A DNA stretch of 64,000 nt from an uncultured archaeon (GTDB lineage: Archaea; Asgardarchaeota; Hermodarchaeia; Hermodarchaeales; Hermodarchaeaceae). Positions 1-64,000 of the stretch are shown one piece after another. The notes below the pieces were generated by a model, which ran no database searches, was not told where the DNA came from, and saw nothing but the letters and a program-made list of their open reading frames with translations. A program made the translations under genes and the position numbers. Where the stretch lies: contig CAYFXC010000003.1 in the NCBI GenBank assembly GCA_964347045.1, positions 38,701 through 102,700 of the forward strand, read 5' to 3'. How positions within the stretch are numbered: the first letter of the stretch is position 1; every line of letters starts with the position of its first letter.

Positions 1-506
1 ATCAGCGTCGAATCGCCACCCGACCAGATCAAATGACTGACTTTATGGAAGACGCCTACGCTAATGCGAAAATTCCCTTTATTGCTACTGCTGTTCCCAT
101 TGCCGTTACTATAGATGAACGTGAAGCGGAAGAGGTTGACATCTGGCATGAACTCGACCAACTCGAAGGGCTTGGTCGTGATCAGAAACTGGAACTCTTT
201 GAAGAAATGAAGCGTATTCCCGCCAAGGATCGAATCTGGTTCTTGGAAGACTTGAAACGTCAAATGGCTGATGGCACGCGATTCGAGCGCGGACAAATCA
301 CACCGCCCGAAGGTCTCTTGGATAAGACAGCTGAAGAGCAGATTATTCAATCCCGTCTTGATGCCATTCCAGCGCTCAGCGAACGGGAGAAAAAAACTCT
401 GTTCAAACAGATTAGCAGCCTCCCATCTGAAGAACGCGAAGAAGTCTTCCAAACCCTCAAAGAACAATACGATATCAAAGAAGATGATGAAGAAGACAGC
501 TCCTAG
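1..506 (+). CDS. 3' end of giant single-pass surface protein, paralog 1 (5' truncated by window); cytoplasmic helical-repeat tail
   Basis: Frame is open from position 3 (QRRIATRPDQM...) and aligns with NRIATRPESM of the next gene; contains DQKLELFEEMKRIPAKDRIWFLEDLKRQMADG, shared with the two downstream giants. Confidence 0.9.
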   Translation, partial: QRRIATRPDQMTDFMEDAYANAKIPFIATAVPIAVTIDEREAEEVDIWHELDQLEGLGRDQKLELFEEMKRIPAKDRIWFLEDLKRQMADGTRFERGQITPPEGLLDKTAEEQIIQSRLDAIPALSEREKKTLFKQISSLPSEEREEVFQTLKEQYDIKEDDEEDSS

Positions 507-715
507 TCACTAGCCAAATGCAAAGACTCGAGGATCTTGGTTTCCCTTCCCTATTTCACATCGTATGTTGTCGATTTTTTCTTGTTTACTTAGTCGTTCT
601 TTCAACCGAGTATTTCAGGAAATGCATTTAAATTCGCGCGATGTGTGCTAAATGTAGTGCTACTCCAGCCATGGATATCGCTAGCATTAACCTTCAAGAT
701 GGTGGAGACCTCACC

Positions 716-3700
716 ATGAAAGCACGTTCCTTACAATTATTATTAGTTTGTTTATTGGTCATCCCCTTTGTCATGCATCCAATTTGGGGAACACCAACCC
801 CTGCTTTTACACAGGATTCAACACTTTTGGCGAATCCTGCAAACTCATCACAAATTCCGATCGCCCCATCGAGTCCTCCGATACCGAGTCCTGATTACAC
901 GGGTATAGGTGCAGCCCGTTCTGTCCATGAAATTGCAAACCGAACAGACAGCAATCAGGACATTTTCATGTATTATGATAGCACTACCCAGACCCCTTAT
1001 AATGACTCGGCTAGCGTTGACCTTCCTCCTGGCTGGACCGGCTACAAGCTCGACTATTCCATTTATGATATGTTTGAAAACCGGTGCTGGGTTATCAACC
1101 CCAGTTTCGATGGTAGTTCCAATAGTTGGACAAGTGGAGAGTTTGACGTAGTTGGCTATGATAACACCTTTAGCCAATCTTGGCAATCTGGTGTAACGGA
1201 CGTGAACGGTTTCGTTCGGGTACAAGAAAATGGTGTTTTATCAGGTGGCTTTTATCGCTATGACAATAACGATCGCACATGGTGGACACAAACATATTCA
1301 GTGAACCGAAGTGGCATCGCTTGGGCTGCTATTAAAATGGATTACTACGTAAACAGCGCCTGGGGTTCCAATGCACTCTTCAACGTCTATATCCGAATTA
1401 ACGGAACACAGGTTTGGGCTACCGGGTTCCAAGCAGTCGGAGATACCAATTGGCATAATACTGGATTTATCGAAATTGATACGGGTCTCTTCAATTTACC
1501 ATCCTCTGCTATTGAATTAGAAGTTGGAATTATATCCACCATGACAGTGGGATACAGTTCTAACGATTGGATGCAAGGTAACTTCGATAACATCGAGCTC
1601 TACCTCAATACCCGGGTTTATCCATCTGAAATTAACTTGAAAATGAATGGATTAGATGTCCAAGATGCGGCTTCTCGTGGAACTGGAACTGTCACCCAAG
1701 TGCCTTCGCCGGTATGGACAACATCCCCTGTTATGGCACAATTGAACTGGACTCCAACTCCAACACCTCCGAATCCAGATTTGGAAATTCGAGTTACGGC
1801 TATTTGTGATGTCAATCTTTACGCCAACAAAACAGCTCAAACCCTGTATTTGCAGAGCCCAACAGCCACTGGTGTACAATTTGACGCCCAAAGTGGGTCA
1901 GATACACAGTGGACTATGTACCATTTACTCGCTCTCCCTACCCAATACTGGAACGATGTGTATAATTTCACGATACCCACTGACTGGGATGTAACTTTTG
2001 TTTCAGAACCCCAACTTCCAACTGTAAATAAAGTGGGCCAATGTCAAGGCGGAAATCCTGGTGACGGTTACATCAGTATTCCGGCTACAACAATAACAAA
2101 CAGTCCTGATGGGTACTGGACGATACTAGCTGAGTCACATAACTATGTGGACTCAGTTGTGCTTCAGATACTCGATGGAACCTGGCAAACAACCTCCGCC
2201 GTTCGGACAGGAAATACTACTCGAGTTCGCGCTAGAATCCTAGATGGGTCCAATAATCCGCCAAGTGGTGTTACATCAACCCAAGCCAACGTATCCATCT
2301 ACAACCCGGATGGATCAACAATCTGGTACACTGAACTCGTAACCCCCGATGCTTCGGGTTGGGTTACCTCAACTCAGTTCACCATCGACGGCGCAACAAC
2401 GATTGGCGGACTCTACAATATTGTAGTCTTTTGGGATAATTCAACTGAAGCGGGAGAACTGGAAAACTCTTACAGCGTAACTCATGCGACCACCCTTGTT
2501 CCCCGTGAATCCACCATCTATGCCTTCTACGAGGATCAGCCACTCTATCCGAAAGTGCGATACAATGATACTGACAAAGATGTTTGGCTCTCACCACCTG
2601 CTACCGTGGAAGGTAATTGGACTACCGGTACAATTGCTTTCAACTGGATTGTCGGCACAGGTTATTATGAAGCTGAAATTAACGCTTTAGATGTCCCTGA
2701 TGTAGGCCGCTACACAATACGAATTGATGCTAACAAATCCTACTACGATGATGCATTTACATTCATCGTTATCGACATTTCTTCAGAAACTACTGTTTTC
2801 AGCCCGCAATCACCATCAGTCTCTATCTCTTGGTTAGAAAACGCTACAATTCAAGTTCAGTATAGGCGAAAAACTGATGGAGCAGGGATTAATGGCTGCA
2901 TTCCTTACGTGGATTTGCAAGCCAACTGGACTGCTGGATTTTATACTATCTGGGAAGATGGAAATGGCTGGTATTCCATTGAGCTTAACAGCACAGCTAA
3001 ACCCCTTGGCACATACGCCCTAAACATAACAATAAGTAAGGAACGGTTCCAACGCCAACAATTCTATATTATGGTCACCGTTCAAGCTCGGAATACCCAA
3101 TTTACCTACACACCACCCACAGCCGTACCTTACGAGGAGAATTCAACCATTGAAGTACTCTGTTTGGATCTTGATGCAGGGAGTGCTCCAATTCTTAACA
3201 CAACCGGGCAACTCCATTTTGAAGTTTGGAACGGAAGTATTCAATGGCCTTCTGGAATGGGCTACTTCTGGATACAAGATCTTGGTGGTGGAACCTACAA
3301 CATACTAGTGAATACGGCGTACCTACCCGGTGTGGGCAATTATAATTTTGAAATACGTCTACGATGGTATGGTGAACCCTATCACGCTAATCGTTCGCTT
3401 TCGTTAATTGTTTCTGTTAGAAAATATACAACCTCGATTAGTTATGATGCGGTTCAACCCATTCCGTGGGATGAAGACGCAAACATTACTATATACTATC
3501 ATATTGATGACACTTTGAGCACACTGCACAATGATGATCCCATTAGTGGTGCAACACTTAGCGTCACATTAAACGGAACTCCCTTAGTGTTTGGTGTTGA
3601 TTTCACTTACACTGAAATAGTTGCAGGGCAATACCTGATTACCATCTACAAATCTGAACTTGGTTTAATCACCAAATATGTACTCGGTGTCAGTGCAACT

Positions 3701-6700
3701 TATCCCTCTCAACCAAGTCCCGCCGATGACCTTTACATGGACGCATATCGATCTATAACCTTCACTGTGCGTCAGCTACGAACCCGTATCGATTATACAC
3801 CACCTGAGGCGACGCCTTTTGGCGATGATGTAATTATCATTGTTGATTACTTGGTTTTTGATGATGAAAGTTCTCATAATAATGAAGGTATCACTGATCC
3901 AGCAATTAATATCGTCGTTCAAGCTGTAGGACCCTGGACATTGAATCCGAGTGATTACACCTATACTTCATTAGGTAGCGGGTCTTACCGTATCACCATT
4001 TATGCATCAGCGCTCACATCAATTCAAACATACACAATCGCTGTTAACATTGAAGAGGTAACAACTGGTCACTATGCTCCTGCGACTCTCTCTTCAATTG
4101 ATTTCATAGTACGAACTGTATATACTTCACTGACCCCTGATGCTTTTGATCCTGCCCCTTGGGGTACAAATGTCACGATAGTAGTTCACTATTTTGTCTC
4201 AGATGCCAGTAGTTCACAAAATGGTAATCCAATAACCGGAGCCCCTATCTACGTCTCTGGTGTGGGATGGGTGCTTCCCAGCAGCCATTACACCATATCA
4301 GAACCGTCACCCGGAGCCTATTGGATTGTTATAAACACCTCTGCAGTTAGTGATTTGGGAATCTGGCAAGTCAATATCACCGTAAATTGGCCTCCTTCAC
4401 CTCCAACCTATCAAGAACGCTACCACATAGCAAATATCGATGTTACTTCACGGCTGTCTGGGTTATCACCTACCTATGTGCCCACGGTAGATTATGGTGC
4501 CGACTTTAACATTAGCCTCATCTACTATGACCTCTCAGGACATGGGAATATTGCAAATGACACTTATGGAGGTCATGTTCGAATCATTGTGTACAATGCC
4601 ACAGACGGAACTCCCCTCAATCCTATGTATTACTATATAACCGCCCTAGGTGACAACACATATAGAGTGACCATTGACACCAGTGCTTTTGGATCTGTGA
4701 ATGTCTTCCACGATTTCCGAATTAATGCTACATGGGATGCAGGCTTTATCCCATTCTATGGTAATGCTTCCACAACTGTCCGAGTATATGTTGTTGGCAC
4801 CAAAACTACGGTTCTTTATACACCACCTGAACCCCAACCTTATGGTGATAATCTAATCTTTATTATCCAATACAATATGACTGAAGCTCCATACACAGCA
4901 ATCGATAACACAACTGGAGACGTACACATCAATGCAATCTGCACGAGTCATCCAGCAATAACCCTTGTTTATAGTGTAGTAATGATTAACAATGGCTTCA
5001 ATGGCTATCGATTAATTATCGATACAAGCAACTTCCCCGAACTCGGGCAGTTCACCTTCCGCGTAAATGTCACCTGGCCGCCAAATGTCGCCCCCTACTA
5101 TCAATCTCATTCAATTTTGATGAGTGGATATCTACGGGCAATCCACACAACCCTTACTTATGATATTTTTGGTCCACTCTATTGGGGCGACACGCTCATT
5201 CTCTATGCAACCTACGTTGATGTTGACCATGATGTGGTTCTCTCTGATCCCACTAACACAACAGTAACCACATCGATAAGCTGGACCGGTTGGTCGGTCC
5301 TTCAAATCTTTCCCAATGGTACCTATCAAATCCAAGTACCAACAGAAAACGAACTGGTCGGATTAGCAAACTTCACTCTGGAGTTTGCCAGCAACTTCTA
5401 TGAAACTAGAACAACGATAGTCCAATTTACAATAAATCCACTGCCACTTTTCGTATCCATACTCTCCACATCCCCCTGGACTGCTGAATATGCCGATGAG
5501 GTTGTTGTGACTGTTCAAGTTATTGATATCTATGGTCGACGAATCAATGATTCCACTGTCACATATCATTGGGGTGGGTTCCCCTCCGCACCTATGACTT
5601 TCATTGGCAATGGTGTCTATAATGTCTCCTTTGCTGCTAATCAAGATGTTGGAACATGGTTAGTTTCAATCGAAGCGGTAAAAATTAATTGCCAAACCGG
5701 AATTGGTTCAGTAACACTATACATCCTCCCCACCGACACTATTCTTACACTATTGACTCCCACAATTGTTACAGTTGTAGGTTCCAGTTTCGAAATCTCC
5801 GCGAATTTCAGCACCGCTGATGGCAATCCAATCATTACTGCAACGGTGCTCTTCGTCTGGGCAGGTGGCAGTGGATCTCTCATCCATGTTGGGCAAGGCA
5901 TCTACAACGCGACCATTGATAGCCTCGGATTAGAACTAGGTCAATTTAGCCTCTATGTCACCGCAAGCACACCAAATGCAGTTGAACGCTTCGATATCGT
6001 GAACGTGTTTCTTGTGGTCATTCCTACCGATTTATCCCCCTCTGATTCAATTATCACTGAATACTGGGGTACTAACTTCACAATCAATGTCTACTTCAAT
6101 GATACCTTCCATAACGTTCCCATCACGGGCGCAAACGTGACCTATTTCTGGGGCACAATGATTGGTCAAATGCAGGAAACCGGTCCACCCGGCTGGTATT
6201 CTATTACCCTTCCAACGACCATTTTTGCCGCTGGGGCCACTTACGAGGTAGTGTGTGCGTCTGATGTGCCAACCTACGAATTTGGTATAAGTGTTATTAC
6301 TGTCCATATAATCGAACAAGAAACCGATTTAGCACTAACTGCTGCTGGAATCTATTTTGAACCTCTCGACATGTACACTGAATTGAACATCACGGGGTGG
6401 ACAGTCCCGCGAAGTGACACACTATTTCTCTACTTCAACTTCACTGATACCAACGGCGAACCAATCACCGATGCCCTCGGTTCTTATAATTGGCTTTATG
6501 GTAGTGGCGTACTAACCTACAATGCAGGATTATACTACGCCGAAATAAATGTCAACGAAACCTCACCTGGAACATACTTTATTGATATCACCTTAAGTCG
6601 TCAAAACTACCAAACAGCACAAATCCTCAATCTTCCAGTTACAGTCACATTAGTACGAACTGCAATCTTAGGTCTTGAAGATAGTTTGCAACTCAATACA

Positions 6701-7609
6701 GGAACCGCATACACCTTCTCTTGCACAGTATGGGATTTAGATCATAACATCCCCATTAACCACTCAACTGTTATTATCGTCATCCCAGGAATATCGCCTG
6801 ATTCAGGTTGGGAGCTCATCAACCTCGGAAATGGAACATACATCTTGCCTGGAGTCGCATTTCCGTTGGAAGATGCAATGGTTGCTCAAGTTACAGCCGA
6901 ATCCGGCTTAGTCTACGCCACAGCCACACATCAAATCAACATCCAAGTAACTATCCATCCTGTCATTGAAGCGACACTCCGACTTGGTCTCCTCGCGGCA
7001 ATCATCGGAATCATCATCCTCATCGCTTGGCTCGCTTACACTAGGGTCTTTGCAATACCTTGGCTTGTTCGTAAAATGCGAAGCATGTCTACAACCCTCG
7101 GAAAAGGTAAAACACCAAGCCTATCCAACCGAGACATCAATCGAATCGCTACTCGGCCCGAATCCATGGAAACCATTATCGAACCCGCCTATGGCGCTAT
7201 AGGTGTCACTGTAGCTGCAACTGTTCTTCCGGCCGCGATCACACTAGAAGAACGCGAAGCCGAAGACGAAATCATCTGGCGGGAACTTGAAAAACTTGAA
7301 GGCCTAGGCCATGACCAGAAACTAGAACTGTTCGAAGAAATGAAACGTATCCCCGCCAAGGACCGCGTCTGGTTCCTCGAAGACCTCAAAGCACAAATGG
7401 CTGATGGCGCGCGCTTTGGACGTGTACCTACTGAACCGTCTCCTGTTCCCGAAGGGGTTGATCCTCTCATTCATGCCCGTCTTCAAGCGCTGGACGCTCT
7501 GGGAACCGAAGAGAAGGAAGCAGTTGTCGAACAACTCCGTGGTCTCTCCAAGGAAGAACAGGAAGAAGTTATCAAAGCGCTCGAAGACACAACACGAAAA
7601 AATGAATAG
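716..7609 (+). CDS. Giant surface glycoprotein, paralog 2: signal peptide, many ~100-aa Ig-like beta repeats, one TM helix, conserved cytoplasmic tail
   Basis: ATG 716 follows GGTGGAG and gives a signal-peptide-like N-terminus (MKARSLQLLLVCLLVIPF); recurring pwg.n.ti.v.y.d / g.G.Y.i.i.t motifs; many N-x-S/T sequons; TM LGLLAAIIGIIILIAWLAY followed by basic residues. Confidence 0.9.
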   Translation: MKARSLQLLLVCLLVIPFVMHPIWGTPTPAFTQDSTLLANPANSSQIPIAPSSPPIPSPDYTGIGAARSVHEIANRTDSNQDIFMYYDSTTQTPYNDSASVDLPPGWTGYKLDYSIYDMFENRCWVINPSFDGSSNSWTSGEFDVVGYDNTFSQSWQSGVTDVNGFVRVQENGVLSGGFYRYDNNDRTWWTQTYSVNRSGIAWAAIKMDYYVNSAWGSNALFNVYIRINGTQVWATGFQAVGDTNWHNTGFIEIDTGLFNLPSSAIELEVGIISTMTVGYSSNDWMQGNFDNIELYLNTRVYPSEINLKMNGLDVQDAASRGTGTVTQVPSPVWTTSPVMAQLNWTPTPTPPNPDLEIRVTAICDVNLYANKTAQTLYLQSPTATGVQFDAQSGSDTQWTMYHLLALPTQYWNDVYNFTIPTDWDVTFVSEPQLPTVNKVGQCQGGNPGDGYISIPATTITNSPDGYWTILAESHNYVDSVVLQILDGTWQTTSAVRTGNTTRVRARILDGSNNPPSGVTSTQANVSIYNPDGSTIWYTELVTPDASGWVTSTQFTIDGATTIGGLYNIVVFWDNSTEAGELENSYSVTHATTLVPRESTIYAFYEDQPLYPKVRYNDTDKDVWLSPPATVEGNWTTGTIAFNWIVGTGYYEAEINALDVPDVGRYTIRIDANKSYYDDAFTFIVIDISSETTVFSPQSPSVSISWLENATIQVQYRRKTDGAGINGCIPYVDLQANWTAGFYTIWEDGNGWYSIELNSTAKPLGTYALNITISKERFQRQQFYIMVTVQARNTQFTYTPPTAVPYEENSTIEVLCLDLDAGSAPILNTTGQLHFEVWNGSIQWPSGMGYFWIQDLGGGTYNILVNTAYLPGVGNYNFEIRLRWYGEPYHANRSLSLIVSVRKYTTSISYDAVQPIPWDEDANITIYYHIDDTLSTLHNDDPISGATLSVTLNGTPLVFGVDFTYTEIVAGQYLITIYKSELGLITKYVLGVSATYPSQPSPADDLYMDAYRSITFTVRQLRTRIDYTPPEATPFGDDVIIIVDYLVFDDESSHNNEGITDPAINIVVQAVGPWTLNPSDYTYTSLGSGSYRITIYASALTSIQTYTIAVNIEEVTTGHYAPATLSSIDFIVRTVYTSLTPDAFDPAPWGTNVTIVVHYFVSDASSSQNGNPITGAPIYVSGVGWVLPSSHYTISEPSPGAYWIVINTSAVSDLGIWQVNITVNWPPSPPTYQERYHIANIDVTSRLSGLSPTYVPTVDYGADFNISLIYYDLSGHGNIANDTYGGHVRIIVYNATDGTPLNPMYYYITALGDNTYRVTIDTSAFGSVNVFHDFRINATWDAGFIPFYGNASTTVRVYVVGTKTTVLYTPPEPQPYGDNLIFIIQYNMTEAPYTAIDNTTGDVHINAICTSHPAITLVYSVVMINNGFNGYRLIIDTSNFPELGQFTFRVNVTWPPNVAPYYQSHSILMSGYLRAIHTTLTYDIFGPLYWGDTLILYATYVDVDHDVVLSDPTNTTVTTSISWTGWSVLQIFPNGTYQIQVPTENELVGLANFTLEFASNFYETRTTIVQFTINPLPLFVSILSTSPWTAEYADEVVVTVQVIDIYGRRINDSTVTYHWGGFPSAPMTFIGNGVYNVSFAANQDVGTWLVSIEAVKINCQTGIGSVTLYILPTDTILTLLTPTIVTVVGSSFEISANFSTADGNPIITATVLFVWAGGSGSLIHVGQGIYNATIDSLGLELGQFSLYVTASTPNAVERFDIVNVFLVVIPTDLSPSDSIITEYWGTNFTINVYFNDTFHNVPITGANVTYFWGTMIGQMQETGPPGWYSITLPTTIFAAGATYEVVCASDVPTYEFGISVITVHIIEQETDLALTAAGIYFEPLDMYTELNITGWTVPRSDTLFLYFNFTDTNGEPITDALGSYNWLYGSGVLTYNAGLYYAEINVNETSPGTYFIDITLSRQNYQTAQILNLPVTVTLVRTAILGLEDSLQLNTGTAYTFSCTVWDLDHNIPINHSTVIIVIPGISPDSGWELINLGNGTYILPGVAFPLEDAMVAQVTAESGLVYATATHQINIQVTIHPVIEATLRLGLLAAIIGIIILIAWLAYTRVFAIPWLVRKMRSMSTTLGKGKTPSLSNRDINRIATRPESMETIIEPAYGAIGVTVAATVLPAAITLEEREAEDEIIWRELEKLEGLGHDQKLELFEEMKRIPAKDRVWFLEDLKAQMADGARFGRVPTEPSPVPEGVDPLIHARLQALDALGTEEKEAVVEQLRGLSKEEQEEVIKALEDTTRKNE

Positions 7610-7780
7610 TCATATTCATCGGGGCACTGAACGTGTCCCATCGCATCTTTTATTGCGACAAGCAAGCATATTAGCTCAAAAAAACATCTCAGGAAAAACA
7701 AATAAAACCTCAATTTAATATTTTAGTAATGCGGGGTTATCAACCTTAGGCAGGGTAATTTGAAAAAGAGGTGTGCTTCA

Positions 7781-10700
7781 TTGGACAAAAAAATAAGTTT
7801 TTTGACTTTATTAGCCTTAATGGCCGTCATCATTTTTTCTTCTCCTCTAGAATTGAACTCATATCCCACTGTGATGGCTGCTTCACCTCCCAACTCTCCA
7901 TATGAAGGCTTAGGTGATTCCCTCGATGTTACTGAATTTGCTCGAAATGATAGCACCCTCTTCTCAAACGGAATAAACGGTACTGCATTTTCTTATCTTG
8001 GTAGCTGGTATCCCTCAGGTTATCGCGGCTATTACTTACACACCTCTGTTTCTAACCTTCGTCGAACCGAAGATCCGGTCCCAAATGGTGATTTTGACCA
8101 ATACGATGAACCCGGCAATAATTGGACTTTAACAGAATCTACAGGTGGACTAGTAAAATCAATAGATAACGTCACGGGCGGGAATCCCGGCTACTGTCTT
8201 GACACTGAACTCAAATACGGAAACGTCCCCAATACTGCCTACGCCTGGATTGACAATGATTTCACATATACTTCATCCATCACCCCAGATAGTCTCAAAT
8301 TATATTTCGACATTAGATTTTCTGAAGATGTCTCAAAAGCCGGATGGTTATATGTCAAAGTATCTGTTAGATATCAAGCTGCAGAAGTTGGAAGTTGGAC
8401 CAATACAACGGACCTTTATAGCCCAACTTCTTGGGATTCTCTTAGTTTTCCAACAGCTGCCGTCAATGGAACTGTAACCATTCGCATTACAATTGAAAAA
8501 CGGGGCGGAGGGAGTGCTAACACAAAGGGACATATCTACTTTGATAATTTCCGGTATGTCATTGGCACAGATAGTAAACCCAGTGAAGTTGAATTAATGG
8601 TCAATGGAAACCCTGTCTCCGATACTTTTGGAAATGCCGGAGAAGTTGATATTTATGCTGACCCAAGTTCCAAGGAACAAGCACAACTGGCAATATGCTG
8701 GGACTCCGACGAGTCGTTTCAATTCACCTCTCCCACTTATTCAGATATCAGCTTTGATTACGAGTACTCTATGCGAATAAAAAGTGAGAATCCAAGTGCT
8801 GCCTCCACAGATTTTTCAAATGTTGCAGACGAAGCCCCCACTTGGAATATCAACTACACAATTCCCAGTTCCCGACCTCCCAGTGGATACACAGGGTATA
8901 GCTATGGTTTGTATTTACGTTCAACATGGACTCTTGTTGAAGTTAGAAATAGTACCAATGACCTCGTTCCAACAACGCAATACAACTACAACGCAACTAG
9001 CCAATTCTTTAAATTAAACGAAGACATTGCTTCTGTTGGTGACCTGTTCCGAGTTATTGCTTCGAGTCTAAACTACATTTTAGACATTTTTCCCCAAAAA
9101 AGTAGTTCCGGCTTGGGTCCTTGGACCAATATCTCCTCAAGTGATTATTATGTAAAAGGTGATTGGATTCGAGTTCTTGCCACATTACGACCAATTGGGC
9201 CGTCGGATAATGTCGCAGACGTATCGATATTTTATCCAAACGGTACAATTTGGAATAGCGATTCCACACCAGGCATTGATTCAAGTAAAAACACTATCAC
9301 AAGCATAGCTTGGCAAATAAATCAGATGGATTCAGACAACGCAGGCAGTCAATGGCAGATTTCAGTCTCATTTGATAATGACACGCAATGCGGTATGCGT
9401 GCGCAATACTTCACCATTGTCATCGAAACAACTGCTGAAAAAATCGATCCGGATCCCGGAACCCGTGTTCTGTGGGGTCAAACTGTCTTTGTAAATGTAA
9501 CCTGGGCAAACAATGATACAGGTGACTACATTCTCGATGCCGCCGCACGAATTCGATACATTGATCGTAATCTCCAAACGCGATACGAGAATATGACTGC
9601 CAATGGACAAGGGGCATATTCGCTTGACTTTGGAACAAACCTGATGAGCCCCAGTCGCACTGCAAAATTCTACATCGAATTCTTCCACTACGGATATGTG
9701 AACATCACAGGAACACAACTCACCTATACAATCAATCTCGTAAATGATATCAGTTATACAATGGTGCGGCCTTCCCAGCAAACTGGACCCGATGAATATA
9801 CAGCAGAAACTACCAGCGATGAAGGCTATATCAGTCAAGTAAAATTCTACGATTTATTTGAACAAGCCTATGTTCGCAATGATACAGGCGCATGGAGCGG
9901 AAATGTACGAGTTAACTTCACTCGTTATCATTGGACGGAAACTTGGACCTATATCACAGAAGGAAGTTTTATCCCAAATGCCTCTGACCCGATAATCTTC
10001 GAAAAGATTGATTCCCAATATTCCGGAGTATCTCAAGTAAAGTATGAAGTTACCATGCGCATCGAAAACGCCGCTTGGGATTACCAACAGCAAAACTTCA
10101 CCATTATTATTCGCATTGTTCAAATCGCGACTGATTTGGATGCTGTTCGCACTGTAATCTCTTATCCGCCCACAGGCGATGGATGGACACAATATAATAA
10201 CAACACGGATACCTATGAGGTTCGTATTTTCTGGAACGAAAACTTCAATATCACCATTTTTTACCACTTTGCAGAGAATGACACCGGAATTACAGGTGCA
10301 ACTTCAAATCTCCTTTTTGGCTCTTTGAAAAGAACACTCACTGAACAAGCAAATGGATTCTACAATATCATACTCGACACTAAAGACGTGGGACTTGGAA
10401 TCACAGACATTCTGGTGAACGCAAGCTATCCCACCTATGCGTCCCAAACAATTCAAATAAGGCTAATTGTCGAAACCCGCGAAACAGAACTCACCAAGGA
10501 CTATTTGGGCGCTCTTGTTGACCTTCCATATGATGATGACTTTACTGTAATCTTCACGTACAATGATATTGTAACAGGAACCCCAACAGCGATTATTGAT
10601 GCAACCGCATCTATTGTGGGCTATCCAGCTGGCAAATATTCAGTGAACAACAATGGAGACGGGACGTATACTATTACATTCTGGGGGAACATTACTGAAA

Positions 10701-13700
10701 CTATCTATTATGTTACGATTACATTTAGTCGCACAAATTATACTACCCAATCTAATTACTTCGAAATAACAGTACGTCCGATTCATACCATCGGGTTCGG
10801 ACTTGCGGACTCTGTTTCTCTTCCTTGGGGTCAAAATGTAACTATCACTTTATCCTACAATGACACCGATCATAGTGATATTGCAATTTATGGTGCTGAC
10901 ATATCATTTGTTTCAACTGATGGATTCTTCAATTCTTCAAACGATATTCTGGGCTTCGACTATTGGCTTGTTATCAACCCAGACGGATCCTACACTTTGA
11001 TTCTGAATACAACAAGAGTCTCAGCAGGAATGCAGCCTTTCACACTCATAATTACCTTTAGTAAGACTCATTATGACAATTCTGAAGTGTATGTATCCTT
11101 CCAAGTCCGAGACAACCTCACAGTGCTTCAACGCCAGTCACTAATTCCGGGGACAAATGTACCCTGGGGCGACAATCTAACCATCATATTAACCTATTCT
11201 AATTTGGATGATAGCAACTCTCCGATTCCTGGAGCGATTATTGATTGTGATTGGGACGAGTTCTATTGGAGCTATTCCTACAATGCTACTTTGCAAGCCT
11301 ATGTTCTGGTAATCCGAACAATAAGTCGAACCGAAGGAAGCTATACAATCACAATAAATGCCGCGAAAAATCATTACCAAGAATTTACAATAATTGAGAA
11401 CTTCGTTATTCGAAAAATCCAAACTACCCTTGATGCGGATCCTGACTATATTCCAAATTGGCCATTAGGATTCAATGTAACAGTTCGTGTTGACTACTAT
11501 GACGCGGATCATGGGGGGCAAGTACCCTTTGCAGAAGTCGTGACTGATTGGAATGCAAGCTATTACTCGATTATTTTCTACGGAAATGGAACTTACGATT
11601 TAATCTTAAACACAAGCTGTCGGGGTGTGGGGAGTCATACAATTAACGTTACACTATGGCGCGATCATTATGCACAACGAACCGTTATAGTATCTTTAAC
11701 ACTGGTACCAATTCCGCTATTTGTTGAAATTCTATCCTCCTCGCCAGTGACAACTGAATATAATTCAACTAATTTTGTAGTAGTTACTGTTCGTGTAACA
11801 GATCTCTATGACCGCCTGATCAATGATTCCACAACAACATATCACTGGTTTGCAGGTAGCGGAACGATGACATTTATTGAAGCTGGTATATACAATGTCT
11901 CTTTCTCTGCTGCCGCTGATACTGGGTCATACGTGGTAACGGTTCAAGCCAACAAAACTGGTTATCAAATCGGTATTGGTTTCATTATACTTAACATTCT
12001 GCCCACCGATACCATCCTTAGCCCAATAACCTCAAGTCTTCAACTAGTAGTGGGTGAAAGCTTCGAAATTTCTATCTTATTTACAACCATATATGGGACG
12101 GGTATTGCAGATGCCAATATAACATATCTTTGGGCGCTAAACAGAACTGGCTCCCTAGCTTTTGTTGGTGGTAACACCTATAATGGCACGCTAGATAGTT
12201 CCGGATTAACAGCAGGACCCTACCTCGTCTATGTAACTGCAGGTGGTCCGAATGTCGTTGAACGTACAACAACTATCAGCGTTTTATTAGTTTTGATACC
12301 AACAGAACTCCAAGCCTTTCCAACGATCCAGGAAGTATATTATGGTGCAGATTTCATACTCCAAGTCTACTTCAATGACACCAATAACAATCTGCCCATA
12401 GATGGTGCAAATGTCTCCTGTATTTGGGGCACTCTAACCGGATATCTCCTACCAACAGGAACGCCAGGTTGGTACAACATTTCCCTATCGACGACAATTT
12501 ACCCCGTTGGAACTTACATGCTTACTCTTTCCGCGGATTTCGAGGGATATCAATTTGCCCTAGCATATGTTGACGTAATCATTCGCCCTCAACCGACAAC
12601 ATTAGACTTGGTATTAATCCAAACCTATTATGCACCACAAAATCTAGTAACAAATCAAACAGGAATTTCATGGCAGGTTCCTCGAGGTGAGCTTCTTATA
12701 TTGTACTTCAATTTCACGGATGCTTCAAACAATACTATTACTGGAGCAATTGGAACTTACAGCTGGACCTATGGTCTAGGGGTCCTTGAATTCACAAATG
12801 GGTTATATGTTGCCACCATAGACCTAACTCAGGCAACTCCTGGATATTACTCTCTTCTAATCACATTATCTCTTCAAAACTATGAAAGCGGTCAAAGCCC
12901 ATCCTATGACCTCAATGTAATTCCAATTCCCGCTGTAATTCAAGTTATTAACAATCCTGGAACCGTAGATACAGGAACTACATGGGACCTAGTAGTGTAC
13001 TATAATGATACCTATCACAATTTACCAATAATTGGTGGCAATCTCACAGTAACTATCCCTCAACTCAATTTCGAAAATATGGACATGCTTGACAATAGAA
13101 ATGGATATTATTCGTTTACTGTTCCTGCCCTCTTATTAGACAACAGACTCGAAATCGAAATAAACGCACCAGGTGGTTTACTATATGCTTCTGATACCGA
13201 ACAAATTATTGTCTATGTCAGACTGGGGCAAGTGGCTCAGGTTACTATAACACTTGGTCTTGTTGCCGCGGTGATTGGAATTGTCATGATTATATTGTGG
13301 TTAGCTTATACACGAGTCTTGGCAATTCCTTGGCTTGTCCGGAAGATGCGTAAAATGAGCCGAACCATTGACAAAGGAAAAACACCCAAACTTTCAAAGA
13401 GTGATGTTGGTCGGATTGGCTCTCGATCAGATTTGATGGCTCATATTGCCGAACCTGCCTATGAGACCATTAGAATACCAATTCCTGCAGCAGTCCTACC
13501 TGCGGTAATTGAACATGAAGAACGTTATGCAGAGGATGAAGCCATCTGGGCCGATTTAAAGAAATTGCCACAACTAGAATACGACCAAAAACTTGAATTA
13601 TTCCAAGAAATGAAACGCATCCCTGCGACCGAACGCGTATGGTTCCTCGAAGACCTAAAACAACAAATGGCTGATGGTACCCGATTTGCTCGGAAAGCCA

Positions 13701-14089
13701 AAGAGCCCACTCTTGCACCAGAGCTTGAAAAGGAAATAGAAGAACGATTGAAACAATTTCCCCAATTAAGTAAGGCGGAAAAAGACCGCATCACCAAACA
13801 ACTTCGTAATGTTCCCAAAGAGGAATGGGAGGAAGTATTCAACACTCTCGCAATTGCATCTAAACCAGAGGTTATTGAAGGTGATGAAGTTCTTCGTCCT
13901 GATGAATTACCAGCTATAACTGTAGAAGAACGGGAAAAATTACTTGAAGAATTGAAAGGGTTATCCGAGGAAGAACGGCGAAAAGTATTGCAAACATTTC
14001 GAGAGAAAAAAACCAAGGAAACTGCAGAAGGAGAGGTCGTTAAGGGTGAAAAAGAATTTGAAGTTGACGAATCAGACGACAAACAATAG
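7781..14089 (+). CDS. Giant surface glycoprotein, paralog 3, same architecture
   Basis: TTG 7781 after GAGGTG; signal peptide, Ig-like repeats, TM LGLVAAVIGIVMIILWLAY, tail DQKLELFQEMKRIPATERVWFLEDLKQQMADG plus two degenerate copies. Confidence 0.9.
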   Translation: MDKKISFLTLLALMAVIIFSSPLELNSYPTVMAASPPNSPYEGLGDSLDVTEFARNDSTLFSNGINGTAFSYLGSWYPSGYRGYYLHTSVSNLRRTEDPVPNGDFDQYDEPGNNWTLTESTGGLVKSIDNVTGGNPGYCLDTELKYGNVPNTAYAWIDNDFTYTSSITPDSLKLYFDIRFSEDVSKAGWLYVKVSVRYQAAEVGSWTNTTDLYSPTSWDSLSFPTAAVNGTVTIRITIEKRGGGSANTKGHIYFDNFRYVIGTDSKPSEVELMVNGNPVSDTFGNAGEVDIYADPSSKEQAQLAICWDSDESFQFTSPTYSDISFDYEYSMRIKSENPSAASTDFSNVADEAPTWNINYTIPSSRPPSGYTGYSYGLYLRSTWTLVEVRNSTNDLVPTTQYNYNATSQFFKLNEDIASVGDLFRVIASSLNYILDIFPQKSSSGLGPWTNISSSDYYVKGDWIRVLATLRPIGPSDNVADVSIFYPNGTIWNSDSTPGIDSSKNTITSIAWQINQMDSDNAGSQWQISVSFDNDTQCGMRAQYFTIVIETTAEKIDPDPGTRVLWGQTVFVNVTWANNDTGDYILDAAARIRYIDRNLQTRYENMTANGQGAYSLDFGTNLMSPSRTAKFYIEFFHYGYVNITGTQLTYTINLVNDISYTMVRPSQQTGPDEYTAETTSDEGYISQVKFYDLFEQAYVRNDTGAWSGNVRVNFTRYHWTETWTYITEGSFIPNASDPIIFEKIDSQYSGVSQVKYEVTMRIENAAWDYQQQNFTIIIRIVQIATDLDAVRTVISYPPTGDGWTQYNNNTDTYEVRIFWNENFNITIFYHFAENDTGITGATSNLLFGSLKRTLTEQANGFYNIILDTKDVGLGITDILVNASYPTYASQTIQIRLIVETRETELTKDYLGALVDLPYDDDFTVIFTYNDIVTGTPTAIIDATASIVGYPAGKYSVNNNGDGTYTITFWGNITETIYYVTITFSRTNYTTQSNYFEITVRPIHTIGFGLADSVSLPWGQNVTITLSYNDTDHSDIAIYGADISFVSTDGFFNSSNDILGFDYWLVINPDGSYTLILNTTRVSAGMQPFTLIITFSKTHYDNSEVYVSFQVRDNLTVLQRQSLIPGTNVPWGDNLTIILTYSNLDDSNSPIPGAIIDCDWDEFYWSYSYNATLQAYVLVIRTISRTEGSYTITINAAKNHYQEFTIIENFVIRKIQTTLDADPDYIPNWPLGFNVTVRVDYYDADHGGQVPFAEVVTDWNASYYSIIFYGNGTYDLILNTSCRGVGSHTINVTLWRDHYAQRTVIVSLTLVPIPLFVEILSSSPVTTEYNSTNFVVVTVRVTDLYDRLINDSTTTYHWFAGSGTMTFIEAGIYNVSFSAAADTGSYVVTVQANKTGYQIGIGFIILNILPTDTILSPITSSLQLVVGESFEISILFTTIYGTGIADANITYLWALNRTGSLAFVGGNTYNGTLDSSGLTAGPYLVYVTAGGPNVVERTTTISVLLVLIPTELQAFPTIQEVYYGADFILQVYFNDTNNNLPIDGANVSCIWGTLTGYLLPTGTPGWYNISLSTTIYPVGTYMLTLSADFEGYQFALAYVDVIIRPQPTTLDLVLIQTYYAPQNLVTNQTGISWQVPRGELLILYFNFTDASNNTITGAIGTYSWTYGLGVLEFTNGLYVATIDLTQATPGYYSLLITLSLQNYESGQSPSYDLNVIPIPAVIQVINNPGTVDTGTTWDLVVYYNDTYHNLPIIGGNLTVTIPQLNFENMDMLDNRNGYYSFTVPALLLDNRLEIEINAPGGLLYASDTEQIIVYVRLGQVAQVTITLGLVAAVIGIVMIILWLAYTRVLAIPWLVRKMRKMSRTIDKGKTPKLSKSDVGRIGSRSDLMAHIAEPAYETIRIPIPAAVLPAVIEHEERYAEDEAIWADLKKLPQLEYDQKLELFQEMKRIPATERVWFLEDLKQQMADGTRFARKAKEPTLAPELEKEIEERLKQFPQLSKAEKDRITKQLRNVPKEEWEEVFNTLAIASKPEVIEGDEVLRPDELPAITVEEREKLLEELKGLSEEERRKVLQTFREKKTKETAEGEVVKGEKEFEVDESDDKQ

Positions 14090-14192
14090 GGTACTCAAAA
14101 CCATATGATAAAACTATGATAACACTGTCGCAAAAGGGGATGGAATCGGTTGTTCACCACATTTTGTCTTTCCCCTAATGGAGAAGAGAAAT

Positions 14193-14987
14193 TTATGGTG
14201 ACCCTGTGAATATTGTTTTGAGAAGTGTAAACATTCCGAGGATGATGATGGTGCTTCCGATGAGGTGAGTCATGCGGTGACTGGGTGTGCGTTTGACGAA
14301 GTAGCTCGCGAGGGGGGTGCCGATGAATGAACCGAGTACGAGGGGTAGGGCTAGGTTGAAGAAGAGGGGGTCGAGGATGAGGTGTCCGAAAGTGATGTAG
14401 AGAATGACAGCGGTGAGACTGGTGAAGGTTTCGGAGACCATGGAGGTGCCGATGGCTTGTTTGCCGTTTCGACCATGCAACATTTGTCCGCCTGCCACAA
14501 TAGGTGTGTAGCCTCCAGCGCTGATTCCTTTGTTGATAGCTGCGAGTAGACCGATGGCGAAGATCCGTCCTGTGGTGATGCGCCAATGAATGTCAGTTAG
14601 TACCATTATGCCAATGAGAGTTAAAGCGATTCCAATATATATTTGGAGGAAATCCAAGTGCACGATGAAGAAACTGAGAAAAATGGTTACAGCTATAATC
14701 GCCCCGATAATTCCTGCTAGAGAAAGGTTGAATGCGATTTTGGTGTCATCGGATGTTTTGGTGAAGGTAACATTCCCATGAAGGTGATAATAGATAGCAG
14801 TAATAATAGCAGCGATGATTTGGGAAAGCAAAATGGCGGGGATGGCTTCTAAAATTGGAAAGTTGAGCAGAATGAGAAGTGGTGTGAGAAGTGTGCCATA
14901 ACCGATGCCGATGGAGGCATCGAGGAATGCAGCGATAAGGCTGAGAAGGAACAGAATGATTGGAATAAGAAGCCAGTATATTATTAT
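14193..14987 (-). CDS. TSUP (TauE/SafE) family transporter with no canonical start for its N-terminal part
   Basis: Frame stays open 52 codons upstream of the tracked TTG (IIIYWLLIPIILFLLSLIAAFLDASIGIGYGTLLTPLL), supplying the first TSUP repeat motif; second repeat NKGISAGGYTP. Confidence 0.8.
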   Translation of the reverse strand: MIIYWLLIPIILFLLSLIAAFLDASIGIGYGTLLTPLLILLNFPILEAIPAILLSQIIAAIITAIYYHLHGNVTFTKTSDDTKIAFNLSLAGIIGAIIAVTIFLSFFIVHLDFLQIYIGIALTLIGIMVLTDIHWRITTGRIFAIGLLAAINKGISAGGYTPIVAGGQMLHGRNGKQAIGTSMVSETFTSLTAVILYITFGHLILDPLFFNLALPLVLGSFIGTPLASYFVKRTPSHRMTHLIGSTIIILGMFTLLKTIFTGSP

Positions 14988-15704
14988 TCACCATTGATGG
15001 TGTTTCGGTAAAGAAAAGCGGGCTGTTTTATTTGTTTTTAGTTTTTTGGAGGATTGAACACAGCTGTTTTTTCAGGACATTCTAAGATATAATGATTTTC
15101 ATTGGAAGTATGCTCTCAAAGGGTGTGTTATCAATAGAAATAAGACCACACTTGCATAGATGTTGTTGCATACAATCCCCTAACCCAGCAGAGAATAGGA
15201 CTCACAGTAAAGCCTCGAACCCGAAACGAAACTAAAGAAGAGAATACAGTGAATCTGAATAGTGAGAAAGATAAAGCAAAGATAATCGAGGCGCGATAAG
15301 CATTCGCCTGTGAGCCTTGGATTTGTGTATATGTGGAAACTGCCGAATATGGCGATTTTTTCCTCACTAGTTTGCACTATTATGAAAAAGTGTGTATCCC
15401 ATCGAGGCAATAACCACAAACTGGAAGATGCGCTCTAGTCACAGTAAGGAGTATGATAATGATGACGATGTCATGCATTTGCGTATCAAATTTAGATAAT
15501 TAAGATGGTTTGAGAAGGAGGAATAGTAAATTAAACAAGACTGATATGCATTTGGTAGAGAAGCGCTTGATGCGTACTATAAAATCTCCAATGATTTGCG
15601 ATGTTTGGATGATAAATGCCGTTCCTCTGGAGGACCGTAAATACTATTAGGTGGGGCTTCCTGCGTATGTTACCTAAGACTAGCTGCTTTTTGGTGGTTT
15701 ACAC

Positions 15705-16472
15705 ATGACGAAACCTAATGACGGTGAATTGATGTTAAATCTCATTAAGGAACGTCACGCTATACGCGACTTTATCACCGACCAACCGGTGAGTGATGAA
15801 CTCCTCTTCAAGATTATCGAAGCTGGAGGATACGCTCCCAGCGCTGAAAACCAACAACCTTGGCGTGTTATTATCGTCCGAGACAAAGCTATACAGCGTC
15901 GCATTGGAGAAATTGCTGTATTACGGACCATTGAATTATTTGGACGAATCACTCCTCGCCAAGAAATCGAACGACGCCTTCATTATGTAGAAGCGTTACC
16001 AAGCCGGGAGCGAACCATTGATTGGCTCATCACTGGTAGGAGATTTGAGTACATCAAGGGTGAACCAGAAACTGATGGCGCACCTATTCTCCTTGTATTG
16101 GTCGTTGAATCAACACATGTTGGTAATTCACAACCCACACTACGTGGAACGGGTGGTGTCTATGGATGGAGTAGCTTGCGCCATTCTATTATTGCCGGAA
16201 GTATGTTTATGCAAAACTGCTGGCTTGCAGCGTCTGCCCTGGGTTTAGGGGCTTGTGTGTCCAGTGTACAACTAGATCACTATGATGATATCCGTGAGAT
16301 TTCCGAATTACTCAATATTCCACAACCCCATTGGACACCCATCATGTGCCTTGCCATTGGCTATCCCAAATTGCCCCGAACTCGTGGGCCCCCACGTCAG
16401 CGACCTGAAGAAATCACTTTTGTTGACACATGGGGTAAGAACTGGCAACCCCAAAAGAAGACTGGAAAGTAA
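15705..16472 (+). CDS. Nitroreductase family flavoprotein
   Basis: ERHAIRDF, APSAENQQPW, QNCWLAASALGLG and IGYP motifs. Confidence 0.9.
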   Translation: MTKPNDGELMLNLIKERHAIRDFITDQPVSDELLFKIIEAGGYAPSAENQQPWRVIIVRDKAIQRRIGEIAVLRTIELFGRITPRQEIERRLHYVEALPSRERTIDWLITGRRFEYIKGEPETDGAPILLVLVVESTHVGNSQPTLRGTGGVYGWSSLRHSIIAGSMFMQNCWLAASALGLGACVSSVQLDHYDDIREISELLNIPQPHWTPIMCLAIGYPKLPRTRGPPRQRPEEITFVDTWGKNWQPQKKTGK

Positions 16473-16489
16473 TCGAGGCGAGTTAACCG

Positions 16490-17032
16490 ATGGATCAATT
16501 CAAAACATTACAGGAATTCATTGTCGAATGGATGGATGCGCTTTGGTGGAGCATGCGTGACCGTATTGGAGCTCTCTCCATGATTGAAACCTTACAAAAC
16601 TCTTGGCAAACTGCGGGGCGAAAAGTAGGAGAAATTGGTAAAGCCGAAGGTCTAAACATCATCAAAACGGTTGAAGCCGCCCATTCCATTTTTGGACGCA
16701 CAGTCACAGTTCAAAACAACACCGTTCTGGTCACCACCTGTCCAATCTGGGATAAGATTCTGGCAGGTCAACTTGAATATGGGCTCCGTTGTGAGGAATT
16801 CATATGTGCCCCATACCTTACTGGCATAAAAGATGTCTTTGGAGCGAAGGAAGCCATTGTTGAAACCAATCTCCGGTTGGCACATGTAACTCGCGCCCGA
16901 TTAGAATACAAGCTCAAAAAACTAAAAACAGCGAATACCACGGATCCCAAAAACCAAGCGCAGATTTCAGAACTTAAAAAACAACTCAGCCAACAACCTG
17001 CAACACCTGCTTGCATTTTCCATGTAAAATAA
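16490..17032 (+). CDS. Hypothetical protein with V4R-like Cys pattern
   Basis: TCP...C....C...terminal CIF pattern; 17 nt after the nitroreductase gene. Confidence 0.6.
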   Translation: MDQFKTLQEFIVEWMDALWWSMRDRIGALSMIETLQNSWQTAGRKVGEIGKAEGLNIIKTVEAAHSIFGRTVTVQNNTVLVTTCPIWDKILAGQLEYGLRCEEFICAPYLTGIKDVFGAKEAIVETNLRLAHVTRARLEYKLKKLKTANTTDPKNQAQISELKKQLSQQPATPACIFHVK

Positions 17033-17357
17033 CTGCTTTATCAACCCAACAATTCCAAGTCTGGCACTATTGATTTTACTAGCACAAGCCGCTCTATTTC
17101 GCTAGGATTGACTTTCAAATAGATAAACTTAATTTCACGGTAAGCAAACGTTTCAAAAACTACTTCCTAGTTTCTTGGACATGATAGTGCCTAAAATCAC
17201 CTTACGGTTTTCTGCTTCTCCTGATTCCCCTTCATTATCTGTAATCTTTTTTGAATCTCAATAGATCCTGAAAATGATTGCACATCCAGTTGCGAATGGT
17301 TCTTAAGCAAAACCCCCCAATGGCGACCTACTAATCAACTGCGATACTAACCACTCG

Positions 17358-18749
17358 GTGTCACGAATGGCTTCGAAAGCCGCTAAAAAGCAAATTGAAC
17401 CAGTCTTTTCCCCAATGTCTATTGTTCTAATCGGGGCAAGTGATAAACTCCGTTCCTTCGGATTCCAAGTTGCTCGTTCACTCATCCGCAATTTCGATGG
17501 GCCAGTTCACTACGTCAATCCCACCGAAGCAAGTGTCCTCGGATCACCAACCTTTGCCACTATCAGTGAAGTTCCCGAAGGCTCCCATCTCTGGGTCATA
17601 ACCATACCCACAAAAGATTTTGCAAAAACAATTCGACTGATAGGAAAACGCCAACCCGTGGGAATCATCCTACTTTTTGAACTTCCACAGACCCATTTCG
17701 ATGTTGCCCGTAAAGCAATATCCAAAGTGCCTTGTCCTGTTATAGGTCCAAGAAGCGCCGGATTTTACAATTCGTCAACTGCCTTCGACCTGATACCGCT
17801 TCCACCTGAAGTACTTCCACGACCTCGAAAAGGATTCGCAGGGATAATCACCGATAATCGTGATGTTGCTTATGGGTTGCTTGAACAGGTAACCAAATAT
17901 CGGTGCGGGGTATCCCTTTTTGTTGATCTTGGCGAATCTCTTGGAACTACTGAAACCGATGTGCTTGCTTTTCTAGCCAAAGATAGTGAAACTCGTGTCA
18001 TTCTTCTTGGCGCAGGTCAAATATCGAACTCCTTGAAATTTCGAACTGCCATCCGAAATGCCCATCGGGTAAAGAAACCTGTGATTGTTTCACTTTGGCC
18101 ACAAGATCTCACTCGTCAACTTGGGCTACACCGCCGAACTGGAAAAACAATTACTCCCTTAACAATCGACCTAGCAAAACAACACAACTTGATGATCACA
18201 TCATCTTGGGGGCGTGCGGTGGACCTTGCACTCCTTTGTCAAACCCAACCTCTCCCCGAAGGCTTAGGAGTTGTAGCGATTTCTAATTTTGGTGCATATT
18301 GCGTCTATGCCGCGAGTGCCCTCCATGATTCATCATTGCAATTAGCCAAACTCCAACCCAACACCCTTACAGCTCTCAAGGAAAATCTCCCTCCCTACTG
18401 CCGCAACGACAATCCCATTGGCTTGTATGCCAACGCAGACGAAGAACGATTAGACACCACGCTTCGCATTGTCCTTGCTGATCCCAACACTCACAGCGTC
18501 CTTATTGCCCTCCTTCCCAATTCACCCAACATTGACCCTGATTATCTCTATGTCATGCTCGGACAACGCCTCAAAGCTCTCAAAATCCCCAAAACTATCA
18601 TTGGTGTCATTCCGGCTACAGAGCGCGACAATCTCCTCATAGGAAGTCTCGAGCGCCTTAATATCCCCATCTTTTCAAACTCCCACCGAGCGGTTACAAC
18701 CCTAGAAAACGCATATTTACTCAACACCCTTCTCAAATCCAAAAAATAG
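17358..18749 (+). CDS. Divergent NDP-forming acyl-CoA synthetase alpha-like protein, probably non-catalytic
   Basis: Collinear with 19066-20475 (IGAS, VNP, VIGP, DLG, NP motifs), but the SHTG phospho-His motif reads RRTG. Confidence 0.75.
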   Translation: MSRMASKAAKKQIEPVFSPMSIVLIGASDKLRSFGFQVARSLIRNFDGPVHYVNPTEASVLGSPTFATISEVPEGSHLWVITIPTKDFAKTIRLIGKRQPVGIILLFELPQTHFDVARKAISKVPCPVIGPRSAGFYNSSTAFDLIPLPPEVLPRPRKGFAGIITDNRDVAYGLLEQVTKYRCGVSLFVDLGESLGTTETDVLAFLAKDSETRVILLGAGQISNSLKFRTAIRNAHRVKKPVIVSLWPQDLTRQLGLHRRTGKTITPLTIDLAKQHNLMITSSWGRAVDLALLCQTQPLPEGLGVVAISNFGAYCVYAASALHDSSLQLAKLQPNTLTALKENLPPYCRNDNPIGLYANADEERLDTTLRIVLADPNTHSVLIALLPNSPNIDPDYLYVMLGQRLKALKIPKTIIGVIPATERDNLLIGSLERLNIPIFSNSHRAVTTLENAYLLNTLLKSKK

Positions 18750-18761
18750 GAGTGGGTACCA

Positions 18762-19019
18762 ATTTACAAAGCATATGTCTTAATCAAAGTAGCCCCCCAC
18801 CAAGAAGATAACATCCTTCGCGAACTCAGCAAATTTGCCGCCATATCCGAAGCACACAAACTATTCGGGTTATACGATGTTATTGTTGAAATCGAACGAA
18901 AGGGAATGCGCGATATTATGGAAACGGTTTCGAAAATTCGTGCTATTAAAGGTGTACTCGATACGATAACTAACCTTGTAGCAGATTTCGAAATGGATGT
19001 CCATGGCGCTCCGCTCTAA
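18762..19019 (+). CDS. Stand-alone Lrp/AsnC ligand-binding (RAM) domain protein, missing from the ORF track
   Basis: IYKAYVLIKVAPHQEDNILRELSKFAAISEAHKLFGLYDVIVEIE...KIRAIKGVLDTITNLV; homologous to 33981-34211; ATT at 18762 lies 7 nt after GGAGTG. Confidence 0.85.
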   Translation: MYKAYVLIKVAPHQEDNILRELSKFAAISEAHKLFGLYDVIVEIERKGMRDIMETVSKIRAIKGVLDTITNLVADFEMDVHGAPL

Positions 19020-19065
19020 GAGACAAACGGCGTATATCGAAACGAAGGTTCATCGAGGGGCTTAC

Positions 19066-20475
19066 ATGAAATCAGACTTGGAACCGTTTTTCAATCCAAA
19101 AACGGTTGCCGTCGTCGGAGCTTCTGCACGAAAAGCGAGTGTAGGCGGGGTGATTTTTCGTAATTTCCTCAAACCCGCCTTCAAGGGCGTAGTCTATCCC
19201 ATTAACCCTCGTGCAACCGAAGTACTCGGCATTCCGAGTTATGAGCGGGTATCATCCGTTCCTGAACCTGTTGATCTCACCGTTATAGCTGTTCCCGCGG
19301 GAATTGTACCAAAAATTATGGAAGATTGTGAAGAAAAGGGGGTTAAAGCCGTCATCATTATTAGCGGCGGCTTCAAAGAAATCGGAACTGAAGGTGCCTA
19401 CCTCGAAGAGCAAGTCATCCAAATCGCCAAACGAAGCGGGATTCGAGTAATTGGTCCCAATTGTATTGGTATATATGATACCAATACCGGAGTTGACACC
19501 ACATTTCTTCCAGCATCTCGGATGGGAAGACCAGGAAAAGGATACATAAGCTTCATCAGTCAAAGTGGTGCATTTGCGGCAGCTGTTTTAGATATTAACG
19601 CACAATCCGGACTCGGAGTAAGCCGCGTCATCAGCTTTGGCAATAAGGCAGATGTCAACGAAATTGATCTCATTAAGTTTCTTGGCACCGACAGGGAAAC
19701 TCGAGTCATTATCGAATACCTAGAAGGACTTTCACCGAGTACAGGAAGTTCATACATCCAAACTGCAAAAATTGTAACAAGTCAAAAACCGATCATCGTT
19801 GTGAAAGCTGGACGTTCAAAACGAGGTTCCGTGGCTGCAGCTAGTCACACGGGCGCATTAGCTGGTGATGCCCGGCTCTATGATTTTGCATTCCACCAAG
19901 CAGGAATTCTCTCAGCTCAGGACTTCGAAGATGGATTTGAAATGGCAAAAACTTTAGCAACACAGCCTCCTGCAAAAGGTAATCGCGTGCTTGTTGTCAC
20001 AGATGCCGGAGGAGCAGGAGTCATGACTGTCGATGCCTGCGAAGCCCTAGGATTAACCGTTCCTGAACCCCCTGAAAAAGAAATGCAAATTCTTCGTGAA
20101 GCTTTTCCAAGCTATTGCAGCGTCAATAATCCCATTGATCTCACCGGTGACACCGATGCCGAACGCTATCAAATCGCTTTTGACACACTTCTTGGAACAG
20201 CTCATTATGATGGGGCCATTGCCATCGTAATGATGCAAATTCCTTTGTTAGATCTTGATATCGTCGATCGATTAGTTGCAATTGTCCGAAAATATGACAA
20301 ACCATTAGTTGCTCTAACGGCTGGAGGACGATTCACAATGAAAGGTGCTCAGCTCCTCGAAGAAGCAGGAATTCCCACCTTACCAACTCCAGCCAGAGCA
20401 GCAAAAGCCATTTGGGCGCTGGTGGAATACGGGCAACATCTGAGGAAAATCCATTCGCAAAAGAAATCAAAGTAA
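19066..20475 (+). CDS. acdA: Acetate/acyl-CoA synthetase (ADP-forming), alpha subunit
   Basis: VVGAS, IGPNCIG, SQSGA, FGNKAD, KAGRS..G..AAASHTGALAG, NNPIDLTGD. Confidence 0.9.
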   Translation: MKSDLEPFFNPKTVAVVGASARKASVGGVIFRNFLKPAFKGVVYPINPRATEVLGIPSYERVSSVPEPVDLTVIAVPAGIVPKIMEDCEEKGVKAVIIISGGFKEIGTEGAYLEEQVIQIAKRSGIRVIGPNCIGIYDTNTGVDTTFLPASRMGRPGKGYISFISQSGAFAAAVLDINAQSGLGVSRVISFGNKADVNEIDLIKFLGTDRETRVIIEYLEGLSPSTGSSYIQTAKIVTSQKPIIVVKAGRSKRGSVAAASHTGALAGDARLYDFAFHQAGILSAQDFEDGFEMAKTLATQPPAKGNRVLVVTDAGGAGVMTVDACEALGLTVPEPPEKEMQILREAFPSYCSVNNPIDLTGDTDAERYQIAFDTLLGTAHYDGAIAIVMMQIPLLDLDIVDRLVAIVRKYDKPLVALTAGGRFTMKGAQLLEEAGIPTLPTPARAAKAIWALVEYGQHLRKIHSQKKSK

Positions 20476-20575
20476 TTTTTTTTCCTTCATAAGATTGGAC
20501 AACGGTACTGTTTATAATTACATAAGTTTACCATTGCTTTATTCAACTTTCCTCGTGTAGGCGAGGTGTACACTT

Positions 20576-21736
20576 TTGATCAATGTAAGTATTGTTGGTG
20601 CTGGACAAACAAAGTTCGGACGGCACAACGATTACAATTTACGTGAACTCTTCGCTTTAGCAGCCTATGAGGCCATCGAAGACGCTGGTATTACACCCAA
20701 AGATGTTGAAGCGGCATTCATAGGTAACCTATCTGCAGATCAATTTAATCGACAATCACACATTGCTCCAATGATGGCCGATGCTGCAGGAATGACGGGA
20801 ATTACTGCTACTAAATGTGAAGCTGCTTGCGCCTCGTCAGCTACGGCGTTACGAGCCGCAATTCTTGCCATCGAATCTGGGCAACATGATGTGGTCATGG
20901 CTGCGGGCGTCGAGAAGATGACTGACCTCCCGACTCCGGGGGTCATTGAGATATTAGCAATGGCGGCTGACCAGCCCTTTGAGGCAGAACCTGGAATTAC
21001 GTTTCCGGGAATTTTTGCCCTCTTGGCAGTTGCTCATATGGCGAAATATGGTACAACTAAAGAGCAAATGGCAGCGGTTGCTGTCAAGAATCATGCCAAC
21101 GCGATGCACAATCCCTTAGCGCAATATCAAAAAGAAATCACTATTGATACGGTGTTATCAGCACGTCTGGTCGCTTGGCCATTGGGTCTCTTTGATTGTT
21201 CTCCCATCACTGATGGAGCTGCTGCAGTGATTCTTACACGAAATAAATTGGCGAGAAAATTCACTGACACTCCTGTGAAAATCAAGGCCTCTGCGCAGGC
21301 AAACGATACAATGGATATGTGTGATCGCGCTGACCTTACAACTCTCTATTCCGCAAGAATAGCCGCGCAAAGAGCATATAAACAAGCGAAGATAGGTCCA
21401 CAAGATATCGACTTTGCAGAAGTTCACGACTGCTTCACTATAGCCGAAATCATTGCCACCGAAGACCTTGGCTTCTTCACACCAGGAATGGGTGGGCAAG
21501 CTGTCGAAGAGGAATATACCGCAATAGATGGCGAGTTCGCAATCAATACCAGTGGTGGACTCAAAGCCAAAGGACACCCAGTCGGTGCCACTGGGGTAGC
21601 TCAAATTATTGAATTGTACCATCAACTACGAAACGAAGCTGGTAAACGACAAGTCGATTCGCCCAACTATGGACTTGCCCATAACGTCGGAGGGTCAGGA
21701 GCCACAGCCGTAGTCCATATTTGTGAACGATGGTGA
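20576..21736 (+). CDS. Archaeal thiolase (acetyl-CoA C-acetyltransferase family)
   Basis: EAACASS catalytic Cys, EVHDCF, KGHPVGATG, HNVGG. Confidence 0.93.
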   Translation: MINVSIVGAGQTKFGRHNDYNLRELFALAAYEAIEDAGITPKDVEAAFIGNLSADQFNRQSHIAPMMADAAGMTGITATKCEAACASSATALRAAILAIESGQHDVVMAAGVEKMTDLPTPGVIEILAMAADQPFEAEPGITFPGIFALLAVAHMAKYGTTKEQMAAVAVKNHANAMHNPLAQYQKEITIDTVLSARLVAWPLGLFDCSPITDGAAAVILTRNKLARKFTDTPVKIKASAQANDTMDMCDRADLTTLYSARIAAQRAYKQAKIGPQDIDFAEVHDCFTIAEIIATEDLGFFTPGMGGQAVEEEYTAIDGEFAINTSGGLKAKGHPVGATGVAQIIELYHQLRNEAGKRQVDSPNYGLAHNVGGSGATAVVHICERW

Positions 21737-21741
21737 TCAAG

Positions 21742-22134
21742 ATGAGCGATGAAACAACAATCAAAAAATACTTTGAATTAATTAATGAGCAAAAACTGTG
21801 TGCGGTACATTGTGCAAGCTGTGATTCCCTTCATCTACCACCAAGGCTTTTTTGTCCAAATTGTAACCGCAAGACCACTGATTGGACTCAATTAAGCGGG
21901 GAAGGTACTATCCGTTCATTCACTGTCATTCACATTGCTGGAACGAAATATGATAGAGACGTCCCGTACATCGTGACAATTGTTGCTTTGAAGGAGGGAC
22001 CTTCTGTATGTGCTCGGTTGATTGGTCTTGATCCGCTCAAACCAGAGGATATCCATGTCGGTGATCCAGTTGTTGCTGACTTCGAAGAAATTCCAGAAAA
22101 GAAGACAATGCGCCTAATCTTTCGTCCTGCATAG
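21742..22134 (+). CDS. DUF35 Zn-ribbon/OB-fold thiolase partner
   Basis: CxxC...PPR..CPxC followed by G.I.SFTV; directly downstream of the thiolase. Confidence 0.9.
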   Translation: MSDETTIKKYFELINEQKLCAVHCASCDSLHLPPRLFCPNCNRKTTDWTQLSGEGTIRSFTVIHIAGTKYDRDVPYIVTIVALKEGPSVCARLIGLDPLKPEDIHVGDPVVADFEEIPEKKTMRLIFRPA

Positions 22135-22160
22135 CGTTCCAACGTTCACCAAGTTCTTGA

Positions 22161-23489
22161 TTACTTCTTGAGTCCAAGATATCGAATTGTTGAAATTGCA
22201 AAGACTTTGGTGACTTTGAGTAAATCGTCAATGGGCACATATTCGTCAGCTATATGAGCAAAGGTCATATTTCCTGGACCATAGGCCACTGTTGATTCGA
22301 TTCCTGCTTTTCGAAGTAGGCGACCGTCTGTGGCGAATGGTAATAAGAAGTGGACTGATGGCCCAGCTATCTCGTTTGAAGCATTAAATACCGTAGTCAC
22401 GAACTTGTTGTGTTCAAAGTTGCGAATTGAGTTACCTGTAAAGGACTCAATGATTTCTATTTTACAGATTTCCGACATACCTAGCTGCTCAGCATGAGCC
22501 TGAATGAAGTCAATCATCTCATGAGGTTGTTGACCGGGTAAAATTCGAAAATCAATTTGTGTCTCACAGCGATCTGGTACAACGTTTGCGGCGACTCCTC
22601 CTGTTATTGTTCCAATGTTCATGGTGGTCGTTGTGAGTCCTTCTATTCCCGCTGAAATCGGATTGGGTTCATCTCCTTGGTGGATAAACGAGTTCATTAG
22701 TTGCGGGTCAATATTAAGGCTGGCAGCGAGTTGGTTTATAATAGCCTCGCGAGTAATAGGTGGAGGTATCGTTGGAGGCTTATCATCTAGAAGAGCTTGA
22801 AGCAGTTTTAGCATCATCGAGATGGCATTCTTTCCTGCCCCTGGAATACTGCCATGTGCCTTCTCCCCCTTTGTGGTTACTTTCACCCAAATTGGTCCCT
22901 TCTCACCGATGTTCACTGCGAATCCAAGTTGTCCAATACCTGACGGTTCAGCAACTATTGCTGCATCTGCGTTAATTTTCTCCCAGATATTGTCAATGCA
23001 CCACATTGTTCCCAGCTTGCCTTGCCGTTCCTCATCTCCCACAGCATTGAGGATGAGTGTACCCATCAAGGGGACTTCAAGATCATACAAGGCGCTGATT
23101 GCTATTGCCTGGCAAGCGATCCCTCCTTTCATATCTACTGCACCCCGCCCATAGATTCGATCATCACGAATTCTTGCCGCAAAGGGATCCACCGTCCAAT
23201 CCTCTCCAGGTGGTACAACGTCCACATGACCATTGAACAGAATCCGTTTCCCCTTATTCACTTCCCATGTCGCTACTAGATTCTCGATATTTGGGTGCGA
23301 TTCAAAATACTCGGTTTGGATTCCGCGCGTTGCCAGTGTTTTACCCACACAATACGCAACTTCTGCTTCGCCTCTTGTTTTCCGGTCCCAACTGGGTATC
23401 TTAATCAGATCCTGGCATAATTTCACTAGTTCATCTCGAAGCTTATCTATGTGGTTAAGCACTTTTTCTTCCCATTCATTTACCGTCAT
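22161..23489 (-). CDS. M20 family metallo-hydrolase (ArgE/DapE-like)
   Basis: NGHVDVVP, GRGAVDMKG, DEE, EPS, AHGS, AHIADE; ATG 23489 preferred as start. Confidence 0.9.
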   Translation of the reverse strand: MTVNEWEEKVLNHIDKLRDELVKLCQDLIKIPSWDRKTRGEAEVAYCVGKTLATRGIQTEYFESHPNIENLVATWEVNKGKRILFNGHVDVVPPGEDWTVDPFAARIRDDRIYGRGAVDMKGGIACQAIAISALYDLEVPLMGTLILNAVGDEERQGKLGTMWCIDNIWEKINADAAIVAEPSGIGQLGFAVNIGEKGPIWVKVTTKGEKAHGSIPGAGKNAISMMLKLLQALLDDKPPTIPPPITREAIINQLAASLNIDPQLMNSFIHQGDEPNPISAGIEGLTTTTMNIGTITGGVAANVVPDRCETQIDFRILPGQQPHEMIDFIQAHAEQLGMSEICKIEIIESFTGNSIRNFEHNKFVTTVFNASNEIAGPSVHFLLPFATDGRLLRKAGIESTVAYGPGNMTFAHIADEYVPIDDLLKVTKVFAISTIRYLGLKK

Positions 23490-23610
23490 AGCCTTTACAA
23501 AGCGACCATATCCAGATAGGTAATGAAAAACCTTGAGGGTGTTCGACGCTTCAACCAAACATCTTATACTGGTCAAGGTTCCTCATTCTCTTAACAGGAG
23601 ATTTCTCTCT

Positions 23611-24594
23611 ATGGATCAGGGAGTAAATGTCGAAGAACGATTATGCGGCATCTCAGAGAAGGCCCAATTTGCCATGCTCTTAGACATACTTACACCCAAA
23701 CCTGGAAACGTTCATCGCTACAGGGATCATCCTGATACTCGGTTTATCCATTTTGCTGCCAGCATCACCCGATTGGGACACCCTTTACTCCAAACAGCCC
23801 AGTGGGGGTACCAATTCAGTATTAAAAATCATGAATCATCAAGAATTGGGGAACTAATTAAACTCGCTGTTCAAGCTTCAATGGAACCCCATGGAAAAAA
23901 CACGCTACTTGGAACCATTCTCCTTTTTGTTCCTCTCGCGGCTGCAGCGGGTCATGAAATTACCCGACCCCGCCAATCGAAAATGACGCTTCACCAAAGT
24001 GTAGCCCGCATTCTAAATAATACAGGTGTCGAAGATGCCATAGAACTGGTTCGGGCATTACAGATAGCTAGTCCTGGAGGCGCTATTCCTAAATCAGCTG
24101 AATGGACCGATAAGCCCCAAGCCTTTGATTTTCAATCACCGCATACAATTGAATTAATTCGACGAGAAAAGTATACCCTTTGTGATTTACAGGCGTTAGC
24201 CGCTGATTACGATTCCATTGCGCTAGAATATACAACAAATTTCGCATATACCTTTGACAAGCTTTATCCAGAAGTGGCAAAGGCTCTAAACCGCCATTCA
24301 CGTACCGAGGACGCTGTTCTTGCATCTTATTTATGGGCCTTGGGTGACCGACCAGACTCATTCATTCAGCGAAAGAATGGTTCTCAAATTGCGAAAGATG
24401 TAATGCAACGGGCTCAGAAAGTCTATACCCGCATTATGAAAATGCCAGAGACCGGATGGTTAAAACAGATAACACCCTTCGATGACTACTTACGTTCAGA
24501 AGCTTCCCAGCTAAATCCAGGAACCACTGCAGATCTACTCTCAGCAGCACTTTTTCTTGCATTACTTCTTGGTAATATAAAGTCCATACTCTGA
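23611..24594 (+). CDS. citG: CitG-like triphosphoribosyl-dephospho-CoA synthase family protein (archaeal type)
   Basis: PKPGNVHR, NTLLG.ILL..PL, D..I.RK, LNPGTTADL. Confidence 0.85.
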   Translation: MDQGVNVEERLCGISEKAQFAMLLDILTPKPGNVHRYRDHPDTRFIHFAASITRLGHPLLQTAQWGYQFSIKNHESSRIGELIKLAVQASMEPHGKNTLLGTILLFVPLAAAAGHEITRPRQSKMTLHQSVARILNNTGVEDAIELVRALQIASPGGAIPKSAEWTDKPQAFDFQSPHTIELIRREKYTLCDLQALAADYDSIALEYTTNFAYTFDKLYPEVAKALNRHSRTEDAVLASYLWALGDRPDSFIQRKNGSQIAKDVMQRAQKVYTRIMKMPETGWLKQITPFDDYLRSEASQLNPGTTADLLSAALFLALLLGNIKSIL

Positions 24595-24603
24595 TGAATT
24601 CGA

Positions 24604-26094
24604 TTACGGTTCCCACTTGAAAGGATGCTTGGCATACTCTTTATCACTGAGCAATTCATCGATGCTTGGTCGTCCTTCAATGGCTCGGCGTATAGCGTGA
24701 CGCATCGCTTTGTAGTTGTTGATGAGAATCCGTTTTCGGTCAACGGCCGTGGGGTGAACAAACACCGTTGCCACAATTACCAGTGTTTCTACAGCTGATT
24801 TGGGTATGAATCCTTCTTCAACTGAATCCATTACAGCTTTAGCGCATCCTGTTTGAGCTGGGCCTCCAAAAAGACTTGCTTGGTGCATGCTTCGATTAGC
24901 AACAGTAGGAACAAGCAAGGTTTCGGGTTTCACCATTAAATTAGGTTCTAAAATCGCAAGAAGGGGTTCCATTCGTTCTTTTGGTGCCGCTTTAGCCTGA
25001 GCAAACGCGTATCCAACCGGGCCATCCTTGCGGCCAATCATTAGATCAATATGGGCCACCTCAGCTCCAGTCCCTGCTAGTCCTTCACCAACCTTAAGAG
25101 AGAAGTCTTTCACTTGGTCTGGAGTAAATCCAAATGCACCAAATCGCGCTTCTAAGGGCTGTTTCGGTTCGACTTCAATAGTTACCTCTTTGGGTTTGAT
25201 TTTTCCCAGTTTTTCCAGTTCTATGCGAATTTCTTCACGGTTTTCATAAGAAAGAACACCACCGAATGTCAATGGGAGCCGTGGTTTTCCAACGGGAACT
25301 CCCATCATTTTCAATCCGGCTTTTGCACCTGCTGCGCCCGAAGCGACAATTAGGCGAGTAAGTTTCTGCAACTTCAGCTGTAAAGCTCTGGCATCGGCGA
25401 AGTTGTTACTTTGAACTTTTTTGAGCATATCGACCCAAATGTCGCCAATGAGTTGTGCGCTTGCAAGAATAGCTCCAGAACATCCTGATGCGAGTGCAGG
25501 AAATACCACTTCATCATGTCCTACTAAAACGTTGATTTTCGAGCCTACTTTTTCTAAGATTGCTAGGATGAGCTTAAGTTGTCCGCTTGAATCTTTAATG
25601 CCCACGATATTATCAAGGTCTGCCAAGTCCTCAACGATTTGCCATGGCATATCTAGTCCAGTACATTGGGGGATGTTGTAGAGGAGAATGGGTAATCCAA
25701 CATCATTGACGAGGCGGTAATGCTCATATAAACCTCGAAGCGTTGGACGCAAATAATACGGGGTGACAACAAGACAGGCGTCTGCCCCCGCTTTTTGCGC
25801 AGACTCAACGAGGTCAATGGTTGTTTTGGTGTTACTTGCGCCTGCCCCTGCGATTACTGGGACTTTACCTGCCGCTTCATCAACAGCGAGTTCGATGAGC
25901 AGTTTATGTTCTGCAATTGTCAAGCTTGTGAATTCACCAGTTGTGCCTGCTGGGACTAGACCAGTGACCCCAAGGTCATCGATACAATGGCGAATGAGCC
26001 GACGGAAGACCGTTTTATCTACTTGGGATCCGTCCTTTGTAAACGGCGTAACGAGTGCAGGATTTATGCCACCTGGTTTAAACCCCATTTCCAA
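24604..26094 (-). CDS. Fusion of a DapA/NAL-family class I aldolase and a formaldehyde-activating enzyme (Fae) domain
   Basis: N-terminal GTTGE, TPYY, YNIP, GIKDSSG; C-terminal VGEGL...EVAHIDLMIG..DGPVG.AF, PNLMVKP, GPAQ...AKAV.DSVEEG.IP, VFVHP, NNYKA, HPF. Confidence 0.9.
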   Translation of the reverse strand: MEMGFKPGGINPALVTPFTKDGSQVDKTVFRRLIRHCIDDLGVTGLVPAGTTGEFTSLTIAEHKLLIELAVDEAAGKVPVIAGAGASNTKTTIDLVESAQKAGADACLVVTPYYLRPTLRGLYEHYRLVNDVGLPILLYNIPQCTGLDMPWQIVEDLADLDNIVGIKDSSGQLKLILAILEKVGSKINVLVGHDEVVFPALASGCSGAILASAQLIGDIWVDMLKKVQSNNFADARALQLKLQKLTRLIVASGAAGAKAGLKMMGVPVGKPRLPLTFGGVLSYENREEIRIELEKLGKIKPKEVTIEVEPKQPLEARFGAFGFTPDQVKDFSLKVGEGLAGTGAEVAHIDLMIGRKDGPVGYAFAQAKAAPKERMEPLLAILEPNLMVKPETLLVPTVANRSMHQASLFGGPAQTGCAKAVMDSVEEGFIPKSAVETLVIVATVFVHPTAVDRKRILINNYKAMRHAIRRAIEGRPSIDELLSDKEYAKHPFKWEP

Positions 26095-26111
26095 ACTCTC
26101 CTCTAGATTTG

Positions 26112-27059
26112 TTAGGGCTGAGGGATGGCTAGGTCTTTGGCTCCAATTTTGGACAGTTTCGCTTCTGGATAATTATCTTGAATAATGTTCCGTACAATTT
26201 CAGCCCATTTGACCTTTTCACGGGCTAGAAAGCTAAGTCCCTCAATAGAAGACCAGGGTGTATATAATGCCATACTTGGTCCCGGCTCAAACTTATAGTA
26301 AACTGGTTGGACGCACCGCGTGATTTCTGGAGCTTCATAGAAACGATTGAAGCCACCGAAACTTGGCATCAACATTATGTGGATGTCGATGGGGAAATCT
26401 GTTGCTTGGCGAATAGCAGCTAGCTGTGGTATCGTCATGTCAGCAACAGGATTGAAACTTCCTGCACCTAGTTCTTGAAGTAATTTGCCTCCCGCCGGTG
26501 ATGCATGACCTGCAAATATACTGACCTTGAATGTGATATCCTTAGGGATTTCCCCAATTTCCTTGAGTTTGTTTAGAGCCCATAGAAGTCCTTCATCAAT
26601 GACTAAAAACCCTCGAAAACCTAACTCAATACCGCGTTTGATATCTGTGATTACTTCCACTAGTTTATCGGCACCTCGAAATCGCATTCCTGAGAGTATA
26701 CCATCTGGGGTTGCGACTTGACGACCTATGTCCCAGCTTGTTCGGGGACCGGGAGTTAAGATAACTTCCATTTTTGCGTCATGGGCTAGTTGAGCAAATT
26801 TCCTAAGTTCTTTGTCATCGAGCAGGGTCGCTCCCATAACTACACTAATAAGGCGGTGGACGGCGACATCTCGCTTCTCCGACTCCTCTATCAGTGCTTC
26901 TAAGACCTCAGGGCGTTCTACACCAGAGATTTCAATACGATAGCCGGCTCCATCTGGAAACCGCTTCTCGCTTGTTGGTAAATCAAAAGCATCTTGTCCA
27001 GGTAACCCAATTTTCTCAAGGGCTTTCCGGACCTTTTCATAAGATTTCAGGCTCACCAT
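26112..27059 (-). CDS. Conserved TIM-barrel protein, U32-peptidase-like
   Basis: Clean 315-aa ORF 17 nt upstream of the aldolase-Fae gene; GFRGFLVIDEGLLW and LGAGSFNP segments resemble the U32-like family. Confidence 0.6.
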   Translation of the reverse strand: MVSLKSYEKVRKALEKIGLPGQDAFDLPTSEKRFPDGAGYRIEISGVERPEVLEALIEESEKRDVAVHRLISVVMGATLLDDKELRKFAQLAHDAKMEVILTPGPRTSWDIGRQVATPDGILSGMRFRGADKLVEVITDIKRGIELGFRGFLVIDEGLLWALNKLKEIGEIPKDITFKVSIFAGHASPAGGKLLQELGAGSFNPVADMTIPQLAAIRQATDFPIDIHIMLMPSFGGFNRFYEAPEITRCVQPVYYKFEPGPSMALYTPWSSIEGLSFLAREKVKWAEIVRNIIQDNYPEAKLSKIGAKDLAIPQP

Positions 27060-27163
27060 GAAGGTTCCCTCGGATAGGTGGGTTTTGTTTGTTGCTGTTT
27101 AAAAAAGGTTGCACATGTTGCGTTATGGGAGGTTTTTTCAAGTGCTGGTGAGAAAGCATACCC

Positions 27164-27253
27164 GGCTCCATCTTCATGGCTATCTTAAACCCACCGAGGC
27201 CTCCGTACTGGAGTTGCGAGGAAAGTGGGTTCAGTCTAGATGGAGCCACACCT
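27164..27253 (+). ncRNA. Putative archaeal H/ACA pseudouridylation guide RNA targeting LSU rRNA helix 69
   Basis: Perfect 10-bp lower stem (27164-27173/27238-27247) followed immediately by ACA; upper stem ACCCAC/GTGGGT; K-turn-like CCGA/GCGAGGA; pocket strand TGGCTATCTTAA is complementary to the conserved rRNA sequence UUAAGGUAGCCA; TATA TTTAAAAA at 27098-27105. Confidence 0.75.
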
Positions 27254-27270
27254 TCCCCCTTTAGCTGACT

Positions 27271-28425
27271 TTGTCTGAGTTGAGACTCTTGGAGATTGAT
27301 GATCTGATCACATCAGCATTGCTCATCGACAAAGACATCCTTCTTCGAAATATCCAAACAATGGCGGAAAAATCCCGCGGCAACGATATTCCCCTTCGTC
27401 CTCATGTTAAAACTCACCAATGCCTTGAAATCGCCAACCTCCAAACCGGGTATGGCGCAAAAGGGCTAACTGTTTCTACCATTGGAGAAACATCAGTTTT
27501 CGTTATCCATGGATTCTCCGATGTAACTTTAGCCTATCCCATTATACCGGACAAATTCCCCTCACTAGTGAAATTAACTCAAAAAGCACATGTGAATGTA
27601 TTAGTTGACAGTCCAACTATCATCACGATGCTGGATGCATGTTGCATCGGGGCTGATATACACCTGAATGTATTAGTCAAAATCGATTACGGCCATCATC
27701 GATGTAGTGTTGAACCTTCAAAGACGGAAGCACTCACTATGGCTGGGCAAATAGCTTCTGCTTCTCATCTAGCCTTTGGAGGAATTTTAACTCACGCTGG
27801 ACACGCATACACAGCTAAGTCTAAGGATGAAATTAGGAATATTGCTGACACCGAACAAAATGTGATAATCGAATTTTCTGAAAAACTTCAAAGCAATGGA
27901 CTAACACTTGAAACAGTATCTATTGGGTCAACACCTACTGCCATGGCAGCACCAAAATTCAAAAAGGAGATAACTGAGATTCGTCCCGGAAACTATGTCT
28001 TTGACAATAGTCAAATCTCATTAGACTCTTGTCATCATACTGACTGTGCACTTTCTGTACTAACCAATGTGGTAGGTGTTCAGGACTCACATATGGTTGT
28101 AGATGCAGGTGCTACAACGTTATCTAAAGACACTGGCACGACCCAAACGCTGTCAAGCTGGGGTTATGGGGTAGTTCTACATCCCAATGAAACAACCAGT
28201 TCTGCTGATGTAAAGATTGTTAATCTATCACACGAATATGGCAAGATCGCGTTCACAAAACCTTCTCCCCCTCGTCCCTTTTCGCCCGGAGATCACCTAA
28301 GAATAATTCCAAATCATTCCTGTCACCCTACTAACCTATATGATCAATACAATGTCGTTGATGACAACCGAGTCATTGCCACCTGGCCCATCTACCGCAC
28401 TCGTCTTAGCTCTAAACTAGTTTAA
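27271..28425 (+). CDS. PLP fold-type III enzyme, D-threonine aldolase/D-serine dehydratase (DSD1) family
   Basis: RPHVKTH, THAGHAY, SIGSTPT, EIRPGNYVF, VDAG, IIPNHSC. Confidence 0.85.
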   Translation: MSELRLLEIDDLITSALLIDKDILLRNIQTMAEKSRGNDIPLRPHVKTHQCLEIANLQTGYGAKGLTVSTIGETSVFVIHGFSDVTLAYPIIPDKFPSLVKLTQKAHVNVLVDSPTIITMLDACCIGADIHLNVLVKIDYGHHRCSVEPSKTEALTMAGQIASASHLAFGGILTHAGHAYTAKSKDEIRNIADTEQNVIIEFSEKLQSNGLTLETVSIGSTPTAMAAPKFKKEITEIRPGNYVFDNSQISLDSCHHTDCALSVLTNVVGVQDSHMVVDAGATTLSKDTGTTQTLSSWGYGVVLHPNETTSSADVKIVNLSHEYGKIAFTKPSPPRPFSPGDHLRIIPNHSCHPTNLYDQYNVVDDNRVIATWPIYRTRLSSKLV

Positions 28426-28451
28426 AGCCAATCAACGGAAGCGTTAAAGAA

Positions 28452-29393
28452 ATGAATCAGACGTATACCATTCCACCTGATTTCCAGAAACGTTTCCAAA
28501 CGCTCCTTGGCCGTGAATTTCCAAAATTTATTGAGAATATTTCTCAGCCTCTTGTAAACTTTGTCCGCATCAATACTCTCAAAATCGACCTTAAATCAGG
28601 AATTGATCAGCTAAAACGCCTTGGAATAGCTGTCTCTCCTCTTCCCTGGTATCCTGCTGGCTTTCGAGTTTCTGGCGCTCATGACCTACTCCCCTTCACA
28701 AAAGAATACTCCTTTGGGTGGTATTACATCCAAGAAGGAGGAAGTATGCTCCCTCCTGTCGTTTTAAACCCCCAACCACAACATGTAGTCCTCGATTTAT
28801 GCGCCGCACCCGGTTCCAAAACAACTCAAATGGCACAAATGATGAACAACGAAGGAGCTATTGTAGCAAATGATCGATCATTTCGCCGGCTCACAAGTTT
28901 TGGGCACAACATCCAAGTTTGCGGTGTCATTAACACCATTACGTTATGTCAAGATGGCCGCCGTCTCTCAACCCGACTTCCCCTTCACTTTGATCGGATT
29001 TTAGTTGATGCACCGTGTACTGCTTCAGGACTTCTTCGCAGCAAGCTTCCAACCTTTGAGTTTCCAGATCTCCAACGTATCCTTGGTATTCAAACAGTGC
29101 AGAAAGGGCTTCTTACATCAGCCTTTCGTCTGCTTAAACCTGGAGGATTACTTGTCTATTCAACGTGCAGTCTACACCCTGAAGAAAACGAAGCGGTTAT
29201 CGATCATCTTCTTCGCAGCGTACCTACTGCAGTAATCGAACCTCCAAGACTCGTTGGTCTTCAAAGTCATCCTGGTATTATTCAATGGAATGATGCTCAT
29301 TACCAAAATGTCATCAAAAAGTGTCTGCGAGTTTATCCTCATGATAATGATACGGATGGCTTCTTTATCGCTCTTATTAGGAAGAAACCCTAA
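28452..29393 (+). CDS. NOL1/NOP2/Sun family RNA m5C methyltransferase
   Basis: DLCAAPGSKT, DAPCT, YSTCS, EENEAV, DGFF. Confidence 0.93.
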   Translation: MNQTYTIPPDFQKRFQTLLGREFPKFIENISQPLVNFVRINTLKIDLKSGIDQLKRLGIAVSPLPWYPAGFRVSGAHDLLPFTKEYSFGWYYIQEGGSMLPPVVLNPQPQHVVLDLCAAPGSKTTQMAQMMNNEGAIVANDRSFRRLTSFGHNIQVCGVINTITLCQDGRRLSTRLPLHFDRILVDAPCTASGLLRSKLPTFEFPDLQRILGIQTVQKGLLTSAFRLLKPGGLLVYSTCSLHPEENEAVIDHLLRSVPTAVIEPPRLVGLQSHPGIIQWNDAHYQNVIKKCLRVYPHDNDTDGFFIALIRKKP

Positions 29394-29854
29394 TGTCCCA
29401 AACCAAATCATTAACAGTTGACCTCGAAAGGGAAGCGCATGTATGGCACCTTCTCTTTACTCAGTTTGGAATTCCCAAACTTGTTGGTTACAGGCTTTTA
29501 AAATCTGGACGAAAACGCATTCGACTTATCAGTACCGCTGCCTTCAACCTTCTATCCGAACTACCATATACTGGATCAACTGGACTTTATATTGGCGAAT
29601 ACTCACCGAACGCTTTTCGGTTGTCAATGGACGGAGCCCATCTTCTTGGCCCTCATGCTGTGAAGCAAAGAGTCGAGTTAAATGATGAGCAAGCAGAAGC
29701 TTGGCTTCAAGGGGAATCGATTAATTATGAAGACAAACAAAGAGGATATGTAATCGTTGTCCACAATAACACCATCCTAGGCTGTGGAAGCCTCTCTCAG
29801 GGTACACTCCGTAGCTTTATACCCAAGATTCGACGACCTAAACACAAACGCTAA
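29393..29854 (+). CDS. PUA-like partner of the m5C methyltransferase (NIP7/RsmF C-terminal-like)
   Basis: GLYIG...FRLSMDGA.LLG, WLQGE, GYVIV....LGCG, FIPK.RR; overlaps the upstream stop by one base. Confidence 0.75.
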   Translation: MSQTKSLTVDLEREAHVWHLLFTQFGIPKLVGYRLLKSGRKRIRLISTAAFNLLSELPYTGSTGLYIGEYSPNAFRLSMDGAHLLGPHAVKQRVELNDEQAEAWLQGESINYEDKQRGYVIVVHNNTILGCGSLSQGTLRSFIPKIRRPKHKR

Positions 29855-29873
29855 CATCCTGGTGGAGAACAAA

Positions 29874-31247
29874 GTGTCTGTGACCATTACCATTTATGGA
29901 GGCGCAGGAGAAATCGGCGCCAATAAGATCCTAATCGAAGATCAAGGGCATGATGTGAAGTTCTTTCTTGATTTTGGAAAATCCTTTGAAACAATGCGCG
30001 AGTTCTATGATTTTCCTGTTTCCCCTCGTTCCCTTGAAGAATTAATACAAGTTGGTGCAACTCCCGACATTCCCAATTTATATTATCAGCCTTCCGAAAA
30101 CGATTACCCCTCCACCGACATCGATGCGGTAATTTTATCCCATGCACATACGGATCACAGTGGATATCTTCCTCTACTTAATCGGAGCATTCCTATCTAC
30201 ATGGGCGAATGTACACGTATCATCTTTGAAGCCCGATTAGAAGGAGCACGAAAAGCTTTCGACACTGATATCGAAGGACAAACAATATCGACTTTTCAAA
30301 CTGGAGCGCGTATTAAGATTGGAGACGTGGAAGTTCAACCAGTACATGTGGACCACAGTATTCCTGCAGCCTATGGGTTTATCATCCATTGTTCCGAAGC
30401 TACCCTTGTATACACAGGTGACTTTAGACGTCATGGAACGCTTCCTCAACTAACTGAGAATTTTGTACAAGCTATTCAGACTACAGGACCTCCAGATGTT
30501 GTTCTTAGTGAGGGTACAAATATGGCCAAGGCTGAACTAGCGACTGAACAGGAAGTCCTCCAAAAAGCGTCTACAATCATTGGTGGGTGTAAAGGTCTAA
30601 CAATCGCAGATTTCTCTGAACCCGATTTTGATCGCTTTCGAACCATGCAATCCGCCGCTGAAGCAAACGATCGTGAACTGGTGGTTGAGCCGCGAAGATT
30701 CTGGATACTTCACGCGATTAATCAATGCCGAGGCCTCAAAAAACCAAGCATTGCACGAAAAACGGCAATCCGCTGGTTTGATGGTGAGAAAAAACGGGTA
30801 TCTAAATACGAAAAATTGCTCCAAGAGGCTGATCCTCCCATTAAAGACTTTACTGATCGCGGTGTCACAGCGAAGGCGCTTCATAAACATCCTACACGGT
30901 ATGTATTCTGCAGCAGCTTTGGTAGCATTAGTACCATCCAGAAAATCAAACCACCTGAATCTGGTATATATCTTCTCAGTGCTTCAGAGCCCTTTAATGA
31001 AGAAAGTGAAATTAGTTTTGATAAGCTTCTCAATTGGCTCGCTTTATCTGGACTTGCAATGTATTCTGCCCATTGCTCAGGACATATTCATCCACTGCAA
31101 CTCTGTCAGACACTTGAAGAAATGCAACCCAAACAAGTGGTGCCCATTCATACCGAATCGCCTCAACTCTTTCAGAAGTTCATGAAATCCACCGGAATTC
31201 CTATTCAAATTCCTAAAAAGGCTATTCCCTTGAAATTCTCTTCCTGA
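29874..31247 (+). CDS. MBL-fold/beta-CASP ribonuclease (RNase J-like)
   Basis: GGAGEIGAN, HAHTDH, DHSIP, YTGDFR, SEGTN, HCSGH, PIHTE. Confidence 0.88.
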   Translation: MSVTITIYGGAGEIGANKILIEDQGHDVKFFLDFGKSFETMREFYDFPVSPRSLEELIQVGATPDIPNLYYQPSENDYPSTDIDAVILSHAHTDHSGYLPLLNRSIPIYMGECTRIIFEARLEGARKAFDTDIEGQTISTFQTGARIKIGDVEVQPVHVDHSIPAAYGFIIHCSEATLVYTGDFRRHGTLPQLTENFVQAIQTTGPPDVVLSEGTNMAKAELATEQEVLQKASTIIGGCKGLTIADFSEPDFDRFRTMQSAAEANDRELVVEPRRFWILHAINQCRGLKKPSIARKTAIRWFDGEKKRVSKYEKLLQEADPPIKDFTDRGVTAKALHKHPTRYVFCSSFGSISTIQKIKPPESGIYLLSASEPFNEESEISFDKLLNWLALSGLAMYSAHCSGHIHPLQLCQTLEEMQPKQVVPIHTESPQLFQKFMKSTGIPIQIPKKAIPLKFSS

Positions 31248-31318
31248 AACCAATTTTGAACAGATTTCTCTTATACCCGAAATAGATTTTAGCAGGTTCA
31301 CAGGAACCGTGCTTTATT

Positions 31319-32599
31319 ATGTCCTTTCTAAGAGGCGTTCTTAGCGGAGATCCTGCAAAATCAGCTGCGAAACATGAGAAACGGGCTAGAATGCATCAAG
31401 CCGAAGGTAATGAATCAAAAGCTGCCGATGAATGGGCTGCCGCAGGACGCGATTACATAAAGATTCCCGATTATCAACATGCTTATGACGCCTTTTTACA
31501 AGCAGCACAATTTTATCTTGCTGTTAAGGATGATAAGCGAGAGAATGCAATTCTTTTTGATGCCGTGGATGCGGCTATTACAAACCAAGATTTCACAGCA
31601 GCATCAGGGGCTTTAAACCAGGTAACCCGCATAGGTACTAGAAAAAATGATGATGCACTACTGATTCGAGCTTACTCTCTCCAAACCATTCTGTTATTTG
31701 CTGCTAATGATTTAGCGAAATCGAAGCAGACTCATCGTGAGGCAGAAAAAATCGAGAAACGCTTAGGTCAGAAAAAAATTAAAACAGCTCTTTTTCCCAT
31801 TGCATCCCTCCTCGTTAACCGTTTTATTGAAGGAGAGGTTGTTCCTAAGGATATTCAACTCCCCGCCCGTGTTGACGAGTCAGAAACAGTAAATCAATTA
31901 ATTACAGATCTCCTCTCACTCTATCAAGATACACAATCTGCAACTCTAAAATTAAAACTGGACAAAGAAGAAGTCAAAATCAAAGAGCGCGTCTCTGGAC
32001 GCGTTACAATCTCCTTTTCAGCCCCGGCACAAATTATTGACACTCAGATTTCACTTCCCTCAAATATTGCACTGCTGGAAACATTGACCATTCCCCTTGG
32101 ATCAAAGAAGAAATTCAAGATTCCATTCTCACTGGAACCCCGGTTACCAGGCACCTTTGATGTCGGGCCACTGACAATCCTTTTTCAAATAGATCATCAG
32201 CAATTTCAATTTAGATCCAATCTATCCCAATTGAAAATCACTGCTGCCAAACCTCGAATTAACCTGGTCGCAAAACCGGTCATTTCTCCTCATTCTCAAG
32301 AGGAATTCGAGCTTTCTCTACGTGTTGAAAACACCAGCCATGGCGATGCCTCTGATTTAGCTATCAATATAAGCCTACCACCTACTCTTCTTCTCAAAAC
32401 TGGGACACTAGAAAAACGTATACTCGCTCTTCCTGCCCAACAGCATGTCCAATTCCCCCTATTCCTTATTGCTACCAAAGCAGGCACTCATGAAGGCGTA
32501 ATGACGTGTATATTCCAAGGTCCAAGTGGACGAAGCCAAAAAATAGAGAATAAGTTTTCAGTAGAAATTTTACCCCGGGTCCGAAAGGAAAAAGATTAA
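31319..32599 (+). CDS. Soluble protein with an alpha-SNAP/TPR-like N-terminal solenoid and two C-terminal Ig-like domains
   Basis: Helical N-half (AADEWAAAG..Y....AYDAFLQAAQFY); beta C-half (PRLPGTFDVGPLTI, LRVENTSHGDA); no signal peptide or TM helix. Confidence 0.65.
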   Translation: MSFLRGVLSGDPAKSAAKHEKRARMHQAEGNESKAADEWAAAGRDYIKIPDYQHAYDAFLQAAQFYLAVKDDKRENAILFDAVDAAITNQDFTAASGALNQVTRIGTRKNDDALLIRAYSLQTILLFAANDLAKSKQTHREAEKIEKRLGQKKIKTALFPIASLLVNRFIEGEVVPKDIQLPARVDESETVNQLITDLLSLYQDTQSATLKLKLDKEEVKIKERVSGRVTISFSAPAQIIDTQISLPSNIALLETLTIPLGSKKKFKIPFSLEPRLPGTFDVGPLTILFQIDHQQFQFRSNLSQLKITAAKPRINLVAKPVISPHSQEEFELSLRVENTSHGDASDLAINISLPPTLLLKTGTLEKRILALPAQQHVQFPLFLIATKAGTHEGVMTCIFQGPSGRSQKIENKFSVEILPRVRKEKD

Positions 32600-32644
32600 T
32601 GAACTGCCTTAGCCGCTGTCAACTATGAATAGGGGTTAACAACT

Positions 32645-33943
32645 ATGCGAGCACTTCTTCTAGCAGGCGGTGAAGGCAAACGCATGTGGCCACTTGTTGA
32701 TACATGCCCTAAACCACTAATCGATATCGGTGGTAAACCAGTCATAGAGTGGATAATTAAAGATATGCGTGCAGCAGGAATTCGTGACATCGTCGTATCC
32801 CTCGGATATCGCGGGGAGCAGATTCGCGATTTTCTAGGACAGGGTCACAAATTCGGTGTAAAAATTGAATATGTAGTTCAGAAAGAACCTCGAAGTGTCA
32901 CAGATTCTATTCTTGTCGCGAGAGAAGAATTACAGGGTGAAGATGCATTTTTCATCGTCAACGCGGATATCCTGGGCGAACCTACAATGTTTCGGCGTGC
33001 CCAACGACATTTCAAAGATCTTGGTGCCGAAGTTGTCATCAGCCTCACTTTAACAAACAATCCTCAGTTCTATGGAATTGCAGAAATTAACGAACGTGCT
33101 CGAATCAAACGTTTGGTCGAAAAGCCTCAACCTTCTGAAATCCAAAGTCGCTATGCAGTCGCGGGGATTTACGTGGTTCAGTCTAATATATTCAATTTGC
33201 TCGAAAATACAAAGGATTTGACCACCACCTTTCAACAGCTTATTGATAAGAGGAAAGAGGTCTATGGTTCCGTTTGGGAACGAGATTGGGTGGAAATATC
33301 TTACCCCTGGGATCTCATTCGTGCCAATCGGTTCGTTCTCGATAAAGTGTTAACAGGTAAAGGGTCTTTTATCGCCTCATCTGCTGATGTACAACAGCCC
33401 AGTAGAATCGAAGGTTCCGTTCACATCTCTGAAGGCGTTGTAATTCGTCCCCATTCAACAATACGAGGACCCACCTATATTGGTCCTAACACCTACATTG
33501 GAAATAATGTACTAGTTCGAGAATACACCGCTTTAGGCTCCAATGTCTTAGTGGGGTTTGGTGTTGAAATCAAAGAAAGTCTCATCTTTGATGAAACCAA
33601 AATTGGCCGCTTATGTTTTGTGGGTGACAGTGTAGTGGGACGTAACGTGGATATTGGGGCAGGCGCACAGCTTGTTAATCGTCCGGTTGCTGGAGAATCA
33701 ATTTCATCTGTCATAAAAGGTAAATCAGAAGTTGTACCTCGAGTGAAATACGGCGCGGTGATTGGAGATAATGCCATCCTGAGTCCCAATGTTTCCATAT
33801 ATCCTGGAGTGAAGGTTGGAACTAATTCTATTGTGCTACCTGGCACCATTCTTTCAGGGGATATTCCTGCTGACACAGAAGCAAAAACTACTCACAAAGT
33901 TGCATTTCGTGCTTTAGGTCAAAGAAAAGAGAAAAAGACTTAA
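32645..33943 (+). CDS. GlmU-like sugar-phosphate nucleotidyltransferase with left-handed beta-helix
   Basis: LAGGEGKRMWPL...PKPL, VEKP, C-terminal hexapeptide repeats. Confidence 0.9.
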   Translation: MRALLLAGGEGKRMWPLVDTCPKPLIDIGGKPVIEWIIKDMRAAGIRDIVVSLGYRGEQIRDFLGQGHKFGVKIEYVVQKEPRSVTDSILVAREELQGEDAFFIVNADILGEPTMFRRAQRHFKDLGAEVVISLTLTNNPQFYGIAEINERARIKRLVEKPQPSEIQSRYAVAGIYVVQSNIFNLLENTKDLTTTFQQLIDKRKEVYGSVWERDWVEISYPWDLIRANRFVLDKVLTGKGSFIASSADVQQPSRIEGSVHISEGVVIRPHSTIRGPTYIGPNTYIGNNVLVREYTALGSNVLVGFGVEIKESLIFDETKIGRLCFVGDSVVGRNVDIGAGAQLVNRPVAGESISSVIKGKSEVVPRVKYGAVIGDNAILSPNVSIYPGVKVGTNSIVLPGTILSGDIPADTEAKTTHKVAFRALGQRKEKKT

Positions 33944-33980
33944 AGGCTTTTAGGATGTCCGTCCCAAACGGTGATTCGGA

Positions 33981-34211
33981 GTGGCTGTAGTTCTTGCCTA
34001 TGTCCTTATCTTAGCAAAATCCGGACGCGAATTTGATATAATCGAGAGCCTAAAAGAATTCAAGCAAGTCAAAGAGGCACGAACCACGTTAGGTTCATGG
34101 GACATCATTGCCGCTGTGGAATCTGATTCCATGGAAGATCTCTATGTGCTTGTAGAACGAATACGAGCCCTTAGAAACGTCGAACGTACATCTACCCTCA
34201 TTACGAGATAA
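33981..34211 (+). CDS. Stand-alone Lrp/AsnC ligand-binding (RAM) domain protein
   Basis: AYVLI....G, G.WDIIA.VE, IRAL.NV.RTSTLI. Confidence 0.88.
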   Translation: MAVVLAYVLILAKSGREFDIIESLKEFKQVKEARTTLGSWDIIAAVESDSMEDLYVLVERIRALRNVERTSTLITR

Positions 34212-34334
34212 TTAAGCCGCCTCCCGTTCTTTATTTCCAACCAGCCCATTTTTATCATCACATTCCTCAGGAACTAATTAACAAAAGAGTGCCTTTTTGG
34301 GGCTTCTTCCTTCCCCCTGACGAGGTAGAATTTC

Positions 34335-35375
34335 ATGACTGATGCATTTCCACCTTCAACAGAAGAATTCGATACAATTGAGGAACGGGCGGGAGATGCG
34401 AAATTCTTCCTAACTCTTGGAAGTGGAACCTTCTTAATCTTAGGCGCTCTCCTACTTCTACCTCATCTCGCCAATTATTTTGGTTTAATTCTCCTTCCTC
34501 CAAATGTAGCCCTTGCTTCGCTCATGGCTGGATTAGGTTATCTCCTTCCCGGATTTGTTCTATTCGCCTGGGGTTTAGGAAAAATCTTTCGTGGAAAGGA
34601 TCTGACTTTTCAGCAAGTTTGGCAAGCCCGAGTGCAAATTGGGGATGTCAAGCGAACCCTTCGCTTCCTCGTCTTTGTTACATTCTTTATCATCCTGCTT
34701 GTAGTTCCCGTGCTCATCGGGCTGTCTATCCTTGACATTATGAATGCCATCATTATGTGGGCACTTACTGTCTTTGGACCATTAGGAATTTATGTCGGAG
34801 TTTTCATTATTAGTATCTTTGGTAATTTCACTGTCATTTTTCCCGTTCCTTACTTGTTTATTATTCTCTTAATTGCCCTCCAACCAGGATTCACACTGTT
34901 AGATGCTCTGCTGCTTGGCATAGTGGCTGGCGCCGGAGCAGCTATTGGAGAAACAGTTGCCTGGCTACTCGGGCGTAGTCAGAGCGGATCCTTGGAAGAA
35001 TCACCTACTGGGCAAAAGATTTTAAAAATCCGTGGACAAATCGAACGCGGCTATGGGGGGCTATTGATCTTCATCTATGCTGCAACACCACTACCTGATG
35101 ACATCCTCCTCATCGCTCTTGGGGCAACGAAATATCCGCTATGGAAAGCTCTCGTTTTTTGTTTCTTCGGAAAAGTTGCACTTGCATTATTAATTACTTT
35201 GGGAGCGCAGTTACCCTTTCTACAACCCATTTTGTTCCAAATTTTTGGAGGAGGTTCAGATCCTCTCATGGATACCCTCTATCTCATTCTCGGTATCGCT
35301 TTGATTGGTCTATTCTTTTTACCATGGGGAACCCTGCTAAGGAAGATTCGTGGCACATCAGAGGAGACGAAATAA
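34335..35375 (+). CDS. VTT/DedA superfamily membrane protein with extra N-terminal TM helices
   Basis: GNFTVIFPVPY, GAAIGETVAWLLGR, AATPLPDD motifs. Confidence 0.85.
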   Translation: MTDAFPPSTEEFDTIEERAGDAKFFLTLGSGTFLILGALLLLPHLANYFGLILLPPNVALASLMAGLGYLLPGFVLFAWGLGKIFRGKDLTFQQVWQARVQIGDVKRTLRFLVFVTFFIILLVVPVLIGLSILDIMNAIIMWALTVFGPLGIYVGVFIISIFGNFTVIFPVPYLFIILLIALQPGFTLLDALLLGIVAGAGAAIGETVAWLLGRSQSGSLEESPTGQKILKIRGQIERGYGGLLIFIYAATPLPDDILLIALGATKYPLWKALVFCFFGKVALALLITLGAQLPFLQPILFQIFGGGSDPLMDTLYLILGIALIGLFFLPWGTLLRKIRGTSEETK

Positions 35376-36023
35376 ATAGATTCGCTCTAATAAGCCAAAA
35401 ATACGGCCCTTAGCAATGATCTGAATTTTGAAGCCGACATTTTTTGTAAGTGAAATTATCCGTGGCAATAAAGCAGCGGAACTTAGCAGCATCTGGATTT
35501 CACCGTTTTTGGCTAGCACTTGTCGTGCATTGCTAAGAAACTGATCAAATAGCTCGTACTTAGAACCAGCACACCATCCTTTTGCCATCCAGCTTTGAGC
35601 ATCAAACCGGAAATAAGGGGGGTTGAATAAGATGATATCAAATGTTTCGTCCTTTACTGGAGAGAATAAATCACCTAAAAGGACTCTAACTCGGCTCTCA
35701 ATTCCATTTAGTCGCAAAGTAGCTTGGGCACATTGAACCGCTAAGGGACTGATATCCGTTGCTGTCACAGGTTGTGTTATCTGTGCCGCCGCGGCTGCGA
35801 TGGCTCCTGACCCAGTGCCAATTTCAAGCACCCGTCTTCTAGGTTTTAATTTCATGTGTCGAATAAAAAAGGAGGTTGTTTGACCCAAAATCGGGTTGAA
35901 CACTTGGGGGCAAATCTGTACGCGAAGTCCGTTAATCATTGTTACTTTTTCATAATGTACTCGACGATGGAAGAGTTCCAATAACCATGCGATTAGCCTT
36001 GGATATTGTGATTGGGCTAACAT
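35358..36023 (-). CDS. HemK/PrmC-like class I SAM methyltransferase
   Basis: LEIGTGSG, DISP, GDLF, FNPPY. Confidence 0.88.
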   Translation of the reverse strand: MLAQSQYPRLIAWLLELFHRRVHYEKVTMINGLRVQICPQVFNPILGQTTSFFIRHMKLKPRRRVLEIGTGSGAIAAAAAQITQPVTATDISPLAVQCAQATLRLNGIESRVRVLLGDLFSPVKDETFDIILFNPPYFRFDAQSWMAKGWCAGSKYELFDQFLSNARQVLAKNGEIQMLLSSAALLPRIISLTKNVGFKIQIIAKGRIFGLLERIYLFRLL

Positions 36024-36152
36024 GATTAGATATCCTTCTTTTGTTTCATTCACAAGAGCATAATTGTTTAGTTTTCCCCTAAAACAACTAGGAGCTGATA
36101 TGCTACCCCACAAGGTTTTAAACTATTCAATCTAAGGTGACACTGATGCAGA

Positions 36153-36617
36153 ATGGCGCTCGGCGGATTTGACTTCTTAGCAGCTGAAAAAGACACCTCT
36201 AAGAAAATTGAGGAACTTGCGCAAGTTCTTGAAAGGGTGGCAACCATTTTTCTCAACGGCGTTGGCTCACTTGAAAAACAAATAGATGATTTGCGAAATC
36301 GGTTATCTATAATTGAAACACAAGTTGATACAGTTCTTCGTATGGGTGGACCCAAAGGAGCACCAACAGTTACCGCCGCCACCAGTGTAGGAGAACCGCC
36401 TAAAGCCGGACCAACTCCTAGTCCTGGAATGCCGCCTTCACAAGCTAGTCCCGGTTCTTCTCCAGGTCTGGCAGCACCTCCTCAAGCGCCAACATCACCG
36501 ATGGGTGCTGCGGCCTCCGGCGGGCTAGGAATTCGTGCTCAAATGCAAGGTGAACTTCAATCATTTCTTGCTCGACGCCGTGCGGCGCTTGAATCCATGA
36601 TGGAAAATGAAGAATAG
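36153..36617 (+). CDS. Small protein: coiled coil, proline-rich linker, basic C-terminal helix
   Basis: Heptad segment FLNGVGSLEKQIDDLRNRLSIIETQV; Pro-rich centre; MQGELQSFLARRRAA; GGTGA RBS. Confidence 0.8.
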   Translation: MALGGFDFLAAEKDTSKKIEELAQVLERVATIFLNGVGSLEKQIDDLRNRLSIIETQVDTVLRMGGPKGAPTVTAATSVGEPPKAGPTPSPGMPPSQASPGSSPGLAAPPQAPTSPMGAAASGGLGIRAQMQGELQSFLARRRAALESMMENEE

Positions 36618-36629
36618 CAGCGTCTTGCC

Positions 36630-37250
36630 CTATTCATTTTTAAAGAATTGGCTTAAATCCTGTTGACCTTTCTGTGGTTCGGAATTTAATTTTTCACGAG
36701 TATTAAGCAGGCGTTTTAGTTTTTGCATATCTGCTTCCATCTCTGGGGTTAGATTTTGATTATACAATCCTGCCGCAGGGTGATACATTACAAAATAGGT
36801 GCGTCCTCCGCGTTTGAAGGTTTTTCCATGCATGGTTCCCATTCTTACAGTTGTTTCAAGAATGGTTTCTGTTGGAACTCGACCGACCAACGCAATAACT
36901 CGAGGTTTTATAAAATCTAATTGGCGTAAAAGGAATGGAAAACAGGCTTTTCGTTCATCAGCGAATGGTTGTCGATTTTCTGGAGGACGACACTTTACGA
37001 TGTTTGTGATGAAAACCATCGCTCTCGGGATTCCGGCTTCTTCTAGCAATTTGGTAAGTAATTTTCCTGCCGCTCCAACAAACGGCTCACCTTGAAGATC
37101 CTCTTGTCTTCCTGGTGCCTCGCCGATTATAACTAATTGGGCTTCTTGAGGCCCAACTCCCGGCACTGCTTGTGTCCGGGATTTCGAAAGTATACATTTA
37201 CGACATTCTAATATCTCGTGTCGTAGAAGGATCCATTGGTCTGAACTCAT
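36630..37250 (-). CDS. udg: Family 4 uracil-DNA glycosylase (Fe-S)
   Basis: CxxC, GEAPG..ED..G.PFVG, KCRPPENR, YHPAA. Confidence 0.93.
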   Translation of the reverse strand: MSSDQWILLRHEILECRKCILSKSRTQAVPGVGPQEAQLVIIGEAPGRQEDLQGEPFVGAAGKLLTKLLEEAGIPRAMVFITNIVKCRPPENRQPFADERKACFPFLLRQLDFIKPRVIALVGRVPTETILETTVRMGTMHGKTFKRGGRTYFVMYHPAAGLYNQNLTPEMEADMQKLKRLLNTREKLNSEPQKGQQDLSQFFKNE

Positions 37251-37307
37251 CGTCTCACCACTTACCAAGCATCAACAGGGTGGAGAGGGTACATCTTCCT
37301 CTTAATG

Positions 37308-38156
37308 CTATTCGGTTGGGGTTGTTGCACGAACTCGTCGTCGCTTGCGGAATGCATAGAAGAGAACTAAGCCTAGAAAAATCCCTGCAGGTAAAATGAT
37401 GGTTACAATCTTGTTAACCAATGATGTATCAACAGGAATGGTAATGACTTGACTACTGATGAATTCGTCAAAATAATACATTGAAACGTTTGCAGGGAAC
37501 ATACCGAAATCATATACGTGAGTAACATTAGGCATTAGTGGAATTGCTACTGTATTCGATCCAGGTAGAATTTCGACTTCTTGTGAAGAGTTTACAAATT
37601 TTGATCCAAATACTTCAATACGAACTGATTTTATCTCGTTGACGCGATTTTCAATTGAGACCAAAAGGAGTCCTATTTGGTTCTGTGAAAAGACGCTTCC
37701 AGGCACAACATTTGTGATGCTTGCAACAGGAATCACAGTGATCGGGTATTGCTCGTATAAGAACGAGAAATCACCAACACTAATCTCAAAGGTAGCAATG
37801 TGAACTCCCAAAGTAGCGGTCTCATTTACTTTGTACTCAACGACGACAGTCATTGACTCTTCAGGTCCGATTGTGAAGTTCACAAGTTCTATGAGTGGAT
37901 TAATTGGGCTTTGGCTTCGGATTTCGCCTATTTGGTCAGAAAACCGTGCCCACCCATCAAGTGAGATATTTAACAAGTTATGGACGGTTGCTTGTACTTG
38001 CCCACTTGATGCTTGAGGTATTTCATAGGGGACTTGAACATCGGTGATTTGGATATTCGGTTGAGCCGCAACCGGTGTGTAGGCGGGTAAACCCAGAATT
38101 GAGGCGATGAACAACGTTGCAATCAAAAGGGTACAAATGCGAAGTGAGAGTTTCAC
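37308..38156 (-). CDS. Secreted beta-rich protein with C-terminal membrane anchor
   Basis: Signal peptide, N-glycosylation sequons, C-terminal TM helix followed by RKRRR. Confidence 0.75.
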   Translation of the reverse strand: MKLSLRICTLLIATLFIASILGLPAYTPVAAQPNIQITDVQVPYEIPQASSGQVQATVHNLLNISLDGWARFSDQIGEIRSQSPINPLIELVNFTIGPEESMTVVVEYKVNETATLGVHIATFEISVGDFSFLYEQYPITVIPVASITNVVPGSVFSQNQIGLLLVSIENRVNEIKSVRIEVFGSKFVNSSQEVEILPGSNTVAIPLMPNVTHVYDFGMFPANVSMYYFDEFISSQVITIPVDTSLVNKIVTIILPAGIFLGLVLFYAFRKRRRVRATTPTE

Positions 38157-38305
38157 TAGTTAGCCACCTTGTTGTTTACTGGTCTTGGGGTTCAGAGCCA
38201 ATGTCTAATGTGTCTTTTAAAGTCTTTCTGCCTAGGACGGAACGAAAATCTTCTCCCTCCTTAGACATGCTCGAAGGCAGTTCTCCAAGTAACTAATTCG
38301 GCATG

Positions 38306-38349
38306 TTTAAATAAAGCAGTATTACTGCTTTGCCGGACTATATATAGTC
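38306..38349 (+). promoter_or_regulatory. padR-cdc48 promoter with two palindromic operator candidates
   Basis: TATA TTTAAATA 38306-38313; AAAGCAGTA-T-TACTGCTTT 38313-38331; perfect palindrome GACTATATATAGTC 38336-38349. Confidence 0.7.
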
Positions 38350-38375
38350 ACACGATATATTCGGAGTAGAGTTGA

Positions 38376-38798
38376 ATGACTGAAGCACCTACCGACAAAA
38401 CAAATGATAAGATTCGAGAATGGTCTCGTGAAATCAATCGTGGCATTCTTGAGTTCTGGGTACTCACCTTATTGCGGCAAGAAAGCCTTTATGGAGCGCG
38501 TATCAGCGCTCTTATCGATGACATGTCGGCAGGGCACATTCAAATGGAACCCGGAACCATCTATCCCTTACTCAATCGTCTTGCAGAAAAAGGGTGGATT
38601 GTTGGCAACACCAAAATCCACAGTGAAGGTCGAGGGCCCTTGCGTCGGTACTATCGGTTAACCAAAGATGGTGATCAATTACTCCAAGCAATGATCGACC
38701 ATTACTTTGATACATGTGAAGCCCTCTTCCAATTAATGGCATCTGAGTTCCAGTCTGTCCGTAAACGCTTATCTTCAATAACGGAGGAAATTGATTAA
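38376..38798 (+). CDS. PadR family transcriptional regulator
   Basis: RGILE..VL.LL, YG..I, GTIYPLLNRL..KGWI, RRYYRLT..G. Confidence 0.92.
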   Translation: MTEAPTDKTNDKIREWSREINRGILEFWVLTLLRQESLYGARISALIDDMSAGHIQMEPGTIYPLLNRLAEKGWIVGNTKIHSEGRGPLRRYYRLTKDGDQLLQAMIDHYFDTCEALFQLMASEFQSVRKRLSSITEEID

Positions 38799-41051
38799 AT
38801 GTCAGCAAAAATTCAACTTCGTGTAGTCTCTCTTCCAAGCGATGAAGCTGGACGTGGAATTGTCCGTGTTGACCCCAAGGTCATGGAACGCCTTGGCGTG
38901 ACGTCGGGGGACATAGTTGAGATTACAGGAAAAAAGAATACTGGTGCTCGCGTTTGGCGTGGTCAATCCATTCATGCGGGTTCAGGAAAAATCTTCATGG
39001 ATGGTCTGGTCCGAAGCAACGCTGGTACTGGGATTGGAGAATTTGTCGAAGTCAAACGAATTGATCCATCACCTGCTAAAGGAGTCGAACTTGCACCTGC
39101 ACAACGAGGTGTTCGAATTGTCGCGGAAGGCGATGCCGTAAAACCGAGCTTAAATCAACGACCAGTTGCTCAAGGTGATATTGTTAGTACTGCGGGATCA
39201 GGCACCATTCGGAGTGGCGATTATTCAGTTTTCGAAGCTATGATGCGTGGTGCAGGAGCACCCTTTGCCCTTGGAGAAATCAAGTTCGTGGTTACTAAAA
39301 CCACTCCTAAAGGCATTGTTAAGATTACCGAAGATACGGTTATTCAGATTCAACCCGAAGCCGTCGATATTACTGTAAAAGCTCCCATTGTCACCTACGA
39401 AGATATTGGAGGGCTTGATGAGGCTATTGACCGCGTTCGCGAGATGATTGAACTTCCTTTGAAACACCCGGTGCTCTTTGATCGATTGGGAATTGATCCA
39501 CCAAAAGGAGTCCTACTATTCGGACCACCTGGTACGGGTAAAACTCTTCTAGCACGTGCTGTAGCCAATGAATCTGATGCAACATTCATTTCCATTAATG
39601 GTCCTGAAATTATGAGTAAATTTTATGGCGAATCTGAAAAACGCCTACGGGAACTATTTGATAAAGCATCTGAACGTGCTCCTAGCATCATCTTCATTGA
39701 TGAAATCGACAGCATTGCTCCTAAACGTGAAGAAGTACAAGGGGAAGTAGAACGTCGTGTTGTAGCCCAGCTCCTTGCACTCATGGATGGTCTTCAAGCC
39801 CGAGGCCGAGTCATCGTCATTGCGGCCACTAACCGCCAAGATGCATTAGATCCAGCGTTACGTCGCCCCGGTCGCTTTGACCGCGAAATTGAAATCCCAG
39901 TACCAACACGCACGGGACGCAAGGAAATTCTTCTTATCCACACACGTGGTATGCCCTTAGCTAAAGATGTGAATCTAGATACACTTGCTGATTCCACACA
40001 TGGAATGGTAGGCGCTGATTTGGCTGCAATTGCCCGTGAAGCGGCAATGAATACGTTGCGCCGGATTCTTCCACGAATCAATTTGGATGAGGATCAACCT
40101 CTTCCATCAGATATTATTGAAAGTCTTGAAGTCACAGGTGAAGATTTTGACGAATCATTACGACGTGCAGAACCTTCTGCTCTTCGCGAAGTGTATCTAG
40201 AAATCCCCAAAGTATCATGGGAGGACGTGGGAGGACTAAAAGAAGTAGAAGATGAATTACGCGAAGCTGTTGAGTGGCCTCTAAAATACCCTGCTAAATT
40301 TGAAAAAGTCGGGGTTCAACCACCTAAAGGAATTCTTCTCGTTGGACCACCTGGTGGTGGAAAGACATTACTAGCAAAGGCTGTTGCCACCGAAAGTGAA
40401 GCCAACTTCATTGCCATCCGAGGACCTGAGATTTTCAGCAAATGGGTGGGAGAATCTGAGAAAGGAATTCGGAAAATCTTTCGCAAAGCACGACAAGTTG
40501 CGCCTAGTATAATCTTCTTTGACGAGCTTGATAGCCTTGCTCCCGCAAGAGGTCAATGGCAAGGAAGCCACGTCTATGAATCCGTTCTTAATCAACTCCT
40601 TGCAGAGATGGATGGAATGGAAGAGCTCAAAAACGTCGTTGTAATTGGTGCCACCAATCGACCTGAAATCATTGATAAGGCACTCCTCCGCCCTGGACGC
40701 TTTGACCGAATCATCATGGTCCCAGCACCAGACATGGAAGCTCGGATAGAAATTCTCAAGGTTCATACACGAAAAATGCCCATCGATGACGATGTAGACC
40801 TTATAAAAATCGCTAAGGAAACCGAAGGCTACTCTGGTGCTGATATCGCAAACCTTATCCGTGAAGCTGGCATGTACGCAATTCGAAACGAAGAAAAACT
40901 GACTACTGTCAATGCCAAGCACTTTGAAGCAGCTAGGGCTAAAATCAAACCCAGCATCACTCCTGAAATGCTCAAAGCCTACAAAGATTACATCGACGTG
41001 ATGTCCACAAAACGTGATGCTATCGACACCACGCCTGGTCCTTATACCTAA
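38799..41051 (+). CDS. cdc48: CDC48/VCP AAA+ ATPase
   Basis: N domain, two AAA modules ([16 protein letters not shown]; RPGRFDR twice), C-terminal PYT resembling HbYX. Confidence 0.96.
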
Positions 41052-41062
41052 AAACTTAAACA

Positions 41063-41098
41063 TCCGGCTCTCCCTGAGCCGGAAATCCCTTTCTTTTC
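41063..41098 (+). terminator. Hairpin plus pyrimidine tract after cdc48
   Basis: TCCGGCTC-tccct-GAGCCGGA followed by CCCTTTCTTTTC. Confidence 0.6.
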
Positions 41099-41211
41099 AT
41101 CAAAATGGCGCTTGCCAGCCCTATAAAAGGTTTATAAGGGCAATGGCTACGTTATAAACAGTCTTTAAAAAGTTTATAAAGCACACTCCGCCGGTCTGGG
41201 AGGTATTCATC

Positions 41212-41763
41212 TTGCCAAAGAGACCTAAATACAAAATAGAAAATGTAGTTGCAAGCGTCGAAGTCGACGCAAAAATTGATCTCAATCTTCTTGCCCGTAA
41301 ACAGCGGGATGCTGAATATAACCCCGAACAGTTTCCTGGGTTGATGCTCCGTGTGAAAAATCCAAAGGCTACTATTCTCGTCTTTAATAGCGGACGGATG
41401 GTCATCACAGGATTACGACGAGAGAGCGAAGCAGAGAAGGCCGTCGAAAACGTGATTGCCAAGATACGGAAAGCAGGGATCACAGTCTCCGGTAAACCCA
41501 AAATTACTATCCAAAATATCGTCGCTTCAGGTGATTTACACAGCCGCGTGGATCTCGATATGGCACAGATGGCCCTAGAACGCTGTTTGTATGAACCCGA
41601 AGTCTTCCCGGGGCTTATCTACAGAATGAAGACTCCTAAAGCCGTTTTCCTAATCTTTAGTAGTGGAAGGATTGTTTGCGCTGGTACAAACAAAGAGACA
41701 ATCACCCGCAAAGCAATCTATCTTTTAGCAGATCACATGCGTGATCTTGGGCTAATCGAATAA
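41212..41763 (+). CDS. tbp: TATA-box binding protein
   Basis: Two TBP repeats: IENVVAS...YNPEQFPGL...FNSGRMVITG and IQNIVAS...YEPEVFPGL...FSSGRIVCAG. Confidence 0.97.
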   Translation: MPKRPKYKIENVVASVEVDAKIDLNLLARKQRDAEYNPEQFPGLMLRVKNPKATILVFNSGRMVITGLRRESEAEKAVENVIAKIRKAGITVSGKPKITIQNIVASGDLHSRVDLDMAQMALERCLYEPEVFPGLIYRMKTPKAVFLIFSSGRIVCAGTNKETITRKAIYLLADHMRDLGLIE

Positions 41764-41796
41764 ATTGGAAGCCACTTTTTGGATCAAAAATATGGG

Positions 41797-42855
41797 TCAT
41801 TCGTAAAGCTGACCAAGGGACTGTACACATTCTACTACTAATTGAACCGTTGATTCCAAATCTGAAAACTGAATCATCGAGTTCGTCGTATGGAAATAAC
41901 GTGTCGGCACAAGCAAAGCCGTTGTTTTACTGCCGGCTTTTGCTATTTCAACGGCTGCGGCATCAGTGCCAAAATGAACGGGCGCACGTAATGCGACCTC
42001 CTGCAATGGTATTCGATGCTTCTCAGCGATTTTAGCAATCCATGTATTCATCGTCTGAGAGGTCACATGATATTGATCCGCTTTCAACAAGGTGGGTCCT
42101 TGACCCAGCTTAACAGGAATCAGACCCGGTTTAATGTCAGGATGATCCTCTGTTGGTGACACATCAAAGGCGATTCCAAAGTCTGGTTCAACCCTGAATG
42201 CCACAGATTTCGCTCCACGAGTTCCCAGTTCTTCTTGAACCGAAGCTACACCCACTACTTGCATTGCCAACTTCTCATTTTGGATTCGGCGAAAGGTTTC
42301 TATCATGGCCACCAGCCCTACCCGATTATCAAAACAGTTACCGAGAAATCGACCATTTGCGAGTTCAATAAAATGTTTCTCTGCTGTAACATACTGCCCA
42401 ATTTCAAATCCCATTGATTGCGCGTCATCAAAACTGTCTGCCCCACAATCAATGAACATTTGATCAAATTCCGGTCGATAACCCTGTTGTAATTCTTTCA
42501 TCGGAATAATGTGTGGGGCGACCAGGCCCACAACACCAGGTTTTTTCCCTTGATTTCCATGGACGATTACCCGTTGCCCAAGAATGTTCCATCGGTGACC
42601 GACAAGTCGAGTAAACCGAAGGTATCCGTTATTGTCAATGTGAGTCAAAAGGAGTGCCCAATCTTCATCTTGATGGGCAATCAGCATCAATGATTTTGCT
42701 TCCCTTCCATGTCGATTTACAATCACATTACCAAGGGCATCAACACGAAGTTCATCAACATAGGGTTCTAACTCTCGAGTGACAATCTGCCGAACTTCAT
42801 TTTCACGACCTGGAGGCGCATCAGCAAGAACTAACTCATGTAACAAATCACGCAT
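41797..42855 (-). CDS. M42 (TET-type) aminopeptidase
   Basis: D.LGN, AHQDE, FDNRVG, VQEELG.RGA, GTDA, TRYFH. Confidence 0.92.
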   Translation of the reverse strand: MRDLLHELVLADAPPGRENEVRQIVTRELEPYVDELRVDALGNVIVNRHGREAKSLMLIAHQDEDWALLLTHIDNNGYLRFTRLVGHRWNILGQRVIVHGNQGKKPGVVGLVAPHIIPMKELQQGYRPEFDQMFIDCGADSFDDAQSMGFEIGQYVTAEKHFIELANGRFLGNCFDNRVGLVAMIETFRRIQNEKLAMQVVGVASVQEELGTRGAKSVAFRVEPDFGIAFDVSPTEDHPDIKPGLIPVKLGQGPTLLKADQYHVTSQTMNTWIAKIAEKHRIPLQEVALRAPVHFGTDAAAVEIAKAGSKTTALLVPTRYFHTTNSMIQFSDLESTVQLVVECVQSLGQLYE

Positions 42856-42858
42856 TTC

Positions 42859-43557
42859 TTATCTATCCTTACGATTGAGAATTTCAATTAACCGCGGAGG
42901 AAAATCAGTAATGATCCCATCAACACCGAAATCAATGAACTGATGCATCTCCTCAGGTTCATTTATCACCCACGGATTAACCTTCAACCCCATTCGATGA
43001 GCTATACGAACAAACTGAGCATCAACCAAATGCAACTGAGGATTAATCGCAGAGCAACCCAATCCTTTTGCAACATCGACTGGGTTCTGCAAATCATACT
43101 CATACAAAAGGGCTGTAGCAATTTCATCGTTTAGGTTTCGGATCTTTTTCAATACCGGCTGAATAAAAGAAGAAATCATTATTCGATGAAGCAAATCATA
43201 TTCTTGGATGAGATGTAGAAGTTGTGATTCGATATCGACTATTTTCACATCCAGATTGATTCTTAACTCATCGTATGATCTTACCAACTCAAAGAATTCA
43301 ACCAAGGTAGGAATTCTTTCTGTGTCACTAACTTTCAAACCTTTTAGCTCATCCCAGGTGTGCTCTGCTACCTTACCGACTCCGTTGGAAAGACGTTCCA
43401 ATGAAAAATCATGAATGAGAGCGAGTACCCCATCACTTGAACTACGGACATCACATTCAATACAATCTACTCCCCAAGAAATGGCGGTTTGAAATCCTGT
43501 GAGGGTGTTTTCAAACGGGCCCGTTCCGACTCCTCGATGGGTAATCACCTGAACCAT
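42859..43557 (-). CDS. Glycerophosphodiester phosphodiesterase
   Basis: HRG, ENTL, ECDV, HD, GVDGIITDFP. Confidence 0.93.
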   Translation of the reverse strand: MVQVITHRGVGTGPFENTLTGFQTAISWGVDCIECDVRSSSDGVLALIHDFSLERLSNGVGKVAEHTWDELKGLKVSDTERIPTLVEFFELVRSYDELRINLDVKIVDIESQLLHLIQEYDLLHRIMISSFIQPVLKKIRNLNDEIATALLYEYDLQNPVDVAKGLGCSAINPQLHLVDAQFVRIAHRMGLKVNPWVINEPEEMHQFIDFGVDGIITDFPPRLIEILNRKDR

Positions 43558-43771
43558 AGGATTACCTCGCGAATAATACGCGCGTTTATTATTTCAAATG
43601 ACTATCAGTTTTAACGCTTATGTGATATTGCTGATATGCAAGATTAAAGGTGCTCCCATTTCAAAGGCCGTCAAATTCAATATAGATTTTTTAGAATATC
43701 GCTGAATGAATATTATTTCGACTGAAAAGTCAAAACTAACGTAATTTCGAATGAAATGGTTGAAAAAACAA

Positions 43772-44167
43772 CTACTCTTCAGTTTTTTCCGCCTGCTCTG
43801 GCTCCTCTGATACTACGAATAAATGCTCATCATTCAAGGTGAAAGCGGCTAATTCAAACTTACCTGTCATGGTTATTGCTTTCTTTGGGCAAACCGCCTC
43901 ACAGGTTCCACACCAAATACAGCGGTCGAAGCGAAATTGGGGCTTCTTTTTGGTTTTAGTCTTCGTGGCTTCAACCATTTCGATGGCTGTTGCAGGGCAG
44001 TCGCGGCTGCAGAGTCCGCAGCCGGTGCATTTTTCGATATCGTGTTCGATTTTACCGCGGAGGCGTTCGGGGCGAACGGCTTCTTGAAAAGGATAGCGAA
44101 TCGTGGCAGTTTTTCGTCTGAGGACGGTGCCAAGAATTTCGCCTTCCATTGCTCCAGGTCGTGGCAT
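43772..44167 (-). CDS. NuoI/HycF-like 2x[4Fe-4S] subunit of a group 4 hydrogenase
   Basis: TIRYP, CTGCGLCSRDCP, CIWCGTCEAVCP. Confidence 0.92.
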   Translation of the reverse strand: MPRPGAMEGEILGTVLRRKTATIRYPFQEAVRPERLRGKIEHDIEKCTGCGLCSRDCPATAIEMVEATKTKTKKKPQFRFDRCIWCGTCEAVCPKKAITMTGKFELAAFTLNDEHLFVVSEEPEQAEKTEE

Positions 44168-44179
44168 TTTTTTACACTC

Positions 44180-45334
44180 CTAAGGTAAGATGGCGACAAT
44201 CCAGTCCATGATGAATGGCCAGGCTAAAAGGATGCCGACCATGAGGAGGCTGAAGGGAATAACCCATTTCCAGCTATCACGGGCGATTTGGTCAATTCGC
44301 CATCGAGAGAAGAGGGCTTTCATATTGGATAGGATCAAGACAATGGCGGTGGTTTTGACGATGAACCAGAAAGCGTAGTAAATGGCTGCAATTGCAGGAT
44401 TGAGTAATAAGGGCATATTGGTGATAATCCAAGCCATATAATGTCCAGAGTTGATGGTGATCCCATGCACGAAACCACCATTGGCAATGAAGATGAAGAA
44501 GATTTCTGGTCCAAGAGGGCCTCCCAGGAAAACGGCTGTACCCAATGCGGAGGCGAGGAGAACTTCAAAGTTATTGGAGAGTCGGAAGAAGGCAAGTTTC
44601 TTCCCGGAGAATTCGGTTTCCCAACCGCCAACAATTTCAGTTTCAGCAATGGGTGCATCAAAGGGTATGCGTTCGGCTTCTGCTTGTGCAGCGATCAGGA
44701 AGACAATGAAGAGTCCAATGAATGCTGGGTTAAAGATTAGGGGTAACCCAAGGTTTGCTTGGTATACGACGACGCCTGTAAGGCTCAAACTCCCTGCTAC
44801 CATTCCCGCCGCAAACAGTGCGAGGAGTAACGGAATTTCATATGCGAGCATCTGGACGATGCCACGTACTGCTCCAGTAAAGCCAAACCGGTTTGACGAT
44901 GACCAGCCGGCGATAAACAGCATTATGGTGAACATAGTGCTGAAGAAGCCGATCATAAGTAAATCGCCTTCAAAATACATGATGCCCGTTACTGTAAAGA
45001 ATGGCGTCTGAGAAATCGCTATCGGAACTAGCATAAGCACGGAGATGGGAATTGCCAAAGCTAGAATGGGGGTCAGCGTAAAGCCGATTTTATCTGCGGC
45101 TACTGGGGTTACATCCTCTTTAGCCATCAACTTGACAAAATCTGCGAAGGGTTGAAGGATGCCTCGCCAGCCTGTATGTAATGGACCGATGCGGTGGTGT
45201 TGGTCGGCATAGAATTTGCGGTCAATCCATTCAATATAGAAGGCATATCCTGTTAGGAACAGGAACCCAGGAAAGATTATAATCATCAGTAGTGTGACGA
45301 TTGCATTCAATGGTGGGGGTAATAGCACCTGCAC
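44180..45334 (-). CDS. NuoH/HycD-like membrane subunit
   Basis: RIGP, QPFADFVKL..KE, YEIP, ERIPFD.P.AETEIVGG, RIDQ. Confidence 0.92.
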   Translation of the reverse strand: MQVLLPPPLNAIVTLLMIIIFPGFLFLTGYAFYIEWIDRKFYADQHHRIGPLHTGWRGILQPFADFVKLMAKEDVTPVAADKIGFTLTPILALAIPISVLMLVPIAISQTPFFTVTGIMYFEGDLLMIGFFSTMFTIMLFIAGWSSSNRFGFTGAVRGIVQMLAYEIPLLLALFAAGMVAGSLSLTGVVVYQANLGLPLIFNPAFIGLFIVFLIAAQAEAERIPFDAPIAETEIVGGWETEFSGKKLAFFRLSNNFEVLLASALGTAVFLGGPLGPEIFFIFIANGGFVHGITINSGHYMAWIITNMPLLLNPAIAAIYYAFWFIVKTTAIVLILSNMKALFSRWRIDQIARDSWKWVIPFSLLMVGILLAWPFIMDWIVAILP

Positions 45335-45552
45335 ATTGCGCACTCTCCAGTGGGTCATCAATATGATTCGCTTCTGCTAAAAAAGCCTTTTACTACCACA
45401 AGATTTTGCAGACACACAAGTTATACGATACTTATAACCAAGAAAATTATAGAATAGTTCAAGCTGTGGTGAAACAATTGCTCGACTTTCTCCAAGCTGG
45501 GCAATGAATGGGTATCCTCTTTGAAAAGCGATAATGGGACGTCGAATAAGAA

Positions 45553-46086
45553 ATGAGTGGTGTTCAAAATTCTCGACTTGAAACGCTTCTCCTCATGGGC
45601 AGTAAAGCCTTCAAAGCTCAGACTTTACCTGTTGAAATTATCACTCGTCTCAACGCGGCCCTGGATCGAAATATGAGAATCATTGTTGGTGAAGCGCCTG
45701 GTGCAAATCATGTCTTCCAAGACTATTTGGCATCACAAAACTACCGCAACGTACTCGTTGGTCATGCACGAAGCATTCGCTACAATGCAGGAAACTGGGA
45801 GACTAAACAATATGGCGACAATGTTCGTGAACGGGAAAAAGGAATGATTTCCGAATGCGATGAAGCCATCATCATCTGGGTCAACAACAGCAGCGTCATC
45901 GCCACCAACCTCGAACGCCTTAAAGAACTCGGCATACCCACCTTTCTCTACGAATATTCTCAATCAACACAAAAAGCCCAAGCAGGTATGCTCGATCCCT
46001 CTCGTACCTATGACCCTAACTACCGCCGGTACAAATACTTCAAACGAAAAAATGCAAGCAACTACGATATGCCCCTAAACGGTTAA
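45553..46086 (+). CDS. SLOG superfamily-like nucleotide-binding protein
   Basis: GS.., IIVGEAPGA....QDYL, RE..M...CD.AIIIW...S..T pattern. Confidence 0.6.
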   Translation: MSGVQNSRLETLLLMGSKAFKAQTLPVEIITRLNAALDRNMRIIVGEAPGANHVFQDYLASQNYRNVLVGHARSIRYNAGNWETKQYGDNVREREKGMISECDEAIIIWVNNSSVIATNLERLKELGIPTFLYEYSQSTQKAQAGMLDPSRTYDPNYRRYKYFKRKNASNYDMPLNG

Positions 46087-46253
46087 TACTGATTTAACTT
46101 TCGAGTATTTTCATGGCTTCGTTTGGTCAAAAACGTCTTTTCATGGTAATGTGAAAGTGTGTTGTTCCATCCCAACCAAAAGTTACTCTTTTTACCGTAA
46201 ATACAGTAAAATTTATATTTAATGGAGTAATTTCGCAAAATGGTGAAAGCCAA

Positions 46254-46952
46254 GTGAAACGTTGGCCTCGAGTAAAAACTGTTGCTATCGCCGCCTTGAT
46301 ATCATTGGCAATTTTTTCTATAACGATTCTCAATTACCCTGAACCGTTGGTCCGTCGATTATCTTGGCTGACTCATCCAGGTGCCTATGCTATCTATACA
46401 CGAGGACGGACCTACGAATTGACCAATGGGTCAATCCGTATGGACGTCATTGACGGCACACCAATTACCACATCTATCCAAGTTTCAACATGGAACGGTT
46501 CACATTGGTGCACTCCAACCATTTTCCATGATCTCCCCATCCATCATTCTACCTCTTTTTGGGTAGCCAATGATCTTCTTGTCGGTGGTAGGCTCAACAA
46601 CCTTATCATTAATCACACTTCGGAAATCCTTGAAATATGGCACGATTATGATGAAGCTGACGAAGGCAACTCCGGACAATACGTTGTAAGTGTCAAATCC
46701 GTCACCCCAGGCCTCAGCCTCTTCGTTGGACGCTTTGCCGTCGAATGCGGATTAGTTACCGGCTGGTACTACCCCGAATTCTACCGCCTATACGAAACCA
46801 ACCTATTCCTCGGCATCTACACCCTCTTTATAGGCTACCCCATCTTCGGAATACTCGTCTTAGCCCCTGTCATCCTCATGATTACCTCAATCCTTCTCAT
46901 CTACGAAGGCTTACGCTACCTCCAACACTTACCACGCAAATCCTTGAAATAA
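46254..46952 (+). CDS. Hypothetical membrane protein
   Basis: N-terminal and C-terminal hydrophobic helices around a soluble domain. Confidence 0.65.
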   Translation: MKRWPRVKTVAIAALISLAIFSITILNYPEPLVRRLSWLTHPGAYAIYTRGRTYELTNGSIRMDVIDGTPITTSIQVSTWNGSHWCTPTIFHDLPIHHSTSFWVANDLLVGGRLNNLIINHTSEILEIWHDYDEADEGNSGQYVVSVKSVTPGLSLFVGRFAVECGLVTGWYYPEFYRLYETNLFLGIYTLFIGYPIFGILVLAPVILMITSILLIYEGLRYLQHLPRKSLK

Positions 46953-47059
46953 AACTGAATTAAATGAACCATCGATGCTAACTCATCAAAAGAAAATCTA
47001 ATTTTGTAATCACTTGAAAGCGTAGAATCCAAAAACCCTGGAAACCTATAACTTACAGA

Positions 47060-48103
47060 ATGAAATGTCCACTCAAGGATCAAGGACTTGAACGCGGAGC
47101 CTGTCAAACCAGAACCTGTGATGGTCAGTCACAGCCTGCCTGTCAGGTAACCCTTCGAAAAAACAAAAACGGAATGTTCGAACGACTTATACGATCTATG
47201 CATCTCAGTCGACCGGAAGACTACTTTTCCGTATACCAGAGTGGATGCAATCACACGTGTTTGAAATGTCATTCGGCGGAGTTCAGTAAAACAGCAAATG
47301 GCGAATGGATTTCCACACATGAATTAGCCCTCATTTCAAAAGACTATCGTCAAGAAGTAACTGTTTGGGAACCTCGAGAACGGGCAACCATGTGGCACGC
47401 AGGAACCCTTTGTAAGCATTGTGGATCCTGTCGACTCACCGGTCTTCACTCACCCCAATGCCCACAGACACTAGACCCAACGCAAATTACCCGATCTGTC
47501 CAAGGCTATGGTCCTGCACGCAATATCATCGCCTTTACTGGGGGCGACTTAGGTTGTCACCCTGAGTATTACGCTGAAGCAGCCCACGCCATCAAAACCG
47601 CTGCAGGAAACAATATGTGGGTGCTCTTCGAAACTAATGGGTATGCCTTAACACAACCGAATCTACAAATTCTCAAGGACGGTGGTGTCGATGCCTTCTG
47701 GCTCGACATCAAAGCCCACAATCCCAAGATATACAAAAAACTCTGCGGCACCTCCAATAAAACAGTCTTAGACTCCATATCGTTGAGCCATGATGCAGGG
47801 TTTGTGCTTGAAATCCTCACCCTCTACATCCCCGGATGGGTGGAAACCGACCAACACACCGCCATTGCCCAACTCATCGCTGAAACTGACCCCACCATTC
47901 CTACAACACTCCTCGCCTTCTTTCCAACCTACCACCTTTCCCACGAAAAACCTCCTTCTCTTCAAGAAATAGTCCAAAGTGCCCAAGCCATGCAACAACA
48001 AGGCCTAACCAACCTACGTCTAGGCAACATCGGCGTTTTTGTCAAAACCCAGTACGACTACGAATTTCTCACCACAAACTTGACAGACATATCCATCGGG
48101 TGA
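47060..48103 (+). CDS. Radical SAM protein (PFL-activating-enzyme-like)
   Basis: GCNHTCLKCH, FTGGD, ETNG, WLDIKA; extra Cys clusters. Confidence 0.88.
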   Translation: MKCPLKDQGLERGACQTRTCDGQSQPACQVTLRKNKNGMFERLIRSMHLSRPEDYFSVYQSGCNHTCLKCHSAEFSKTANGEWISTHELALISKDYRQEVTVWEPRERATMWHAGTLCKHCGSCRLTGLHSPQCPQTLDPTQITRSVQGYGPARNIIAFTGGDLGCHPEYYAEAAHAIKTAAGNNMWVLFETNGYALTQPNLQILKDGGVDAFWLDIKAHNPKIYKKLCGTSNKTVLDSISLSHDAGFVLEILTLYIPGWVETDQHTAIAQLIAETDPTIPTTLLAFFPTYHLSHEKPPSLQEIVQSAQAMQQQGLTNLRLGNIGVFVKTQYDYEFLTTNLTDISIG

Positions 48104-48169
48104 AACAAAAAATCTAATCATAGCTATCGGCATACTCGATGTTCACGACCCGATAAGGCCACCAAGCTA

Positions 48170-48279
48170 CTACCGACCCCAAGCTTTTCCTCTTTCAACT
48201 CTTCACGATTCTGCTCCTGAATCCACGTCCATGGCTTCTTCTCCTCCAATCCATAAAAATACCCAAAGATAATTCCGTT
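48170..48279 (-). pseudogene. Decayed duplicate of the hydrogenase large-subunit 3' tail
   Basis: Translates NGIIFGYFYGLEEKKPWTWIQEQNREE-(1-nt deletion)-ERGKAWGR-stop versus DRIILSYPDGKQEEKPWAWFQEKSREERNRIKAWRR-stop at 53857-53967; 19/36 identical by hand. Confidence 0.85.
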
Positions 48280-48397
48280 CAAACTGAACACGTAGCCTAA
48301 TTAGCCATCACCATAAACACCCCCATTTTTCTGCCATAACATTTAACAACTGATGCTAATCTGAAACATCATCATCACAGATTATTAGGGTAAGTCC

Positions 48398-49669
48398 ATG
48401 GTTCACCAAATCTTCAGACGGAATCTCGATAAATGCTGGAATTGTGGGTTTTGTACTGAAACGGTAGATTGTCCGAGTCCCCAAGTATGTATTGGATGCC
48501 AAGCATGCTACTTGGCATGCTATAGAGAAGCTATCGAACCAATTGAACAAACATTGGACAATGAAATTACAATTATGCTGGATGAAAAGCCTGTTACTGT
48601 ACCAAGCCAAGTCACTATTAAAACGGCTCTTGAAACGCTGGGCATCCGATTTTCCCGGTTTCCTGATTCACACGACCTATTTACCCCTTGCCAGACTGGT
48701 GGGTGTTATTCCTGTTTAGTTTCCGTTGATGGTGAAATTCTTCCCTGCTGTCACACACCAGTAAAATCGGGTCAACACATTCGAACAAAGATAGCCGACG
48801 ATTTCGTACCCCGCAGAATTGTTGGATGGTATAGCCCTCACCCAGTTGGCGGGGTTGGAACTCCGTGGAGTGCGAAAAATCTTGGCAGAACCCGGCACTC
48901 ATACATTGAAGTAGCTTGTTTCAGCGCAGGGTGCAACCTTAGATGTAAAACTTGTCAGAACTTTGATACAACCTATAATAGTCGTGCACCAGCCGTCACG
49001 CCCAATGAAGCTGCCGAAATCCTAACGAAACTTCGTCAGAAATCCCATGTCAACCGTCTTGCTATTTCGGGTGGTGAACCGACCCTCAACCGAAAGTGGC
49101 TGATCGAGTTTTTCAAGGAACTCAATCATCTCAACCCAGACCCGAAAGCCCGGTTGCATTTGGACACTAATGCCTCAATTCTGACTCCCGATTACATTGA
49201 TGAACTAATATTGGCAGGTATAACTGACATTGGACCTGATCTGAAAGCCGTTCAGGTTGCTACTTACCAAACAATCACAAATATTTCCGACCCTAATCTA
49301 GCCCAAAAATATCTGGATACATCTTGGGCCGCTGTCAAACATCTGGCCAATCATTATTATCCAAATCAAATCTTCATGGGTGTTGGATTACCTTACAACG
49401 CGGCATTCTTTCCCTCTCAACAACAGAAAGAAACCGAACTTCACCAATGGGGAACCCGACTACATGCCATTGATGATCGAATCCAAGTTTGCATTCTCGA
49501 TTACCGTCCAACCTTCCGACGCCGAGATATCCACCGTCCAACAATTGAAGAAATACGAGCTGTCAAGAAGTTACTCGAAGGAGTAGGACTCCAAACAGTC
49601 ATCGCCCAAACACAACTCGGTCACCTACCTCCCAAACAACCAGCGCCTGATCGTACACTGCCTCGATAG
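48398..49669 (+). CDS. Radical SAM protein with N-terminal 4Fe-4S and 2Fe-2S-like domains
   Basis: CWNCGFC, CIGCQACYLAC, CQTGGCYSC, GCNLRCKTC, SGGEP, DTN. Confidence 0.88.
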   Translation: MVHQIFRRNLDKCWNCGFCTETVDCPSPQVCIGCQACYLACYREAIEPIEQTLDNEITIMLDEKPVTVPSQVTIKTALETLGIRFSRFPDSHDLFTPCQTGGCYSCLVSVDGEILPCCHTPVKSGQHIRTKIADDFVPRRIVGWYSPHPVGGVGTPWSAKNLGRTRHSYIEVACFSAGCNLRCKTCQNFDTTYNSRAPAVTPNEAAEILTKLRQKSHVNRLAISGGEPTLNRKWLIEFFKELNHLNPDPKARLHLDTNASILTPDYIDELILAGITDIGPDLKAVQVATYQTITNISDPNLAQKYLDTSWAAVKHLANHYYPNQIFMGVGLPYNAAFFPSQQQKETELHQWGTRLHAIDDRIQVCILDYRPTFRRRDIHRPTIEEIRAVKKLLEGVGLQTVIAQTQLGHLPPKQPAPDRTLPR

Positions 49670-49782
49670 GGGCGTTCGAACTCACTGATGCATTCTAGCG
49701 AGATGAATGAAATCAGAGGCGCAGATAGACCTCTACCTTTCCAACCATTTAATTAGCTTTTTAGATAAAAGCGAAAAAAGAA

Positions 49783-50184
49783 CTACTCCTCTTTATCAAA
49801 ATTGAGGGAGACCGAATTAATACAATAGCGTAACCCCGTCTTTTCTCTCGGGCCATCATCAAACACATGTCCAAGATGCCCCCCACAATTCTTACATAGG
49901 ACTTCTATTCGTCGCATACCATGCGAAAGATCGAGTTTCTCTTCAATTTTGTCTTTATCCAAGGCCTCATAGAAGCTCGGCCAACCACAACGCGAATCAA
50001 ATTTGGCTTCCGATGAAAAGAGTTCCACACCACACCCCGCACACTTGTAAGTACCCTTCTCTTTATAGTTCCAATACACACCACTAAAAGGTCGTTCTGT
50101 GCCCTTCTCGCGCAATACCCGATACTCTTCTTTTGATAATTTCCTCTTCCACTCTTCTTCGGATAACTCTCTTGCCTTCTTCAT
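49783..50184 (-). CDS. msrB: Peptide methionine-R-sulfoxide reductase
   Basis: GTERPF, CxxC twice, GWPSF, HLGHVFDDGP, RYCINS. Confidence 0.96.
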   Translation of the reverse strand: MKKARELSEEEWKRKLSKEEYRVLREKGTERPFSGVYWNYKEKGTYKCAGCGVELFSSEAKFDSRCGWPSFYEALDKDKIEEKLDLSHGMRRIEVLCKNCGGHLGHVFDDGPREKTGLRYCINSVSLNFDKEE

Positions 50185-50201
50185 TTCAATCTATTATCTA
50201 G

Positions 50202-50591
50202 CAGCGACAAATCACTAATTGCCTTTCGCAATTACTAGCACCAACTGACTCGGAATCCTTCCTCAGCTGGTATGATTCAAGGAGATCCGAACTTGATGAG
50301 TGGTTCTTCGAAAGCCTAGAAAGAATGAAACTAGAAGTAAGCGAATCTGGCTACGGCAATGTGAAACTATCACGACCCTTCGATATTGAATATATACGGC
50401 GATTCTTCCAAGACATGGACGTCTATACAGAAGCCAACCTGGCCAGCATCATCGTGAAAAAGAATAGCAATATCTTCATCTATGCAGAACCAAACGACAG
50501 CCAAAGAATCGCCTTCGGCCCAGTCATGGACTATGAGCTCCTCGTCTTAGTCTTCAAATACATACGACAGGTCATGACCCGCAACGCATAA
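50202..50591 (+). pseudogene. Probable 5'-truncated gene fragment
   Basis: Frame is open and protein-like for ~40 codons upstream of ATG 50325 (ESFLSWYDSRRSELDEWFFESLER) with no start codon, ending beside the msrB start. Confidence 0.5.
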
Positions 50592-50649
50592 AGCCCAAGA
50601 AGATCTAATCCTTCTCTAAGTTCACTTTCAGACATTGGTCAAAGTTCCT

Positions 50650-51606
50650 CTAGGAGAGTTTGGTTTGACGTAGTTTTGTTGAAGGTGTTTCACTCAGTTC
50701 CTCTTCATTCATGAGATTGCTGATAGAAAGGTTGATGTCATCTACCGCGGTGCGATTGAAGGTGACTAGGCCGGCTTCCCAGGATTGTCCTCCGGTTGAT
50801 GTTGGGATGAAATTCATTGATGTGATGAGTGCGATACGTCGATCGATAAGGATAATTTTTGCATGAACCCTGTCATTCTTAATCAAATTTACTCCTGCCT
50901 TCTGGAGCCGGTTATGGCATTTCATTTTTGCAGTCTTATAAACCTCGACTCGGTCAAGTTCTGGTGGACGAGTGATAAGAGTCACGTTTTTACCCTTCTG
51001 GGCTGAAAAACGGATTGTATCACTGAGATCACAATCTTGGACAAAAGGATTTACAACAATAACTTCTGTTTTCGCTAAGTCAATGAGATTTTTAGATAGC
51101 TGATCCAGCTTCGACCCTGTCAGGTAAAAATGCTCTGCGTTCATATCGAATTGAAGTTTTAAAAGATGAATCCACTTCTTGATCCAAGCAATGAGCTCGT
51201 CTTGTTGTTCCTCCTTGAAAATGCCTTGAACAGGTTTCTCAATTTCTTCTTGCGGTTCTTCTTCTAATGGTTGAGTATGTATCTTCAAGAATTGTTGATA
51301 TTCCCTATTAAGCTCAGCGCGAAGTGTGTAGGTCTCATTGGGTTGCTTTGTAATCTCTTTGGCATCAGACAGCTCTTGCAGGACATCATTAAGGGTTTGA
51401 CGTGAGAGGCCTGTAATATCGCGAATTGTTCCCCAGGGAAGCGGACCATATTCCGCAAGAACTCTAATCACCCATCCCTTCCACGTGCCCCAATAGGTTG
51501 GTTTTTCTCCCTCGTGGCTTTTTCCCAGTATGTTTCGCCAGTCCGCAATGATTTTTTCTTTAATCTTCTTCGCGCCTTCAACAATTTGCTTACGTGGACC
51601 CACCAT
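50650..51606 (-). CDS. Winged-helix plus single PLD/HKD nuclease-like domain protein
   Basis: HTH WGTIRDITGLSRQTLNDVLQEL; VHAKIILID....ITSMN...EAG. Confidence 0.8.
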   Translation of the reverse strand: MVGPRKQIVEGAKKIKEKIIADWRNILGKSHEGEKPTYWGTWKGWVIRVLAEYGPLPWGTIRDITGLSRQTLNDVLQELSDAKEITKQPNETYTLRAELNREYQQFLKIHTQPLEEEPQEEIEKPVQGIFKEEQQDELIAWIKKWIHLLKLQFDMNAEHFYLTGSKLDQLSKNLIDLAKTEVIVVNPFVQDCDLSDTIRFSAQKGKNVTLITRPPELDRVEVYKTAKMKCHNRLQKAGVNLIKNDRVHAKIILIDRRIALITSMNFIPTSTGGQSWEAGLVTFNRTAVDDINLSISNLMNEEELSETPSTKLRQTKLS

Positions 51607-51822
51607 ATTCCACACACCTCACATCTAGTACTTTTCTCAACGAAAATACTATAAGAAACTGCTTACAGCCACTTCACACTCTACTGGTAGTTGAAAAATC
51701 ATTAGCTCCTCTCCTTTTTTCGATAAAAGTGTGTTAATGCTCCTCTAATTCTGGAAAACCAGCCGTAACGCATATAAAATAGTCAAAATACGCGCACCAC
51801 TCGCACTCCTCTCATCCGAATT

Positions 51823-51841
51823 TGGCGTCTTAAATACGCCA
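51823..51841 (+). promoter_or_regulatory. Inverted repeat enclosing the TATA box of the HTH-LAGLIDADG gene
   Basis: TGGCGTCTT-A-AATACGCCA, 8/9 matching arms, 18 nt before ATG 51860. Confidence 0.55.
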
Positions 51842-51859
51842 CTAAGAGGTCACCAGTGG

Positions 51860-53830
51860 ATGACCGATTCCCAAAATCAACCTCAACATGCTCCGCATCC
51901 CCCAACTTCTTTTCTTCCCCGTTCTACACACAGCCCCGAAGCTCAACACCTTCTCAATATCTATGGATTCACCGCTTGGAATACTCTCGAACGCGACCTC
52001 AACCGCCACCCCTATCTTAGACACCGCACTACCTTCCCCCTAGCCTACACACACGCCCTCTGGCACCGTATCCTCACTGCTGCTCGTAATGACGGACACC
52101 TCACCGACACCACCTACAAATCCCTCGAAACTATCACCGGCATCCCCGCTGGACGACTCCGCGACTGGCGTCTCGGCGAAAAAGAACCCCACCTCGAACG
52201 CACTCTCCAAATCCACGAAACCGCCCGACAATACTGGGAACACACCCTCCCCCAAGAAGCCAAACAACACCTCATTGATCCCTCCCTTGTCTACACCACC
52301 TTCCACCCCCTCCTTGACCACACCGAAACACATACTCTCGAAGCCCCTACCACCGGCATCAAAACCCTCTATCACCACAACAAAAACCAACGCCTCATAA
52401 TCGCCGAACTCAAACCCTACCACAAAACCGGACCCCAACAACTCCGCACCATCGCCCACGCAATCATTGAACATCGATCTGAACTCGAACACAAACTCAC
52501 CAAACGGCTAAATCTCCCCAACACCCACGAAGAACTCCGGATCGCCGTCGACCACGGCACCCTCTACCTCTGGCGCAAAACCACCCACCCCGACCACTGG
52601 CTCAACACCTATAGAAACGAACTCCTCTACCTTACACCCAAAATCAAAGAAGACCTCATCAACAAGGCACGACGCCACCTCAACGTCAATACCCAACAAC
52701 TCGGACAACTCCTCGCCCAACTCACCGACCACAAAGGTGAACGAAGCCACACTCCACGAGCCGCACCCTACGAACTCACACACTTCAGTCCCAGTCTCCA
52801 CGGCAACACCCTCCACCTTCTCCTCGACGCAGCCGACCAAACGGTCGATGCAATCAAACCGTATATTACCCAAATCGGACGCATCGCCAACCACGAAAAA
52901 GGTGGAGGTATCCAAAATCCACGTTTCCCCCAAGGCAGAGAACTCGACATATTACGCGCACGTCTTCTTGCTATCGGACTCAGCGATTGTCATATCCACA
53001 AAGACACTCGTGTAATGTCTTATCATGAAAACGATCTAAATCGCATTAGGTATGTGACTAGTTTATTCCGAAGACTAGGGGATTGTACTTACAAACTTGA
53101 ATTCCTCCGGGGAAATCGCACCCGTCTAACCATAACTGCTCCTGTGGGACGGCTTCTCGAATATTGGGGCGTCCCACGCGGCGATAAGCATCTTTACCCT
53201 AATGCTAGATTACCCGAAGTGGTTCGTTTGGGGAAACCCAAAGTGAAGCAAGCCTACCTCGCTGAAGTAATCCCCGAAGATGGATTTTTTGTCAATCGCG
53301 CAGGTGCTTACAAATTTGGGATTAAACGAGCCCAAATTCTCGACGCCGGTTTAAAATCAAAAATTTATGGCTATCCTACAAAAATTACTCCGAAACATAC
53401 AGGTTTGATTAAAAAATATGGAGTAAAGCGAAAACAAGCAATACGGGACAATAGACCACGAAACGAAATAACATTGACAAAAGGGAGGTTAAAAGAATTA
53501 ATCAGAAAAGGAGAAACGCAAAAAGATCAACACATAGCTCAACAATTGGAAGTAATAATCAAGACAAATCCTTCTCAGTTACTTAAAGACGAAAAGGAGC
53601 TGGCAGAAAGCTTAGGGATCAAGATGCAAATGATTTTCAAAGAACTTAAACTCCAAGAATCTGGGCGAGTCTCTACCCTCTGGGAAATCTATACCAAATC
53701 CTCAACAGACACTCTTCAATGGGCAACCCTTGCAGAACCAAGCTCTGGAGAAAAACAGAGTGCAGTGAGAGATTGGATTATCAAATACCAAGGAAAGAAT
53801 TCTATAGATTCTACTAAGGCGGAGCTATAG
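51860..53830 (+). CDS. Free-standing HTH plus two-motif LAGLIDADG endonuclease-like protein
   Basis: HTH YKSLETITGIPAGRLRDWR; motif 1 LLAIGLSDCHI (~52964); WGVPRGDK...RLPEVV linker; motif 2 AYLAEVIPEDGFF (~53252). Confidence 0.72.
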   Translation: MTDSQNQPQHAPHPPTSFLPRSTHSPEAQHLLNIYGFTAWNTLERDLNRHPYLRHRTTFPLAYTHALWHRILTAARNDGHLTDTTYKSLETITGIPAGRLRDWRLGEKEPHLERTLQIHETARQYWEHTLPQEAKQHLIDPSLVYTTFHPLLDHTETHTLEAPTTGIKTLYHHNKNQRLIIAELKPYHKTGPQQLRTIAHAIIEHRSELEHKLTKRLNLPNTHEELRIAVDHGTLYLWRKTTHPDHWLNTYRNELLYLTPKIKEDLINKARRHLNVNTQQLGQLLAQLTDHKGERSHTPRAAPYELTHFSPSLHGNTLHLLLDAADQTVDAIKPYITQIGRIANHEKGGGIQNPRFPQGRELDILRARLLAIGLSDCHIHKDTRVMSYHENDLNRIRYVTSLFRRLGDCTYKLEFLRGNRTRLTITAPVGRLLEYWGVPRGDKHLYPNARLPEVVRLGKPKVKQAYLAEVIPEDGFFVNRAGAYKFGIKRAQILDAGLKSKIYGYPTKITPKHTGLIKKYGVKRKQAIRDNRPRNEITLTKGRLKELIRKGETQKDQHIAQQLEVIIKTNPSQLLKDEKELAESLGIKMQMIFKELKLQESGRVSTLWEIYTKSSTDTLQWATLAEPSSGEKQSAVRDWIIKYQGKNSIDSTKAEL

Positions 53831-53856
53831 AAAATGCTGAGAGGCAATCAAGGCAA

Positions 53857-55062
53857 TTAACGGCGCCAAGCTTTGATTCGGTTCCGTTCTTCTCGACTCT
53901 TCTCTTGGAACCATGCCCAGGGCTTCTCTTCTTGCTTCCCATCGGGGTATGAAAGTATAATTCGGTCAGTGCAGGAGAAGCAGGGGTCTATCGAAGCCAG
54001 GGCGATGGGGATGTCGGCGATTTTGCCGCCTTTGAGCATTTCGATGACGCTGGGGATGTTGGCGTAGGTGGGGGCGCGGGCTTTGTGGCGTTCGGGTTTG
54101 TCGGTGCCGTTGCTGACGACGTAGTGGAGGACTTCGCCGCGGGGGGCTTCGAAGGTGCTGAGGGCGTGGCCGGGTGGGATGCGGCGGGGGGTGCGGGTGC
54201 TGATGTCGCCTGTGGGGAGGGTGGTGAGCCAGTGGGTGACGGTGGTGCAGGCGTCGAGGGTTTCGAGCATGCGGACGACGACGCGGCCGGCGACGTCGCA
54301 CATGTCGGAGGTGCGGACTTCCCAGGTGGTGCCGAGGGTTTCTTGGTAGGGGGTGCGGGGTTGGGTGGCGCGGACGTCCCAGTCGATGTTGGAGGCGCGG
54401 GCGGTGGGTCCGGTGGCGCAGAGGGCTTTGCCGACGTCGGTTTTGAGGATGCCGACGCCGATGGCGCGGTCGAGGATCGTTTGTTCGGCTAACACGAGTT
54501 TGATGTAGTGGTTGACGCGGTCTTTGATTTTTTCCAGGCGGTCTACCATGCTGGGGATTTGGCTTTTCTCGATGTCGTGGCGGACGCCGCCGATGATGTT
54601 GTTGGCGTAGTTGACGCGGTTCCCACAGATTTCTTCGATCATGTCCATGCTTAATTCGCGGTCCCGCCAGGAATAATGGAACAGGGTATCCCAGCCGATT
54701 TCGTGGCCGGCTATGCCGAGCCAGAGGATGTGGCTGTGGATGCGGTTGAGCTCGTTCATGATGGCACGAATGTACAAACCCCGTTTGGGAACATCCAAGT
54801 CCAGAATCTCTTCGACGGCTTGAACATATGTTGTGGTGTGGGCTTGAGAGCAAATCCCGCAAATGCGTTCGGCGAGGTAAATGTTTTGGCTAAAACTTCG
54901 ACTTTCAAAGGCTTTTTCGATGCCGCGATGGACATAGCCGATTCGCGCTTCGACGTCGACAACAATTTCTCCGTCGACGGTGATGGTGAAGTTTTCCGGC
55001 TCCTTGAGTGCGGGGTGTTGGGGACCGATGGGGATGGTCATCGTTGTGGGTGGTTTAGCCAT
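53857..55062 (-). CDS. Group 4 [NiFe]-hydrogenase large subunit (HycE/EchE/MbhL-like)
   Basis: GPQHP, HRGIEK, L1 ERICGICS.AH, EAPRGE, L2 DPCFSCTDR plus 34-aa C-terminal extension. Confidence 0.94.
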   Translation of the reverse strand: MAKPPTTMTIPIGPQHPALKEPENFTITVDGEIVVDVEARIGYVHRGIEKAFESRSFSQNIYLAERICGICSQAHTTTYVQAVEEILDLDVPKRGLYIRAIMNELNRIHSHILWLGIAGHEIGWDTLFHYSWRDRELSMDMIEEICGNRVNYANNIIGGVRHDIEKSQIPSMVDRLEKIKDRVNHYIKLVLAEQTILDRAIGVGILKTDVGKALCATGPTARASNIDWDVRATQPRTPYQETLGTTWEVRTSDMCDVAGRVVVRMLETLDACTTVTHWLTTLPTGDISTRTPRRIPPGHALSTFEAPRGEVLHYVVSNGTDKPERHKARAPTYANIPSVIEMLKGGKIADIPIALASIDPCFSCTDRIILSYPDGKQEEKPWAWFQEKSREERNRIKAWRR

Positions 55063-55113
55063 AGTGGGTCAACTACCTGAAAGCTTTCAGTGTAGTCACT
55101 TCATGCCTTTTTC

Positions 55114-56355
55114 TTCCTTAAGAAATTAACCGTCAAACAAAGTTATACCCGGCTTTATATACCACGGCTGGGCTTTGAAGACCATCAACGAGGCCGAAAT
55201 GATTCCAAACTTTGAGGTTAGATTGCTCTGTAAGAGTGGTTGGATGGGTGTCCCACATTTCTTTGAATCGAGAAAAAGCATGGTATTCAAAATGCAAAAG
55301 ATTAGTTGTTTGGTTTTTTAGATAGGCGTGTGTAGCCGTAGATAATGACTAAGGTGATGCTGTAGATGGAGTACAGTATAATGATAGCAAGAAAGTACCA
55401 TTGTAACTGAATGAGACCTAAGATTTCTACGAATAGGGCAAGTGAGAAGTTGAACGAAGCGTGGAAAATAATGGCGCCCAATACGCTGCCATTGGTGTTA
55501 TTTACAATCCATGTGATAATGATGGATATGAACACAATTAATATGATGAAACCTAGAAAATTAAGGAAATCAAATTGTCCCTCCTCAAGTCCAAGTAGCA
55601 GATAAATGGGTAAATGCCAGAATCCCCAGAATACCCCAAGAATGAGGCTTGACCCTAAGGCGTTAAACCGTGATTGCAGGCGTGGTAATGCGAATCCCCG
55701 CCAACCCAGTTCTTCTCCAGTAGCACCAATCACCACACTACCAATTAACCAAAACAAACCAATAATCCCGTCAAAGGGCATATGAGGTCCAGGGATTGGA
55801 TTGCCAAGACCTATGTATAGCCCTATGGTAAGAAGAGCAATCGCGAAAGGAGAAAAAGCTGCAAGATACCAACCAATTCCGATTCTCCATATCCCCATTT
55901 TTCCTACTAATTTCCTGATTCCGTTCCATTCTTTCAGAATTAATAATATCACGATGAATGCGGCAATGCTTGGAGCCCAGGGAGGAAGAAGTTGGAGCAC
56001 AGGAAGTGGTATTACTACCGCAATACCACTTGCCCCAATAAAAAGTACAAAAGTTAGAACAAAGAACCACAAGAGAACAGATCCACTCGAGGATATCCGT
56101 GTTTCAGTGGCGGTCGTTTCAAGTGTCATAATATTTCAAGGCAAAACAATTGAAAGTTATTCAAATACCTTCATAAACCGGCTAGTTCAGAATTTTCTAT
56201 GACAAATCTAACCTTCTTTACAAGTTTTATTACTGTAACCTAGGTGTTGGTCTGAAAAATTTCGAAACGATCTATTGTCTGGCTTTTTGGTACCAAGGTA
56301 ATTTGGATTTGGCCAATGGTTTCCCTAAGAAATTAACTGTCAGACTATGATATAC
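55114..56355. repeat. 35-bp imperfect direct repeats (55114-55148, 56321-56355) flanking the CPBP gene
   Basis: ttcc.taagaaattaac.gtca.ac.a.g.tatac, 29/35 identical. Confidence 0.75.
55302..56129 (-). CDS. CPBP (type II CAAX/Abi) intramembrane metalloprotease
   Basis: EELGWRG, WGFWHLP, HASFN motifs. Confidence 0.92.
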   Translation of the reverse strand: MTLETTATETRISSSGSVLLWFFVLTFVLFIGASGIAVVIPLPVLQLLPPWAPSIAAFIVILLILKEWNGIRKLVGKMGIWRIGIGWYLAAFSPFAIALLTIGLYIGLGNPIPGPHMPFDGIIGLFWLIGSVVIGATGEELGWRGFALPRLQSRFNALGSSLILGVFWGFWHLPIYLLLGLEEGQFDFLNFLGFIILIVFISIIITWIVNNTNGSVLGAIIFHASFNFSLALFVEILGLIQLQWYFLAIIILYSIYSITLVIIYGYTRLSKKPNN

Positions 56356-56450
56356 TTGATTATTTTTAGGGCGCATTCTGGTCATGAAACCCCTAGAACC
56401 CTTTCTCGTCTTTCTAAAATTTAGATAACGAGTATTTTACTAGTTCATAG

Positions 56451-56486
56451 AAAAAAGATTGACAGGTGCCCCCAAGAGGGGACACC
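56451..56486 (-). terminator. Hairpin plus T tract downstream of the small membrane gene
   Basis: GGTGTCCCC-tctt-GGGGGCACC then TGTCAATCTTTTTT on the minus strand. Confidence 0.55.
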
Positions 56487-56507
56487 AATGAAGGAAGTTC
56501 CCTTAAT

Positions 56508-56876
56508 CTACCTAAAAGCGTCTCTGACGAAGAAAAGATAGATGACGATGATGAGCGGGATGGCCACGACGATCAATTGTGAGAAGTCAAGAAAACCAGA
56601 ATTATAGAAACCATAGATGCCAATGATTAGGGCAATAATGTTGTAGAACATTGTGATCATCCAGGCCCACCCTTTCAGACCCCAGAGTCCCCAGAAGAGA
56701 ATAAGACCAATGATTCCCCAGATAATCATGAATGCACCGATTGCCATTAAGATTATCCCAATAATTGGGATGGCTAAGCCAGCCATCAGTGAGAGAGCAC
56801 CAATCGCAAGCATTGCAATTGCGCCAAGTAGTTGTAGAATGGCGATGATAGTTACGCCCGTTGGACGTTCAGCCAT
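56508..56876 (-). CDS. Small 4-TM membrane protein (RPTGVTI...GLW.LK.WAW...V+..F type)
   Basis: Four hydrophobic helices; GGTGA RBS before ATG 56876. Confidence 0.8.
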   Translation of the reverse strand: MAERPTGVTIIAILQLLGAIAMLAIGALSLMAGLAIPIIGIILMAIGAFMIIWGIIGLILFWGLWGLKGWAWMITMFYNIIALIIGIYGFYNSGFLDFSQLIVVAIPLIIVIYLFFVRDAFR

Positions 56877-57253
56877 TTTTTTCACCAATTTAGTTTTGGA
56901 CTATGAATTACCTTACAACAGAAGCTACTTCTGTTATAGAAGTAATTATCCCTCGGTCCTACTATTCTCCTTATAAATTAGGCAGGTCCGTCAAAGGATT
57001 CAAAGAAAAGCTTCTTTTTTTCTTAAACACAAGAGTTTTTCTCACAAATATTTCTCAACGTAGTATTCTGAACACCAACCAATTTGAATTCAACAAGTAA
57101 TACTTGATGCGGATTCAAATGGGGTCCAGAAATCTGAGAAAGACATTTGAGCGATACCTCATTTAATGCGTCTCCCCAGAAGCTTTTGTTAACTCTCAAG
57201 CGTCTTAAATAGGAGATAATCCTAACAGTCTCTAGTCGTGGAGAGTACGAAAT

Positions 57254-59650
57254 ATGCCTGAATTAACACCAAACCAACTTCGCGCCAGATGTAAATCAAA
57301 GGACTTTGAATGCAAAACGAGTGCTGAGCTATCTCTCCTAGAAGGGGTCGTGGGTCAACCACGGGCTCTAAACGCGCTAAAATTTGGTTTAGAGATTCCC
57401 GATAAAGGTTTTAACATTTATGTGGCTGGAAGCCCAGGCACAGGTCGACACACGGCGACGAAACGGTACCTTGAAGAACTTAAGGCTCAACTGCGTGAAG
57501 TCCCTTCAGATTGGTGTTATGTGACCAATTATAAGAATCAGTTCAGACCGAAAGCCTTGGAGTTTCCTGCCGGAATGGGGAAGGTGTTTGTTGCGAAGAT
57601 TGATCAATTTATCGAGGCGGCGCGAACATCGATTCAACGAATGTTGGAAAGCGAAGAATACGCTCAGCAGCGTGAAGAACTTACTCGTTCGTTTGAAACT
57701 CAACGAGATGAATTAACTGAAGAGATGCGTGGAAAAGCTCAAGATGCTGGCTTTATGTTGCAAGGAACACAGACGGGATTGCTGATGGTGCCAGTAATTC
57801 AAGGAAAACCGATTGGACCTGATATGATTCCTAAGTTGAAGCCCGAAGTTCGGAAGGAAATTGAAGCTAAACGGAACGCCCTTGAAACTGAGCTTCGTTC
57901 GGCTTTTCGAAAATTACGCCAGCTCGAACGAGATTTATTTGAACAGCTTCGTCAAATGGAAGAAAAGGCTGTGCGCTTTACACTTGAACCATTAATCAAC
58001 GAAATTGAAGAAGAATTCACTGGCAATGAAAAATCCGTGAGCTGGATTAACGAATTAGCTGATGATATGATTGAAAATTTGAATCAATTCATTGGGCGAC
58101 AACCTCAAGGGATGCCTCCTGAGCTTCTGATGCGCATGCCCTCACCTGAAGATTTTGCCAATCGCTATAAAGTCAATCTAATTGTGGATAACTCAGAAAT
58201 AGAAGGTGCTCCGGTAGTTACTGTAACTAATGCTGCGTATAATCGTCTCTTTGGGTTAATTGAAAAAGAGCCCCGATTTGGTGCGTTGGTAACAGATACT
58301 ACTATGATTCGTGGAGGTTATTTACATCAGGCAAATGGTGGTTATATTGTAATTCCGGTTCGTGAACTTCTAATGGCACCTGCATCATATCAGGCATTGA
58401 AACGGGCTTTACAAAATGATCAGATTGTCATTGAGGAAGCCTCAGAAGCAATGGGGTTTCTTACTGTGAAAACATTACATCCTGAGCCAATACCACTGAA
58501 AATAAAGGTAGTTTTGATTGGTGAGCCACTGTGGTATCAGCAATTGTATCAGTTAGATCCTGATTTTCGTGAATTGTTCAAAGTTAAAGCAGATTTTGAT
58601 ACATCCATGGAACGCAATGAACAAACTGTCAAAATCTATGGAGACTTTGTTTGTACACTCACTGAAAAAGAAAATCTTTTGTCGCTTGATGCTGAAGCGA
58701 TTGCGGAAGTAGTCGATTTCAGTTCAAGACTAGCGGATGATCAAAATAAACTGTCAACCCGTTTTGATATTGTCGCAGACATTATCCGCGAAGCAAACTT
58801 CTATGCAAAGAAATCTGGGAAAAATACAATTGGTTTATCGTATATCAAAAAGACCGTGGATGAACGGTTCTTCCGCTCGAGTTTGTATGCTGAGAAAGTT
58901 CGTGAATATATCAAGAAAGGTGTCATTTTAATAGACACAAAGGGTGAAAAAGTCGGGCAAATCAATGGCTTGTCCGTGCTTTCTCTAGGAGATTTTAGTT
59001 TTGGGCAACCTTCGCGTATCACTGCTACAGTCGCACCGGGGCGGGGACAAGTCATAGATATTGAACGTGAAGCACAACTCAGTGGACCAATCCAAATTAA
59101 AGGGGTGCAAATCCTCACAGGATTTCTTCATGAAGTATTTGGCCAAGACAAACCCTTGAGCCTTTTAGCTCGTATTACCTTCGAACAAAGTTATGGTGGA
59201 GTTGATGGTGACAGTGCAAGTAGCACTGAGTTATATGCCATGCTCTCGGCGTTATCCGATGTTCCGATTCAACAACGATTTGCTGTCACGGGTTCAGTCA
59301 ACCAACATGGACACGTCCAAGCAATCGGTGGAGTAAATCAGAAAATTGAGGGCTATTTTGCTGTTTGTAAGGAAATGGGCTTAACTGGTGACCAAGGAGT
59401 GTTGGTTCCTGAATCAAACGTACAAAATCTCATGTTGAAAGATGAAGTGATTGAGGCTGTACAAGCTGCTAAGTTTCACATCTACTCGGTGAGAACCATC
59501 GAGGAAGGAATTGAATTGCTCACAGGTGTTCCTGCGGGTAAAACGCAAGCAGATGGAGCCTATCCTGAGAATTCGATATTCGGGCGTGTCGATAAACGGT
59601 TACAGGAAATGGCCAATATCATGCGAGAACATAATCGTCCCGCTAACTAA
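57254..59650 (+). CDS. lonC: LonC-type Lon-like protease
   Basis: GQPRA, degenerate Walker A GSPGTGR, coiled-coil insertion, ANGG, GDSAS Ser and NQKIEG Lys dyad. Confidence 0.9.
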   Translation: MPELTPNQLRARCKSKDFECKTSAELSLLEGVVGQPRALNALKFGLEIPDKGFNIYVAGSPGTGRHTATKRYLEELKAQLREVPSDWCYVTNYKNQFRPKALEFPAGMGKVFVAKIDQFIEAARTSIQRMLESEEYAQQREELTRSFETQRDELTEEMRGKAQDAGFMLQGTQTGLLMVPVIQGKPIGPDMIPKLKPEVRKEIEAKRNALETELRSAFRKLRQLERDLFEQLRQMEEKAVRFTLEPLINEIEEEFTGNEKSVSWINELADDMIENLNQFIGRQPQGMPPELLMRMPSPEDFANRYKVNLIVDNSEIEGAPVVTVTNAAYNRLFGLIEKEPRFGALVTDTTMIRGGYLHQANGGYIVIPVRELLMAPASYQALKRALQNDQIVIEEASEAMGFLTVKTLHPEPIPLKIKVVLIGEPLWYQQLYQLDPDFRELFKVKADFDTSMERNEQTVKIYGDFVCTLTEKENLLSLDAEAIAEVVDFSSRLADDQNKLSTRFDIVADIIREANFYAKKSGKNTIGLSYIKKTVDERFFRSSLYAEKVREYIKKGVILIDTKGEKVGQINGLSVLSLGDFSFGQPSRITATVAPGRGQVIDIEREAQLSGPIQIKGVQILTGFLHEVFGQDKPLSLLARITFEQSYGGVDGDSASSTELYAMLSALSDVPIQQRFAVTGSVNQHGHVQAIGGVNQKIEGYFAVCKEMGLTGDQGVLVPESNVQNLMLKDEVIEAVQAAKFHIYSVRTIEEGIELLTGVPAGKTQADGAYPENSIFGRVDKRLQEMANIMREHNRPAN

Positions 59651-59709
59651 TCGTCGTATCGCAATTCACTTTTAAGCAACATCCACACAAGCCCTTTTAG
59701 GGAAGCCGG

Positions 59710-62583
59710 ATGTCTTCCAGCGGAGAGACTCAACTTGCACCAAAGACCATTCTCAACCCACACAGTCAGTCAGTCTCCAAAATAGCTCAACAACTGAACA
59801 CCGATTTAAATCATGGACTTATGAGTGGTGAAGCACAAAGACGTTTAGAGTTCTTTGGACCAAATCAGCTCCCCAAGATTCGAGGTTCCTTTTGGCGTGT
59901 ATACCTCGCTCCAATTCTTAATGGTTTAATCCTCATCTATTTGGTTGTAATTGTTATCTTATCTGCCATTGTCATCTTCTTTAACACACCAGGAACCTCC
60001 AATGTAATAATCTGGATCATTATCATCGCCTTTAACGCATTCTTAGCCATTATTCAACAATTTCGGGCGCAGAAGAAATTGGAAGCGCTCCATTCGTTGA
60101 CGACTGATACAACAATGGTTATACGAGAAGGAATAAAGAGTGAAATTCCTGCGCACACGGTTGTTCCTGGCGATATAGTCGTATTAGCACAAGGTGACCG
60201 AATACCTGCAGATGGACGGCTTTTAGAAGCAAATCAACTCACCTCTGTGGAAGCCTCACTAACTGGTGAAAGTGCCCCTGTCACAAAAATTGTTTCACAT
60301 TCCCCCTTAGAATTAGAAACACCACTACATGAACGCTATAATATGGTTTATAGTGGGACATATGTAGCTACAGGTTCAGGTAACTTTGTTGTAACGGGAA
60401 CGGGGGAAGCAACTGAAATTGGGGAAATAAGTCAAGGTTTGGAAACATTAAACACCGGGGATATTCCACTTCGCCGGAAAGTCAACCGCCTAGCAATTTA
60501 CCTTGGAGCCGCTGCCATTTTTCTAGCTGTGTTAGGTTTTGCTTCATACCTAGTCTTCCCCCGACCTATTGATGGTGTCATTCTTACTCCACCTGAAGTT
60601 GCTGTTGAAGCAATAATTAACGCGATGACAGTGATGCCGATTAATATCCCTCTCCTTACCACTATTGTCTTACTCACAGGGGTATTAGCCATGGCCGGTG
60701 TCGGTGTCATTGTTAGTGATCTTTCTGCCGTTGAGAGTTTGGGTCGGGTTAGCATAATCTGTACAGATAAAACCGGTACCCTCACCCGCAGCGAGATGAT
60801 GGTAAGCCTGATCTGGGATTCCTCTCATCTTTTTCAAGTTACCGGCGAAGGCTTTGAACCCAAAGGGGAGATTTTACTTGTTAGTGATCCTAACTCCAAC
60901 CCAAATGTTGTATCCGCGTCATCAATTGAAATTGAAGATTATAACCAACTGGCATTATTAATTCGGGCTGGAGTGCTCAATAATGATGCCCAAATCGTGC
61001 AAGAAGAAGCAACGGAAGGTGGAACATTACAATGGCGGGCTATAGGTGATCCAACTGAGGCGGCTCTCCTCGTCTTACTCAATAAGAGCGGCATTGACGA
61101 AAGTTCCTTACGGGCCGCATACACCTTCAAACAAGATTATCCCTTCGATTCTCGGCTCAAACGAATGACACGGATATTTTCTCATCCAGAAGGTGGATAC
61201 ATTGCCTTCATTAAAGGAGCGACTGATATTTTGCTTTCGCGATGTAAACAAATAGGCGATGATCGGAAAGCTCAGCGGCTCACTAAGAAACAAGCCAAAG
61301 AAATTGAGCGTTATGCCAATAAATTTGCCGCTGGGGGTTATCGCGTTCTTTCCTTTGCCATCCGACGATTTAATCAGTTGCCTAAAGGTCGAGGACAAGC
61401 CCTCAGAAAGAATATCGAGAAGAATCTGACATTTGTGGGGTTTGTATGTATTGTAGATCCACCTCGTGAAGGGGTTCGTGAAGCAGTCGTTGAGGTGTCC
61501 AATGCAGGCGTTAAAACTGTCATGATCACTGGTGATGCTGCAGCGACCGCGGAAACTATTGGCCGACAACTAGCAATCGTTGGAAAAGATGATCTTGTTA
61601 TCGAAGGCAAAGATGCTACTAATGTATCTGATGAAAAATTCGATCGAGTAAGCGTTTTTGCACGAGTTGATCCAGAAGATAAGCAAATTATTGTTGAACG
61701 CTACAAGAAAGCAAAACGTGCTGTCGCTGTTACTGGCGATGGCGTTAACGACGCGCTCGCTTTAAGCATGAGTGATGTTGGAATTGCCATGGGAATCACT
61801 GGTACAGATGTGGCAAAAGAAGCATCAGACATGATCATCGCTGATGATAGCTATAATTCAATCGTGGACGGCGTTCGTCAGGGTCGAGGGCTCTTCAGCA
61901 AGATTCGGGTGATGATCTTTTTCTATATTTGTATTAATGTTGGTGAATCTATTCTTTTCTTTGGAACATTTCTCCTAGGAATCCCCTTCCTTACACCAAC
62001 TCAACACATCTTTTTGACTATCTCTAGCCACACATGGCCTGGTCTTGCTTTAGTGTTTGATCGTACGGCAAAATATATCATGGAGGAAAAGCCCCGTGAC
62101 ACTGAATCCATTATCACAAAACGAATTGGATATTATCTGCTCCTAAATGCGCTACTCATTTTCATTGGTGCAGCAAGTGCATTCTATTTCACCTTTAGTT
62201 CCTTGCTTCTCGGAAGCACCTTTCTTGAGCCATATAGTCCAGAGGCTTTTTACAAAAGCCTTACAATGACTATAGCTGTTCTCCTCTTTGCAGAATCCCT
62301 GATGATTTTAAGCATTCGCCGAATTAACCAATCCTTATGGCGTTCAATTCGCTTTGAAAGCTTTTGGCTTATTTATATCCTGATCGGACTTGTCTTTCTC
62401 ATGTTTGCGGGGTTGATGTATATCCCCGAAGTCAATATCTTCCTAGCATCTCTGGGTATCGATTTTCAATTCATACCATTAGCTCCCATCGACTGGCTTG
62501 TTACGTTCCTTCTTGCATCGCCAGCAATCTTCGGTATGGAAGCTGTAAAATGGGTTTGCCGTAAACGAGGTATCATTTTCTAA
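59710..62583 (+). CDS. P-type ATPase on a P2A scaffold with atypical transport site
   Basis: TGES, DKTGT, KGA, DPPR, TGD, GDGVND; TM4 reads PINIP rather than PEGLP. Confidence 0.92.
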   Translation: MSSSGETQLAPKTILNPHSQSVSKIAQQLNTDLNHGLMSGEAQRRLEFFGPNQLPKIRGSFWRVYLAPILNGLILIYLVVIVILSAIVIFFNTPGTSNVIIWIIIIAFNAFLAIIQQFRAQKKLEALHSLTTDTTMVIREGIKSEIPAHTVVPGDIVVLAQGDRIPADGRLLEANQLTSVEASLTGESAPVTKIVSHSPLELETPLHERYNMVYSGTYVATGSGNFVVTGTGEATEIGEISQGLETLNTGDIPLRRKVNRLAIYLGAAAIFLAVLGFASYLVFPRPIDGVILTPPEVAVEAIINAMTVMPINIPLLTTIVLLTGVLAMAGVGVIVSDLSAVESLGRVSIICTDKTGTLTRSEMMVSLIWDSSHLFQVTGEGFEPKGEILLVSDPNSNPNVVSASSIEIEDYNQLALLIRAGVLNNDAQIVQEEATEGGTLQWRAIGDPTEAALLVLLNKSGIDESSLRAAYTFKQDYPFDSRLKRMTRIFSHPEGGYIAFIKGATDILLSRCKQIGDDRKAQRLTKKQAKEIERYANKFAAGGYRVLSFAIRRFNQLPKGRGQALRKNIEKNLTFVGFVCIVDPPREGVREAVVEVSNAGVKTVMITGDAAATAETIGRQLAIVGKDDLVIEGKDATNVSDEKFDRVSVFARVDPEDKQIIVERYKKAKRAVAVTGDGVNDALALSMSDVGIAMGITGTDVAKEASDMIIADDSYNSIVDGVRQGRGLFSKIRVMIFFYICINVGESILFFGTFLLGIPFLTPTQHIFLTISSHTWPGLALVFDRTAKYIMEEKPRDTESIITKRIGYYLLLNALLIFIGAASAFYFTFSSLLLGSTFLEPYSPEAFYKSLTMTIAVLLFAESLMILSIRRINQSLWRSIRFESFWLIYILIGLVFLMFAGLMYIPEVNIFLASLGIDFQFIPLAPIDWLVTFLLASPAIFGMEAVKWVCRKRGIIF

Positions 62584-62658
62584 GAATTGATACCCTTAAC
62601 ACAAACTTTTTTTTCTCTCATACTTGTACACCAAGAACAATTTCAAGGTGAACATATT

Positions 62659-63771
62659 ATGGTTGATGAGCGCATTTCTCGGCTAGCTCAACTTACTGTT
62701 GAATATTCTCTCGACGTCAAAAAGGGTGATTTGGTTGGTGTCAGTGCACCCGCATTCGCTGAGCCTCTGGTCGTTGAATTAACCAGAGAAATCATGAAAG
62801 CTGGAGGGCATCCTTTTACTCGTATTTATCTTCCGCGTTCTCAAGAAATCTTCTACAGATATGCCCAAGACCACCAACTCGACTATCTTAACCCACTCCT
62901 TCTTGACATGGTTGATAAGCTTGACAACTACATCGTCATCTTCTCATCTGATAACCGGAAAGCCATGACTAATGTGGATCCAGCTAAACAAGCTCGTGTT
63001 GCCAAAGCGCAAACTGAACTCAATAAAAGATTCACAGCTCGACTTAAACAGGGTTGGTATGCTCTAATCCCTTATCCTTCAGCAAGCCTCGCGCAAGAAG
63101 GCAACATGGGAACTGAAGAATACGAAGATTTTGTTTATAGTGCTTGTCTAGTTGACAAACCCAACCCTGTCAAACTCTGGAAACAAATTAGTAACAAACA
63201 AGCGAAAATTACGGCGTATCTGAATTCAAAAAATATCCTCCGTGTTATAGGCGACGATATCGACTTGACAGCGAAAATCACTGGCCGAAACTGGGTCAAT
63301 GCAGACGGACACATGAATATGCCTGATGGCGAGATTTTTACAACGCCTCTTGAAGACAGTGTTGAGGGAACGATTCGCTTTTCCTATCCTGGTATCTTTA
63401 TGGGTAAGGAAGTTGAAGATATCTCATTAACTTTTAAGAAAGGCGTGGTAGCAAAAGCTACTGCTGAAAAAGGGCAAGATCTCCTTAATCATATTCTTGG
63501 GATTGACGAAGGTGCAAAGCGATTAGGAGAGTTCGCGATCGGAACGAATCCTGGTATAACGAAATTTACAAAAAACATATTGTTTGACGAGAAACTAACG
63601 GGAACCATTCACTGTGCTCTCGGAAACGCATTCGAAGAAAGTGGAGGGAAAAACGAATCAGCGATACACTGGGATATTCTCGCGGATATGTCTAAGGGAG
63701 GAAAAATCTTCGCAGATGATGAACTATTCTATAAGAATGGCAAGTTTTTGATGAAAGTAATTGATCAATGA
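62659..63771 (+). CDS. M29 (AmpS/AmpT) aminopeptidase
   Basis: NMPDGEIFT, LGEFAIG, ILFDEK..GTIH.ALG, SAIHWD. Confidence 0.93.
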   Translation: MVDERISRLAQLTVEYSLDVKKGDLVGVSAPAFAEPLVVELTREIMKAGGHPFTRIYLPRSQEIFYRYAQDHQLDYLNPLLLDMVDKLDNYIVIFSSDNRKAMTNVDPAKQARVAKAQTELNKRFTARLKQGWYALIPYPSASLAQEGNMGTEEYEDFVYSACLVDKPNPVKLWKQISNKQAKITAYLNSKNILRVIGDDIDLTAKITGRNWVNADGHMNMPDGEIFTTPLEDSVEGTIRFSYPGIFMGKEVEDISLTFKKGVVAKATAEKGQDLLNHILGIDEGAKRLGEFAIGTNPGITKFTKNILFDEKLTGTIHCALGNAFEESGGKNESAIHWDILADMSKGGKIFADDELFYKNGKFLMKVIDQ

Positions 63772-63784
63772 TATCCCCTGGCTC

Positions 63785-64000
63785 TCACTTTGTCGGCACA
63801 GACTCCATCTTGAAAATAACTTTGCAGCCTTTCAATGTGGCGTGGACTTGGTTAGCCACTTCAACCATGTCCTGTACAGAACCATTTTCATCCCACTCGA
63901 TAACGAAATCATAGTTGCCAGCGACAGGTTGAAATCCCATACGCATTAATCGTTCTGCAACTTCGCTAGGAGCAGCCCCCTCGCTACTCACATAGATTGT
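63785..64000 (-). CDS. Small conserved archaeal hypothetical protein (5' end outside window)
   Basis: Frame open to the window edge (TIYVSSEGAAPSEV...GF....GNYDF...W...HATLKG). Confidence 0.7.
   Translation of the reverse strand, partial: TIYVSSEGAAPSEVAERLMRMGFQPVAGNYDFVIEWDENGSVQDMVEVANQVHATLKGCKVIFKMESVPTK

Follow-up and report, generated by a model that had tools for sequence, protein, structure and literature searches.

The dominant kind of envelope protein in archaea is the S-layer-type surface glycoprotein with a C-terminal membrane anchor, as exemplified by the haloarchaeal S-layer glycoprotein. The make-up of the Asgard cell surface, and its coupling to the interior, is a question bearing on models of eukaryogenesis. 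To our knowledge, no member of the Hermodarchaeia has been imaged. Cultured Lokiarchaeia have no ordered S-layer; their surface bears unidentified 'complex surface proteins' (PMC9834061), and they crawl while adhered, via Lokiactin (PMC13716822). Protrusions, contact with partner cells and an actin cytoskeleton have been described for cultured Asgard archaea (PMC9834061, PMC13716822).

Here we analysed a 64,000-nucleotide stretch of a Hermodarchaeaceae genome (the window), which opens with three tandem genes, all on the forward (+) strand, that encode paralogous type I membrane proteins. Each protein consists of a signal peptide, a head, repeats of ~100 aa, a single transmembrane (TM) helix and a cytoplasmic tail. 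Only the 3' end of gene 1 lies in the window (3..506), where it encodes the cytoplasmic tail downstream of a scaffold gap; immediately ahead of window base 1 the assembly shows an in-frame TAA as well as a scaffold gap of 10 N, and the gene begins ~3.8 kb before the window does (L003 6925). Its full length is ~1430 aa, and its orthologues within the genus are intact at 1420-1446 aa. Gene 2 (641..7609) is listed at 2322 aa, although translation probably begins at the ATG at 716, where GGTGGAG precedes the first codon of the signal peptide. Gene 3 (7760..14089) encodes 2109 aa as listed from a TTG start. The initial description of three giant paralogues thus holds for genes 2 and 3 but not for gene 1. 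There are six such genes in the whole genome, including unlinked copies with the module on contigs C6 and C18, and a search of the genome for module A, module B and the juxtamembrane motif (described below) found no other ORF carrying the module. The flanking genes encode enoyl-CoA hydratase, TauE, a nitroreductase, ACD subunits, a PAS protein and PfkB, and the set differs among three loci; conserved neighbours were therefore rejected as candidate partners, the flanks being metabolic and not alike.

The ectodomains are built from a head and a stalk. In gene 2, a head of ~560 aa (794..2473) has CBM-type bracketing motifs in common with gene 3 in the alignment consensus, and an iterated repeat HMM resolves the stalk (2474..6955) into 14 tandem ~100-aa repeats with weak matches to Ig-like adhesins. 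In gene 3, the head (aa 41-480; 7880..9199) includes a CBM or galactose-binding-like jelly roll at ~aa 102-271 (~8063-8572), located with AF2, Foldseek and VIA, and the same HMM detects 11 repeats of ~100 aa in the stalk (9419..13222). The head of gene 1 differs from both. Across the family the stalk holds 11-18 tandem, beta-rich repeats of ~100 aa each. The ectodomains are indeed divergent, as had been noted, but they are homologous throughout (25-43% identity) rather than unrelated.

The AF2 model of the gene 3 head has a pLDDT of 88 and a pTM of 0.71. Foldseek matched this model to CBM61, CBM4 and CBM16 with a probability of 1.0 and an E-value of 1e-6 (TmCBM61: probability 1.0, E 1.4e-6, TMt 0.64), and VIA superposed it on CBMs with a Z-score of 13.4 and an rmsd of 2.7 Å over 142 residues. 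The MAM domain of RPTP-mu was also matched by VIA, with a Z-score of 11.1. As modelled, the head of gene 3 is a lectin/CBM-like jelly roll that can be superposed on solved CBMs, and no Pfam CBM family was matched by its sequence. Searches of Pfam and NCBIfam with whole proteins, tails, heads and single repeats returned nothing above threshold, and no DUF2341-type head was found by Pfam at E<=0.01 in the gene 1 type. For the stalk, the best Pfam scores came from 5 of 38 repeats and were all below cut-offs (Big_1, E 1.3e-3; Big_3_5, E 1.9e-3; Invasin_D3, E 3.8e-3), and the repeat profile gave weak matches in the PDB to invasin (1cwv, E 2e-3) and cadherin-23 (E 0.015). The term 'Ig repeat', which the sequence-only reading had used for the stalk, is based on these matches to invasin, cadherin and bacterial Ig-like domains, which are sub-threshold.

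The TM helix of gene 2 (6977..7054) was assigned by hydropathy and column conservation and is modelled by AF2 as a helix at residues 2-26 with a pLDDT of 95. It carries a conserved GxxxA motif, a Trp, and an Arg at the inner boundary, and is followed by a basic juxtamembrane helix and KGK-x-P segment (7055..7156). In gene 3, hydropathy and the tail profile place the TM helix and basic juxtamembrane segment at 13247..13426. Across the family, position 4 of the helix is G in 85% of sequences, position 8 is A or G in 96%, and the Trp is 96% conserved; the conserved GxxxA, as read from the alignment, hints at hetero-oligomerisation. The TM helix and juxtamembrane segment are conserved about as strongly as the block in the tail, a feature absent from the initial description. 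Five to seven Lys and Arg residues flank the helix on its C-terminal side as against none or one on its N-terminal side, and each ectodomain contains 50-79 N-x-S/T sequons, whereas the tails contain none. This distribution of charge and sequons places the tail on the cytoplasmic side.

The 180-254 residues that follow the TM helix are arranged as the basic juxtamembrane helix, a Pro-containing hydrophobic patch, an acidic stretch and then two to three homologous three-helix modules (A, then B). Module A, which contains the conserved block, lies at 129..284 in gene 1 (hmmsearch domain E 5.7e-28), 7262..7417 in gene 2 (E 1.6e-26; AF2 helices 90-105, 112-124 and 127-143) and 13532..13690 in gene 3 (E 5.3e-26). 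A degenerate copy, module B, is found at 345..470 in gene 1 (domain E 2.1e-18; E 1e-3 with the module-A HMM) and 7469..7591 in gene 2 (E 5.4e-16; AF2 helices 163-171, 177-187 and 192-209), and gene 3 has two such copies within 13733..14005, B1 at 13733-13858 (E 3.8e-19) and B2 at 13901-14005 (E 0.076). The predicted one or two degenerate copies behind the block were thus recovered, one in each of genes 1 and 2 and two in gene 3. That modules A and B are homologous is seen from the HMM of each matching the other (domain E 1e-3 to 1.5e-4).

The block itself, of 42 codons, was found where it had been placed in all three genes, at 141-266 in gene 1, ~7274-7399 in gene 2 and ~13544-13669 in gene 3. 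Similarity between the tails greatly exceeds chance: by tblastn they are 58% identical between genes 2 and 3 (202 aa, E 3e-69) and 53% between genes 1 and 2 (156 aa, E 8e-45); within the block identity is 86% for genes 1 and 2, 74% for genes 2 and 3 and 69% for genes 1 and 3, and ranges from 48 to 88% among the six genomic paralogues. 'Near-invariant' is therefore apt for a core of ~35 aa in the three tandem genes, but not for the set of six.

AF2 modelled the tail with a mean pLDDT of 81 and three helices in each of modules A and B; the monomer pTM was 0.33, with no packing between modules. Polar residues that are invariant across a tail alignment with three Thor/Loki-type rows (R..F..D/E...Q) map to a single face of the predicted third helix in module A. 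Protein and profile searches of Pfam, NCBIfam and the PDB gave no match to the tail, and the ESM Atlas yielded no usable match to the whole tail or to modules A and B. The Foldseek search proposed for the predicted helical repeat was run with the tail: Foldseek E-values were above 0.7, the best VIA Z-score was 6.9, and a fold that is a generic three-helix bundle yields no functional lead. A helix-hairpin-helix assignment for the L..IPGLG/S loop gained no support, Pfam showing no HhH family and fold searches only generic three-helix bundles (best Z 6.9). YxxPhi-type and WH2-like motifs occurred in single paralogues only and, not being conserved, were dropped.

A search of 1.84 billion representative proteins for the tail gave only 66 matches. 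Nearly all are C-terminal in large proteins or in fragments, with four internal repeat matches as exceptions, and every named homologue is a 'hypothetical protein' of an Asgard MAG (Hermod, Thor, Loki, Hel, Odin, Hod), which bears out the Asgard assignment. When the tail profile was run against Asgard genomes, matches were found in 171 of 301 sampled, covering all 18 genomes of the window's own family and 72 of 76 in a second family; in several other sampled families the profile found nothing (0/29, 0/21 and 0/11). The identical domain order recurs in four distant families. Tail matches in distant Asgard families reach only E 1e-4 to 1e-9, are weak and incomplete, and in one genome lie inside unrelated proteins. 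The juxtamembrane basic segment with KGK-x-P, right after the TM helix, is the part most widely conserved across Asgard classes. In the genome search a frequent '1 TGA inside the match' had raised the idea of recoding, which was rejected on inspection, since the aligner had simply read through natural stop codons. No paper on the tail or the family came up in literature searches. The family is one of Asgard-specific, predicted single-pass (type I) surface glycoproteins.

Evolutionary rates differ sharply along these proteins. An analysis of dN/dS by domain revealed module A to be strongly constrained and the stalk to evolve fast: between orthologues module A is 89-93% identical (dN 0.03-0.05, omega ~0.02-0.09) and the juxtamembrane helix 79-88%, whereas the stalk is 29-43% identical (dN 0.57-0.83), and the ectodomain dN rate is at least 15 times that of module A. 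The paralogues are old, each having its own orthologues across the Hermodarchaeia in groups that span genera. A fast ectodomain joined to a strongly constrained tail is consistent with a shared intracellular function.

We favour, at about even confidence, a model in which these proteins are of an adhesin or coat type and share a putative intracellular partner, to which the tail docks. The proteins would form an irregular surface coat or act as adhesins of wall-less cells, with heads that may bind glycans or other ligands. Module A, present in all paralogues and recognisable across Asgard classes, would be the docking site for one shared partner, possibly of the cytoskeletal, membrane-remodelling or sorting machinery, so that one inner machinery could serve different outer heads, with contact proposed at the helix-3 face that bears R..F..D/E...Q. 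Counting against docking, the window's genome encodes no soluble protein that bears either module or the juxtamembrane motif, these being confined to the six giants, and no docking partner was found, the flanking genes at three loci being metabolic and dissimilar. The generic fold of the tail, the weak matches in distant Asgard families and the families with none weigh against it too. The receptor-like interpretation offered initially is partly supported: neither recent gene conversion nor an extracellular tail, the two conditions named as refuting it, was borne out. The likeness to cadherins and integrins is one of architecture rather than of common descent.

The tail could instead act without a separate partner, with tail and TM helix driving self- or hetero-association of the giants and so clustering or loosely ordering the coat from inside. 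Small-xxx-small motifs are typical of TM helix packing, and such a motif is conserved here together with the 96% Trp; moreover, each genome of the genus encodes several paralogues that have the module in common, and the modules are tandem repeats of a single unit. The GxxxA motif could equally bind another membrane protein, however, the AF2 monomer lacks packing between modules, and the sequences of module B and the linkers are paralogue-specific yet kept among orthologues, which suggests distinct rather than interchangeable contacts. We consider self-association unlikely. A role in biogenesis, sorting or stability, as an insertion or retention signal, a protrusion-targeting signal or a turnover tag rather than a structural link, would suit the KGK-x-P segment being the most widely shared part, and giant secreted proteins may require dedicated handling. 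A simple topogenic signal, on the other hand, has no need of a folded array of repeated three-helix modules, 150 residues or longer, in which identity stays at 89-93%, and the tail contains no known archaeal sorting motif, PGF-CTERM or NCBIfam match; to us this role seems improbable.

Conservation of the tail might also be a product of recent gene conversion, as the tandem arrangement of the genes would allow, or the tail might be an extracellular part of plain S-layer subunits. Synonymous sites speak against the former: dS has reached saturation both within the block and over the length of the genes, and between orthologues it is high as well; in the block all 15 paralogue pairs have a pS of 0.64-0.96 and a nucleotide identity of 52-79%, with no long identical DNA tracts. 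Recent gene conversion, for which a low dS would have spoken, is thereby excluded as the cause of tail conservation. The module is also carried by the unlinked copies, and each paralogue has its own orthologue group across genera. The statement that DNA differences in the block are mostly synonymous applies well to genes 1 and 2 (pS 0.67, pN 0.09) and only marginally to other pairs. An external tail conflicts with the positive-inside rule and the sequon-free tail, and a plain S-layer subunit with the missing PGF-CTERM and with a tail that is not short. We regard these accounts, taken together, as barely tenable.

Returning to the docking model, a bolder version holds that an adhesion system common to Asgard archaea has the tail as its cytoplasmic half, with module A coupling lectin-headed giants to Lokiactin or to ESCRT/membrane-remodelling machinery. 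This version is speculative and, in our judgement, doubtful. If true, it would represent a prokaryotic counterpart, independently evolved or ancestral, to the way in which cadherins or integrins link the cell surface to the cytoskeleton, and might be the basis on which cultured Asgard archaea crawl while adhered and make cell-cell contacts. The family offers concrete surface candidates that are large, glycosylatable, lectin-headed, present in multiple copies per genome and seen in several Asgard classes. Its ~120-aa tail (modules A and B), at ~90% identity as against ~35% for the ectodomain, is a defined bait for an intracellular partner, and even if it is only a clustering or sorting device it is an unannotated domain that merits a database entry.

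Compared with described systems, the proteins share with the haloarchaeal S-layer glycoprotein a signal peptide, a large ectodomain with many potential N-glycosylation sites and one C-terminal TM segment. That protein ends a few residues past its anchor or is PGF-CTERM-processed, whereas here a conserved, folded tail of 180-254 residues follows; no PGF-CTERM or S-layer model of NCBIfam or Pfam was matched, and cultured Asgard archaea have no ordered lattice (PMC9834061; Lokiarchaeia). With invasin, intimin and the giants built of Big domains they share long stalks of ~100-aa repeats and a distal binding head. The closest matches are to invasin D3, Big_1 and Big_3_5, all weak and below family thresholds, and the bacterial proteins, unlike these, are anchored by an outer-membrane barrel or the cell wall, or secreted by a T1SS, and have no conserved cytoplasmic domain. 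A jelly-roll head, Ig-like stalk and single TM helix recall receptor tyrosine phosphatase mu (MAM) and CBM4/22/27/61, although the catalytic cytoplasmic domain of the former is absent here and no CBM family of Pfam was matched. Classical cadherins and clustered protocadherins likewise combine tandem beta-sandwich repeats, one TM helix and tandem gene arrays with a conserved cytoplasmic domain common to paralogues of divergent ectodomain, the tail being far more constrained. Pfam Cadherin (PF00028) matched neither the whole proteins nor 38 single repeats, and no catenin-binding motif or domain was found in the tail by Pfam or by PDB sequence match. The two families lack sequence homology and the tail here is an unrelated three-helix repeat, so that the resemblance to cadherins is a functional analogy only.

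Three plus-strand genes occupy the opening 14.1 kb of the window (contig C3, 38701-102700): gene 1, of which the window includes the 3′ end (3-506), and two complete genes, gene 2 (641-7609, 2322 aa as listed) and gene 3 (7760-14089, 2109 aa). Using tblastn with the tails, we found that six genes of this genome (a 2.58 Mb assembly in 83 contigs) end in a shared tail: these three in tandem on contig C3, one of 2690 aa on contig C6, and a tandem pair on contig C18 of 2952 aa (C18a) and >1722 aa (C18b). The last (minus strand, 10233-15398 of the C18 stretch L002) runs past the contig end, so 1722 aa is a lower bound. The giant size proposed in the sequence-only reading holds for genes 2 and 3 but not for gene 1, which, read from upstream of the window, is only ~1430 aa. 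Gene 1 contains an in-frame TAA upstream of window base 1 (C3:36421-36423; 8422-8424 of L003, the upstream C3 stretch) and a 10-N scaffold gap directly before base 1 (C3:38691-38700; L003 10692-10701); ~70 nt of GC-rich sequence out of keeping with the gene precede the gap, across which the frame shifts. Because its same-genus orthologues are intact (1420-1446 aa), the break is more probably an artefact of assembly or sequencing than the mark of a pseudogene, strain-specific damage being the other option.

In gene 2, a TTTAAA box (627-632) lies immediately 5′ of the listed ATG at 641, and GGTGGAG precedes the ATG at 716 that opens the signal peptide (region 620-720); the true start is probably 716, giving ~2297 aa. 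Fatty-acid and acyl-CoA genes surround the giant cluster (enoyl-CoA hydratase, two ACD-like CoA-ligase subunits, thiolase and nitroreductase; window 15705-21736, L003 6001-6765), consistent with the proposal that Hermodarchaeota metabolise hydrocarbons and fatty acids (PMC8163825). These flanking genes have no evident link to the surface genes, and neighbours at the paralogue loci are metabolic and differ from locus to locus.

Each complete protein has a single N-terminal hydrophobic signal and a single C-terminal TM segment. An iterated HMM resolved the stalk, which extends down to the TM helix, into tandem repeats of ~100 aa: 11 in gene 3, 14 in gene 2, 17 in the C6 paralogue, 18 in C18a, 13 in the partial C18b and four in gene 1. 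The earlier description of these as Ig repeats is plausible: although none reached a Pfam threshold, the weak matches below it (Invasin_D3, Big_1, Big_3_5 and PKD in Pfam; invasin, cadherin-23, filamin and a surface-layer protein in the PDB) are consistently Ig-like adhesin domains. The ectodomains, which had been called divergent, are indeed low in identity (25-43%) but homologous over their whole length, except that the first ~800 residues of gene 1 match no other paralogue. The gene 3 head (aa 41-480) gave a confident model (pLDDT 88, pTM 0.71) with a predicted jelly roll at ~aa 102-271. This superposes on carbohydrate-binding modules, both in Foldseek (CBM61, CBM4 and CBM16; probability 1.0, E ~1e-6) and in VIA (Z 13.4, rmsd 2.7 Å over 142 residues), and also on the MAM domain of RPTP-mu (VIA Z 11.1).

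Charge and glycosylation signals place the tail. Lys and Arg together number 5-7 in the 22 residues that follow the TM helix, against 0-1 in the 15 that precede it, and N-x-S/T sequons number 50-79 per ectodomain (2.1-3.2 per 100 aa) and zero in the tails, with Asn at 6-7% and 0-1.6%, respectively. One further hydrophobic patch, short and Pro-rich, occurs in the tail and does not resemble a TM segment. Judged by the positive-inside rule and the sequon bias, the tail is cytoplasmic, and for this genome the two patterns exclude an extracellular tail. The TM helix (6977-7054 in gene 2, 13247-13324 in gene 3) is conserved in sequence beyond hydrophobicity: in a GxxxA motif, 85% of rows carry G at position 4 and 96% carry A/G at position 8, Trp-18 is conserved in 96%, and Arg-23 at the inner boundary in 100%. 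Such conservation suggests specific helix-helix packing within the membrane.

The tails match one another far above chance (tblastn E = 3e-69 to 3e-13), and the tail-bearing genes are a real, coherent family. Mapped by coordinates, the conserved 42-codon block lies exactly where the sequence-only reading had placed it in the three tandem genes, where identity is 86% (genes 1 and 2), 74% (genes 2 and 3) and 69% (genes 1 and 3). Its description as near-invariant applies to a ~35-residue core in these three genes only, and not across the six paralogues (48-88%). The TM helix and basic juxtamembrane segment, which that reading omitted, are conserved as strongly as the block. The degenerate copies reported downstream are genuine: the HMM built on module A, the unit holding the block, finds module B, and the reverse (domain E 1.5e-4 to 2.6e-2), which demonstrates at the sequence level that both are one repeat type.

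An AlphaFold2 model of the tail, built on a 57-sequence alignment, had a mean pLDDT of 81 and a pTM of 0.33, the latter pointing to an extended chain. In it, the TM helix (tail residues 2-26) is followed by the juxtamembrane helix (29-42) and a further helix (60-73), after which comes a hydrophobic stretch of lower confidence. Module A then forms three helices (90-105, 112-124 and 127-143), the first of which leads into a G-L-G type loop, and a variable linker connects it to module B, likewise of three helices (163-171, 177-187 and 192-209). Module B is present twice in gene 3. Columns L104, R130, F133 and Q140 are invariant; K115, L118, M122, I125, W132, D136, M141 and R146 are nearly so, as are juxtamembrane columns including R23, P28, R32 and R35. 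By helical periodicity, R130, F133, D136 and Q140 share one face of module A helix 3, a likely interface. In the tails of the two C18 genes (L002 1132-1962 and 10233-11048, minus strand), modules A and B are joined by a P/K/E-rich linker of 70-90 aa that includes runs of four Pro. Profilin and SH3-type domains classically bind polyproline; this linker may also be a mere spacer.

Recent gene conversion as the source of tail similarity is excluded for this genome by saturated synonymous sites. By Nei-Gojobori counts, block pS is 0.64-0.96 against a pN of 0.09-0.38 in all 15 paralogue pairs, and synonymous sites are saturated along the entire genes too. Each paralogue type (gene 1, gene 2, gene 3, C6 and C18) has its own orthologues and type-specific tail ends in other Hermodarchaeia MAGs, so the duplications are old. 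Comparing gene 2 with six orthologues by domain, we obtained identities of 29-43% for the stalk (dN 0.57-0.83), 65-92% for the TM helix (dN 0.055-0.23), 79-88% for the juxtamembrane helix (dN 0.07-0.12), 89-93% for module A (dN 0.03-0.05, omega ~0.02-0.09) and 73-79% for module B (dN 0.14-0.19). On these counts, tail conservation is the product of purifying selection, strongest on module A, and not of homogenisation; the cytoplasmic module is under much stronger constraint than the remaining protein. Orthologue pS in module A (window 7262-7417 against orthologues L016-L021) is 0.31-0.69, tending below the 0.55-0.81 of neighbouring domains; constraint on codons or RNA, or sporadic exchange, could account for this, and the values are still far from zero.

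A six-tail profile searched against 1.84 billion representative proteins gave only 66 matches at E<=1e-3, 33 of them at E<=1e-30. The match is C-terminal in large proteins or fragments, a few lower-ranking ones being internal repeats, and all those with a named source are hypothetical proteins from Asgard MAGs (Hermodarchaeota, Promethearchaeota, Thor-, Loki-, Hel-, Odin- and Hodarchaeota). Within the phylum, 171 of 301 sampled genomes matched: 18/18 in the window's own family, 72/76 in a second (E ~1e-45) and 61/68 in a third (E ~1e-6), with several families at zero (0/29, 0/21 and 0/11). The second family is probably Thor-type, since its tails are close to representative-protein matches, one labelled Thorarchaeota; module A is still recognisable there. 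Many of its matches (for example, L063-L067) were marked as holding one internal TGA, and these are natural stop codons read through by the aligner, not recoding. Among the distant matches inspected, four other families keep the order of parts: the beta-rich ectodomain leads to the TM helix, then to a basic K-G-K-x-P segment and an acidic linker, and the protein ends in a unit like module B. On inspection, the weak matches in one genome were unrelated proteins, so the weakest matches are not all reliable.

Pfam, NCBIfam, PDB sequences, Foldseek, VIA and the ESM Atlas gave the tail no identity; its best structural matches are generic three-helix bundles (Z<=6.9, within noise for helical models). 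PGF-CTERM is absent from these proteins, and the module occurs in no other ORF of the genome beyond the six genes. These data support the sequence-only reading in part: they bear out the architecture and the selection, and neither the flanking genes nor a search of the genome's ORFs for the module pointed to a docking partner. We propose that the proteins would serve wall-less Asgard cells as adhesins or coat proteins, with module A docking one common partner, intracellular or in the membrane. Lateral self-association of the tail-bearing proteins, hinted at by the GxxxA motif and the repeated modules, is an unlikely alternative account of the tail, and a role in sorting or biogenesis is somewhat less likely again. 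As context for the coat or adhesin reading, suggestive only, cultured Lokiarchaeia have no S-layer and carry unidentified 'complex surface proteins' (PMC9834061), and, when adhered, crawl by a process that depends on actin (PMC13716822).

Together these data show that the type-I surface proteins form a family that is old, multi-copy and restricted to Asgard archaea. Its members combine heads that are exchangeable, a stalk of repeats, a TM helix of specific sequence and a repeated cytoplasmic module predicted to fold. The tail offers a defined bait for an open question of Asgard cell biology. Our literature search found no description of the family. As membrane-anchored archaeal surface glycoproteins or adhesins its members are of a known kind, and they carry a cytoplasmic domain that is so far undescribed.

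Follow-up and report, generated by a model that had tools for sequence, protein, structure and literature searches.

Formins, Ena/VASP proteins, and WASP-type factors drive filament growth in eukaryotes, and the hydrophobic cleft of actin is a known landing site for terminal helices. The published accounts of actin regulation in Asgard archaea that were consulted name only profilins and gelsolins as regulators, and the WH2-like motifs reported in these archaea lie within gelsolins; formins, Ena/VASP, and WASP-type factors are absent from those accounts. Ena/VASP proteins combine a proline-rich region with an EVH2 region that holds GAB, an F-actin-binding site (FAB; residues 259-278 in human VASP), and a tetramerizing coil (PMC10340426). 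Among archaea, arcadin-2 of Pyrobaculum calidifontis (PDB 5LY3) has a short C-terminal helix as its only actin-binding element, which occupies the hydrophobic groove of crenactin (PMC5173319). We present here a small gene with a comparable layout, found in a 64,000-nucleotide stretch of DNA (the window) from an uncultured archaeon of the family Hermodarchaeaceae. A full-text literature search returned no description of such a stand-alone Asgard protein.

The gene is genuine and belongs to an unnamed, Asgard-wide protein family. Its open reading frame (ORF) translates into 154 amino acids (P0001; Table 1), identical to the translation quoted in the earlier note, and is under coding selection: 65 homologues with 47 to 84% identity retain the frame, the start, and both helices. 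A minus-strand ORF that overlaps it (36068..36382) has no comparable homologue support. The gene is flanked by a divergent methyltransferase gene (35358..36113, minus strand) and by a convergent gene for a family-4 uracil-DNA glycosylase (UDG; 36630..37268, minus strand). Two short elements within 36116..36140 may be its own expression signals.

Table 1. Features of the gene, its product, and its recurrent upstream neighbor (positions in the window)
Feature	Position	Strand	Basis or remark
VTT/DedA-family membrane-protein gene	34335..35375	+	Upstream neighbor on the same strand; recurrent in four Asgard families
Possible TATA-like, A/T-rich element TTTTAAAC	36116-36123	+	About 30 nt 5' of the ATG; putative
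AAGGTGA, possible expression signal	36134-36140	+	Putative, from the sequence
CDS, 154 aa (P0001)	36153..36617	+	Member of the unnamed pan-Asgard family
N-terminal long helix, residues 6-64, heptad coiled coil	36168..36344	+	AlphaFold2; heptads read off the sequence
Disordered Pro/Ser/Ala-rich linker, residues about 65-124	36345..36524	+	AlphaFold2, alignment, composition
C-terminal helix, residues 125-153	36525..36611	+	AlphaFold2, alignments
Conserved docking core, residues 127-IRAQMQGELQSFLARRRAAL-146	36531-36590	+	Alignments across lineages
Short acidic end, ESMMENEE	36591..36614	+	Read from the sequence

AlphaFold2, run with a 29-sequence alignment, modeled both helices with a pLDDT of about 90 and residues 65-123 without structure (pLDDT 41-44); the model contains no transmembrane segment. 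Together with the ORF translation, it bears out the three-part architecture that the earlier note had described. The N-terminal helix is a coiled coil, as judged from a clean heptad pattern (a positions A23, A30, V37, I44, L51, and V58; d positions I19, L26, F33, L40, L47, I54, and V61) and from the 7-residue insertions and deletions by which the helices of relatives differ while keeping the heptad register. Over residues 19-34, hydrophobic side chains occupy more than one face, and the invariant motifs FLNGxG..LE and ETQ sit in this helix. The best PDB profile matches of the coil are mostly trimeric coiled coils, and it probably serves as an oligomerization or anchoring module. The linker is 25% proline; among relatives its sequence varies while its proline content and length (about 40 to 90 residues) are kept. 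The acidic end takes the form of poly-D, poly-E, or K-x-W-D-[DE]-E in other lineages. At the extreme N terminus (residues 1-16, 36153-36200) there is also an acidic-aromatic motif, GFDFL, replaced elsewhere by EEFxxFL, DDFSEIL, or EDFVRLI. Its general form, [DE][DE]-F-x-x-[LIFM], resembles that of Atg8-interacting LIR motifs, and it is possibly a second short docking motif.

Conservation across Asgard genomes, one of the checks proposed at the outset, was found: of 301 Asgard genomes searched with the family profile, 205 contain a full-length relative, as do 73 of the 90 high-quality ones. A word-indexed search had returned the 65 homologues, which are 86 to 165 amino acids long; those with a taxon name are labeled Promethearchaeota or Thorarchaeota, and those with an annotation are called hypothetical. 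Within the Thor-type set, the N-terminal segment GFDF..EKD..KKIEELA.VLERVATIFLNGVGSLE and the C-terminal segment A.M.GEL..FLARRR..L are invariant or nearly so, and the linker varies. Searches with phmmer and with profiles added distant members from Odinarchaeota, Hodarchaeota, and other groups, with the same three parts. Against 1.8 billion representative sequences, phmmer gave nine matches, the clearest of which are Asgard proteins of like layout; none is a eukaryotic VASP, WAVE, BRK1, or CCDC53. The family is unannotated, with no Pfam or NCBIfam model: neither database gave anything above threshold for the 154-residue protein, and the NCBIfam search returned only noise.

Forty loci from about 19 family-level lineages (designated f1, f2, and so on) were compared. 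Nearly all encode a protein of 104 to 240 amino acids with the coil, a proline-rich linker of 38 to 88 residues, and the end helix; lineage f4 has long forms of 300 to 360 amino acids, and one match in f25 (L103), which has no end helix and is overlapped by an opposite-strand ORF, was excluded. P94, E134, and L135 are the sole positions without variation over 27 lineages. The conserved core reads [S/N]-h-R-x-x-h-x-x-E-L-K-x-[LA]-F-x-K-x-[KR], and an acidic end often comes after it. No part of the family is better conserved than the helix core E-L-K-x-[LA]-F-x-K-x-[KR]. All 29 sequences of alignment A3 have R at position 143, and most lineages outside that alignment have K or R there. The earlier note had staked its reading on conservation of the LARRR helix; the helix is indeed conserved across the phylum, but LARRR itself is restricted to Thor-type members. 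In this genome the end-helix motif is unique (36.8 bits versus 10.1 for the next match), and a search with the helix only matched 58 of 121 genomes, as a rule through one small ORF per genome. Since it is conserved across the phylum, we take the C-terminal helix to be a functional docking element, and its invariant polar residues (E134), low amphipathicity, and single copy per genome suggest that it behaves as a short linear docking motif.

Several variants of the family were recorded. The f4 long forms (L094:7890-8786, plus strand; L096:7485-8423, minus strand; and L095:7317-8402, minus strand) each contain the end helix twice, as ALNMEVKDALAKRASR and EALQGELRDAFSSLLESD. They alone carry extra GLKKINPDE-like motifs, in which a helix is followed by an LKK-like run (DIQGIRAGLTKVDPDE and IQNARAGLKKINPDE); these look WH2-like by eye and gave no match to Pfam WH2. 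The Lokiarchaeum-type (f21) members at L118:1000-1611 (plus strand) and L123:1501-2208 (minus strand) end in ...ELKEAFSRIRKGWDEEK or ...ELRAAFARIKKNWDDED, a succession of helix, basic residues, and a Trp in an acidic tail that recalls the C-A end of WASP-family proteins. One f28 genome has two tandem, abutting family genes on the same strand (L070:7597-8432), encoding 130 and 147 amino acids. A search for longer fused forms of the family found none, which is weak evidence, and none of 14 gelsolin matches in five genomes carries the family end helix or a fusion. The only other weak match to the N-terminal coil model of the family in this genome (E 1e-4) is an ORF at C8:62189-62740 (plus strand, 184 amino acids). 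This ORF and another coiled-coil ORF with a proline-rich start (62756-63229, minus strand, 158 amino acids) adjoin two divergent actin-family genes at 63627-64652 and 64762-65790 (Pfam Actin, 112-115 bits), and the region C8:62189-65790, outside the window, possibly represents a cluster of actin-related genes that has accessory proteins of its own.

The protein had been likened to three eukaryotic actin regulators. The VASP segment quoted in that comparison was correctly labeled as F-actin binding (PMC10340426), but the resemblance of the C-terminal segment to it does not rise above chance. The VASP FAB peptide scored 4.9 bits against a hidden Markov model of the family C-terminal helix and 0.6 bits after removal of the Thor-type and f6 rows, in which alone an ARR(R/K) run occurs; in a background of six-frame ORFs from this genome (1.8 million residues), at least 10 chance matches outscored it, at more than 5 bits. 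Seven of 16 residues (E, L-A-R-R-R, and A) are common to the FAB and the Thor-type helix, and the f6 members read GGLMGELKSLLAARRKK at the compared positions. Given these scores and this background, the VASP likeness is a feature of one subfamily that is indistinguishable from chance. No VASP chain was among the matches listed for a profile search of the PDB with the C-terminal helix, which were integrin alpha-IIb (E 0.03), the N terminus of twinfilin-2 (E 0.3), and weaker ones.

The N-terminal coil, whose FLN...E...L..R...IET pattern recalls the helices of BRK1 and CCDC53, fared no better as a homologue of either. Pfam CCDC53 (PF10152) matched 4 of 29 members below the cutoff (best E 0.011) and did not match the 154-residue protein itself, and when the PDB was searched with profiles of the Thor-type and the pan-Asgard alignment, neither BRK1 nor WASHC3 was among the matches listed. 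Those listed (GCN4-pII fusions, trimeric autotransporter stalks, reovirus sigma-1, and hemagglutinin HA2) are generic, mostly trimeric coiled coils. The weak Pfam matches over the 29 members likewise all belong to coiled-coil families: P10 (15 members), FlaC (13), CLZ (9), CCDC53 (4), and HSBP1 (3). WH2 (PF02205) was absent from the Pfam results for the 154-residue protein and five relatives (E up to 10) and for the 29 aligned members (E up to 1). The helix of the 154-residue protein runs directly into LARRR with no LKKT/V after it, and throughout the family the end helix continues into F-x-K-x-[KR] without an LKK[TV]-type motif. VASP_tetra (PF08776) was matched by a single relative (E 0.11) and not by the 154-residue protein, and Pfam EVH1 had no match in the family members searched. 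Thus the profile searches proposed against CCDC53, WH2, and EVH2 produced no match above threshold, and BRK1 was not among the PDB matches listed. Since none of the testable features of membership was found, the family is best described as perhaps working like WH2, EVH2, BRK1, CCDC53, MIM1, or P10 proteins and not as a member of any of these groups.

The suggestion that the protein might be ancestral to parts of WAVE, WASH, or VASP therefore has no detectable homology behind it; the likeness is an analogy of layout. In both the Asgard family and Ena/VASP, an oligomerizing coiled coil is combined with a flexible proline-rich region and a short basic helix. The coil, however, is C-terminal in VASP and N-terminal in the Asgard family, the family core E-L-K-x-L-F differs from the VASP core, and, unlike Ena/VASP, the family has no EVH1, GAB (KLRK), or VASP_tetra match. 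The order of parts in WAVE and WASH is matched by the family: an N-terminal bundle-forming coil, a proline-rich region, an amphipathic basic helix, and an acidic end, which includes a Trp in Lokiarchaeum-type members. The layout fits WAVE and WASH better than VASP, with its C-terminal coil.

On present evidence we tentatively favor an oligomeric hub that presents docking helices on flexible arms, with actin as the most likely partner; this reading falls clearly short of an even chance. The N-terminal coil would form a homo-oligomer, probably a trimer, or anchor the protein, and each proline-rich arm of about 60 residues would present one docking helix to a very conserved cytoplasmic partner through a face formed by M131, L135, and F138-L139 with E134 and the basic cluster R141-R143. 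Such a partner is expected from the near-invariance of the docking helix. Asgard actin could be gripped in its hydrophobic cleft, as crenactin is by arcadin-2 and eukaryotic actin is by WH2, FAB, or C-type helices; a particle with several such helices could then gather or bundle filaments or supply monomers to them, and true polyproline tracts, where a lineage has them, might let the arms recruit profilin-actin as well. We consider actin the single most likely partner of the docking helix, at roughly a third of the total likelihood, on four grounds: Asgard actins are 74 to 84% identical across the phylum, the actin cleft receives terminal helices, Loki-type members have genuine polyproline runs (up to eight Pro, flanked by Gly), and Lokiarchaeum-type members end in a helix, basic residues, and then W-D-E-E. 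This genome encodes an actin, a profilin candidate, and two 2-domain gelsolins. Arcadin-2, the sole precedent in archaea for such a mechanism, has no detectable sequence similarity to the family; its 5LY3 peptide has 17 residues, and the PDB sequence set begins at 20. Arcadin-2 is a depolymerizer and sequesterer for which no multivalent coil or proline-rich arm was read, and its gene lies in the crenactin gene cluster, whereas the family gene has no adjacent actin in 40 loci. In those loci the 8 kb on either side of the family gene include no gene for actin, profilin, or gelsolin; on contigs that have both, actin lies at least 49 kb from the family gene, and in this genome actin is on contig 30 and the window on contig 3. 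Also against actin, neither Pfam nor PDB profile searches linked the family to any actin-binding family, the Loki and Odin profilins are reported not to bind polyproline (PMC8410842), and short basic amphipathic helices suit many classes of motif. The more specific proposal of a phylum-wide Asgard actin-assembly or bundling factor on the WAVE/WASH/VASP plan (a coil for oligomerization, a proline-rich arm that recruits profilin, a helix for the actin cleft, and an acidic tail) we regard as doubtful.

The gene neighborhoods give no pointer to actin; the recurrent neighbors are membrane and ESCRT genes, so that partners of these two kinds have a neighborhood support that actin lacks. The C-terminal helix might be MIM-like, with the Vps4 MIT domain or the CDC48 N domain as its docking site; the coil would then bring the protein to a membrane or to an ESCRT-III assembly, and the proline-rich arm would be a spacer of the type found before MIMs. 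An ESCRT cluster (Vps4 with MIT, Vps25, and two Snf7 genes) lies 4 to 10 kb from the family gene in f2, f12, f14, and f20. CDC48 lies downstream at 0.7 kb on the same strand in f26 and at 2.2 kb in the window and in Thor-type relatives. Both the family and the MIM1 proteins of ESCRT-III (CHMP1, CHMP2, IST1, and Asgard Snf7) have, after a Pro-containing spacer, an amphipathic helix at the terminus whose last residues are hydrophobic-[KR]. In 12 of about 16 lineages the family helix reads L-x-x-x-[FL]-x-x-[hydrophobic]-[KR], with residues spaced as at the end of MIM1 and at Asgard Snf7 C termini such as SELEKEIEKMK. However, the ESCRT linkage is loose, with unrelated metabolic genes intervening; f12 has a different arrangement from f2, f14, and f20, which may share a single ancestral one and so are not independent cases. 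Vps4 is far off or on another contig in f1, f4, f7, f9, f15, f18, and f28, and in this genome the Vps4 and ESCRT-III genes are on contig 8 and the window on contig 3. Asgard Snf7 C termini score about 0 bits on the family helix model, Pfam finds no Snf7 domain in the family, and the MIM1 pattern (D/E)xxLxxRLxxL(K/R) fits the family helix only at L135, L139, and R143, the Arg position being hydrophobic in the family and the last hydrophobic position being Arg in f1, f6, f9, and f23. Docking on an ESCRT or AAA-ATPase component is accordingly graded as improbable. Alternatively, the protein might be a membrane-linked scaffold whose coil or end helix touches the neighboring VTT/DedA-type protein or the membrane surface, the two acting together in lipid or membrane homeostasis. 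In f2, f18, and f20 the family gene is immediately preceded on its strand by a VTT gene, with gaps of about 100 to 500 bp, and a UbiA prenyltransferase gene flanks the pair; in f1, including the window, the VTT gene is also upstream, with a methyltransferase gene (in the window 35358-36113, minus strand) inserted. The VTT proteins at these loci are 39 to 45% identical, and same-orientation adjacency across deeply separated families is a usual sign of functional coupling. The pair is missing, though, in f4, f6, f7, f9, f12, f14, f15, and f23. The end helix seeks membranes poorly, with a hydrophobic moment of 0.13 and a mean hydrophobicity of -0.34 here and a moment of 0.04 to 0.24 in f9 and f23; the 154-residue protein lacks a transmembrane segment, and its invariant Glu and Lys favor a protein interface. 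This low amphipathicity disfavors simple membrane insertion, and a membrane-targeting amphipathic helix was ruled out by the same moment. We judge the scaffold, too, quite unlikely.

Another conserved partner, such as PCNA bound through a PIP-like Q-x-x-L-x-x-F-L, or a self-assembling fiber like that of baculovirus P10, is an unlikely explanation. The stretch Q132-G-E-L-Q-S-F-L139, followed by basic residues, fits a PIP-box pattern, and the convergent neighbor in the window is the UDG gene. Yet no more than about half of the lineages have the Q of the pattern, PIP boxes are not characterized by the invariant E and K, and the UDG neighbor is limited to Thor-type loci. P10 has the order coil, proline-rich region, and basic C terminus, which parallels that of the family. 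It is the commonest weak Pfam match (NPV_P10; 15 of 29 members, best E 0.0013) and, as PF05531, the best match of the 154-residue protein, but at 15.8 bits (E 0.02) against a cutoff of 29.8 the match is below threshold and covers the coiled coil only; P10 is a viral protein, and common descent with the family is not plausible. The PIP box and the VCP-binding motifs VIM and VBM were rejected, their pattern positions not being conserved across the family.

In the window, the family gene lies in a syntenic block (29784-42855) that is kept in Thor-type relatives whose family protein is down to 47% identical. The order is MBL-fold hydrolase, SNAP-like/Ig protein, NTP-transferase, AsnC, VTT, and methyltransferase up to the family gene and UDG, membrane protein, PadR-CDC48, and TBP after it; synteny among Thor-type genomes says little at that evolutionary distance. 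In f9, the family gene is followed on its strand, after 0.2 to 0.6 kb, by the gene for a conserved protein of about 580 amino acids with no Pfam match (L059:8619-10373, and at the same position in L072, L073, and L074). An Elf1 zinc-ribbon gene lies near the family gene in f9 and f23.

With actin as the tentatively preferred partner, the family is an obvious candidate for the missing filament-growth activity of Asgard archaea, being small, single-copy, and phylum-wide, with a near-invariant end helix. If that reading is true, multivalent actin polymerases that combine polyproline with a helix would predate eukaryotes. If the partner is instead Vps4/ESCRT or a VTT protein, the family would be a new accessory of the membrane-remodeling machinery that eukaryotes took over from archaea. 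In both cases, the closest archaeal relatives of eukaryotes have here a protein family without annotation.

Follow-up and report, generated by a model that had tools for sequence, protein, structure and literature searches.

The end of a [NiFe]-hydrogenase large subunit gene in this uncultured Asgard archaeon probably belongs to an integrase-free homing element, which consists of a replacement tail and a free-standing LAGLIDADG endonuclease gene and which is similar to the WHO elements of yeasts and the mORFs of fungal mitochondria, without being homologous to them. The window, by which we refer to the whole stretch of 64,000 nucleotides that was analysed, contained the following features.

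43772..45361, minus strand: genes for NuoH-like and NuoI-like subunits of the same hydrogenase (Pfam NADHdh and Fer4)
48170..48278, minus strand: stranded old tail, a pseudogene fragment covering codons ~366-401 and the stop codon (nhmmer E 5.5e-11)
48398..49669, plus strand: radical SAM protein, 2Fe-2S domain at the N-terminus, inside the array (Pfam)
49783..50184, minus strand: msrB (Pfam SelR 1.7e-54)
50325..50591, plus strand: ORF of 88 amino acids, possibly not a gene (no Pfam or NCBIfam match)
50650..51615, minus strand: P0003, a passenger gene with HTH and PLD-family (NucT/DrmC-like) domains (Pfam PLDc_2, weak MarR_2; weak NCBIfam DrmC, DpdK, NucT)
51860..53830, plus strand: P0002, a predicted free-standing LAGLIDADG endonuclease gene, 656 amino acids (fold and motifs)
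53857..53985, minus strand: live tail, Pro360 to the stop codon, with Cys361 and Cys364 of DPCFSC, TDR, and the 34-amino acid C-terminal extension
53986..55062, minus strand: gene body, codons 1-359, of a group-4-type [NiFe]-hydrogenase large subunit (Pfam Complex1_49kDa and NiFeSe_Hases)
53857-55062, minus strand: the whole live hydrogenase large-subunit gene, 401 amino acids, with L1 RICGIC and L2 DPCFSCTDR, followed by the 34-amino acid tail

The gene body, which in the homing model would serve as host gene and left-hand homology arm, had orthologs with amino acid sequence identities of 81% to 87% in 14 genomes of the genus. The L1 (RxCGxC) and L2 (DPCxxCxx(R/H)) signatures and the C-terminal extension were all present, and the genome contained a gene for a HycI-family maturation endopeptidase (G000:C1:240266-240622; 74 bits versus a cut-off of 23). 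The extension is presumably cleaved off at maturation. The live tail appears to be a replaceable, element-linked section of 42 codons in the hydrogenase gene. A preliminary description of this DNA had proposed that only a disposable pro-peptide is replaced, but the breakpoint was located 8 codons upstream of the presumed cleavage site, so that the swapped piece holds not only the pro-peptide but also both C-terminal cysteines that act as Ni ligands. Furthermore, the dN/dS values of the live tail, 0.05 to 0.3, indicated purifying selection, and the tail is therefore not freely disposable.

We noted an extreme skew towards C-ending codons from about codon 150 to codon 359 (the third positions of codons 151 to 360 contained 29 A, 167 C, 13 G, and 1 T), and codon usage returned to normal exactly at the tail junction, from Pro360 onward. 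In the allele of the window, the tail showed no excess of synonymous divergence over the first 150 codons, which are unskewed. The genes for the NuoH-like and NuoI-like subunits are now located 8.5 kb from the large-subunit gene; in locus L040 of the outgroup G025 they are contiguous with it and follow directly after it.

The stranded tail was identified with nhmmer, using a DNA profile built from 13 live tails, of which it covered positions 32 to 141, corresponding to codon 366 to the stop codon. The E-value of 5.5e-11 refers to a search space of about 200 kb; it was 2.1e-12 in the local 8.9 kb and 2e-5 with tblastn. The fragment was located about 5.6 to 5.7 kb downstream of the live tail and on the same strand, as previously described, and was 68% to 71% identical to it, with an in-frame stop codon upstream and a 1-nt indel near the end. 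The reported synonymous differences between the two tails were also present (Pro CCA/CCC, Gln CAG/CAA, and Arg CGT/CGA). Homology had been said to stop at the L2 motif, which is correct for the remnant in the window, where the 5' side is decayed and the similarity begins just past the motif, 6 codons after the common boundary; the better-kept remnants in the relatives, however, start at the Pro codon of DPC. A second remnant was not detected in the window with a relaxed profile to E 200, including the regions beside the start of the endonuclease gene and upstream of msrB. The single remnant is situated beyond msrB and the radical SAM gene, with none at the start of the endonuclease gene, a position that counts against homing. 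It had no close relative among 23 tails (61% to 74% identity), and no clear ortholog could be located through the flanking DNA in G012 or G007. In the model, the remnant would represent a former gene end that serves as the right-hand homology arm. The copy of the element in the window is intact yet looks long resident, with just one old tail still recognizable.

Between the two tails, and counted from the live gene, were the ORF of 656 amino acids, the HTH-PLD gene, the 88-amino acid ORF, msrB, and the radical SAM gene. P0002 is convergent with the hydrogenase gene, with 26 nucleotides between the stop codons (53830 versus 53857), and both the gene order and the gap agree with the preliminary description. 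P0003 was patchily distributed, being present in 2 of the 12 other genomes of the genus that were searched, and the radical SAM gene was shared with one other genome only, G007, at 87% amino acid identity. The msrB gene was located downstream of the hydrogenase gene in every examined genome of the genus, with amino acid identities of 82% to 88% in 11 loci, and because of this genus-wide position it is considered an early captured gene or an old neighbor rather than recent cargo. No recombinase family was represented among the ORFs of the arrays in the window, G008, and G013 (Pfam, NCBIfam), and no integrase was found in any array examined, in line with the earlier claim of an integrase-free element; an integron or integrase reading was accordingly rejected. 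A gene of 453 amino acids that adjoins the live tail in G008 was considered as an alternative driver and rejected, since its product is a repeat protein that is secreted and has a membrane anchor at the C-terminus, and is thus cargo.

Behind the orthologous gene, 1 to 4 tail remnants were identified in genomes of two sister genera, g1 (G001, G003, G007, G008, G011, G012, G013, and G014) and g2 (G016 and G017). A LAGLIDADG homolog was linked to the duplicated tails at the orthologous hydrogenase gene in 7 genomes. G006 contained the endonuclease gene but had no detected remnant, an observation that speaks against homing. No remnant in any genome started before profile position 10 (Asp359), and the 3' limit was the stop codon; every well-kept remnant in the relatives extended from the Pro codon of DPCFSC through the stop codon. 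In at least 10 remnants, homology set in at base 2 of the Pro codon, with the reading A|CN TGY in 7 of them. A tandem duplication of the whole gene, which would have refuted the preliminary description, was rejected, as none of the remnants, whatever the genome, included sequence upstream of the DPC Pro codon.

The minimal unit, in which the live tail and the endonuclease gene are followed directly by a remnant, was observed in G003, G011, and G012 and in loci L041, L042, L047, L052, and L057. The autonomous unit probably comprises only the tail and the endonuclease gene, about 2.1 kb in the relatives. The 5.7 kb in the window, previously interpreted as one element, is instead a layered array, in which msrB is the genus-wide neighbor. 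An empty site was identified in G002, where msrB is located 110 nt past the stop codon with neither a remnant nor an endonuclease gene in between. The cargo in the arrays was miscellaneous. Some stranded tails retained open reading frames (L030 r2 and copies in L033), whereas most contained stops and frameshifts. The amino acids at the junction were identical in element-bearing and empty alleles, so that resistance would need to reside in synonymous differences, and a comparison of 13 filled and empty alleles revealed no consistent synonymous difference at the junction, which likewise counts against homing. The arrays in the relatives contained one endonuclease gene each, so that most units lack one, which is a point against homing. 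Nor were endonuclease pseudogenes detected between the old tails (tblastn, E 1e-3), and the insertion of most units, being without an endonuclease, is therefore not directly explained.

Tail swapping is visible in G012, where the tail and the body of the gene appear to have different histories, and it is for this genome, rather than for the allele in the window, that the phylogenies of tail and body disagreed. The tail of G012 grouped with that of G006 with support values of 100/99.8, whereas the body rejected a clade with G006 (AU test, p 0.0003, for a group selected post hoc, after the identities were known), and a tail of the type that matches the body was stranded downstream in G012. The identity between G012 and G006 was 87% for the tail and 71% for the endonuclease gene, which is a misfit with strict co-transfer. 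It was also noted that a 1.5-kb unit was 95% identical between G008 and G001 and terminated exactly at the 3' end of the remnant, while the flanking hydrogenase gene and msrB were 85% and 82% identical, respectively; the unit represents one recent transfer between species. In the G013/G003 pair, dS was 0.34 for the endonuclease gene versus 0.41 for the hydrogenase body. The endonuclease gene mostly tracked the species within genus g1, so that this particular lineage need not have spread recently and may have been domesticated.

P0002 had been described as a LAGLIDADG gene with an HTH. It had no Pfam match up to E 5 and no NCBIfam match, and the family is too divergent for the current models in these databases, but the LAGLIDADG assignment was confirmed by the fold and the motifs. 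In the AF2 model, the C-terminal part of the protein (residues ~357-650) is a double LAGLIDADG domain (Foldseek/VIA), with two alpha-beta-beta-alpha-beta-beta-alpha half-domains packed through the LAGLIDADG helices. Structural matches included I-DmoI, I-Tsp061I, PI-PfuI, the Tli VMA intein endonuclease, and WhiA, with Z scores of 14 to 16.6 and rmsd values of 2.1 to 3.3 Å; the alignments to the first 4 of these had rmsd values of 2.1 to 2.8 Å over 160 to 192 residues. LAGLIDADG proteins accounted for all 15 Foldseek matches with E <= 0.001. The catalytic acidic residues D376 in motif 1 (..AIALSD(G/C)HI) and D/E474 in motif 2 (..EVIPE(D/E)G.F) were retained throughout the full-length members in an alignment of 31 sequences, and dN/dS values for the endonuclease were 0.26 to 0.45. 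Judging from the model, P0002 is a monomeric two-motif LAGLIDADG endonuclease with putative cleavage activity; enzymes of this class make site-specific double-strand cuts in targets of 14 to 40 bp.

The N-terminal domain of about 345 amino acids was folded alone with a pLDDT of 89 and had no match in the PDB (best Foldseek E-value 0.43; best Z score 4.9 in a structural search of all against representatives). The only similarity observed for this domain was a weak XRE-type HTH-like stretch at residues ~259-339 of the protein, and the HTH is thus at best weakly supported.

P0002 was present in one copy in the genome that contains the window. Matches to the family were found in 14 of the 18 other genomes of family f1 and in none of the 22 genomes from other families of the phylum. 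A single genome had as many as 11 matches, and many of the matches were fragments or located at contig ends. The family comprised 281 clusters at 50% identity in a library of 1.8 billion proteins, and there is no Pfam model for it. With this distribution, the endonuclease family resembles mobile DNA in its behavior.

A linkage of LAGLIDADG genes to duplicated gene ends, the absence of which would have refuted the preliminary description, was observed at five kinds of host gene; none of the refuting conditions that could be examined computationally applied. Group 3c MvhA genes are not orthologous to the group 4 gene, and the breakpoint in their DPCLSC motif was identical, with 1 to 3 remnants each and with endonuclease paralogs of 40% to 45% identity in at least 5 contigs. 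The paralog was located 7 to 26 nt from the stop codon in five MvhA loci (L042, L043, L046, L047, and the P0021 contig) and 60 nt from it in L056, and a 158-amino acid ORF intervened in L041. Stranded gene ends beside endonuclease paralogs were also identified for a FAD-linked oxidase (E 5e-13), for EtfA (E 3e-6), and for the large subunit of RuBisCO, of which the last 86 amino acids were stranded (80% identity, E 1e-50).

We infer the cleavage, the exact position of the cut, the allele-specific resistance, and the repair pathway as follows. The endonuclease would cut a naive hydrogenase allele within the codons for Asp-Pro-Cys (GAY-CCN-TGY) in the L2 Ni-ligand motif, and the break would be mended from an element-bearing allele, with the gene body as the left arm and the stranded old tail downstream as the right arm. 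The recipient would retain its own gene body and acquire the tail of the donor, the endonuclease gene, and anything located in between, while its previous tail would become the next stranded copy. Repeated rounds would stack old tails and passenger genes, with the newest closest to the gene, and units without an endonuclease gene could ride along in trans.

It is unlikely, in our view, that this is a fossil element or one that has undergone domestication, in which case the LAGLIDADG protein would be a resident DNA-binding or regulatory factor like WhiA, or self-maintaining, the arrays would reflect past events, and no movement would take place in the lineage today. Such a scenario would be consistent with the intact ORFs at one site in 7 species, their dN/dS values, and a dS close to that of the host gene in the G013/G003 pair, with WhiA as one of the best structural matches, and with the sole remnant in the window being old, at 61% to 74% identity to every tail. 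However, every full-length member has preserved the two catalytic acidic residues, in contrast to WhiA, individual genomes have between none and 11 copies, fragments included, a unit has recently been transferred at 95% identity, and some remnants in the relatives have stayed intact, with reading frames that are still open.

Direct repeats of a gene 3' end that flank inserts, as well as tandem accretion, are typical of integrative islands, and the miscellaneous cargo would also be expected if circular elements had entered an att site overlapping the 3' end of the gene, as at tRNA genes, with the attP copy restoring the gene through a tyrosine or serine integrase that was encoded elsewhere or lost. 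We consider this very improbable, given that no unit examined contained a recombinase family, that the LAGLIDADG gene is the only recurrent gene, at five unrelated kinds of host gene, and that two hydrogenase classes that are not orthologous share the breakpoint in this motif. We attach hardly any weight to the idea that the arrays are a programmed store of alternative C-terminal tails, similar to silent cassettes, by which the host varies the pro-peptide of the hydrogenase. The open frames of the stranded tails in L030 and L033 agree with such a store, but no constraint is apparent in the decay of most copies, maturation presumably removes the tail, with a gene for a HycI-family protease being present, and the pattern recurs at enzymes that have no processed tail.

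If the homing reading is correct, it would explain how hydrogenase gene sets have been split by accessory islands, the mosaic evolution of gene tails, and the build-up and movement between species of unrelated genes with no integrase. The elements are located at the codons for Ni ligands in two classes of hydrogenase with a central role in the hydrogen-based metabolism that has been proposed for the lineage, and at other core enzymes. The family also offers natural putative endonucleases with targets that can be read from genomes, and a new, confidently modelled DNA-associated domain. More tentatively, and with a probability that we would place somewhat below even, Asgard archaea may carry a large and unrecognized family of end-replacing homing elements that acts as an integrase-free system for gene capture and exchange. 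The DNA between a live end and a stranded copy would be a cassette movable between species in trans, the landing pads would be codons for active sites in the core enzymes hydrogenase, RuBisCO, EtfA, and UvrB, and the repeated breaks may leave a strand-specific mutational footprint in the form of C-ending codon tracts that stop at the junction.

End-replacing homing elements are unreported in archaea and were previously known only from a few yeasts and from fungal mitochondria; a literature search identified no report of gene-end-replacing homing for archaea or bacteria. In the mitochondrial mORF gene hybrids, such as atp6 of Allomyces macrogynus and atp6, atp9, cox2, and nad3 of Glomus, an endonuclease ORF of the LAGLIDADG or GIY-YIG type brings a foreign C-terminal piece that replaces the native one, and the native C-terminus is left as a downstream duplicate (PMC3630166). 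Those are single events in organelle genomes, and the mORFs are usually co-oriented and often in phase with the host gene, whereas the genes described here are chromosomal and convergent and form arrays with cargo.

T4-like phages contain free-standing homing endonuclease genes that spread by intronless homing. As here, the endonuclease gene adjoins a conserved target, and its spread depends, as it would here, on the repair of breaks, during which the flanks are co-converted, but the phage elements are intergenic, and the target gene is neither duplicated nor replaced in part. Integrative islands at tRNA genes and other gene 3' ends, and integrons, share with the arrays the site-specific accretion of cargo, the repeats of the target 3' end, and the newest-proximal order, but the arrays contain no integrase and no attC-type site, their repeat is the end of a protein-coding gene, and the associated enzyme has a nuclease fold.

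The closest parallel is provided by the WHO elements of the yeasts Torulaspora and Lachancea, which are located at FBA1, the aldolase gene, and for which cleavage has been shown experimentally; gene-end-replacing homing without splicing has been described as a third category of homing element, so far in budding yeasts (PMC7282813; bioRxiv 10.64898/2026.08.13.744650). In both systems, an essential or conserved host gene is followed closely by a LAGLIDADG endonuclease gene, and the history of the 5' part of the host gene is discordant with that of its 3' part. Homing swaps, or here would swap, the 3' end of the host gene and push old 3' ends downstream, with their 5' ends marking the cut site, the fragment acting as the recombination arm, and the newest unit closest to the gene. 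The layout in the window is the same, namely the gene, 26 nt, the endonuclease gene, and then the fragment at 48170-48278. This layout recurs in 10 related genomes and at four further kinds of host gene, and the fragments share a 5' boundary, the DPC Pro codon, in the group 4 and group 3c arrays. The observed anatomy fits the published WHO model point by point (PMC7282813). The host is here an archaeon rather than a yeast, the replaced part is just 42 codons, one endonuclease gene is present per array compared with up to nine in the WHO arrays, the fragments are separated by stacks of unrelated passenger genes, more than one host gene is used by the family, and cleavage is predicted from sequence and model rather than demonstrated. 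WHO, HO, and VDE have an intein-derived Hint domain and a C-terminal zinc finger, both of which are absent here, where a domain of about 345 amino acids forms the N-terminal part instead. The same logic as in WHO thus recurs in Asgard archaeal chromosomes with an unrelated protein architecture, and the element works like WHO but falls outside the WHO/HO/VDE protein family.

The hydrogenase gene of the window is located in a MAG of 2.58 Mb and 83 contigs (89% complete), and a decayed copy of its 3' end lies downstream of it on the same strand. Homologs carried the names of Promethearchaeota, Hodarchaeota, Hermodarchaeia and Thorarchaeota MAGs, which assigns the genome to the Asgard archaea. In the direction of the hydrogenase gene, the features are:

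53857-55062, minus strand: large subunit of a group-4-type [NiFe]-hydrogenase, 401 amino acids, with the L1 motif RICGIC, the L2 motif DPCFSCTDR and a C-terminal extension of 34 amino acids
51860-53830, plus strand: ORF of 656 amino acids (the endonuclease gene), convergent with the hydrogenase gene, stop-to-stop gap of 26 nt
thereafter, in order: an HTH+PLD-family gene, an ORF of 88 amino acids, msrB and a radical SAM gene
48170-48278, minus strand: decayed copy of the last 36 codons of the hydrogenase gene (DNA profile of 13 live tails, E 5.5e-11)

The preliminary description had reported this tail, the intervening genes and the ORF ending 26 nt from the live stop codon; the tail is real and the rest was correct in every checked detail. 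The decayed tail was the sole match to the profile of 13 live tails in the window other than the live tail itself, was 68% to 71% identical to the live tail and contained a 1-nt indel. The NuoH- and NuoI-like genes were located 8.5 kb from the large-subunit gene in the window and directly after it in an outgroup genome. The cargo in the window, the PLD-family protein, has a patchy distribution. It was also noted that no NuoB-like (small-subunit) or NuoC-like gene adjoined the large-subunit gene (window 53857-56900), whose neighbors on the upstream side encode a CAAX protease and Lon. The rest of the genome contained four NuoB-like genes, including one at G000:C4:136823-137158 on a contig without a large-subunit match in the search, so that the genes of this hydrogenase are scattered. 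On the plus strand at 641-14089, two neighboring ORFs were very large (2322 and 2109 amino acids).

The hydrogenase protein was searched against 40 related genomes and the matching regions were fetched. A full gene was followed downstream by extra matches limited to residues ~355 to 401. The gene order of the genus was Lon, (CAAX protease), hydrogenase, a variable region, msrB, NuoH and NuoI. The site was empty in genome G002, in which msrB started 110 nt past the hydrogenase stop codon, with neither a remnant nor an endonuclease gene in between. Orthologs of the 656-amino-acid ORF were identified in 7 genomes, always convergent and 0 to 92 nt from the hydrogenase stop codon, and 1 to 4 old tails per genome in 10 genomes of 2 genera, many with stops or frameshifts and a few still open. 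The inference central to the preliminary description, that a LAGLIDADG-associated element replaces the gene tail, holds. Old tails were found on either side of msrB, and the spacer from the hydrogenase gene to NuoH is therefore, in its entirety, best interpreted as an array built by accretion, in which msrB is an early capture or an old neighbor. The remaining cargo was assorted, and included a flavodoxin, an F420-type oxidoreductase, a TPR-nitrilase fusion and an acyltransferase-family protein.

No remnant started upstream of Asp359 (profile position 10). In the best-kept remnants, homology to the live gene started with base 2 of codon Pro360, with A followed by CN TGY at the boundary in 7 copies, and continued to the stop codon. 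These sharp boundaries define the swapped segment as Pro360 to stop, 42 codons. The insertion had been placed at the maturation cleavage site and the Ni-ligand codons; the junction does fall in the Ni-ligand motif DPC, but 8 codons upstream of the site, after Arg367, at which the protein is presumed to be cleaved. The genome encodes a HycI-family endopeptidase, which makes removal of the C-terminal extension on maturation plausible. The proposal that only the disposable pro-peptide is replaced had to be abandoned, since the swapped segment contains Cys361 and Cys364 and the live tail is under purifying selection (dN/dS 0.05 to 0.3).

The 656-amino-acid protein had no match in Pfam or NCBIfam. 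An AlphaFold model built from 6 orthologs was confident over residues ~357 to 650, and its best 15 Foldseek matches in the PDB were all LAGLIDADG proteins, as had been suspected from the sequence. A second structural alignment gave Z scores of 14 to 16.6 and rmsd values of 2.1 to 3.3 Å against I-DmoI, I-Tsp061I, PI-PfuI, the endonuclease domain of the Tli VMA intein and WhiA. An alignment of 31 family members revealed two motifs, ..AIALSD(G/C)HI.. and ..EVIPE(D/E)G.F.., located ~97 residues apart, in which both acidic residues were always kept. The N-terminal 345 residues (window 51860-52900), folded alone with 23 sequences, gave a pLDDT of 89 and a pTM of 0.85, with no convincing match in the PDB and a single stretch that was weakly XRE-HTH-like. 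This domain was conserved across the family, some members being extended to 1600 amino acids, and dN/dS among the endonuclease orthologs was 0.26 to 0.45.

A word-based search identified 22 homologs of the endonuclease, all from Asgard sources, and an exhaustive search 281 clusters at 50% identity (131 with E <= 1e-30), many with longer N-termini. Genomes of the taxonomic family of the window contained 0 to 11 matches each, many being fragmentary or located at the end of a contig, and none was found in 22 genomes from other families of the phylum. On 7 contigs, a paralog of 40% to 45% identity was convergent with the large-subunit gene of a group 3c MvhA-type hydrogenase, 7 to 26 nt from its stop codon in 5 (L042, L043, L046, L047 and the P0021 contig) and 60 nt from it in L056, while L041 contained an ORF of 158 amino acids in between. 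Stranded MvhA tails (1 to 3 each) were present in 4 of the 7 contigs, and started at the Pro/Cys codons of DPCLSC. Duplicated gene ends beside paralogs were also identified for an FAD-linked oxidase (last 42 codons, just past the start of the paralog, E 5e-13), an EtfA-type gene (last 20 codons, E 3e-6) and a RuBisCO large-subunit gene (last 86 codons, 80% amino acid identity). In 8 loci the live tail, the endonuclease gene and the old tail followed directly upon each other, which indicates an autonomous unit of ~2.1 kb.

Some loci had other arrangements:

RuBisCO locus L072 (also L071, G018:C74), 2-1018, 1106-3082 and 3936-4196: RuBisCO gene, then endonuclease paralog, DUF6602 gene and stranded RuBisCO end; the endonuclease gene runs in the same direction as its host gene instead of converging with it
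uvrB locus L053 (G004:C119), 5480-5791, 5897-7861 and 10059-12071: paralog between a 5' fragment of uvrB (103 amino acids) and full-length uvrB

The uvrB fragment ended just past the YYDYF motif and was 77% identical to the full-length copy over the first 75 residues of the alignment; the locus may represent a variant of this element type that replaces the head of a gene. Furthermore, paralogs abutted the 3' ends of an MTHFR-family gene, a DUF4268 gene and a GNAT/SCP2 gene in L051 (G016:C47; 4227-6599, 6596-7711), L061 and L060, with no remnant detectable within these short contigs.

Third positions in codons 151 to 360 of the hydrogenase gene (window ~53985-54615) were extremely skewed on the coding strand (A29 C167 G13 T1) in comparison with ordinary genes of the window (T3 0.21 to 0.40, mostly 0.26 to 0.36; C3 0.14 to 0.41). 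The C-ending tract ended exactly at the junction, and codon usage in the tail was normal. The same tract, of varying length, was found in other array-bearing genomes and was absent from the empty allele in G002, and a similar gradient preceded the junction in the MvhA and EtfA hosts. Within the endonuclease gene, the part for the N-terminal domain (51860-52900) was likewise skewed, with reference to its own coding strand and as far as the domain boundary, and the 400 nt past the old tail (47800-48200) mildly so; these 3 regions were the only ones in the 64-kb window with a keto skew above 0.3. Synonymous divergence in the tract was low, 5% to 8% among G000 (the genome of the window), G013 and G004, a value that cannot tell convergence from conversion because codon choice is near-deterministic. 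It is attractive to infer that recurrent repair of breaks at the junction is tied to the skew, although no single simple model fitted all of the skewed patches.

Discordance between tail and body was observed in G012. Its gene body (codons 1 to 312) joined the G000/G004/G013 type, and a clade with G006, a group picked after the identities were seen, was rejected (AU p 0.0003), whereas its tail grouped with G006 with support of 100/99.8. A still-open tail matching the body type of G012 was stranded 4.3 kb downstream. Genomes G008 and G001 had a 1.5-kb unit in common (L027 in G008, 9790-11279; L032, G001:C31, 1-1490), consisting of an old tail and a gene for a secreted repeat protein of 453 amino acids with a C-terminal membrane anchor. 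The unit was 95% identical between the two species, as compared with 85% for the hydrogenase genes and 82% for msrB, and the high identity stopped exactly at the stop codon of the old tail, which fits recombination resolved within the old tail. It also shows that a unit can move even if it contains no endonuclease gene.

We consider it likely that the element is of a homing type. The endonuclease would cleave a sensitive hydrogenase allele, at a presumptive exact position, and the cut allele would be repaired, by a putative pathway, from an element-bearing allele with the downstream old tail as recombination site. Repair would replace the 3' end of the gene and push older units into the stack, and the resident allele would be resistant to cutting. 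The weak points of the homing reading are that empty and filled alleles encoded identical amino acids at the junction and differed by no consistent synonymous signature; that each array contained a single endonuclease gene, with no pseudogenes of it; that the endonuclease lineage of the window was inherited largely vertically within the genus; that the nearest relatives of the tail and of the endonuclease gene differed in G012; and that G006 contained the gene without a remnant detectable in the tail profile search.

No description of such an archaeal element was found in the searchable literature. In the model for the yeast WHO elements at FBA1, a sensitive allele is cleaved and repaired from the element-bearing allele via a downstream gene fragment (PMC7282813), whereby the 3' end of the host gene is replaced and older units are stacked (PMC7282813; 2026 preprint). 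The Asgard hydrogenase array matches this published anatomy, and the gene hybrids formed with mobile endonuclease ORFs (mORFs) in fungal mitochondria (PMC3630166) provide a second analog. The element is an archaeal, non-homologous counterpart of the WHO elements and mORF hybrids.

Follow-up and report, generated by a model that had tools for sequence, protein, structure and literature searches.

Among the closest described systems are the WHO elements at the FBA1 gene of Torulaspora and Lachancea yeasts (Coughlan et al. 2020, PMC7282813). According to the portions of that account considered here, a homing-endonuclease gene closely follows a conserved host gene, for which it supplies a replacement 3' end; cast-off tails accumulate downstream, and the evolution of the host gene is discordant between its 5' and 3' parts. 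Strand skew is not mentioned in these portions. A mirror-image strand asymmetry extending 1–2 kb to each side has been described for human meiotic double-strand-break hot spots, where the excerpts of the study used here ascribe it to resection and gap-filling steps at programmed, site-specific breaks (Hinch et al. 2023, PMC7615360). Co-conversion tracts, for example those of the angiosperm cox1 intron (PMC3192709, as excerpted for this comparison), are anchored at the insertion site, vary in length, and can outlive the element. GC-biased gene conversion is a fixation bias on heteroduplex mismatches that raises the GC content locally and can carry mildly harmful amino-acid changes to fixation. 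Finally, at oriC the top strand switches from C/A-rich on the left to G/T-rich on the right.

Here, we compare these systems with a locus in the metagenome-assembled genome (MAG) of an Asgard archaeon (83 contigs, 2.58 Mb). The analyzed window is a stretch of 64,000 nucleotides, and coordinates refer to it unless another contig is named. An earlier note, made from this sequence alone, had described a sharp inversion of strand composition around a putative insertion site and had attributed it to C>T and A>G deamination of repeatedly exposed single-stranded DNA.

Anatomy and composition of the hydrogenase locus

The host gene (53857..55062, minus strand) encodes a group-4-type [NiFe] hydrogenase large subunit of 401 aa, recognized by Pfam matches (Complex1_49kDa, 1.5e-56; NiFeSe_Hases, 2e-18), and its orthologs within the genus are 81–87% identical. 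Convergent to it is a 656-aa ORF (51860..53830, plus strand), the mobile element, which leaves a 26-bp gap to the hydrogenase stop codon and combines an N-part of no known family with a C-part that probably is a LAGLIDADG endonuclease, as judged from motifs and from weak profile and fold matches. Two LAGLIDADG-like motifs (LLAIGLSDC and AYLAEVIPEDG) are invariant in six orthologs, and the LAGLIDADG_3 profile weakly matched four of these six (best E 0.035). Pfam searches with the whole ORF or its N-part yielded no family at E ≤ 0.01, and a profile of the six orthologs matched no LAGLIDADG chain among the PDB sequences. The AF2 model (mean pLDDT 62) has an order of secondary-structure elements that fits the alpha-beta-beta-alpha-beta-beta-alpha half-domain. 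The top Foldseek rows were almost all LAGLIDADG enzymes, with I-Tsp061I and I-OnuI, at weak E-values of 0.015–0.3, and the VIA fold comparison gave Z-scores of 5.8 for I-DmoI and 5.4 for PI-SceI, both for the first half-domain only. A search of the genome with the core alignment returned only the gene itself.

The locus is built from a swappable core between two arms. The left arm (51980..52950, plus strand) is a C/A-rich tract that equals the N-part of the ORF and is saturated over approximately codons 41–350, and the right arm (54001..54760, minus strand) comprises the body of the hydrogenase gene through codon 354 and is rich in G/T on the plus strand and in C/A on the sense strand of this gene. 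The core consists of the C-terminal portion of the ORF with its LAGLIDADG region, together with the 26-bp spacer (52951..53856, plus strand), and of the live tail (53857..54000, minus strand), an element-borne replacement for the 3' end of the hydrogenase gene comprising codons 355–401 and the stop codon. The live tail begins with LASIDPCFSCTDR and holds the L2 nickel motif and a C-terminal extension. The arms are common to the alleles, whereas the cores exist as several very divergent variants.

The base counts reported in the earlier note were exact (29 C and 3 G in 52261–52320; 34 G, 10 C and 5 A in 54181–54240). The GC content is 0.54 at a GC skew of −0.51 and an AT skew of +0.31 in 51860–52950, 0.42 at a GC skew of 0.00 in 52951–53979, and 0.63 at a GC skew of +0.32 and an AT skew of −0.30 in 53980–54760. 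Genome-wide, a skew ≤ −0.5 is found in 0.1% and a skew ≥ +0.4 in 0.29% of the 300-bp windows. At third codon positions, C or A occupies 260 of the 310 sites in ORF codons 41–350 (P = 7e−34), with the bias beginning to climb at codon 30, and 200 of the 214 sites in hydrogenase codons 141–354 (170 C, 30 A, 13 G and 1 T; binomial P = 5e−42 against the genome value of 0.51), with a weaker bias from codon 141 back to approximately codon 100. Over the 155 hydrogenase codons from 200 to 354 every degenerate third position is C or A, and the only codons with another ending are three ATG and three TGG, which lack synonyms. The live tail has C or A at 27 of 47 third positions. With a C/A third-position bias of 0.80, the hydrogenase gene ranks second among 1364 long ORFs (mean 0.502, SD 0.053). 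The tract boundaries proposed in the earlier note were confirmed on both sides: the left tract fades at ~52910–52950, at LAGLIDADG motif 1, and the right tract stops between codons 354 and 355 (54000/54001), three codons before SIDPCFSC and exactly where the duplicated tails described below begin.

The bias also alters the encoded proteins, as had been suspected. Pro, Thr, His, Gln, Asn and Lys together make up 40.6% of the ORF N-part versus 25.8% genome-wide, and His alone 9.4% versus 2.1%. Thr accounts for six of the 11 residues in the hydrogenase tract that are unique to this genome. The lineage-specific replacements in the tract go towards Thr, and some of the altered residues require transversions, as in the K>T, N>T and C>T codon changes.

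Some 5.6 kb downstream of the end of the live gene lies a dead tail, in which the hydrogenase C-terminal codons survive as a decayed remnant copy (48199..48300, minus strand; tblastn of hydrogenase residues 336–401 against the window, E = 1e−5, 46% identity over 35 aa). Immediately left of this tail, a radical-SAM-type gene has a C/A-rich patch at its right end (47700..48100, plus strand), probably a fossil left arm, with a GC skew of −0.49 to −0.51 and a third-position C/A fraction of 0.70–0.85 in the last 130 codons. This gene lies on the plus strand, and positional skew is therefore confounded with the coding strand at the patch.

Skew at other loci and in related genomes

Taken alone, the hydrogenase locus does not distinguish the inversion from a coding-strand effect, as both tracts are C/A-rich on the sense strands of convergent genes, and other loci were needed to settle the matter because of this arrangement. 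They bear out the earlier view that the skew is positional and centered on the insertion site, and is neither a coding-strand nor an expression effect, since it inverts inside the ORF for PolD. This single ORF of the same genome (G000:C1:27294-32384) contains a LAGLIDADG intein. Its sense-strand third positions are up to 83% C and 0% G upstream of the C-terminal half of the intein, and 60–73% G and 0% A/C in the C-extein. The intein-less PolD allele of the congeneric genome G004 has C or A at 45 of 49 sites followed by G or T at 54 of 56, and the flip, between KRRN and CDGDED, is placed at the exact empty insertion codon. In the G012 allele, Ala replaces the +1 Cys and there is almost no skew. 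Type-2 inteins have no skew anywhere inside, and their flanking exteins are skewed.

Complete C/A-to-G/T pairs occur three times in the genome, at PolD, at the hydrogenase locus, and at actin with its LAGLIDADG-motif ORF, with arms of about 0.3–1 kb on each side. The 656-aa ORF is not closely paralogous to the endonuclease-type ORFs of the actin and PolD loci. Seven half-flips, likewise of about 0.3–1 kb per side, are found at contig termini, where the tracts at contig starts are all of the G/T type (4/4) and those within 500 bp of contig ends all of the C/A type (3/3); contigs break at cores, as would be the case if the sample is polymorphic for cores. One rule holds at the hydrogenase, PolD and actin loci, each strand reading 5'-C/A, core, G/T-3'. 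The strand with its 3' end towards the core has C > A >> G, T, its complement has G > T, and the core has ordinary codon usage. A simple count of gap-free flips (11 C/A-to-G/T versus 4 G/T-to-C/A) has the right direction but gives a weak signal, because cores separate the arms in most flips and cassette arrays create reverse junctions. At four-fold degenerate sites within tracts a single base makes up 87–91%, namely C or, on the opposite strand, G (hydrogenase, 112 C, 6 A, 7 G, 3 T; actin, 126 C, 8 A, 5 G, 8 T; PolD C-extein, 29 G, 3 T, no A and no C), compared with 93 A, 65 C, 47 G and 133 T in the background and a genome-like 37 A, 28 C, 18 G and 37 T in core part 1. Two-fold sites comprise 49 C versus 2 T for pyrimidines and 28 A versus 5 G for purines (complementary strand).

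The hydrogenase tract has a common 3' anchor and a variable length in 11 relatives, and the junction recurs at the same codon, 354/355, in these separately assembled genomes. The bias was also compared with an element-free ortholog: in G002, where the hydrogenase gene is followed directly by msrB, most of the bias is absent and ~30 codons of the tract are kept. The ortholog in L012, from another genus, is C3-rich over the entire gene. Orthologs of the 656-aa ORF occupy the same position in five relatives; all of them possess the left-arm C/A tract, the boundary of which shifts by ~100 codons between species, and the core has genome-like codons in every species compared. Of the earlier proposal that the core is the newest arrival, the notion of a separately inherited, swappable module holds, as demonstrated by the endonuclease and PolD intein swaps. 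A recent arrival in this genome does not, because the core is unskewed in all five carrier relatives and its variant types are only 43–59% identical at the amino-acid level. The endonucleases of L008 and L004 share an identity of 0.84 up to a breakpoint and of 0.46 beyond it, and the PolD intein of G001 is of type 1 as far as AYAWK.G and of type 2 thereafter. The skew boundary coincides with these demonstrable module swaps. Hydrogenase identity falls past the junction, and interspecies nucleotide identity is highest beside it (0.88–1.00), which is expected because forcing every silent site to C or A produces convergence. The last ~40 hydrogenase codons (query residues ~355–401) recur in additional copies, up to three or four per relative, downstream of the hydrogenase gene in G001, G003, G008, G011, G012, G013 and G014. 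Third-position changes polarized against non-tract orthologs were 6 T>C, 2 G>C, 2 A>C, 1 G>A and 1 T>A, too few for a firm spectrum, and the count of unique derived changes is biased where most sequences already have the tract.

In its architecture, the locus resembles a WHO element: an endonuclease gene beside the 3' end of the host gene, a replacement tail, cast-off tails downstream, and discordant parts, the latter evident from the core swaps, the PolD intein and the drop in identity past the junction. Unlike WHO elements, it resides in an archaeal host, its ORF is convergent and free-standing without recognizable intein-splicing or zinc-finger parts, and the role of second homology arm seems to fall to the N-part of its own endonuclease gene instead of to a dead tail. 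As in co-conversion, the tracts are anchored at the insertion site and have variable outer ends (11 orthologs), and the skew retained by the intein-less G004 PolD allele has outlived the element. Copying of donor sequence, however, creates no strand-polar composition, whereas here a composition rule applies, by which single genes are saturated in mirror image, with C/A on one side and G/T on the other. The local rise in GC content (0.54–0.70 versus 0.43) recalls GC-biased gene conversion. That process is strand-symmetric, while the base favored here depends on which strand forms the 3' tail, and the GC skew reaches −0.51 and +0.32 to +0.42.

Break repair as the probable source of the skew, and alternatives

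We regard the tracts as homology arms and the skew as a mark that repeated homing and break repair have left within these arms only, a reading to which we assign a probability of roughly 85%. The full saturation of degenerate sites over 155 codons was counted in its favor. The position of the break would be that of the flip. Within this reading, our preference for a bias in mismatch processing over a mutagenic step as the cause is tentative, the former being somewhat short of an even chance. NucS is encoded in this genome (PF01939, 113 bits), which in addition contains a MutY-family glycosylase homolog (236 bits, under the cut-off). EndoMS cleaves G/T, G/G and T/T mismatches and hardly A/C, C/C and A/A (PMC4838380), and NucS suppresses homeologous recombination (PMC8228993). 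The putative endonuclease would cut alleles that lack the core or carry a different one, and 5'-3' resection would leave 3' tails on the broken copy that pair with the template in the arms only. Mismatches recognized by NucS/EndoMS (G/T, G/G, T/T) would then be cut, resulting in the template allele, while the ignored ones (A/C, C/C, A/A) would persist, so that the tail allele is retained half the time. A C or an A on the tail strand would thus always win. The outcome would be strand-specific biased gene conversion, with a sharp onset at the heterology border and a decay with heteroduplex length. A hand calculation speaks against this scheme in its simplest form: the cleavage preferences published for T. 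kodakarensis EndoMS, with moderate cutting of T/C and poor cutting of A/G, would by themselves give A > C at four-fold sites. Because C makes up 87% in the data, a second activity must be assumed, and a MutY-type, A/G-specific glycosylase would let C beat A at these sites. The scheme also requires that diverged alleles meet often. The wide occurrence of NucS in archaea counts against it as well, and a lineage-specific factor may be decisive.

Other steps of homing were worked through by hand and rejected. Deamination of the recipient 3' tails and of the displaced donor strands in the D-loop both give the wrong polarity, a T/G glycosylase bias alone yields GC-richness without skew, and an escape of fill-in errors from NucS yields G/T-rich tails, again the wrong polarity. 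An ends-out linear donor fragment with deaminated tails has the right polarity but cannot account for the codon-sharp flip in a core-less allele.

The most serious competitor, though an improbable one, is break-repair mutagenesis, in which the resected 5' strands of both arms are re-synthesized outward by a low-fidelity polymerase and the core is copied inside the D-loop by a more accurate enzyme. Mis-insertion of G opposite T, of T opposite G, and of (oxidized) G opposite A would make the new strands G > T and the surviving 3' tails C > A. The polarity is right, as the G/T-rich strands have their 5' end at the core, the four-fold order G > T >> A, C is reproduced, and the proposal, as contained in the parts of Hinch et al. 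used here, that at human hot spots translesion polymerases fill in the resected DNA beyond the D-loop fits this mechanism (PMC7615360). According to the same parts, the resected 3' tails at human hot spots lose C and A, which here are the bases that the tails are driven to, and the human signal amounts to a moderate surplus of rare mutations, whereas here silent sites are saturated and proteins changed (PMC7615360). Against break-repair mutagenesis, both core strands would be new at each homing, yet the core is unshifted, so that two polymerases of very different fidelity are needed, and full saturation demands an extreme error rate per event or very many events. Decidedly less probable is the deamination model of the earlier note, with C>T and A>G changes on one repeatedly exposed strand per side, be it the lagging-strand template of a replication bubble, a strand exposed by 3'-5' resection, or, in a further variant considered here, the non-template strand of outward R-loops. 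A bubble or outward R-loops would expose the G/T-rich strand with the polarity seen at a bacterial origin, and the two-fold sites look like saturated transitions. Transitions alone would nevertheless leave four-fold sites at ~50:50 instead of 87–91% one base, and transversion-type amino-acid changes are present. We know of no basis for 3'-5' resection, and canonical 5'-3' resection with deamination of the tails results in the opposite polarity, the one given for human hot spots in the excerpts used here; the 3' tails would be predicted to be poor in C and A, which is contradicted if the break is at the flip, as the tails are then C/A-rich. A replication bubble is contradicted by three complete flips and seven contig-terminal half-flips in one genome of 2.58 Mb, where an origin would produce one or few switches at replichore instead of kilobase scale and where each flip is tied to a mobile-element site, and by the central 0.6–1 kb, which would not remain unskewed. 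The annotated genes at the locus are transcribed inward, which is at odds with outward R-loops.

Three further explanations are much weaker. Selection on the arms, in which frequently broken sites or the selfish element itself would be favored for C/A-only 3' tails that cannot self-fold and would load RadA and invade faster, agrees with the exact match between the C/A-rich strands and the predicted tails and with a saturation that looks directional. Any one silent site would bring only a minute benefit, though, the amino-acid changes fixed in a conserved hydrogenase look costly, and RecA/Rad51 proteins favor G/T-rich over C/A-rich single strands; we consider it very unlikely. Hardly better than this, and if anything slightly less probable, is plain co-conversion, i.e., the import of foreign hydrogenase and endonuclease pieces from a donor lineage with other codon usage. 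The insertion-site-anchored tracts of variable length, as known for homing introns, the identity of 0.88–1.00 beside the junction, and the C3-rich gene of L012 suit it. No donor usage, however, gives C/A only upstream and G/T only downstream in one gene, and the lineage-specific replacements towards Thr point to a process that is ongoing in each species. The PolD inversion refutes co-conversion as a sufficient cause, although it may still help to spread tracts. We give almost no credence to an effect of codon usage or expression or to an assembly chimera. The shared sense-strand C/A-richness of the hydrogenase-locus tracts, the highly expressed types among the biased genes (actin, hydrogenases, S19), and the fragmentation of the MAG would be in keeping with these. 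Inversion inside single ORFs, sharp mid-gene boundaries, the junction shared by 11 separately assembled relatives, and joins that are all in frame argue against them; the PolD and G004 data refute them all.

Implications for homing sites and archaeal genes

No description of strand skew at homing sites was found in the literature, in a search that covered few subscription journals, and the skew has the look of a durable and so far undescribed scar left by break repair that took place again and again. If it is a repair footprint, it would offer a sequence-only finder of homing-endonuclease cut sites, including those that are empty today, and would show the true mobile unit, which here is a half-enzyme-plus-tail module and not the whole gene. 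The polarity opposite to that of human hot spots would then report on a poorly understood step of archaeal recombination or mismatch handling. It is conceivable, at somewhat worse than even odds and with less assurance than the mismatch-processing cause itself, that in archaea relying on NucS/EndoMS recurrent site-specific breaks lead to strand-specific gene conversion and permanently record, to the codon, where cleavage sites are, whether occupied or empty. The same drive would saturate silent sites and push Thr, His and Pro into hydrogenase, actin and PolD. Selfish elements would thereby reshape the coding sequence of essential genes over ~1 kb around their sites, with consequences for phylogenies and codon-usage analyses of Asgard markers such as actin, PolD, MCM and hydrogenases.

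Strand composition at the hydrogenase locus

Two oppositely skewed tracts flank an unskewed stretch at the 3' end of the [NiFe] hydrogenase large-subunit gene. The left tract (51860-52950; GC content 0.54, GC skew −0.51, AT skew +0.31) and the right tract (53980-54760; GC content 0.63, GC skew +0.32, AT skew −0.30) have skews within the outer 0.1-0.3% of all 300-bp windows of the source genome (2.58 Mb in 83 contigs, GC content 0.43, actin encoded). The stretch between them (52951-53979) has a GC content of 0.42 and a GC skew of 0.00. The base counts from which the earlier note had deduced this inversion were exact on recount for both stretches. In a 656-aa ORF on the + strand (51860-53830), the left tract occupies codons 1 to ~350; the right tract covers codons ~100-354 of the hydrogenase gene on the − strand (53857-55062). 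Because these genes are convergent, the sense strand of each is the C/A-rich one within its tract, and at this locus taken alone a positional effect is inseparable from a coding-strand effect.

Within the tracts, two-fold degenerate codons end in C where a pyrimidine and in A where a purine is required, and four-fold degenerate codons end in C (112 C, 6 A, 7 G and 3 T in the hydrogenase gene). Third positions of hydrogenase codons 141-354 are C or A in 200 of 214 cases (P = 5e-42); from codon 200 onward the only other endings are those of three ATG and three TGG codons, both of which lack a synonym. This run stops between codons 354 and 355 (window positions 54000/54001), three codons ahead of the motif SIDPCFSC. 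That the bias alters protein sequence, as had been proposed, was borne out: Pro, Thr, His, Gln, Asn and Lys make up 40.6% of the N-terminal part of the ORF product versus 25.8% genome-wide, and 6 of the 11 hydrogenase tract residues unique to the source genome are Thr.

The 656-aa ORF probably encodes a LAGLIDADG endonuclease, judging from two LAGLIDADG-like motifs that are invariant across six orthologs, a weak LAGLIDADG profile match, and a structure model of medium confidence that matches I-Tsp061I and I-OnuI, as well as I-DmoI and PI-SceI at Z 5-6. Family searches detected no family for its N-terminal part.

The hydrogenase tract was present in all 11 orthologous genes examined (ten from the same genus and one from a sister genus) and had its 3' end at the identical point in each, with an upstream reach varying from ~30 codons to the entire gene (locus L012). 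The shortest tract belongs to relative G002, whose hydrogenase gene lacks the putative homing element and is directly followed by msrB; the bias of this element-free ortholog, a comparison called for by the earlier note, is thus confined to ~30 codons. An ortholog of the ORF, in the same place and likewise convergent, occurs in five relatives. In every one, its N-terminal part is skewed up to a boundary that shifts by ~100 codons, and its final ~200 codons are without skew. Farther downstream, many relatives hold additional copies of the final ~40 codons of the hydrogenase gene, and the window contains one decayed copy (48199-48300), immediately to the right of a C/A-rich patch. By analogy with the WHO elements of yeasts, which replace the tail of the host gene and have tail copies downstream of it (PMC7282813), the locus behaves as a tail-replacing homing element. 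No account of strand skew at homing sites emerged from literature searches.

Skew relative to position and coding strand

A third-position scan of the whole source genome detected 58 tracts. The PolD large-subunit gene, which contains a LAGLIDADG intein and forms one ORF (contig C1, 27294-32384), is decisive. Upstream of the C-terminal half of the intein, C accounts for up to 83% of the gene's sense third positions and G for none; ~200 codons with ordinary third positions follow, and in the C-extein third positions are 60-73% G with zero A or C. The skew thus inverts inside a single ORF, which disposes of the possibility, allowed for in the earlier note, that it follows only the coding strand: it is positional. 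In the intein-less PolD gene of relative G004, third positions around KRRN|CDGDED are C/A in 45 of 49 codons before and G/T in 54 of 56 codons after the junction, and the flip coincides exactly with the empty intein insertion point. Another intein-less PolD gene (L030, contig C18 of G012) reads KRRN-ADGDED, with Ala replacing the +1 Cys required by an intein, and shows almost no skew; this allele may be unable to host the intein or may remain uncut by it.

The architecture of the hydrogenase locus recurs on contig C30, where the actin gene faces a convergent neighbor ORF with a LAGLIDADG-like motif. The polarity was constant throughout, every strand reading 5'-C/A-rich, core, G/T-rich-3'.

The unskewed core and the origin of the arms

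Four-fold degenerate sites in the cores resemble those of the genome, both in the ORF (A37 C28 G18 T37) and in the PolD intein (A37 C9 G9 T31), and the cores have never undergone hypermutation. They also vary as modules. The endonucleases of loci L008 and L004 share an identity of 0.84 in the first LAGLIDADG half and of 0.46 in the remainder, and the core of the source genome is an additional variant. Two PolD intein types occur among the source genome and its relatives (L021-L026). Type-2 inteins carry no skew anywhere, while their exteins are skewed. The intein of relative G001 is chimeric, changing from type 1 to type 2 after 'AYAWK.G', and its breakpoint is the sharp skew boundary common to five species. 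As the joint lies just ahead of LAGLIDADG motif 2, the unit exchanged is the second half-domain of the endonuclease together with the C-terminal splicing region. Together, module swaps and genome-like cores indicate that the skew is a feature of the arms, where alleles share homologous DNA, and ends at the core, where their DNA is heterologous. The earlier view of the core as the newest arrival holds insofar as the core is separately inherited; it is neither recent nor limited to the source genome, being unskewed in the orthologs of five relatives.

We consider it highly probable (roughly 0.85) that the skew is a break-repair footprint confined to the arms. Plain deamination of exposed single strands, the cause suggested originally, fits neither composition nor polarity. 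Four-fold sites consist to 87-91% of one base, whereas transitions alone predict nearly 50:50. Known systems resect 5'-3', and a break at the flip would then leave the C/A-rich strands as surviving 3' tails, while damage depletes single-stranded tails of C and A. At human hot spots, by our reading, 3' tails lose C and A, a polarity opposite to that of the skew found here (PMC7615360). The main rival explanation is error-prone outward gap filling; like any synthesis-error model, it must account for the untouched core, both strands of which are newly made at each transfer.

Confinement of the process to heteroduplex would account both for the restriction of the skew to the arms and for its onset at a precise codon. 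This heteroduplex would consist, in either arm, of the broken copy's 3' tail and a strand of template type. The source genome encodes NucS/EndoMS, an enzyme that cleaves G/T, G/G and T/T mismatches but hardly A/C, C/C or A/A (PMC4838380) and suppresses homeologous recombination (PMC8228993). If recognized mismatches were resolved to the template's allele and ignored ones segregated, C or A on the tail strand would never be lost, and G or T would be replaced whenever the partner offered C or A. Such a bias would produce the polarity seen here on either side of a site, whether occupied or empty. However, the published EndoMS preferences alone would produce more A than C at four-fold sites, contrary to the data, and an A/G-specific activity would be required; a MutY-family gene is present, with a score below the family cut-off. 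Mismatch processing is a tentative explanation, somewhat short of an even chance.

Further tracts in the window and the genome

To the left of the element, C/A patches (45880-46090, 46660-46950, 47700-48100 and 49500-49670) lie in four consecutive genes of the + strand, whose third positions rise to 80-95% C/A toward the 3', right-hand end. Neither the genome-wide tract scan nor the composition profile revealed a G/T-type patch left of the hydrogenase gene. The four patches, which are confounded with coding strand, fit serial insertion in which every cassette end was formerly a left arm. On the − strand, msrB (49783-50184) is C-rich on + (GC skew down to −0.42); its sense third-position C/A fraction of 0.38 (0.20-0.35 in codons 20-60) makes its own sense strand G/T-biased, and it may be a faint fossil of a left arm. 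A − strand gene at 50650-51615, just upstream of the endonuclease ORF, encodes a protein in which a PLD-like nuclease or phospholipase domain is fused to a MarR-type winged helix. Over the final ~60 codons of this gene the sense strand shows a C/A bias, opposite in polarity on +, and a further small flip may lie at about 50600.

In the actin cassette array (L013), tracts also occur in cargo genes (C30, 5838-6602 and 9877-10716) for an LRR protein and a DUF4332 protein with an integrase-SAM-like domain, and reverse G/T-to-C/A junctions separate successive units. The 5' part of actin is identical in contigs C24 and C30. Skewed arms lie directly at contig starts (C13, 1-660; C7, 4-303; C24, 48-287; C19, 288-437) and near contig ends (C15, 47411-47845; C41, 6267-6570; C8, 128698-128847). 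All four tracts cut by contig starts are of the G/T type, and all three within 500 bp of contig ends are of the C/A type. These breaks beside arms suggest an assembly graph split by multiple cores that occur together in the sampled population.

A second [NiFe] hydrogenase large subunit, of group-3 type (L015; C15, 46391-48007), has ~360 C/A-saturated codons that stop ~60 codons short of the gene end; the final stretch past the tract contains the second nickel motif, and the contig ends 380 bp away. Hydrogenase large subunits may be a recurrent target of tail-replacing elements.
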